Positions 1-32,179 of a stretch of 32,179 nucleotides of DNA are shown here, piece after piece. How positions within the stretch are numbered: the first letter of the stretch is position 1; the number at the start of each line of letters is the position of its first letter. The position numbers and the translations under genes are program-made. Source of the DNA: Chlorokybus atmophyticus (lineage: Eukaryota > Plantae > Mesostigma and Chlorokybus algae). The notes under the pieces were generated by a model that worked only from the letters and a program-made list of their open reading frames with translations, ran no database searches and was not told where the DNA came from. The DNA lies in contig RHPI01001618.1 of NCBI GenBank assembly GCA_009103225.1, forward strand, positions 1 through 32,179. Reading direction: 5' to 3'.

Positions 1-502
1 TCACCGACCAAGGTACTGAGTTCAGAGGGGAATTCGACACCCTTTTGGACAAATGTTACATCGACCACCGCCGTACCTCGCGTGATCACCCCCAAGCCGA
101 CGGCCTCGCCGAGCGGACGGTACAGACCATCAAGAAGGCACTCCGCAAATACGTGTTGGAGTACAAGAAGGACACTTGGGATGACCACCTACCATGGGTG
201 GCCCTTGGGTATCGGTTGTCAAAACAGGCAGCTCTGCGGGAGTACAGCCCGTACTACCTGTTGTTTGGGCGACCACCATTGCTCCCCTTCCGTGCGCAAC
301 AGGAGGTGGATCGCGTCGTGAACAACCTCGACGACCCTGACTGGATGCACCACGACATCACCACGCGCGCCGCACTTTTCGAGCGCACCGTCCCCATGGC
401 CTTCAACAATCTGCGCATCGCGCAGCATCGCGACACGCTGCGCTACGAGCGCGTACGTAGCGGCTTTTACAAGGAGCGCCAACGGCGATTCCAAGCGGGG
501 GA
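1..502 (+). mobile_element. Integrase-core fragment of the DNMT-Gypsy family, near-identical to 4549-5050
   Basis: Position 1 aligns to 4549 and 502 to 5050. I found one difference, g437 vs a4985 (synonymous Thr ACG/ACA). Encodes TDQG...ADGLAERTVQTIKK (integrase D and E). Ends at the N at 503. Confidence 0.95.
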
Positions 503-503
503 N
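503..503. other. Single N, probable contig join or gap
   Basis: An ambiguous base lies exactly where integrase sequence switches abruptly to mid-protease sequence. Confidence 0.75.
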
Positions 504-504
504 C

Positions 505-2262
505 TTCCTCGCGCGGTCCCTAGGCATAACCAGTTCCGACTTGGTGCCTTGCCCGTACGTGTTGGACACTGCCACAGGTAGCCGAGATAAGGTGATGGGA
601 GTCACCAGGGAGGCCTTTTGCATTCGGTTGACAGGGCTGGACCCAACCCACACGACCGAGATCGTCCAGCAATGCGTGGTCACCAATGCCGGCTCCTTCG
701 ACTTTCTGCTTGGGCAGGATTTCAACTTCCCTGTGGGCATGGGCCTCGACTGCTGGACAGAACGAGCGTGGTTTCGGCCACATTGGGATGAGGACGACGG
801 AGAGGTACAGGGCTTCCTGCCTCTCGAGTTGGTCTCGCGCACGCGCGCCCAACGCAAAATGGCTGCCATGGCCACACACAGACACGCCCGCACCCGGAAG
901 GCTGTAATGGCCATATACGACGGTGCTCGGACGCAAGTCGCTGCTGGTGCCACAACCCCGTGTCAAACCGGCGACCCCTCTCCCATCCCGTACAACGAGG
1001 AGCAGGAGGATGCCACCGTGGAAGTAGCATTACAAGACCCAGCTGAACGGCGCTGGCGCGCACAGGTGGACGCACACATCTTGCTCAGCCACCCACTGAT
1101 TACCACGCGCTTCCCCAACTACCGAAGCCACGTCAAGGTGCAGGACCACCATATGGTGGCCACCGGAGTGGTGGAATTCCACACCTTTCGCAGGCAACAG
1201 GGCATCACAGTGTTGGAGCTGTTTGGAGGCATTGGCAGTGGTCTTGCTGCAATCCTCAACACGGGCGTGAAGGTTACCAAATACTATTACTGCGACCCAG
1301 ACCCATACGCGCAAACGGGCCTCAAGCACCACCTACGCCAACTGCACACCAGGTACCCAAGGCAACTACCCCTCTCGGCGTTGCAAGGCAGCCTCAAAGC
1401 GTTGCCACAGGACATCCGGCTAATCACTGAAGATCACCTACTGTCCATCGGCAACGTCGACCTGTTAATAGCGAGATGGGAATGCCAAGGGCACTCCAGG
1501 GCAGGCAAGGGACAAGGCCTCGATAACCCTCGCTCCAGATTGTTCTGGGAGCTGATGAGGATCGTCCACCTCCTGCAACACCACCAGATCTCCAGACCTC
1601 TGGGGTACGTCATCGAAAATGTGCATTCAGAAGACGACAAGCGTCCGCACGTGGCCTCCAGCTACCGACAAGTTTGCTCCATTTTGGGGCACCCACTCAA
1701 GATGAACGCGGCACGACATGGCTCGCGCGCACATCGTGTACGTGCCAAATGGACGAACTTGGCCACCGTGGAGGAGCTCATGACCGCCGAATACACGCGC
1801 AGCGCCCGGCCGCGCAACCTGCTGGTCGACGACATCCTTGACCCCGGCCGCACAGCGCAACCTGTCCTGCATCATGACCACCACCACTTCTACCAGTGCA
1901 ATCAGCCTGGTCAGCCCCGTCGCGCACTCCCCACATTGGTGTCCTACCCGGGCTCCTACGCATTTCGGAACAATGGTGACGGGATGGTATTTGATGCGGC
2001 CACCAACACGCTGGAAGAACCCAACGCACGCGAACGTGAACGCGCCATGGGTTTCTTCCCCAACAGCATCACAGGTTCATCGCTGACGGACAATCAGCAA
2101 TGCCAGCTGCTTGGGCGCGCCATGGACCAGAACAGCATGGTATGGCTGCTGGAGCTGAGCTTCGCGTTGCAGGACCGCCACGTGTCCTTCGAGGATCTCG
2201 AACACTTGGGGCAGCTCACACAGCTCTCGAGGTGGTCCACATGGAGGAGCAAGCGGCAGTGA
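505..2262 (+). CDS. Pol N-terminal part: aspartic protease C-half, linker and C5 DNA cytosine methyltransferase. Frame is open from 505, so the 5' end is missing.
   Basis: The frame reads FLARSLGITSSDLVPCPY... from 505. FDFLLGQDF resembles the retropepsin C-terminal D-h-h-LG-x-DF motif. Methyltransferase motifs follow. Stop TGA at 2260-2262. Confidence 0.85.
   Translation, partial: FLARSLGITSSDLVPCPYVLDTATGSRDKVMGVTREAFCIRLTGLDPTHTTEIVQQCVVTNAGSFDFLLGQDFNFPVGMGLDCWTERAWFRPHWDEDDGEVQGFLPLELVSRTRAQRKMAAMATHRHARTRKAVMAIYDGARTQVAAGATTPCQTGDPSPIPYNEEQEDATVEVALQDPAERRWRAQVDAHILLSHPLITTRFPNYRSHVKVQDHHMVATGVVEFHTFRRQQGITVLELFGGIGSGLAAILNTGVKVTKYYYCDPDPYAQTGLKHHLRQLHTRYPRQLPLSALQGSLKALPQDIRLITEDHLLSIGNVDLLIARWECQGHSRAGKGQGLDNPRSRLFWELMRIVHLLQHHQISRPLGYVIENVHSEDDKRPHVASSYRQVCSILGHPLKMNAARHGSRAHRVRAKWTNLATVEELMTAEYTRSARPRNLLVDDILDPGRTAQPVLHHDHHHFYQCNQPGQPRRALPTLVSYPGSYAFRNNGDGMVFDAATNTLEEPNARERERAMGFFPNSITGSSLTDNQQCQLLGRAMDQNSMVWLLELSFALQDRHVSFEDLEHLGQLTQLSRWSTWRSKRQ
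1201..2160 (+). other. DNMT3-like C5 cytosine methyltransferase domain
   Basis: Motifs occur in canonical order: I VLELFGGIG (1210-1236), IV VDLLIARWECQ (Cys at 1483), VI VIENV (Glu at 1615), VIII AHRVRAKWTN (Arg at 1735 and 1741), IX ERERAMGF, X LLGRAM (2107-2124). AHRxRxxWxN and LLGR match DNMT3-type motifs as I recall them (AHRARYFWGN, LLGRSW). Confidence 0.9.
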
Positions 2263-5200
2263 CAGTGGAGGACATTCCTGTGGTTGCCAATGCAACCTCC
2301 TGGGACCATGCCATTGGCCCGGTGGCCACGGAAGACACTCGAGAGAAGCTGGAGGCTCTCCTCGATAAATGGAGGAGCCAATTCAGCTTCAATGTGAAGG
2401 AATTGGGTACATGTTCGGTGTACCAGATGAACATCGAGCTAGTGGACACTGAGCCGGTGTTCCGGCGACAATACAGGCTCTCCAAGTTGGAAGAAGACTT
2501 GGTGGAACAGAGATGTAAGGCACTGCTGGATGCAGGCCTTATCGAAGAGTCCACATCGGACTTCGCAGCAGCAACCGTCATGCCCCTGAAGAAGGATTCA
2601 GCGGGCAACTGGACAGAGCGACGCATGTGTGGCGACTACCGTCCCCTCAACAACAAGACTAAGCAAGACCGGTACCCCATGCCCACAGCAGAGGGTATTT
2701 TTGATGATGTAGGAGACTGCACAGTCTTCAGCATCCTGGACATGCGTCAGGGGTACAACCAGATCGCCATCAAGGACGAGGACAAACACAAGACCTCCTT
2801 CTGGGGCAACCGCCAGTTGTACCAATGGAAGGTAATGCCGTTCGGGCTGAAGAATGCCCCCGCCAAGTTTCAACGCGTCATGGACAAGGCCTTGAAGGGG
2901 TTGGACTGCGCGCGGTGCTACATCGATGACATCCTCATCTTCAGCCGCAGCAACGAGGAGCATCTTCAGCACATCGAAGCGGTGCTGGAACGACTCAAGG
3001 GAGTGGGGATGACCGTACACCCCGACAAGTGTACCTTCTTCACCCACAAGGTGCCGTACTTAGGGCACATGATTGTGCCTCATGGTGTGTATGTGCAGCA
3101 GGCAAAAGTAGAGGCTCTGGCAGCTATCCCTGCCCCGACCGACCTCACGCGCCTGCGCGCTTTCTTGGGGCTTGCCAACTATTATCGCCGATTCGTGAAG
3201 GACTTCGCGAAGATCGCAAGGCCCCTCAACGAGCTACTGAAAAAGGAGGTGGAGTTCGCGTGGAAGGAGCCGCAACAGCAGGCCTTCGAGGAGTTGAAGA
3301 GCAGACTCACCAGCGCTCCCATCCTTCAACGTCCGGACTACGCCAAGCCTTTCATCCTTCACACCGACTGGAGCAAGCTGGGGATGGGAGCGGTGCTGGT
3401 GCAGCACGATGAGCACAAGAAGGAGCGGGTGGTGGCATACGCCAGCCGAAGCAACAACAGCGCCGAGGCCAACTACAGCAGCTATGAAGGGGAATGCCTC
3501 GCTGCAGTGTGGGCCATCTCCTTCTTCCGACCTTTCCTTTTTGGTCGACAGTTCCAACTGATCACCGATCATCAGCCCCTCAAGTGGTTGATGACCAACC
3601 AACATCTGACAGGGAAACTTGCTCGATGGGCCCTGCTGTTACAAGAATACGACTTTGAGATTGACCACCGCGCTGGCCTCACCAACCAAGACGCCGATGG
3701 CCTCAGTCGCAACCCCCACCTCAGCACCAACGACGCAACTGGAGCGCGGCATGAGCTCATCCCAGCAGCAACAGTTCCCACCATGGCAACCATGTTCGCT
3801 GCTGCCGCGTTGCGCTCAGGGCGCAAGACCAACACCACAACCTCAGCAGTGGTAGAGGAGATTCCTGCCCTCGAGTCTACCGACCCTGCAACAATCACAC
3901 CCTTGGGAGACGCCCACGCCGCCGACGTTGACGTCGATGACACAGAGCCGGCGTCCACTGACACCAGGCAGGACATATGGCACGACAAGCCATCACTCTC
4001 CTTTCTTCAACGTGGCCATCTCCCCTCTGGCATGAGCGCTCGAGAGAAGGACCGGGTCAACCAACGCACCCGTCACTATCGCTGGGCAGGTGACAAGCTG
4101 TATCGCCGCTTCCACGGCGAAGACAAGGAAGTGCCGACACCAGTCACGCGCAAGGACATCATCGCTTCCCTCCACACTGAGCTTGGACACTTTGGTGTCA
4201 AGCGCACAGTCAGTCTAGTGAGAGCACAGTATTGGTGGTATGGATTAACAAAACAGGTGCAAAGGTTCGTCAGTCACTGCCAGCAGTGTGACATGGTGCG
4301 CGCCAGCCTCAACACGCGTAGCGCCACCTTGCACCCACTCCCCATCTCCGGTCTCTTTTACCGGTGGGGACTCGACATCTTGGGGGACTTGGCACCCTCA
4401 GCACGTGGCAACCGTTACATCCTGGTCATGATTGAGCACTGCTCCAAATGGGTGGAGCTGGTGCCATTACCCAACAAGAGCAGCAGGGGGGTGTCTCAAG
4501 CCTTCCTCTCTTACGTTCTCAGCCGCTTTGGCAGCTGCGCCGAGGTCATCACCGACCAAGGTACTGAGTTCAGAGGGGAATTCGACACCCTTTTGGACAA
4601 ATGTTACATCGACCACCGCCGTACCTCGCGTGATCACCCCCAAGCCGACGGCCTCGCCGAGCGGACGGTACAGACCATCAAGAAGGCACTCCGCAAATAC
4701 GTGTTGGAGTACAAGAAGGACACTTGGGATGACCACCTACCATGGGTGGCCCTTGGGTATCGGTTGTCAAAACAGGCAGCTCTGCGGGAGTACAGCCCGT
4801 ACTACCTGTTGTTTGGGCGACCACCATTGCTCCCCTTCCGTGCGCAACAGGAGGTGGATCGCGTCGTGAACAACCTCGACGACCCTGACTGGATGCACCA
4901 CGACATCACCACGCGCGCCGCACTTTTCGAGCGCACCGTCCCCATGGCCTTCAACAATCTGCGCATCGCGCAGCATCGCGACACACTGCGCTACGAGCGC
5001 GTACGTAGCGGCTTTTACAAGGAGCGCCAACGGCGATTCCAAGCGGGGGACCTTGCCTATCGCATGGCAGCCACCAAAGACACGCTTGACACCTCCGTAA
5101 GCCGCACCGTCTACAAGGTACTCAAAGTGTACCCCACAGGGGTGCTGGACCTCCTTGGTCAAAACGGAGAAAGGTTGAAGGACAACATGGTGAACTGTGC

Positions 5201-5435
5201 GCCATGTCACCTCCCTTACGTAGCTGGCTTCGGGCGTATCCAGCACCCTCGTCCTGCGCGCAGCACCCGCTGTGAACACTGCGGCAGCGCCGGCGACGAC
5301 GCACTTATGATGCTCTGCGATGGCTGCAACAAAGGCCTGCATTGCTACTGCCTGGAGCCACCTTTGGACACGATACCTATGGAAGAATATTGGTGCGACG
5401 ACTGCCGTACCAACGGCCCTCCTCACTTGCGCTAG
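2100..5435 (+). CDS. Pol C-terminal part: reverse transcriptase, RNase H, integrase, PHD finger
   Basis: RT: RMCGDYRPLN, LDMRQGYNQI, MPFGLKNAPAKFQ, YIDD (2919-2930). RNase H: HTDWS, YEGECLA, TDHQPL. Integrase: HHCC (LHTELGH...CQQC), DDE (GLDIL, TDQG, GLAER). Tandem TAG TAG stops at 5433-5438. The true start is probably a continuation from the upstream frame near 2208-2211, not the Met at 2100. Confidence 0.95.
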   Translation: MPAAWARHGPEQHGMAAGAELRVAGPPRVLRGSRTLGAAHTALEVVHMEEQAAVTVEDIPVVANATSWDHAIGPVATEDTREKLEALLDKWRSQFSFNVKELGTCSVYQMNIELVDTEPVFRRQYRLSKLEEDLVEQRCKALLDAGLIEESTSDFAAATVMPLKKDSAGNWTERRMCGDYRPLNNKTKQDRYPMPTAEGIFDDVGDCTVFSILDMRQGYNQIAIKDEDKHKTSFWGNRQLYQWKVMPFGLKNAPAKFQRVMDKALKGLDCARCYIDDILIFSRSNEEHLQHIEAVLERLKGVGMTVHPDKCTFFTHKVPYLGHMIVPHGVYVQQAKVEALAAIPAPTDLTRLRAFLGLANYYRRFVKDFAKIARPLNELLKKEVEFAWKEPQQQAFEELKSRLTSAPILQRPDYAKPFILHTDWSKLGMGAVLVQHDEHKKERVVAYASRSNNSAEANYSSYEGECLAAVWAISFFRPFLFGRQFQLITDHQPLKWLMTNQHLTGKLARWALLLQEYDFEIDHRAGLTNQDADGLSRNPHLSTNDATGARHELIPAATVPTMATMFAAAALRSGRKTNTTTSAVVEEIPALESTDPATITPLGDAHAADVDVDDTEPASTDTRQDIWHDKPSLSFLQRGHLPSGMSAREKDRVNQRTRHYRWAGDKLYRRFHGEDKEVPTPVTRKDIIASLHTELGHFGVKRTVSLVRAQYWWYGLTKQVQRFVSHCQQCDMVRASLNTRSATLHPLPISGLFYRWGLDILGDLAPSARGNRYILVMIEHCSKWVELVPLPNKSSRGVSQAFLSYVLSRFGSCAEVITDQGTEFRGEFDTLLDKCYIDHRRTSRDHPQADGLAERTVQTIKKALRKYVLEYKKDTWDDHLPWVALGYRLSKQAALREYSPYYLLFGRPPLLPFRAQQEVDRVVNNLDDPDWMHHDITTRAALFERTVPMAFNNLRIAQHRDTLRYERVRSGFYKERQRRFQAGDLAYRMAATKDTLDTSVSRTVYKVLKVYPTGVLDLLGQNGERLKDNMVNCAPCHLPYVAGFGRIQHPRPARSTRCEHCGSAGDDALMMLCDGCNKGLHCYCLEPPLDTIPMEEYWCDDCRTNGPPHLR
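5271..5405 (+). other. PHD zinc finger (C4HC3) at the integrase C-terminus
   Basis: CEHC-x11-CDGC-x4-HCYC-x14-CDDC, with the LxPPL...P...(Y/W)xC pattern typical of PHD fingers. Confidence 0.9.
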
Positions 5436-5472
5436 TAGCTGAGCTCTGGAGCTGGAACCTTCCCCAGAGCCC

Positions 5473-5480
5473 AGGGGGGG
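5473..5480 (+). promoter_or_regulatory. Polypurine tract (plus-strand primer)
   Basis: AGGGGGGG about 40 nt after the pol stop, directly followed by TG. Confidence 0.75.
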
Positions 5481-5722
5481 TGGCTTGTTGACTTTGTATG
5501 CTACAACACAACATGTTCTTAGGGAAAACACCGACTCCACCTGCCCGTACTACTCAGCAGCAGCACCCCAGCTGCACAAAGCACTTGTCACCATGAGGAG
5601 GGAGGTCATCTTTCTGTTCTTGCTACGCGTCACCCAGGTGGCGCAGCAGCATGTCCAGCACAATATGGCTGTCCATGCAGCTGTCCGAGACAGCGTGACC
5701 CTCGACTCTCCTCGACCCGACA
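5481..5722 (+). repeat. Putative 3' LTR, partial, cut off by the second pol copy
   Basis: Begins with TG immediately after the PPT (5481 TGGCT, or alternatively 5486 TGTTG). No partner LTR or right boundary is visible. Confidence 0.5.
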
Positions 5723-6901
5723 GATGACCGTACACCCCGACAAGTGTACCTTCTTCACCCACAAGGTGCCGTACTTAGGGCACATGATTGTGCCCCATGG
5801 TGTGTATGTGCAGCAAGCAAAAGTAGAGGCTCTGGCAGCTATCCCTGCCCCGACAGACCTCACACGCCTGCGCGCTTTCTTGGGACTTGCCAACTACTAT
5901 CGCCGGTTCGTGAAGGACTTCGCGAAGATCGCAAGGCCCCTCAACGAGCTATTGAAGAAAGAGGTGGAGTTCGCGTGGAAGGAGCCGCAACAGCAGGCCT
6001 TCGAGAAGCTGAAGAGCAGGCTCACCAGCGCTCCCATTCTTCAACGTCCGGAATACGCCAAGCCTTTCATCCTTCACACCGACTGGAGCAAGCTGGGGAT
6101 GGGAGCGGTGTTGGTGCAGCACGATGAGAACAAGAAGGAACGGGTGGTGTCATACGCCAGCCGAAGCAACAACAGCGCCGAGGCCAACTACAGCAGCTAC
6201 GAAGGGGAGTGCCTCGCTGCCGTGTGGGCCATCTCCTTCTTCCGACCTTTCCTCTTTGGTCGACAATTCCAACTGATCACCGATCATCAGCCCCTCAAGT
6301 GGCTGATGACCAACCAACATCTGACAGGGAAACTTGCTCGATGGGCCCTGCTATTACAGGAATACGACTTTGAGATTGACCACCGCGCTGGCCTCACCAA
6401 CCAAGACGCCGATGGCCTCAGTCGCAACCCTCACCTCAGCACCAACGACGCAACTGGAGCGCGGCATGAGCTCATCCCTGCAGCAACAGCTCCCACCATG
6501 GCATCCATGTTTGCTGCTGCCGCGTTGCGCCTCGGGGCGCAAGACCAACACCACGGCCTCAGTAGTGGTAGAGGAGATTCCTGCCCTCGAGTTTACCGAC
6601 CCCGCGGCAACCACACCCTTGGGAGACGCCCACGCAGCCGACATGGACGTCGATGACATAGAGCTGGCGCCCATCGACACCAGGCAGGACATATGGCATG
6701 ACAAGCCATCACTCTCCTTTCTTCAAAGTGGCCATCTGCCCTCCGGCATGAGCGCTCGAGAGAAGGACCGGGTCAACCAACGCACCCGTGACTATCGATG
6801 GGCAGGTGACAAGCTGTATCGCCGCTTCCACGACGAAGACAAGGAAATGCCGACACCAGTCATGCGCGAGGGCATCATCACTTCCCTCCACACTGAACTT
6901 G
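5723..6901 (+). pseudogene. Second, internal fragment of the same Gypsy family (RT C-terminus, RNase H, linker, start of integrase)
   Basis: Colinear with 3008-4185. An extra C at 6530/6531 (cgc-c-tcg-ggg vs cgc-tca-ggg) frameshifts it. Truncated at both ends. Confidence 0.93.
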
Positions 6902-7044
6902 CAATAACCATCACTTCTGATTGTGAAAAACTTCAATTTGAATGGAGTTGAATGACAAGTGTCCGAGATGTTGTTGTTCATGTCACCAAGGCTAGTCGTT
7001 AACCGTTAACGTTGAGCTTGTGCATCACCAGTAAGTAAGCTACT

Positions 7045-7045
<1 letters not shown>

Positions 7046-7106
<61 letters not shown>

Positions 7107-7107
7107 N
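7046..7107. repeat. Poly-C run (61 nt) ending in an N
   Basis: C from 7046 to 7106 and N at 7107, directly read. Probably a contig end. Confidence 0.85.
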
Positions 7108-7487
7108 GGGGCCACCGCATACACCCCGCTAACACGCAGCCAGCTGGCTGGGGACGCGGCTGCTGACCGCGGTTGCGTCCCCTCCTCGTCAGCGATTGAA
7201 ATCGGTGCGACCCGAGGCGATTTCCGCGCTTGCCGTATCTGGAGAACATTCCGATATCCAAGTGGCTTCCTCCGATATTCTTGCGCTCAAAACCCTAGCT
7301 GTGTGCCTCGGCCATAGCTGTTCTTATCGCCGCCGCCGTTGACGTTGCTCGCATCGTAGTTGTTCCCGTCGTCGGTGTCGTCTGCGTCGTGTGCATCGCT
7401 TAGTTGGAAGCGCCAGGCACCCTCTTGCCCCGCTCGCCCCCTTGCCAGCCGTTGCTTCAGCGGCGAGCATTTCCACAGCCCGCTTCT

Positions 7488-8318
7488 ATGACCGATCTTG
7501 AAGTTCAGAGCTTTGGCGGCTTTGGTAAGGGTTTGGTCTTTCGCGGCTTGTGGATGCTTGTGGATGGTGCGACCTGCTTTATGTGCTTGTGCGGCAGGCT
7601 GTATAGTTGATTCAGTCCGTCAAGGGCGCCAAGTTTGTCGGTCTGGGCTTGGCTAGCAGCTACCGAGAATTTTTAAGAGTTTCCAAGAGATTTCGCTTTG
7701 TGCGTCACACCTTCCTGCAATTAGCTAGCTTGGTGGACACTTGTCACTCGTAACCCACGTAGAGTATGCAGGCTAGAGGTCAGTCAATAGCTTTTATGAT
7801 TGCAGCGGCTGAGCAGGCTCAGCCGCTGCCGGGCTCTTGCTGATTGTTGAGGGGCTTGTCGCACTGCAAGTTATATTTCTGACTGGACAAACTGTCTGCA
7901 GATCCCTTCGCGGACGCTGAATCGGAGGACTCTGCCTCCAAGAACTACGTCCATGTCCGTGTGCAGCAGCGCAACGGCCGCAAATCGCTGACAACTGTCC
8001 AGGGCCTGCAACAGGGCTTCGACTACAAGAAGGTCTTGAAGGCTTTCAAGAAGGTCAGCCCCCGTTTCCGCATGACAATGTTGCCTAATGCACTGGATTG
8101 TTTGCAATCCGGCCGTTGTTAGACTCATTTTGGCCAACTTGGGCTAACTTGGGCATGCTGTTATTGAGCAGGAGTTCTGCTGCAACGGCACCGTCGTTGA
8201 GGACCCCGAGCTTGGGCAAGTCATTCAGCTTCAGGGCGATCAGCGCAAGAATGTGTCGCAGTTCCTGGTGCAGGAGGGGATTGTGAAGAAGGAGGTGATC
8301 AAGATCCATGGCTTCTGA
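7488..8318 (+). CDS. eIF1: Eukaryotic translation initiation factor 1 (SUI1), 111 aa. Exons 7488-7524, 7902-8053, 8172-8318.
   Basis: Spliced product MTDLEVQSFGGF-DPFADAE...YVHVRVQQRNGRKSLTTVQGL...VLKAFKK-EFCCNGTVVEDPELGQVIQLQGDQRKNV...IKIHGF*. Both introns are GT-AG and the phases join in frame. Confidence 0.97.
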
Positions 8319-9632
8319 GCAATGGCTGCCAGAGTGCAGCAGCTCATGTACAGATGCGTCAAGGGAGGAGGAACTGATTGTGCAGCCTCAAGCTGCATTT
8401 TTGGTGGAAGTCTATGCACGCAAGTGCATACAGCAACAGCATTGCTTTTTTACGAGGGCACGACCTTTGCCAAGCACTGTCTTCAGGTGGCAACTGCGGC
8501 CGCGAAAATATGCCGCGTTGCATCTACTGTACTAGTACACATGCATTAGGTAGCGTGCGTTTGGTGTCATAAGCAGGCTGTCTGCTCCTAGCTTTGACCT
8601 TGCCTTGCAACATGCTTAACATGCAGCAGTGGGTTTGAAAAATCTGAGCAGCTTGCATGCCAATGTCTCTATTGTGTGCTGAGTTCGGCATGCATATTTC
8701 CTCTTTGCAGCTGGATCTGTGACGGTACAAAAATACCAGTTCAAACTGGCCGCGGAACGTGGTTGGTTCGAAATTTAGTTGACAGGTGCGCAAGTGGGTG
8801 CTCGCGTCATCGTCAAAGTCTCTTTTGCTTCAGCCATGCACTAGCGCAGTACAGGGTGACATGCATACAGAACATTCAAACACAATTGCAGCGTGCACAT
8901 GAATGCTTTGCATGTGTATCACACGCTGTGGGTTGAGTATCTGGGTCGTTTGCTTTCCTTGTGAGTCATCACTTATGCTGATGCTGATGCTGAAGTAGAG
9001 TGGCATACACGTCCACAATATGCACACTTGCACCCACACGCAATGCATGTTTTACCACTGGTCTGCCACATCGTGGCTTTGCTTTTCCTGTTTCGCCCCA
9101 CGGAGGAGGCGGATGTTGCACTAGCAGGGACGACTGCTGGCACCCGTTAGTAGCCTAGTTGCTGTGATTGCTGCTGTGCATGTGGGTTGTGGCTAGGTAC
9201 GGACATGGTGTACGTTGTGCTCGCGTTTTGTTAACGCCAATAGTGTTTGATGATTTCCTGTACACCTACATGCTAACTAATTCCACATGACCTGTTTTTT
9301 ACCACCACCCCAGCCCATCAGTCATGCATAGGGTATGAGTAGCATATTGCACACATGCAGTCTGTGCACACACGACCAACAACAGTAACACTCAAGCGAA
9401 CAAGCAAAGCAACAAACTTACATTACACCCACGCCATCACACTACTCTATGCTAAGTGACCTATGTGCAATGCAATGCCGTTGGTGAAGCAGACAGTAGT
9501 AGCAGCAGCAAACACCAACCAACCAACCTGAGTGCACAAGTGCGGCAACAGTTATCGTGGTAGTAGAGGCTTGGCGGAGACGAACAGCAAGCACGTGTGT
9601 TGTGGCATGTGTGGTGCTGTGCTGTGCTCTAC

Positions 9633-9656
9633 GCATGCATGCATGCATGCATGCAT
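9633..9656. repeat. (GCAT)6 microsatellite, self-complementary
   Basis: Six tandem GCAT units read directly. Confidence 0.9.
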
Positions 9657-10570
9657 GGAGCCTATTGATAAATGCATAGGCAATGACAGTGCAGAGACCA
9701 TATAGCTCTAGCATACAAACAAGCAGATACAACCAAGCAACCGATGCAGTGGTAACACAGTGCAAGTTAGTGTCAGTGGCCTAGCTATAGCAGGCAACAA
9801 GAGCAAAGTAACAATCAGCAGCAACGAGCAAGTGCATGTGTACTGCGTGATTGCTATTCTGACAATGTCATGTTCATAATGTACACTGTGGTTGGCCAAT
9901 CTACAGGATATGTACAAGCTGCCAGAATGACCTTACAGTACTGCCCACGTGATAGCGCTTTTCTGAACTGGAAGAGAAGGGAGGACAGCGTCTCATGTTG
10001 TGGGCAGTAGGTTGCGGGGATTGGATTAGTTGGCATGGCAATAACATTCAGAAGAACTTGCACGGGGCCGGGCGCAACGTCAATTCCGTGCTGGTACATT
10101 GCAATGCACACGTGTGAATACCACCTTCAATTCCTCGTACACGGTTGTATGCACTGTCCACACCAAGTCGTGCTAAAAATGATGGTTATCAAGTATATTG
10201 AAGTCCAAAGCACTACTCTATGCATGCTGTAGATGCTCAGCATGTGGGCAGAGGGGTCCGGGCACAGTACCAAGTTAGCTGAATCATGTAGAACCCAACC
10301 ACCTGAGCTGACATCCATGCTATGCGCACGTGTGAATATGACCTATACCCTACGCGAGCACGCCTTCATGCCACCGCCACCCAACAAAATGGTCAACAGG
10401 CAAGCAGGCCTTGCCTGCATTTGTCGTTGTCGGCGCATACATTACCAATTTATGGACACGAATCTACAACTGCCTGGTGTCAACGCTACATTGACAACTG
10501 TCACTTACATACTAGCAAAAAAGCCCTCATCCTCCGCAGGTCCCTTGAACATGTTGACTAACAAAAGCAA

Positions 10571-13500
10571 TTACCCTTTGTACCGTTTGTGTTCGGCAAT
10601 CTTGCGCTTGCGGCTTGCATGCTTGTGCACATTCTTCTTTAGCTTCTTGCGTGCATGCTTCTCGGGATCAACCAATGCTTCAATTGCGAGTGCCCGCTTG
10701 CGACTGTCTTTCTGACTCCTTAGTCGTTGCCTCACTGCATTGTATCGCTCAACAAAGGTGGTCACGCCGAAAACCTCCTGCAGATGAGGCGTTACCTCCT
10801 CTGCTAGCGCCTTCAGGTCATCTGCGAGGTCACAAGCTGCTCTCATTCTCTGCTCTCCGCATCACGACAAACACATCTCACACACCACTGGTGGGCAGCA
10901 TGCAACAATGGCTTCAGCAGTAGCTATGCAATGATATGCCCTTAAGACCCAGCCCACATGGCGCCATAAGCAAAACCCAGTGCAGTAATGGACTGTTGTG
11001 CTCACCTGAGACAACCTGGCCGGAGGGAGGCTCCCTTACTCTGATCAGCGGCAACACCATTTCAGGCAGGAATGGCTGCGTCACTTTTGGACTCAGCTTG
11101 CTGGTCACAGCAGCAAACCACCGCAATACACTTTGGCGCTGAGTCACAGCGAGCAGGTTCAGAGCATTGTTTCACGGAGTCATGCAAACAACGAAGAACA
11201 GGAGAACACTGTCAGATACCTAAGCCGTAGCACTTGCAAGGAATTTTGTGTTCACATACCTGAACTTCTCCTGGTTTCGTTGCCAGTTTTGACAACCGCA
11301 CAAACAGCCACTCAAGTGGGCTTCGTGATGATCGAGCGCTACCATTTGCTTCACGGTCGTCACCGACTTCCTCATCAATGTCCTCATCACTGCCTTCATC
11401 CGCTGATGACGCGCCCGCATGATTGACATCTTCCGCACGTGCATGCCCATTGGACACGCCGTGTGATGAGGGCAATGTAGCCAAAACGGTAGCAACAAAC
11501 AGCAAGTTCTTGACGATTTGATCAGCGAACTTGGCATCGACATGTTCATTGCTCAGCTGCTCGCACAAAGCCCGAGATATGTGTCGCATCTCAATGGACT
11601 CGAGAGAGCCGGACAGAAGCTGATCAATGGTAACATCCGCCGCAAACAGCAAGCCGAGTAGCCTTGTGGAAGCTCTTCGCACCCACGCATGACGGTGAAG
11701 CAACAGCTCTACAGTAGGACGCCATATCCCCTAAGAAACACGCAGTGTGTCAAAGGCGTGCATTAGGGTGACACCCAAGCAATGTGTATATGTATGTGTA
11801 TATATGAGTGTGTACAAGTGTACATGTAGCGCCAAACTTACTTGCCACTCAGGAGAACTCAACAGGTTGGGCAGGCACTGCAGCAGGCGTTCGAGGCAAG
11901 TGAGCGTGTAGTAGGCCTCCTGCCAGCTGGCGAAGGTTGCCGCGCCGGCCACATCGGCGTCCACCACAGCAGCTCCAGCATCAAACTCCCCGGCCGCACG
12001 CGTCAAGACCGCCAGCATCAGAGGCAAGACCTCTGCTCGCCGGTTTTCCAGCAACTTGCCGTTGCTGATTTGCACCACCAGACCCAACACCTGGCAGGGT
12101 GCAGGCATGCGTACAATGGTCGTGTATAGAAACTGAATGACTCAGTCAATCAAAGCGAATGGATTGGCACAGCTGCAATCACGCACACAACCACTAACAC
12201 ACCCACCTGTATGGCAGCCCGCCGCAGCTGAGCGTCGTTTCCACCATACCATTTGATGGCATAGTCAAGGAACTGCTGGCGGTGGTTGGGAGAGACGCGG
12301 TTCATTAGTAGGCGCATGACGGTCGCGAGCATAGCACGGCATGTGGCGTTTTCGTCGTTCACGAGCCTCGACACCAGCGGAAGGAAGAAGAACTCCGCCT
12401 GCTCGTCGAGAAGAACTTGCGGGAATTTGCTGACGAGCAGATGAAGCATCTCCAGCGCAGCCTCACGCCCCGTGCTGTGCTCGTACATTAGATTGGTCAC
12501 TATGAACTCCAGATGATGCTGCAGCCTTCTAGGGCCCAAAGGATAGTCAAGCAGAAACTGCAGCAGCACCTGCACATGCACCATTTCTTTGTCACACAAA
12601 GCCCATCTTCCAACAATATACTTGCTGAAGAGTGACATGCAGAGGTAGTACCAGCTGTATCATTTAATGCATGCCAGCTGCACCTGAGAGCAGAGGTGCC
12701 TGACAGGAGCAGCCTGACTGCGAACCATGAGCGCAGACACCTTATTCATCAAGTCATAGAGCTCGGGCACAACCAGGCGGCGAGTGACAATGGCTTTGAG
12801 CAGAGCAAATGTCGTGCTTTGCGTGTTGGGATCCTCAATGTCCGTGAAGGCAAAGTTGAGTATGTGCTTCAGCTGCGTATCGCTCACAAGTTCGCTTCGC
12901 TGGCTGTGTCTCAGCAGAGTGGTTAGCAACTTCAAACAGTCCTGAACCAGGGGCGCGGTGTTGCTGCCCGACCGATGGAGGATGTCAAACACGTGTTGCG
13001 TGATGTCGGATGCGCACGCGTCCATTGATGGTAGAGGCATGCGGAGGAGAAGGCAAAGGTTCTTCAGCGACATCGACAGCACTGCCGTCTCACGGGACAT
13101 CAGCGCGCGGGACAACAATGGCACCATCGGGTCCAATAAGGAATGCGTCTCAGTAGCGCTCTCTCCAGTCAGTCCCTTCTTCATCGATGTGTATAACACC
13201 TTCAACCATGGCAAGTGTAAGGTTATACCCATAAGGAACCAAAATGCAAACACTGTACGGGTATAGCTCTCAGTGTGCGTGCTTATGGGCTTACCTGCAG
13301 AGCGAATACAACCAGCACGTTGGTGTTGAGCATAGGTAAAAGGGTGTCCTGCAGGACTTTATCCTGGTTACTCTGCTGCTGGTTCCTGCTGTCCCCATCT
13401 GGGCGCCTACGAAGTTGCTCCAGCTGCAAACCATCGTTCACTGTAGAGTGTATGAAAACCAGCAGCTCTGCTGGCTTGAGCCCCGCGTGTGTCTGGAGAC

Positions 13501-16500
13501 CGCGAGCAATGTGACGCAACATCTCGTCCACTCTGTCACGAATCTTCCTTGTGCCTGGGTTCAAAGCAGGTGTCAATCTCATGCACACGAAAGCGAGGTG
13601 AGGTTGCATGCATTGCTGAGGAGAGGCTCTTGTACAAGTGGTTGTGCGCACAAATCTTACTCTGTGTTGAGTCTAGATGTTCTTTAATGGGCCGCAGAAG
13701 CACTCCGAAATGCGTCTTGAAGGTTGTGACTCGCGTGACAAGCTCGAATGACTCAAAAGACCGACACCGCTTGGTCTCTTTCATTTTGGCAGCAATTGCA
13801 TCCACCTCTCGTTCCTACAAGTGGAGAGCAACCATCAACAGTCGAGGAAAAGGTGACCAACCATGAAAACTTTGTAAACATGGACAGTGTTGGGACACCT
13901 GCTGATGATGTAAATTCCAAGCATTTGCAACAAGCACAACAGACACAAACACAAGCTACAGACCTCAGCTGCGCTTCCCATGATGTCGGACATGAGCATA
14001 TCCACAATGTCTGAGAGGCAATAGTCGATTGCACCGGACTCCATGGCAGGAATGGACTTGGACAGTACCGCATGCAGGGTGTAACCCAGCACATGCACCT
14101 GCCATAGAACGTGCATGGTATCTGTGTTTCTGCTCTCTTGACAGGCCCACAGGTAAGTACGCACGGTGCAAGACACGCACCTGATACCCTTGCGTGAGGC
14201 TCGACTTCAACACATCCACCAGGTAATGAAGGTATGGAGCGCCTAGCTCAGTCGCCATTGATGCCAATGTCTCCCGTGCAGTGTCGCGGATGCTCTGTGA
14301 CCAGCACTCAATGTGAATATGTGTTTCAACAAGAACTACAGCAAAACCTGCTCAAAGCCACACATGCTCGTAATATGTCAATGTTGCGTATGTGCACCTG
14401 CATCCTGCTCTTCATCAGATTAGTGACAGTCTGCAACACGCCCGGCAGCTCAGCTTGCATGGCAGCTTCAGGAAGCAGCTTGAGCACTTTAACTGTCGCC
14501 AGCGCGATTGGCACACGGACACCAGTGCCCTGTTCTCCCTCTTCCAACACATACTTTTTCAACTCGGGGAAGAGTTTGGACTTCAAGGCAGCCGTGATGT
14601 AATCTGGTACTACCACTTCGGGTCCTTCATCCTCGTGGTGTCGCGTCTCATTGACATTATCAGTGGTCGCCACGTCGTGCATATCCACGTCTTCTTTGGC
14701 GTTCTCATTGAAATGAAAGGCATCCAGCAAGGCACAGATGGCCCGAACCAACACTTTCTGACTGGCGGCTTTCTCAGGTAGGTACCGTAGATAACGCATG
14801 AGCAATGAGAAGTACAATCCCCAAGGCAGCTGTAAGGCGATGGCTGCTAGAGCGCGCACGGCTTCATCCATCAAGTTCCCATCTTTGGCGCTCTTGGCAT
14901 CCGTCAGCACATGACCAATCATCGGTACAAACAGCGTGTTCAGGAGGGTAGGTGAGATGGATGACGCTAGCGAGCGCAGCTTCGCAAGGGCACGTATGCG
15001 GCGATGGGTCTGCAAATGCACGATGTTGCTAAAGAAGGCCTGCTCCGGATCTAATGACAGCAAACACTGAAGTTCTGCCATGAAGGTTGGGAAAGCTTTC
15101 ACGATGTCATGCAGCAACCCGACAGCCTCTTGACGAACAGAAAAGTCCTGCCATATACAAAGCCCACATTGACTTTGGTTACACACAATGCGAGTGACAG
15201 CAGTACCACACAACACCATTGTTGCCTCACCTCAGCACTACTAATTGCCAGTGTGATTTGTGGGTACAGCAGTTTGGGAACCAGAGAGCGCACATCGTCA
15301 GGTGCTTGCATGGCATACTCAATAAACAGCCGCAAAGCCTGGGATGCACTCGTGCGCAGGGACAAGTCTGGAGAGTGCAAATCTCTCAGCGCATGGCCCA
15401 GCAGCGGCCGCATACCAGGCACGGATATGCCCGTGTAGTAAGCAGCGTTCATGCGAGCATAAGCCACCATTCGCCTATCATAATCGGGCTCGTCCACCTC
15501 CACTGTCGACCATGCATTTAGGTCTTGCAGCTGCTTTGCCTGTGTAGTAATGTTCCAAAGTAAGCCCGACAGGTTACAAAAGAGACAGCCATGGCAAGAA
15601 ACAGAAGCTGGCATTCAAGCTTGCTACTCATGCAACAAGACAGCAACCGGCCATCAACAAGACTGCCAGCTTGTGTGTTCATGCCAACAACATGCATACA
15701 CGAGGGCACTTACCACTTGCAATGTGGACGGGTCTGGCTGTGACAGCGCCTCGTAGGCGTCACACAGGGCAGTTCGAGCGTCCCGCGTAGAAAGAGTTGC
15801 GAAGAGTGGGGACAGCCTGGGGGCATACTTGAGCGAATCAGGCAGCATGCTGCCGATGCTGCTGATAACGCGGAGAACCTCAACACAGGTACCTGCAGTG
15901 TTGAGTAGTAAGTGTTTTACAATACCCGGTACACGACCACAACAATATGTGAGCGAGTACAACCACTACAAAGACCATGTAGGTGAAAGCAACAAGCACC
16001 TTGCCGCAAGTGCGCTTTGGATTGCAGGAAGGGCAACAGAGTGTCCAGCATTTGGTTTGCCGTTGCGCTGTCTTCGATGAACGGTGCCAACCGTACGCAT
16101 ACTGACAACGCTCTCTTGACTGCCTTCATGGCCTTGCCCTTGCTGCAATCACAAGCAGAGACTATGAACCAAGTCCAGCACCACCACAACAACCCACAGT
16201 TTGCGGGCTGAGAAAGGACCCTAAAGCGCTGAGGCTATGCTGCACTGGCAGATTCAGGAATGCGTAGTTGTTGATGGGCAACAAGCACTGATCAGATTCG
16301 CCTTTGCGGAATCATTGGCATAGAGCCTCATCCGAAAGATGGTGTAAAGTTGTATATCATCATCTCAGTGCCTCTCCATAGCCAGTTAGTTAAAGCAAGC
16401 ACAGGCCCTTCCAATAAACCTGATATGTACGCAGGCAAGTTGACCGGTGCAGGACGAAAGGCCCTTACCTTGAATGATCCAATCGTCTGGCTAACAGCTG

Positions 16501-19500
16501 GCCAACATGTTGCAGTAACAGGCACAGATGCGGCGACAACACCAGGTTAATGAAGTGTTGGCCCGTCTCTTCGTTCTCCGTGTCCAGGACATTGAGCACA
16601 ATCTGCAAAGCGATAACGTTAGCATGCAAAAACAACAACCACAACATGCGTGCAACAGACATTTCAAGAATATAATACCGAAATCACGGAGGCCTCAACA
16701 GCAGGTGTCAGACTCTTGGCCGACAACAACGTAACAAGAGCTGGCATCAGCGTTGCATCCCTTGCAAGCAGTGGTATGAGCTCTGTGTGCTGGCTCATGG
16801 CAACAAAGCACTCAAGGAGGTTACTGGGCCTGTCCCCAGCGGCATCCGATATCAGGCGGGCGACAGCTGGACGCACGGCAAGGAAGAACACGTCCCACGC
16901 AGTGGAGGGGATGTTGTGGGTAGGATGCTTTGCAACGACGCTGTGCATGAAGCGCAGCGCTAGCCCGCGAACCTCCTTGCCCAGCTCATTGCTGGCGTTG
17001 CTGGCATTGTCCTCGAACGCCAGCTGTATCAGGCGCAGCACGAAAGCGATGAGGGCGTTGAGATATGGCAACACGTGCCAGCGCAGTGTTGAGACAGCAT
17101 CCAGCGCAACGTGAAGAAAGCCCACAACTTGTTTTGGCGTAACATTTTGCAACGCATCAAGGTCTATGGCAGACAGCGCGGCGTCCAAGTCAGACAACGA
17201 TGACAGCCAGTCTGGTTGCGTAGCAAATGTTTGCATGGCTATTAAAGGAGCGATGATCAAACTGAATAGTGGAGCCAGTTCATGCGGCTCTAGATGCGAG
17301 AGATATATAAGGGCCGCCTTCCTTGAAATACCTGCAGCCGACTGCACAGCAATATAATTAGACAAACAGGAGCATGTATGTAGTGTACTACACAAGTCTG
17401 CAAACCAACACGCACCCTGCCAGCCACTTTGCCACTCTTCTTGCGTAGTTTCGGAAACATGATGCGCACAATGTGCGGCATGAGCATGCTGCGATCCTTG
17501 GGTTGTACACCTCCAGCATTAACGCTGAGATTCCACCTGTTGAAGAGAGCAAGTCAGAGAGTCTTAGGCAAAAAAGGGAGATATGCGCTGAAACTAACAA
17601 GATGGACAACAACAGCAACGCTTCCAACCAGCAATGCGTCCAACCTGGCCATCTCCTCGCGTGCGGTCTTGTAGTTGATCAGGCGCTCCAATTGTTCAGA
17701 GTAACGCAAAAGAGAAGCGTCCTTGTGATTGTTTAATGAGGCAAGCGTCAACTGTTGGACTTCTGGATCCATGTCCATAAGAAACCTGTGCATAACAAGA
17801 TTGCAGGCATGTAATCACACATGCGCAGCAACAGCTGTGAGCGTACGTACATGACGTTTCCAACAGCAGCATGCTCTCCGACATATTACATGAATATTAT
17901 ATGGATACATTGCTTACCGCTCGAAAAGGATGCGCCTCAGTTCTTCTGATCGATACAAAGCTTTGGCGTTCTTCATTGCCGCGACCACCTTGAGCCACTG
18001 CTTGGCCAGCGCTCGCCATGTTTTCCCGCCCCTTGAAGTGCCCTGGTCTTTGCTAATGCCGCTGCCAGGCACCTCATTCCAATCGCTCACAAACTCTAAA
18101 AACAGAGGAACAACCTGCAAAGCACAGCAACCCTGAGCCAACCATCTCCACACTCGCACATCATGCAGGTGTAAGCGTGTACCTGTCTTGAGTGTCGCTC
18201 AGCAGTGGTAGGCAGCTGCTGTAACGCTTTAAGCAACTGTTCAAACACTGTTGTGAAATTCGTGCTGTCACCCGCAGTATCAGCCTGTACAGCAGCTTGG
18301 AATAAATCAGGCAGGCTTCGCGCAGGACCCTCAGTGTCATCGCTACGAGGTGCTACTGATTGCATCACTGAAAAATCTGCATCAACCAGAGCACGCATCA
18401 GCAAGCGTGTTGAACTGCACGGATTATTCTCACGAGCTGTAGCAATGCACCACCAAACACCAAAACTTCACTAACCGGCATTGAGCACTTGATCTTGGTA
18501 CGCTGTGAGTTGCTGCAGCAGCAAGGGCCACAGCACCACATCATGCGACTCTGCCAGTGCAACCATGACAGCACGAGCAGCATCCCAAACATGGCTGAAC
18601 CTGTGAACACGAAACAGAGTATCAGCAACATCCCAGGCCCTGCATGGGGCTCGCACGTGTTTCGCAATGCATAGCAAGGCTGGCTTCAATTGCAACCATG
18701 CTGTTTGTACTTCCAATGACAAAACGACACAAGCAACATGCACTGTCAGCTACAGGAAGAGCTCTGGCACATTACCTGATGTGGAAGCTGCCAAGCGCTG
18801 AGTGTGCAACTGCCGGCAATAGGAACTCAGGCAACCTATTGTGCTGCACTGCCGCAGCCATGCGCCGCACAACAAGGGTTGACTGGTTCCATTGTTCCAT
18901 GTGCATGGGCGTCTCTTCAACTTGCTTCCACTGATGCAAAACCTGCTCAACCAACAAGTGCATGCTTATGTATATGCAAGCAACTGACGGCCAAGGCCAC
19001 TACGCACAAGCCATGCAAACTTACCTCTGTTTCGCTGCTGTCTGCTTTGCCGAAATGGCACAAAATCTGCAGTGTCAGCAACCTCATGTCCTTATTGGGT
19101 GAAGACAAGTTGGGTGCAAGACACGGGAGCACGTCCAACAGCACCTCTTTGGTAAAGGGGGACTCTGCCCCTTGAGGCAGCATCCTAGATAGACACAAGG
19201 AAAGCAACTTGGTTAACTGCACAATAACGTAAGCAACAGACATACTGGAGACACTATATATGATGTGAATACCTGGCAGTGGTGCTGAAATACTGTGCCA
19301 CAGCAGACAGCATGGGTACAGATTTTGCATGGGTTTTCAACAGCTCCAGCATGCTCGCAACACTAGGCAGCATGTCTGGAGATGCTCGAGGCAGCAAAGC
19401 TGCAATTGCTGAGTGCACGGCACCATACAATGCGGCAACTTCGCTTGCAACTCCTGCAGACGCAAGTAAGCAGCTGTGTGTGCGTCTTTTCCACGCAGCA

Positions 19501-22500
19501 TACATGATGCACATCATCTATCTCTCATCAAGGGTGAGAACGCATGTGCACATACCAGCCCCAGCTTGCTCAATGGACGCCAAACGGTCAGCGCATTTGT
19601 GAAGAATGGGAAGGACATCCATTGGTACAGTCACCGCATATGGCAAGCAAAAGAACAACGCATACAGCTTTGGGAAGGCCGTCCTATCAAGGCTAGCTGC
19701 TGCAGATGCTTCTGCTGTCGTGGATGTAATGAGCGCTGACAAGCCCCTGTATCGATGCACAGGCAGCAGCTTGGGGTTGCTTCCGCCAGCATCAAGGCGC
19801 ATTCGTAGTTCCAACAGCATAGAGAGGCTTTGCTCGGGGTGTGTATCGATGTTTCGATCCAGCGCGCTGCACGGCACTCACGGGTGGGTACTATCAACTG
19901 AAACAACAACTGTTGCTAGCAGCAGATGAATGCTCTCACCTCAAGATGTGGTTCACGAACAGCCTGACCACGGCCTCATCATCAGCTACAAGGCTTCTCA
20001 TGAATGCTTCAAGTCTGCATACACCAACTACATAAGCACGGAACAAAGCACAACAACAACCAAGGAACATGGACCACAAGGGATTTCACACTCCAGCATG
20101 CGGACTGTGAAAGCCACAAACTGTACGCATACAGCAGGCGGTAACGGCTGAGCGCACCCACGCACCCACGCGCGCATGCATGCATGTGCCCAGACAAATG
20201 CTTGCATTATTGACTTACATATCGATGGGCAATTCAAAAGCTGGAAGCCAGGATGGTGCTGCGTTTGCAATGGCGGACAAGCCAGTGCTGGCTCCTGCCT
20301 CCCTGTGATGGTTGTTGATGAGAGTCTGCAGCAGCCTGAGGGTCTGTGCCCCGAGCCTTGCATCACCCTCCAAAAGTGAAGCCCGTAGTGAAGGCTGAAG
20401 CAGCTTGCGCGACAGCTGGAAAAACGGCGAATAGTCTGCGGTAAGACCAAGTCCGCAAGTCATAACGACATTGCAAGATTACAACGCTTGCAAACTCCAG
20501 ACTTTGTACATGCCACTACCATCTTTCACTTTGAGATTCTAACAATGCGCAACATTGCTTGCTTACCCGCGACGCGAGTGCCAGATCTGTACTCGAGCAT
20601 GGCATTAACAAGGGATACAGCACGAGCAGCATTGGCACAACAGGCCGCTCTCTGAGGCTGCGCTTCCAAAGCTGCCAGGCGTTCATTGGCAAACCGCATA
20701 AAGACATCCCAAAGCGGCTGTGCTGTCTCCCTGCGAATGTGCTCGCACAAGCGCACGACAGCGTTCGACAGCACCTGTGTTGTGAGCTGTGCAGCCGCAG
20801 CTGTAAAGGAGGTACACATGTTTAGATGTATGCATGCTGACCCTTGCAGCGCGTGACATGCATACACACGACAGCAAAAGGCCTGATTGACGTCAACTTT
20901 CACAGTTGAGAAATAACAGCAGTGCATGGCGAACCTTTTGTGGGAGATGTGTCACTTTCTGCAGGCTCTGCAACATCTGTTTCGGGCGCGTGTTGAACCA
21001 TGGCCTTTGTGGCCATATGCATCATGCAATCCATCCTGGACTGGAAGCCATGTGCAATGCCCTACAACCGAGGTGTCAGGCCCTGTTGAGAGAACCAGTT
21101 TGAAGCCTGATTGCTGTCACACCAGTGGACGCAACGAATGCTTATAGATAACCTTCACAGACTCTGCCACCAGCGCGCCAGCTCCATCCACGCGTTCCTC
21201 GGAGCTGTTAGCCTGAACCTCCCTCATCAAGACTGCAAAGCCTGTGACACATATCATAGTCAATCGCGAGCTAGCTCAATCTAATAACCTGTTTACAAGC
21301 ATTAAATGCAGCAGCCTAGCACACAAGCACATGCTCTGCTGTTGCAGTTGAATGCACCTTTCTCCAGCGACCGAGTCGGTGCCTGGCGAAACAGATACGC
21401 CACAGCTTCTGCGGCAAAGTCTCGCACCCATGGCCGTTTGTGATGGCGCAAGCGTGCTGTGTGCCTGCAATGGCCATGTTGTTTCTGACGAATAACATGA
21501 CCTATTGTTGCCATACATATACAGCTGGGCCTCACGTGAACGTGAAGCCCCGCAAGATAAGCTTGGTGCGCACGTCGCTTACCTGAGCACTTGAGGCAAC
21601 TCTGCACAGAGGTGCTTCATCAGGTGCTTGAATACATAGGAGATTGATGTAAACGTCTGCAACGCAGGTGTCATGACTGTCATTGTGCAAAAGCTGCCTC
21701 ACAACGCAGTATATAACCACCGCACAAGCCTACCAGCTCCAACACTTCCGTCTGGTGCTCTCCACCGGTTTGCAGCAGTGCAGAGGATGCTTTGATGAAG
21801 GGCCCCACATGCCTGCACACACCAACGCAATCACAGTCAGCGTGGTTTGTGCGTGTCTGCAGGCAGCATGCAAACCAACAAGACAGCACTTACGGCAGGA
21901 AGTCCCGCTGAAGATCTCGTGCCAATGAAGCAACCAAACTGCATAAACGAGGGATGCCTTAGATTGGTCCCACCAACACAAGTGAACGAGCCAGTGTTGC
22001 ACATAGCAGTCACAATTCAACGCCAAGCAGAAACCAGTCATGGGCTCACCTGAGAACCGGCTCCAGCGACAAGAAGGCTTCCAACGTCATGCGCTTGAGC
22101 AGCGAGGAGACAATGGATTTGCTGTGATGAACGAGCTGCGGCAGGCTTTGAGCATGCGGCAGCACCTCCACATACAACTCGTTGAAGTCTTTTGCACTGT
22201 TCAACTCCTAAGCGTCGCGGCGAGCGGTATCAATCAGCATGTGGCGTGCTACATAACATGGAAACATGGCAATCACAGCTGCTCACCCTCCATTGCAGTA
22301 AGTTCTCCAAGAAGAAGGTGGATGCGCCAGTTGGTTGCAAGGAGATTGGCGCGAGGCTGCGAAACACGTCGACTTCAACACCTGCCAATCTCTGTGCGAA
22401 GCTCTTGTACTGCACACAGGACACAAAGAAGCAAGTTTGTATGTGTACACAAGCAACGATTTGAAGTGCACGACGCACTGTAGACATACTAACAACACTG

Positions 22501-23290
22501 AACTATACAAGTCCAGAAGGATATGCAGAGAGTGTGTAGCGCTGGTGGTTAAAGCTTATTAAATGAACCACCATCCGCAAAAACTTGTGCCATGCTCTCC
22601 GAGCTGCCTTAAGCAGAGTGCTGAACAAGGTTCTTGTTTAGTTCAGCACACACCCCTTGAGAAAGCTCTTTTCTACCACAACGCACACATATGGAGGCTC
22701 TGCACAAGCAGTGCGCATGCTTCTACCGTGCATGTCTACTACGGCATAATCTAGTCAGCGCCAAGCTGTATTCAACACACGCTGCTTCCTTTCCCTACTC
22801 CACTGCGGATCATACGACGCAATCTTCTCCGCGGTGATAGCAACATACTCAACTAGCTGCAAGCTAGCAACTATTAGTTCAGCTGTGAATAATGCCTTGC
22901 CTTAAGACATTTTGGGTCTCTTACTAGTTTGTGAGGCCAATTGACGATGTCAGCAGCAGCTGTGCGTCTCAAGGCTGTGTATGACTGTAACGCCAACATG
23001 ATAGCATGAAGAACTGTATTGCTTGCTTGCATGCGTTGTGGCATACTTGCTTGCATGCCACAACGCATGCAAGCAAGTATGTTGCCTACTAGTCGGCTTC
23101 ACATTGATGCTGATATATATATGTATGTGTGTGTACTCAACACGAAAGAACTCAGTTTGAAAGCCTGAGCACAAGATTAGCCTCGGTTCTTGGGCGTCAG
23201 CCCAGCAAGATGGGTGCTCACCTTGAAGCGATTGCGCCCGCCATCGGTGTTGAGCGCCTTAACGGCGTCTCCGCCAGCTGTCACCCCCAT
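10571..23290 (-). CDS. UTP20: U3 snoRNA-associated protein 20 (large HEAT-repeat SSU processome component), multi-exon
   Basis: Exon 1 23290-23222 MGVTAGGDAVKALNTDGGRNRFK joins exon 2 22409-22287 YKSFAQRLAGVEVDVFRSL...WR, exon 3 22207-22050 ELNSAKDF...SLPQLVHH and exon 4 21938-21894 LARDLQRDFL. Later segments include LQFLLDYPLG...LEFIVTNLMYEHSTGREAALEML. The last exon 10821-10571 ends ...KRKIAEHKRYKG*. Every junction I traced (5' exons and the last junction) is GT-AG and in frame. Internal exons were not all traced. Confidence 0.93.
23022..23081. repeat. Perfect inverted repeats inside UTP20 intron 1
   Basis: 23-bp arms at 23022-23044 and 23055-23077. An alternative 17-bp pair lies at 23042-23058 and 23065-23081. 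Confidence 0.9.
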
Positions 23291-23530
23291 GGTCTTTGCA
23301 CCAAGGTGTCAACAAGTTCAAAGTAAGAACTATCTAGCGCTCCACCCCGCAAGCAAGGCAGGCGTCAACATCCCAAGCACCGCCGCCGCCGCCGCCAAGG
23401 CACGGGGAATTGGAGATATCCGTTGTGATTGATGTGCTCAGCACAGTGATGAACAAGCGGCAGAGGAAATCGGCTATCACGTTGCATGACGCACGTTGAA
23501 TGTGGGCGTCAAAGAGGAGCCATGCCTTTA

Positions 23531-24721
23531 GGGTAAGGTGCCGTAACTTCGGACACTTTATACTAGTAAGGTCACCGTTAGGTGAGCACTTCACCGTTTT
23601 GTGTGAATGATGGCTTGACCAAAAGCTGTTTTAATGAGCTACCTATCAAGCTTATTCTTGTATTTGTAGTCAATCAGATGCTTCCTTGAGCCTCTGGCAA
23701 AGACCAGTAAAAGTGCAGGCGGTCCAAAGTGAAGGGAGCCTAACTTCGGATAGTCTAAGATTGCCTGCATGCTGTAAGACTCAAGGTGGTTGTGGCGGCG
23801 GAGAGTGCCTGTTTATGGCTATGTTGTTGTTGTTCTTGTCCTTTAGAAGACTTGTATGGTCAGTGGCGCACAGGTGGCTGCCTTGTATGCTCACAGGAGA
23901 CTGAGGTTAGGCTTGTAGGGTGTGCATGTGCGGTGTGCGCAGAATCTGTTTGAGCGGAACTATGTGCGCATAGCATGTGCATGCAGCATGCATAAAGACG
24001 TGAGCATGACATGCAAGGGCACCGGCTTGGCAAGCGTGTTCGTATATACAAGGTTTAGTGTTGCGTGCTAAGTACAAAGGCTTAGCTGCATGCACATGCT
24101 ATGTCCAATACATGATCTTTGCTAGGCGCAGGCCTCCTCTCTTGTTAGCAAACGCACGGTGTTTTGCCAGTGTTGCCTTGGATAGCTCTGGTCTTTTCAG
24201 GACTGCACAAGTGAGGTTGCTTTCCTCCAGCTCAGTCCATGGCCCTGCTGTTGCAGGGGTGTCGTCCTCTGTGGCACTGCTAACTACGTCCTTGTTGCTC
24301 AGAAAGGCAGCGAGCTTCTTGGCCTCTTTCGCCTCCTTCACCGCCGTACCTTTATGAGCCACAACTTGGCGGCTACAAGGCCAATTGGACTGCTCATAGA
24401 GTCATTGCAAATTCTAGTGTAAGACCTACCGCATGCAAAAACCACACCGCTAAAGCCCATCCTAGTCCTTATTGGCGATAGTTCAAAGTTAACGATGACT
24501 ATGCAACCTAGCCCCAAAATTTTAAACTGTTTGTATTTAGGCGGGTCAAAACATCTTTGAATGGCGTCTTGAGCTAGTGGTGGACTTATTGTGACAAATT
24601 ACAGCACCACACCAAATTTCAAGCTAATTGGCCGCGAAATGCAGAATCTACACCACATATTGCCCGCCAAAAAGGTAAGTGTCCGAAGTTAAGGTCGATC
24701 CAAAGTTAGGGCACCTTACCC
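23531..24721. mobile_element. Non-autonomous TIR DNA transposon, about 1.19 kb, superfamily uncertain (pogo/Tc1-mariner-like or PIF/Harbinger-like)
   Basis: The left end GGGTAAGGTGCCGTAACTTCGGA matches the reverse complement of the right end GGGTAAGGTGCCCTAACTTTGGA at 21/23. Subterminal repeats of TAACTT(C/T)GGA are present. Flanks are TTA on the left and TTT on the right (imperfect TSD). No recognisable transposase. Confidence 0.75.
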
Positions 24722-25320
24722 TTTTTACCAAGGGCAATGTACCAAGGTATTAAATTGTTCATGTAAAGCTGGACAATAAGACATTCAAGTTACATAATGC
24801 AACGGTTGTTTTTGGACGTTAGCGGTATGTAAAAGCTATTACATGAGCTATGTTGCTCAATTTATTCGGCTAATGTATAGCCCAACGGTCAAACAAAATC
24901 GGTTATGCTAACATATCATCTTCTTATAATGGACAGGGTGTGATTGCCGTTAGTTGGATAGTTTCAAAGATTCTTTTAGGGGTATAGGGTGCCGTCCAAC
25001 CTCGTACCAATGGAAATGCGTTTTGTAGACGCGTTTTTATGCGTAACTGCGTTGCTGCCTGCCAACGCGCGCGACAGTTAACGCACCATTGTCGTTCAGC
25101 GTTGCCGTGTCGCGCCTAAGATTCTTCGCTATAAGAGAGAGGGTGTGCTACCGCCCCCTCTAATCCCCTACCCCAACACCGCCACCAGCCATGCCGACAC
25201 CGCCGCCGCCGTCGCCAGGGCAAATGCCATAGCGAAGATCCTCTGGCTATGGCGGCGCTGCTGCGTTAGCAGCGCCGCCATGCGGTTAACATCAACATGA
25301 GACATGAGTCTCATGTCTCA

Positions 25321-25478
25321 TGTCGATATCAGTATTACAGATAAGTAACACTATATTAGGGCCTTAACACTAAATTAACGGCCCTAATCCGGCTTGATTG
25401 GCTGTATATACCCGTTGGGACCCTTATTTAATCCTTAATAAGGGCGGGGAACCTTTATGAAGGTAGCACACCATTACA
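25321..25478 (-). repeat. Putative 3' LTR of the minus-strand chromovirus (TGTAATGG...ATCGACA)
   Basis: On the minus strand it starts with TG right after a GGGGGGGAA purine tract (25487-25479). The distal CA boundary at 25321 is a guess, with no partner LTR in view. Confidence 0.5.
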
Positions 25479-27890
25479 TTCCCCCCCACTTAGGTATCAA
25501 TGTCCTCATTGAGGGGTTAGCTAAGCCCCATTACGAGCATTAAAAACCATAGCAATAGAGAGAATCAGGGCCGAAGCGGTAAAGATGTCTGCCAACACCC
25601 TGTTACCGTTCGAGTGTGGACACAGCACTCAAGTACTACTCACAGGAGTAGTACTCCTGAAGAATCTCATAGTAGTTGGTGAGATTACTTTTGGGTTCCC
25701 ATGTATTGTGTTCAACATCGCTGTGCGCAGACAGCTCTTTGCTAACGCCAATTGATCTTGCATGGCTGCAGCCACCTTGCGCGCTGCAGGTACGCGATTT
25801 ACTTCATTATCAGGCAATTAAATGTTTGCAGGACTCAGTGGATGCACTCCGTAATTTAAGAAAAACGGAGTTTCCTGCACACTCGCTTGCCATGCATTGT
25901 TAATCGCGAACTCAGCCATAAGAAGGTAAACATCCCACTCAGACTAGTTCGGACTCACATAACTTATGTGAGTGCCAATGCCAAATGGTTTCCTCAATCA
26001 CTTGATTGACGCAATCTATCTAACCATCCGTATGCGGGTGATAAGCAGTGCTGATATGCTGCTGTATCTGCCGGATGTTGCATAACGATTTTCAAGACCA
26101 AGCCACAAACCGAGGATTACGGTCAGACACAATGTTGCGAGGGAAGCCTGCAACTTTAACACAGACGCGACAAAAACCATTGCCATCTCACGGGAGCCTA
26201 TCTCCATGCGGCAAGAAACCACGTGAACCATTTTAGTCAAGCGATCTACAAACACTGCAACCGTAGTATGACCCAATGCTAACTCTAGAACCTCAGTAAT
26301 GAGATCCATACTTACACTCTCCCACTTGTTATCAGGGATACGCAATGGTCGCGGTGATCCAGCTGGTTTCTGACGTAAAGGTTTGTCACATTGACATTTG
26401 TCACACGTGTGCACATACTGCTTCACATCAACAGGCAACGATGGCCACCAATACAACTGTTGCGCTGGTGGTCTTGCGACTGCCAAAGTGCCCAGCGTAC
26501 GATGGATCGTGTACATCGGTTATGCATTTCACACGCAAATCAGCATGATCGGGTATAACCAAACCAGTGCCCATGTAATACAAGTTGTCACGGTTTTCAA
26601 GCTTTTGCACGTTTTCTGCTAAAGAAAACCAGGGGTATGAGAATACCCTTGCACAACTGCTTGAACAAACTCATCATTTGGAGATGATGAACCGCATGTT
26701 GCAATCAACTGCGCGCGCACGACCGCCAGTAATGACGGGCAACAACTCAGAGGGTCAGCTACATTGGTTCTTCCCGACAGGTACACCCAATCAAACGAAA
26801 AACGGGATAAAAACTCATTTCAACGCGCTTGTCGTCGTGACAAGTTTTGCTGTGTTCAGAAATACACCAATGGGTTATAATCAGTCACTACAGTGAACTG
26901 AACCCCCTCCAAGTAACATCACTATGTTTCCAAGGCATGTACTACGCCAAGTAGCTCTTGTTTGGTTGTAGTATAGTTCACCTCTGCAGGAATGAACTTC
27001 CTACTCTCATAAGCACAAGGCCTGCCATCTTGCAACAAGATTGCACCACACCCAAGTGTTGATGCATCCCTTAAAACAATGAAATGCTTTTCCCAATTTG
27101 GTAGCGCCATCACTTAACACCGGCGCCGACATTAAAGCCAATTTCACTTGTTGCATAGCAGCTTCTTGAGCTTGTGTCCAGACAAATGGGGCATTTTAAT
27201 GCAACAATTTGGTCAAAGGCATGACAACTGTCGAGTATCCCATTATAAACTTGTGAAAATACTTCCAACCCCAAGATTGACCTTAATTGATGGACATTTT
27301 GAGGTTGAGGCCACTCTTTCACAATTTGCACTTTGCGAGGGTCAGGCTTGATGCCCGCACCACTCACATTGTGAACGATGAAAGGCAACTCTATTTTGCA
27401 AAAATCCCAGTTTGTCAAGTTTGCAAACAAGCGATGTTCACGAAGTCGTGCAAACACCGCTTCTACATGTTGCCTATGCTCTTCCTTTGTTATACTGTAG
27501 ACAATAATGTCATCTAAGTAAACCATGACATGTTTGCCAAGCATGTCATCAAAAATTTCATTCATTTCCATCTGAAACACCGCGGGCGCATTTGCCAATC
27601 CAAAAGGTAACACTTGGTGTTGATACTGGCCTGAGGGTGTTCGGAATGCTGTCTTGTAGACAACAAAAGATGAATGCGGATTTGATGATATCCGCTTGTC
27701 AAGTCCAGCGTACTAAAATACGCATTTCCTGACAACTTATCAAACACATCATGAATCCTTGGCAACGGGTATCTACTCTTTACCGTGATTTTGTTTAAAG
27801 CACGGTAATCCACACACATGCGCAACTTCCCATTCTTTTTTAATCACAAACAAGATAGGCGCGTCAAAGGGTGAAGAACTTGGTTCAATC
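25479..27890 (-). pseudogene. Decayed chromovirus-type Ty3/Gypsy pol (RT, RNase H, integrase, chromodomain remnant) with PPT
   Basis: RT: [40 protein letters not shown]. RNase H: DAS...KQELLGVV. Integrase: GHFG...CDKC, SMDLIT, VDRLTKMVH, TPFFLNYG. Chromodomain remnant EHNTWEPKSNL (25713-25636). Several stops and frameshifts. Confidence 0.92.
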
Positions 27891-28707
27891 TGTCATGCCT
27901 ATCGCCCCAGCATGCCAGTCGTCATCGGGCATGCCTACAGCAAGACCCTCGCCCGGCTTACCAGCATGGCAACCCGCGTGCGCCTCCCTGACCAGTAGCT
28001 AGGTCATGTCCCTAGAGTAGTTCGTGACCATAGCCTGCATAGGCACCGCGCGTAGCTGTGCAGTTGTGAGTTCAGTTATAAGTCCGGTTCTATATCGAGT
28101 GGGCATTTCCTGTGGAAATAGCCTCGATATGACCGTTAGCTTATGTTCTGGACAGTCATGAGTTGACTTGTATAAGTAGGCACAGTGTTCACCGGATCAG
28201 CTGGTGACACTGTAAGTGAGAAAGCTAAGAGCTTGTGAAGCGACTTGAACTACGAACACACCGTCCTGGTTCCCAAGAATCCCCTCACCGTGTGAGAGCC
28301 TGTGCATGTTCTTGTGCACTGTGCTTGTTCTTGCTGTGAGCTTTGTGTACTTGGTCACGGTGTGCTTGTTGGCATCAGTCAGGGCATAGCATCCACGTGT
28401 TGCTTGCTCATTCACCTCACTTAACAGTGTAATTCCTCTCCCACTCACGCAAAGAACTGTGTAAACAGCACTACCTATAGTAGTGGCTTGTTGACTTACA
28501 GTGTCACCCTCTTTGCTCAAGTGAGTGTAGTTGCAAGCTGTACATCAGCATCGCAATCTGTAGTTGTACACATCACAGTGCAGTGTTGTCACCGTCATCG
28601 CATAGCGCGCACAAGCGCTAGTGTGTTGGGTGATAGCAGCACTGGAGATCCCATTGTAGAACACAAACACTCTACCCTTCATCCACTTTCACCATCGCAC
28701 CAGCTGT
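27891..28707 (+). mobile_element. LTR-like and leader region upstream of the plus-strand Gag ORF
   Basis: TGTCATG begins exactly where the minus-strand RT (…IEPSSSPF) is cut. The region is non-coding and ends at the Gag ATG. The LTR end and PBS are not resolved, and a second candidate LTR start lies at 28484. Confidence 0.55.
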
Positions 28708-31700
28708 ATGAGCAGGCCCACCCCGTTCTCCCCAATAGACGAGGGTGACCTCAGCAGTTGGAGCCCAACCACCAACCTCACCTACGAGCGGACCAGTGAC
28801 GGGAGCATCGACCGCAGCAGCAGAGGCTCGCGCTCCATCTCCGGCTTCACCCCGCTCCACTCTACTCCTCGTCATCAAGCTTCTCCACTATCATCGGACA
28901 GCGACGACAACGAGATGGAGTCTTCCAGTTCAACCACATCCCTGCGCTTCTCCGGACGTGCCGGCACCACCTCGCTGGATGAGTTCATCATCAAGTTCCA
29001 CTCCAAGATGCGGCAGCAAGCTCTGAAGAACAAAGACTGGTCAGATGAGATCTCTTTCCACATTGCTGCTCAGTATCTTGATTATGAAGCACACGATGTC
29101 TGGAAGTCCGTTGCTGAACTGCATCGAGTAGACGGCTATGGCGAGCTTGCCAGCACCATAGCATCTGCATCGCTGCACCGTCCAACAGGTGTCGTTCCAC
29201 CTGCCACTTCAGTTGCAGTAACAGGCTTGTCCATAGCTGCAGCTCTCAAGCAGGCAGAGGAGGAGGAACCGGAGTTGGTACTTGTCAACTTGACCCCTGC
29301 AGAAGTTGAGTCCAAGGAGGCCACACATCGAGTCCGCATCCTTGATCGTTCTGCCGTCATCATTGAGGGACAAAGAGCTGCACAGCAAGCGACAGCCGCA
29401 GAGTGGGGTACTCCTCTACCTCCGGCAACACCTGGCTCGCGTGCGGGAGGCAGTACCTTCACCCTCGGGTCAGTAGCACTGCGCGCACCAGCCATCTCTG
29501 TAGGTGCAGCCATCTCTGATTCGCCACTCAAGGACCTGTACGCTGCCTTGCGCCGCACCTTCCCTCCTCAGACCACCAGCAAGGTTGAGGAGCTGAGACG
29601 CTTCCGACGCAAGCCCAATGAGGATCCCCTCCGCTTGTACTCCAAACTGGAAGGTCTGCTGAAGGACACTGACTACAGGATTGTCACTGAGGAGGCTGCT
29701 GCAGTGATATACGTCAATGAGTTGGATGCTGCTCTGAGCGAGTCGACACGCCTGACTCTGAACTACAGCAGGCCCCTTGGCTACACCCTCAAGGAAGCTT
29801 TCGAGACTGCACAAGCCATCCATAAGCGCGCAGTGTATGAGAAAGCGGTGCTGGACACCAACCGCAGTGCCTCACGGCCTATGGCAGGCACAAGTGCAGA
29901 GCCTCTTCGGCGGGACCGCAGCCGGGAGTCGCAAGGCATCCATTACAAGGATAAACGGTCGGCTCATGCTGCCCTTGTGGCTCCAGTGCTGTGCCACCGG
30001 TGTGGTCGACATGGCCACTACCAAAAGGAGTGCACCGAAGATTACGGCAACCTTGTGTGCGACCACTGCCACAAGACGGGACACTTGGAGACAGTATACT
30101 GGCTCAAGTTCCCTGAGCTGCTGCCCCCTATTGGCTACAACAACAGCAACAACGCTGGTGGCTACCGCGGCCGCAACAACCACAACAACAACGGGGGCTA
30201 CAACAACAGCAACCATGCTGGCGGCCACAACAACAGCAACAACGCTGGTGGTCGCAACAACGGCAACAACGCTGGTGGCCACAACCCCAACAACAACAGC
30301 AACGCTGACGCCCGCAAGGAAGAAGCTGGCTATAGGGGAAAAAACCGCCCTCCACAGCACAAAGGACTTGAGAAACGTCCTCGCGCTGGAGCTGCTGCTG
30401 TCAAGGCACCAACCAATCCACCAGCTAGCGACCAAGTGGCAGCCCTGATGGCGCGCGTGGCACAGCTGGAGGAAAACAAGGAGCAGGACTATCAAGCCTG
30501 CTATGCTGCTAGGTGGGCATTGATGGCACCAAAACGGGATAGGGACATTCCCACGCCGTCACGCGTACAACCATCCAGACGGGCGCGCAGGGAGGCTGGC
30601 GCGTCGTCAACAGCGGCATCGTCGGACGCCACAAGTGGTGCTGCCTCGGCAGCCACAACCACCGCTGGGACGACGCCGTCGACGACACCGTCGGCATCCA
30701 CACCGACTACGACAGCAGGTGTCAACACTCTTGGCACCACGCTGTTCCCAGTGACGGAGAGCACCCACGCCGCAGCAACCATGGTCGTTGGGTTCGTAAG
30801 TGGTGAATCCACCACTTCTGCCTCCATCGGAGCGACCACATCAACCGTACCTGCTGCCACCCTCACATCTGCCACTTCAGTGACGACGACTGCGGCAGGT
30901 GCCACCACCATCGCCTCCAGTATCGCTGCCATGCCCACCGCACCATTTCCTGAAAGCCGGACGGCACCGCCACCAGCATTGGACGTCACACAACAAGTGC
31001 CACGCGGGCCGCAAGCAGAACGCGCCTGGGCGTCGATTCTACGCAACGTGGAGCCCACCACTATTGCGTACGGACCAGGGGGGCAACGCACCACGCGCGT
31101 GGCACGCGATGATCGCATCTTGCCCCTACCACCGCCAGAATACCACACGCTGCCGGAACTCACACAACAACAGCTGGAGGATGAAATCCTCGCCGGCACT
31201 GCACCAGAGATGAGGGATCGTCTGTTCGGGGTCACCTATCGCCGACCTGCGGTGTTAGAACTGGCCATCCAGTTGTTCCTGGCATTACATGCACAGTTGC
31301 AGGACGCACCCAGTCAATCGCGACAGCCCATGCCCGCTCAACGGATCGACTTCGAGCCTTCGCCACTGGACCCACTCGGCCTCCGGCGACAAAAACACCA
31401 AGACCTCGTGGTCACGATGGCTGACATAGCGCTGGGCGCAGATCCCGCTCTCCGGGGGCTCACTCCAGGCAGTCGTCAAGAGCGTTTCTCTGCACTCGAA
31501 CAGGCCCATCGGTATCGCATGGACCAAGCTGCCCAAGTGGACGCACGCCGACAAGCATACGAAGCAGCACACGCCGTTATCGTGCCAACCGTAGCGCCAG
31601 GACATGCTGCCAGCGCCTCCACGGCGCCAACCACCGCACACGCCACGGCGCTCGCCATCGAGCAGGCGGGACACGCAACTGTTGCAGACCAAGCGAGGGC

Positions 31701-32179
31701 GTTGGCGCAACAATTGAGGGGGGTAATCGCCCCGCTGCTGCCTCCTTTGGTCGAAGACATGCCTGAGGATCAACGCGATGCAGGGCGAGGGTACCTCACC
31801 TCGCAAGGGGACACCACACAACGAGGAGGAGCTGGTATGGTGGGGGAGCAACAACTCCGTATCGCACTCATCCGGCAAGCAGTCATGTTGCACAGGCCTG
31901 AGGGCAACACATTAAGACAGATGATGGGGATGCAAGACGGCAGCGCCGCGCGAGCTCGTCTCGTGACATGGCTCGTTGCCAATCACCCTGCTGTCCCCCT
32001 GTTTGCCTTTGGCAGCCGGGCATCATGGTTGGGGGCATTCGTTCGTTCGCTGCGACAAGCATACGACGAGGCTGCCACCACAGCCCCGGACACGCTGGAG
32101 GGAGTGCAGGAGGCAATGCTTCGGCTGCCAGGGGTGGAAGCCGCACGGCAACGGCGACGCATTGCCATTGCTCATGAGC
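28708..32179 (+). CDS. Very long Gag-like polyprotein of an LTR retrotransposon, at least 1157 aa, 3'-incomplete. Not in the supplied ORF track.
   Basis: I read every codon from ATG 28708 to the window end and found no stop. Capsid-like segments: FSG...LDEFIIKF...YLDYEAHDVW and LKDLYAALRRTFPP...EELRRFRRKPNED. Zinc knuckle CHRCGRHGHYQKEC (CX2CX4HX4C, 29992-30033) plus a second degenerate knuckle. Confidence 0.88.
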   Translation, partial: MSRPTPFSPIDEGDLSSWSPTTNLTYERTSDGSIDRSSRGSRSISGFTPLHSTPRHQASPLSSDSDDNEMESSSSTTSLRFSGRAGTTSLDEFIIKFHSKMRQQALKNKDWSDEISFHIAAQYLDYEAHDVWKSVAELHRVDGYGELASTIASASLHRPTGVVPPATSVAVTGLSIAAALKQAEEEEPELVLVNLTPAEVESKEATHRVRILDRSAVIIEGQRAAQQATAAEWGTPLPPATPGSRAGGSTFTLGSVALRAPAISVGAAISDSPLKDLYAALRRTFPPQTTSKVEELRRFRRKPNEDPLRLYSKLEGLLKDTDYRIVTEEAAAVIYVNELDAALSESTRLTLNYSRPLGYTLKEAFETAQAIHKRAVYEKAVLDTNRSASRPMAGTSAEPLRRDRSRESQGIHYKDKRSAHAALVAPVLCHRCGRHGHYQKECTEDYGNLVCDHCHKTGHLETVYWLKFPELLPPIGYNNSNNAGGYRGRNNHNNNGGYNNSNHAGGHNNSNNAGGRNNGNNAGGHNPNNNSNADARKEEAGYRGKNRPPQHKGLEKRPRAGAAAVKAPTNPPASDQVAALMARVAQLEENKEQDYQACYAARWALMAPKRDRDIPTPSRVQPSRRARREAGASSTAASSDATSGAASAATTTAGTTPSTTPSASTPTTTAGVNTLGTTLFPVTESTHAAATMVVGFVSGESTTSASIGATTSTVPAATLTSATSVTTTAAGATTIASSIAAMPTAPFPESRTAPPPALDVTQQVPRGPQAERAWASILRNVEPTTIAYGPGGQRTTRVARDDRILPLPPPEYHTLPELTQQQLEDEILAGTAPEMRDRLFGVTYRRPAVLELAIQLFLALHAQLQDAPSQSRQPMPAQRIDFEPSPLDPLGLRRQKHQDLVVTMADIALGADPALRGLTPGSRQERFSALEQAHRYRMDQAAQVDARRQAYEAAHAVIVPTVAPGHAASASTAPTTAHATALAIEQAGHATVADQARALAQQLRGVIAPLLPPLVEDMPEDQRDAGRGYLTSQGDTTQRGGAGMVGEQQLRIALIRQAVMLHRPEGNTLRQMMGMQDGSAARARLVTWLVANHPAVPLFAFGSRASWLGAFVRSLRQAYDEAATTAPDTLEGVQEAMLRLPGVEAARQRRRIAIAHE
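30136..30303 (+). repeat. Degenerate ~27-nt tandem repeat encoding (Y/H/R)NNSNNAGG
   Basis: Translates to YNNSNNAGGYRGRNNHNNNGGYNNSNHAGGHNNSNNAGGRNNGNNAGGHNPNNNSN. Confidence 0.85.

Follow-up and report, generated by a model that had tools for sequence, protein, structure and literature searches.

A DNMT3-like methyltransferase domain in a Gypsy-type element of Chlorokybus atmophyticus, and its place among relatives in green plants

The locus described here touches the question of why a transposon carries an enzyme used by hosts to silence transposons. The window (the whole stretch of 32,179 nucleotides analysed, contig RHPI01001618.1 of Chlorokybus atmophyticus, forward strand) had been reported, in a preliminary description, to contain a DNMT3-like cytosine methyltransferase at positions 1201-2160, inside the pol region of a Ty3/Gypsy element. 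The identity of the domain, the state of the copy that carries it and its occurrence in other elements are examined in turn.

The domain and its setting

Three pieces of one repeat family lie next to each other at the left end of the window. The main copy is flanked by pieces of sister copies. The parts are the following.

1-509 (+): integrase-core fragment of a sister copy, running off the left window end; 99.4% identical to 4549-5058
520-873 (+): retropepsin-type protease, C-terminal half, with an LLGQDF motif; identified by tblastn of relatives and translation
1141-2175 (+): DNMT3-like C5 cytosine methyltransferase (C5-MTase) domain; Pfam, PDB searches by sequence and profile, AlphaFold2, Foldseek and family alignments
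2260-2262 (+): TGA closing the frame-1 protease-DNMT ORF
2210-5435 (+): open frame from RT to PHD, ending at 5435; Pfam on the ORF 2100-5435
2616-3074 (+): RT (RVT_1, 114 bits)
3261-3650 (+): RNase H (RT_RNaseH, 129 bits)
4146-4304 (+): integrase zinc finger (Integrase_H2C2, 59 bits)
4362-4637 (+): integrase core (rve, 37.5 bits)
5271-5405 (+): C-terminal PHD finger (PHD, 32.8 bits)
5723-6901 (+): remnant of an older, third copy (C-terminal half of RT, RNase H, linker); 94.7% identical to 3008-4185

The third-copy fragment starts 287 nt past the pol stop. Protease matches were found by tblastn in frame 1 with the relatives P0121 (520-873), P0277 (499-801) and P0110 (499-777); the N-terminal half of the protease and gag are absent from the main copy. 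Terminal or split repeats and LTRs were not found in the window, an uninformative absence, because both ends of the copy are missing. Host exons in the window are those of UTP20.

The frame-1 ORF (541-2262, 573 aa) encodes the protease C-terminal half and the C5-MTase domain. The conserved core of the latter, in frame with the protease, spans 1198-2172, in good agreement with the coordinates first proposed. In a Pfam search the domain matched PF00145 with 35.1 bits (E 1.3e-8), the gathering score of the family being 22. Its top relatives of solved structure are, by sequence, DNMT3A, DNMT3C and DNMT3B (E 3e-8). In searches of PDB with the family profile DNMT3A scored 93 bits and DNMT3B/C about 83, followed by DRM (58, over only half of the domain), M.HhaI (45) and DNMT2 (34); DNMT1 gave no match at E<=0.01. 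The AlphaFold2 model has a pLDDT of 95.6 and a pTM of 0.93. The 50 best Foldseek matches are all DNMT3A/B/C (TM 0.82 by target and E 7e-19 to DNMT3A), and the modelled fold superposes on DNA-bound DNMT3A/B. In a full HMMER scan 256 clusters, defined at 50% identity, span the whole domain at E<=1e-30, which places the domain far beyond chance. The motifs are located as follows.

1213-1242 (+): motif I, LELFGGIGSG
1471-1497 (+): motif IV, ARWECQGHS, Cys codon at 1483-1485
1606-1623 (+): motif VI, YVIENV, with ENV at 1615-1623
1720-1761 (+): motif VIII, GSRAHRVRAKWTNL, which contains HRVR
2029-2055 (+): motif IX, RERERAMGF
2098-2133 (+): motif X, QCQLLGRAMDQN

Motifs I, IV, VI, VIII, IX and X occur in canonical order, and the catalytic Cys, ENV and RxR are all there. 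The domain has the DNMT3-type fold in full and without rearrangement, and by profile scores and fold it is nearer DNMT3 than DRM, DNMT1, DNMT2 or bacterial enzymes. Placement in the DNMT3 clade is taken from the tree published in 2018 for the Klebsormidium nitens element (PMC5890265). The closest known domains by sequence, profile and fold are the catalytic domains of host DNMT3A, DNMT3B and DNMT3C (PDB 2QRV, 6W89, 6U8P, 8TCI), which share with the window domain the non-rearranged motif order, a short target-recognition region and the patterns of motifs VIII and X (AHRxR..W.N; R...LGR). In contrast to host DNMT3, to which it is only 20-22% identical, the window domain has no PWWP or ADD reader domains, sits in a retroelement polyprotein, and features Trp-Glu-Cys rather than Ser-Pro-Cys in motif IV. 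The DNMT3-like assignment, the motif order and the frame shared with the protease are thus as first described. The placement of the domain in a Ty3/Gypsy-type pol, after the protease and before RT, also stands, but the RT is in frame 3, beyond a break near 2209|2210.

The ORF1 boundary in relatives and the proposed role of the domain

The junction between DNMT and RT was surveyed in 59 loci, 41 of which keep the same frame and 18 of which change it. The locus search used a closer alignment (A2), the 66-sequence alignment (A1) being too diverse. At least one in-frame stop separates DNMT from RT in 40 of the 41 same-frame loci, so that the DNMT ends ORF1 (Gag-PR-DNMT). In 35 of the 41, Marchantia included, CARYY comes right after a stop; its background frequency is 0.75% of codon starts. 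The motif is present in 24 of 26 single-stop loci. The stop is TAG in 28 cases, TAA in 6 and TGA in 1, and lies 33-132 nt (mostly 33-75) ahead of RT homology. TAG-CAA-CCA is common to three checked loci (L002, L003 and the Marchantia locus L009) that are only 60-64% identical in ORF2; over all loci compared ORF2 identity is 39-64%. No stop-CARYY was found at the junction of the K. nitens locus, which is uninformative because that copy changes frame several times. The domain had been called embedded in pol: it does lie between protease and RT, but the DNMT of relatives closes ORF1 ahead of a conserved stop. Judged from these sequences, location at the end of ORF1 appears to be a feature new at the level of the lineage.

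Read-through is documented for the contexts CARYYA and UGA-CGG; type I (UAG-CAR-YYA) is known from tobamovirus, type II is UGA-CGG, and gammaretroviruses read through the gag/pol boundary (PMC3542737). The boundary stop of the relatives, a putative read-through site, has contexts of these types. It differs in that the commonest context is CAA-CCC and not CARYYA proper, and in that it follows protease-DNMT, whereas the gammaretroviral boundary follows gag. The corresponding place in the window was sought by junction comparison with four loci (L002, L003, L008, L009) and with the survey of 59.

2247-2255 (+): GAG-CAA-GCG, RT frame, 18 codons upstream of the conserved W-x-x-x-I-G anchor

By position only, it probably corresponds to the stop plus CAA-CCN of relatives. 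The window has no stop there: the codon is the sense codon GAG, the context is degraded, and a frame break lies upstream.

In intact members the main translation product would be ORF1 (Gag-protease-DNMT). Occasional read-through of the conserved in-frame stop with its CARYY context would give Gag-PR-DNMT-RT-RH-IN-PHD, from which the protease would free the parts. The DNMT, in excess over RT and integrase, would use S-adenosylmethionine and the invariant Cys, ENV and RxR to put 5-methylcytosine on new cDNA or on DNA of the insertion, while the PHD finger may steer integration to particular chromatin. Methylation of cDNA or insertion site is favoured, as it would make a new copy resemble resident, already methylated DNA; this proposal of methylation mimicry stems from de Mendoza et al. 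2018 (PMC5890265).

The residues of the active site bear on this proposal from both sides. Motif IV of 134 relatives reads WEC in 61, WPC in 40 and FEC in 8. A strict count of WEC, FEC and SEC gives Glu before Cys in 70 of the 134, and further relatives have Ser or Asp in the Pro position. Pro-Cys is the canonical dipeptide of C5-MTase motif IV, and is found in K. nitens; the window lineage has Glu-Cys, Trp-Glu-Cys in the window itself, and the chemistry or the substrate may therefore differ. The domain could in this lineage be no DNA methylator at all, and either modify RNA or serve for binding of DNA or S-adenosylmethionine, in a structural or targeting role. This is unlikely, even if motif IV lacks Pro in at least 70 of 134 relatives, RNA methylation was raised by the 2018 authors for another TE DNMT, and the KnitGypsy-Dnmt3 domain gave no detectable methylation in yeast, a result that its authors judged inconclusive (PMC5890265). 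Across 66 diverged sequences there is no variation at C115, at the motif VI pair E159 and N160, at the two motif VIII arginines R199 and R201, or at G30, the first Gly of the motif I FGG. Each of the two clades contains members with Pro and members with Glu, so that the residue seems tolerated and is no mark of a switch of function. The superposition on DNA-bound DNMT3A/B and the low dN/dS also speak for a DNA methyltransferase. The dN/dS of the domain is 0.11-0.17 in relatives, a figure of little weight because only three pairs fall in the usable dS range and two of them share a locus; Ka/Ks is <0.2 in K. nitens (PMC5890265).

State of the window copy

The region 520-5435 is very probably a truncated, defunct copy of a Gypsy-DNMT3 element present in many copies, with pieces of two sister copies at its flanks. 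Such a copy cannot work: its protease is cut on the 5' side, its reading frame is broken ahead of RT, and its DNMT departs from the family at four near-invariant residues; the notion that it methylates DNA, its own or that of the host, has to be abandoned. The frame break and the changed residues, which may be private to this copy or common to the family in this genome, are listed below.

2209-2210 (+): frame break, from frame 1 to frame 3, in a GGGG run (2208-2211); tblastn frames, sequence and aligned contigs
1474-1476 (+): AGA, Arg112 of the domain, in the catalytic loop of motif IV; Gly in 96% of 134 relatives
1705-1707 (+): AAC, Asn for Asp at a near-invariant residue (134-sequence alignment)
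2068-2070 (+): ATC, Ile for Thr at a near-invariant residue (134-sequence alignment)
2098-2100 (+): CAA, Gln for Arg at a near-invariant residue (134-sequence alignment)

In the aligned rows all four residue changes are G-to-A or C-to-T relative to the commonest residue of the family. CpG decay was considered as a trace of methylation and gave no signal, the listed transitions lying outside CpG context; the ratio of observed to expected CpG was 0.79-0.83 for the element and 0.67 for the host gene. The length of the linker was rejected as a sign of deletion, since the 95 aa of the window fall within the 76-203 of relatives, and the lesion at the break is inferred from the aligned contigs only. 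RNA runs with this stretch were not found, which does not imply silence.

It is distinctly improbable that the breaks are assembly artefacts and that the element is in truth whole or almost so. A mosaic of near-identical repeats such as this locus is easily misjoined by assemblers. The sister-copy similarity stops at 509 in an abrupt join to the main-copy protease, six bases from a single N at 503, and a G homopolymer, such as the run in which the frame breaks, is a typical long-read error site. Sister contigs, however, diverge from the window at 2209|2210 for at least 26 bases, not for one. High-depth contigs lose their match at 2209 and regain it at about 2236: record 12 of run X2 stops at 2209, its remaining 49 letters being unmatched, record 3 of run X1 begins at 2236, and 36 different letters stand between 2209 and 2210 in one contig. 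No one-base indel at this place is among the contig differences listed, which are 40 of 441. The four near-invariant changes and the third-copy fragment likewise point to real decay.

A programmed -1 ribosomal frameshift, leading from the protease-DNMT ORF to the RT-integrase ORF in place of the leaky stop, is very unlikely. Frameshifts between pro and pol are known in some retroviruses, and the geometry would suit one: the RT ORF (2100-5435, frame 3) stands in the -1 direction and overlaps the frame-1 ORF by 163 nt (2100-2262), and relatives place their recoding site at the same boundary. The overlap holds no slippery heptamer of the X-XXY-YYZ type, however, and the sister contigs depart from the window exactly at this place. 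The 18 of 59 relatives that also change frame do so in no common pattern, and half of them still show stop-CAACC in frame with RT, which is what decayed copies would show. A real lesion in a decayed copy is the preferred reading of the break.

The lineage of Gypsy-DNMT3 elements

Reads assembled from two different studies gave 745 (run X1) and 317 (run X2) contig pieces 85-100% identical to the window. Sister contigs of 423 and 578 nt cross the DNMT at about 96% identity and cover 987-1988 in run X2; other copies in the sequencing data of the source organism also bear the domain. Although this window holds only one DNMT copy, the idea that one Gypsy copy picked up a piece of host DNMT3 by accident can be dismissed in view of these contigs, of the 256 diverged clusters in which the domain lies inside pol-like proteins, and of the agreement in outline between DNMT and RT trees. 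The significant match to PF00145 and the presence of the domain in sister contigs were the outcome anticipated for a resident domain.

The order protease, DNMT3-like domain, RT, RNase H, integrase, PHD of the window element recurs, as Pfam matches, on P0023, P0035, P0040, P0106 and P0110. In the DNMT tree the window domain groups with those of K. nitens, Closterium and Marchantia in a PR-DNMT-RT clade, separated with support of 100/99 from elements of another architecture. These form a large sister clade with the DNMT between RNase H and integrase, one member of which resides in the chlorophyte Scenedesmus. All elements with DNMT and PHD make one clade in the RT-RH tree (SH-aLRT 89), and in both phylogenies the window clusters with the published K. 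nitens element.

That element, KnitGypsy-Dnmt3 of Klebsormidium, was described by de Mendoza et al. 2018 (PMC5890265), so that the class was already known, as had been stated. At the K. nitens locus L001, PR occupies 7668-7955, DNMT 8740-9965 and RT-INT-PHD 10487-13850. It shares with the window element the domain order, the absence of introns, the multi-copy state and a DNMT of the same clade. The two differ in sequence, being about 35% identical in DNMT and 39-43% in RT-integrase, and the window element branches apart from the K. nitens clade, at an unresolved base in the DNMT tree. KnitGypsy-Dnmt3 is reported to have DIRS-like split direct repeats instead of paired LTRs (PMC5890265, Fig. 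4c legend). No database DNMT is more than 49% identical to that of the window. By sequence comparison, the window element is a separate deep lineage of the Gypsy-DNMT3 kind already described; the idea of a new family or lineage holds to this extent, but the kind is not new. Nor is the class rare, as hundreds of diverged clusters exist, with members in Klebsormidium, Closterium, Marchantia and Scenedesmus.

Taken together, the data may be read, at a probability of about 0.5, as marking one old lineage of green plants with three undescribed traits, in which the lineage of the window element is a further deep branch whose stop was lost or altered. Gypsy-DNMT3 elements may be no oddity of the Klebsormidium lineage; the hosts named to date are streptophyte algae, the liverwort Marchantia and one chlorophyte, Scenedesmus. 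First, the DNMT may be the C-terminal domain of ORF1 before a leaky stop (stop-CAA-CCN), which would entail a Gag-like excess over RT and integrase, and possibly packaging to methylate cDNA. Second, it may have moved between RNase H and integrase in the large sister clade. Third, Pro-Cys may repeatedly toggle to Glu-Cys, other catalytic residues remaining fixed.

Taken alone, the locus is a relic that extends a published class by a host lineage and a deep branch. Comparison with relatives suggests that one Gypsy lineage of green plants has long, stably and widely carried a de novo DNA methyltransferase, and that the enzyme is expressed from an abundant upstream ORF behind a read-through stop. 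Members reside in Marchantia, a model liverwort in which genetics is possible.

Two other types of elements invite comparison. Chromoviruses are Ty3/Gypsy elements with a C-terminal chromodomain on the integrase, and resemble the window element in having a chromatin-reader module fused to the integrase C-terminus. In the window element the reader is a PHD finger, not a chromodomain, and a DNA-modifying enzyme is borne in addition. SymbioDIRS-Dnmt3 of Symbiodinium, likened here by description, also is a retroelement with a DNMT3-type domain, but it is of the DIRS type, with a tyrosine recombinase, and belongs to a dinoflagellate host. Its authors regard it as an independent acquisition, and among retroelement DNMT3 domains it alone has been shown to give de novo CG methylation in yeast (PMC5890265).

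The methyltransferase-bearing element and its surroundings

The leftmost 8 kb (G+C ~58%, versus ~50% further right in the window) is a mosaic assembled from pieces of a single retrotransposon family.

Features of the window
1–509: integrase core fragment of a sister copy, 99.4% identical to 4549–5058
520–5435: main copy, between fragments 1–509 and 5723–6901
541–2262: ORF of the main copy in frame 1, protease C-half and methyltransferase
2100–5435: ORF of the main copy in frame 3, RT, RNase H, integrase and C-terminal PHD finger
5723–6901: RT and RNase H fragment, 94.7% identical to 3008–4185
~11200–17400, minus strand: exons of a host gene for UTP20, of the small-subunit processome, with Pfam matches to UTP20_N, UTP20 and UTP20_C on consecutive ORFs
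~25710–27900, minus strand: degenerate Ty3/Gypsy RT-RNaseH-integrase whose frame changes several times, 30–38% identical to the family
28660–32179, plus strand: open frame 3, 1173 codons to the window end

Two lone N letters may mark assembly joins: one at 503, close to the point (509) where two copies meet, and one at 7107, where a short tandem repeat (7046–7106) ends. The open frame at the right end does not resemble the left-hand copies in DNA sequence, and may represent the 5' portion of a related element; around 29524–30090 (plus strand) the encoded residues are weakly similar to the gag/zinc-knuckle region of a Gypsy-DNMT element from Closterium (26%, E 4e-11). LTRs or split repeats were not found within the window.

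The segment 1141–2175 is a genuine C5 cytosine methyltransferase domain, as stated in the preliminary description, whose coordinates (1201–2160) and motif list proved correct. It matches Pfam PF00145 at 35.1 bits (cut-off 22). In sequence, its closest solved structures are those of DNMT3A, 3C and 3B (E 3e-8), ahead of two bacterial enzymes by a wide margin. With a profile built from 66 family members, DNMT3A reaches 93 bits, DNMT3B/C ~83, M.HhaI 45 and DNMT2 34; plant DRM reaches 58 bits, over half of the domain. All of the best 50 Foldseek matches of an AlphaFold2 model derived from the 66-member alignment (pLDDT 95.6) are DNMT3A/B/C catalytic domains (TM 0.82 by target). Motifs I, IV, VI, VIII, IX and X are found in canonical order, and the domain is therefore not rearranged, unlike DRM. 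Protease C-half and methyltransferase share frame 1, as described; as a single correction, RT lies in a different frame, frame 3.

The main copy is a relic. It begins mid-protease, fused to the integrase fragment of the sister copy, with a lone N six bases from the join. The change from frame 1 to frame 3 occurs at ~2209|2210, in a GGGG run. A designed frameshift is disfavoured, since no slippery heptamer is present in the ORF overlap (2100–2262) and high-depth sister contigs from public runs follow the window as far as 2209, part from it, and rejoin it at ~2236; the break is best read as a local lesion. Four positions that are 95–98% conserved among 134 relatives are altered in the copy (Gly to Arg just before the catalytic Trp-Glu-Cys, Asp to Asn, Thr to Ile, Arg to Gln), all by G-to-A or C-to-T changes.

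The family is multi-copy, 745 and 317 contig pieces from two public sequencing runs of different studies (X1 and X2, respectively) matching the stretch at 85–100% identity. Sister contigs cover 987–1988, methyltransferase included, at ~96%, and by this measure the domain is not a one-off capture. The locus is a broken further member of the already known Gypsy-DNMT3 kind. More worthwhile than the locus itself are the lineage-level findings, namely the apparently leaky stop at an ORF boundary, a second domain order, and a Glu-Cys catalytic motif.

Relatives and domain orders

KnitGypsy-Dnmt3 has been described in Klebsormidium nitens, and the acquisition placed "in the K. nitens lineage" (de Mendoza et al. 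2018, PMC5890265); "streptophytes (Gypsy-DNMT3)" are cited as known in 2025 and 2026 papers. In the literature searched, no paper linking Chlorokybus, DNMT and retrotransposon was found. The K. nitens locus has the domain order of the window (protease 7668–7955, DNMT 8740–9965, RT to PHD 10487–13850), but is only ~35% identical in the DNMT and 39–43% in the RT-integrase region. PF00145-bearing pol relatives reside also in Closterium species, Marchantia polymorpha and many metagenome contigs. An exhaustive HMMER scan retrieved 256 clusters spanning the whole domain at E<=1e-30, nearly all within long pol-like proteins. A 455-aa "DNA cytosine methyltransferase" that NCBI assigns to a bacterial MAG (P0280; Candidatus Obscuribacterales) falls deep within the eukaryotic Gypsy-DNMT clade, and is probably encoded by a mis-binned eukaryotic contig.

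In a DNMT tree of the relatives, the window stands alone on a deep branch at the base of the protease-DNMT-RT clade, where branching order is weakly supported; its nearest relative is 49% identical. The suggestion of a separate lineage within the published class is thereby borne out. Overall, the observation made in the preliminary description is confirmed, its interpretation partly supported.

Most of the nearest DNMT domains belong to proteins whose order runs RT, RNase H, DNMT, integrase, PHD. This second architecture, confirmed by Pfam on a pol from Scenedesmus sp. PABB004, a chlorophyte (P0169), and on others, was noted also in proteins P0122, P0140, P0070 and P0039; no mention of it was found in the methyltransferase papers searched. 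The two architectures occupy opposite sides of one branch of the DNMT tree (SH-aLRT 94; 100/99 in a careful subtree). With plant Gypsy elements as the root, an RT-RNase H tree gathers every DNMT/PHD element into one clade (support 89), and in it the second architecture forms a single clade of 63 rows (support 100; 61 second-architecture proteins and two truncated ones in which DNMT was not detected) nested among the first. The shared clade and the nested one fit a single DNMT acquisition, which would have been followed by one shift of the domain within pol.

A stop codon between methyltransferase and RT

Among the closest pol relatives the protein starts shortly ahead of RT, and many of the DNMT relatives stop right behind DNMT. 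In the contigs of these relatives both ORFs lie in one frame, separated by one stop.

Stop contexts in relatives (locus, position)
TAG-CAA-CCA: L002 (2475), L003 (5408)/L004, Marchantia L009 (8374, KZ772763)
TGA-CAA-CTA: L008 (4131)
TGA-CGG: L007 (3409)
TAG-GAT-GAG: Closterium L010

Loci sharing TAG-CAA-CCA have just 60–64% identity in ORF2, and differ in the bases around the motif. DNMT end and RT start are both present in 59 surveyed loci, and share a frame in 41. Forty of these 41 have at least one in-frame stop in between, and in 35 a stop is followed by CARYY, which marks 0.75% of codon starts as background; the motif is present in 24 of 26 single-stop loci. Stops are TAG (28), TAA (6) or TGA (1), 33–132 nt (mostly 33–75) upstream of RT homology. 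Stop-CARYY is retained in the RT frame also in 9 of 18 different-frame loci. Most relatives (L002, L003, L009, L008, L007 and 30 further among L011–L087) have one in-frame stop between DNMT and RT, set at a fixed distance ahead of RT and followed by CAA-CCN, or by CAG-TTA, CAA-TCA or CGG. Read-through is documented for the contexts UAG-CAR-YYA and UGA-CGG (PMC3542737).

The stop looks like a conserved read-through site, with DNMT closing ORF1. The ORF1 product would be Gag-protease-DNMT, RT to PHD being made through read-through, and DNMT would consequently be made in excess. The likely counterpart by position in the window, 18 codons ahead of the conserved W-x-x-x-I-G, is GAG-CAA-GCG, indicating that the signal is absent or decayed there. 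L008 carries ~475 extra Glu/Arg/Lys-rich codons between DNMT and stop (2705–4131).

Catalytic residues and putative function

Cys115, the Glu-Asn of motif VI and both Arg residues of motif VIII are invariant across 66 sequences, and dN/dS is 0.11–0.17 in three usable pairs, which favours a functional enzyme in members that are intact. In yeast, CG methylation was obtained by Symbiodinium DIRS DNMT3 domains only; the K. nitens Gypsy domain gave no methylation, a result called inconclusive by the authors (PMC5890265). Of the possible roles we prefer the published one, in which new cDNA or the insertion would be methylated by the enzyme, and add that the enzyme would be supplied by the abundant ORF1 product.

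Motif IV of the window (1480–1485) reads Trp-Glu-Cys in place of Pro-Cys, whereas K. nitens has Pro-Cys. Among 134 relatives WEC was found in 61 and WPC in 40, both in both architectures; Glu-Cys is a lineage trait, not damage. Glu replaces Pro in about half of the lineage, alternating within both architectures; Ser and Asp were also seen.
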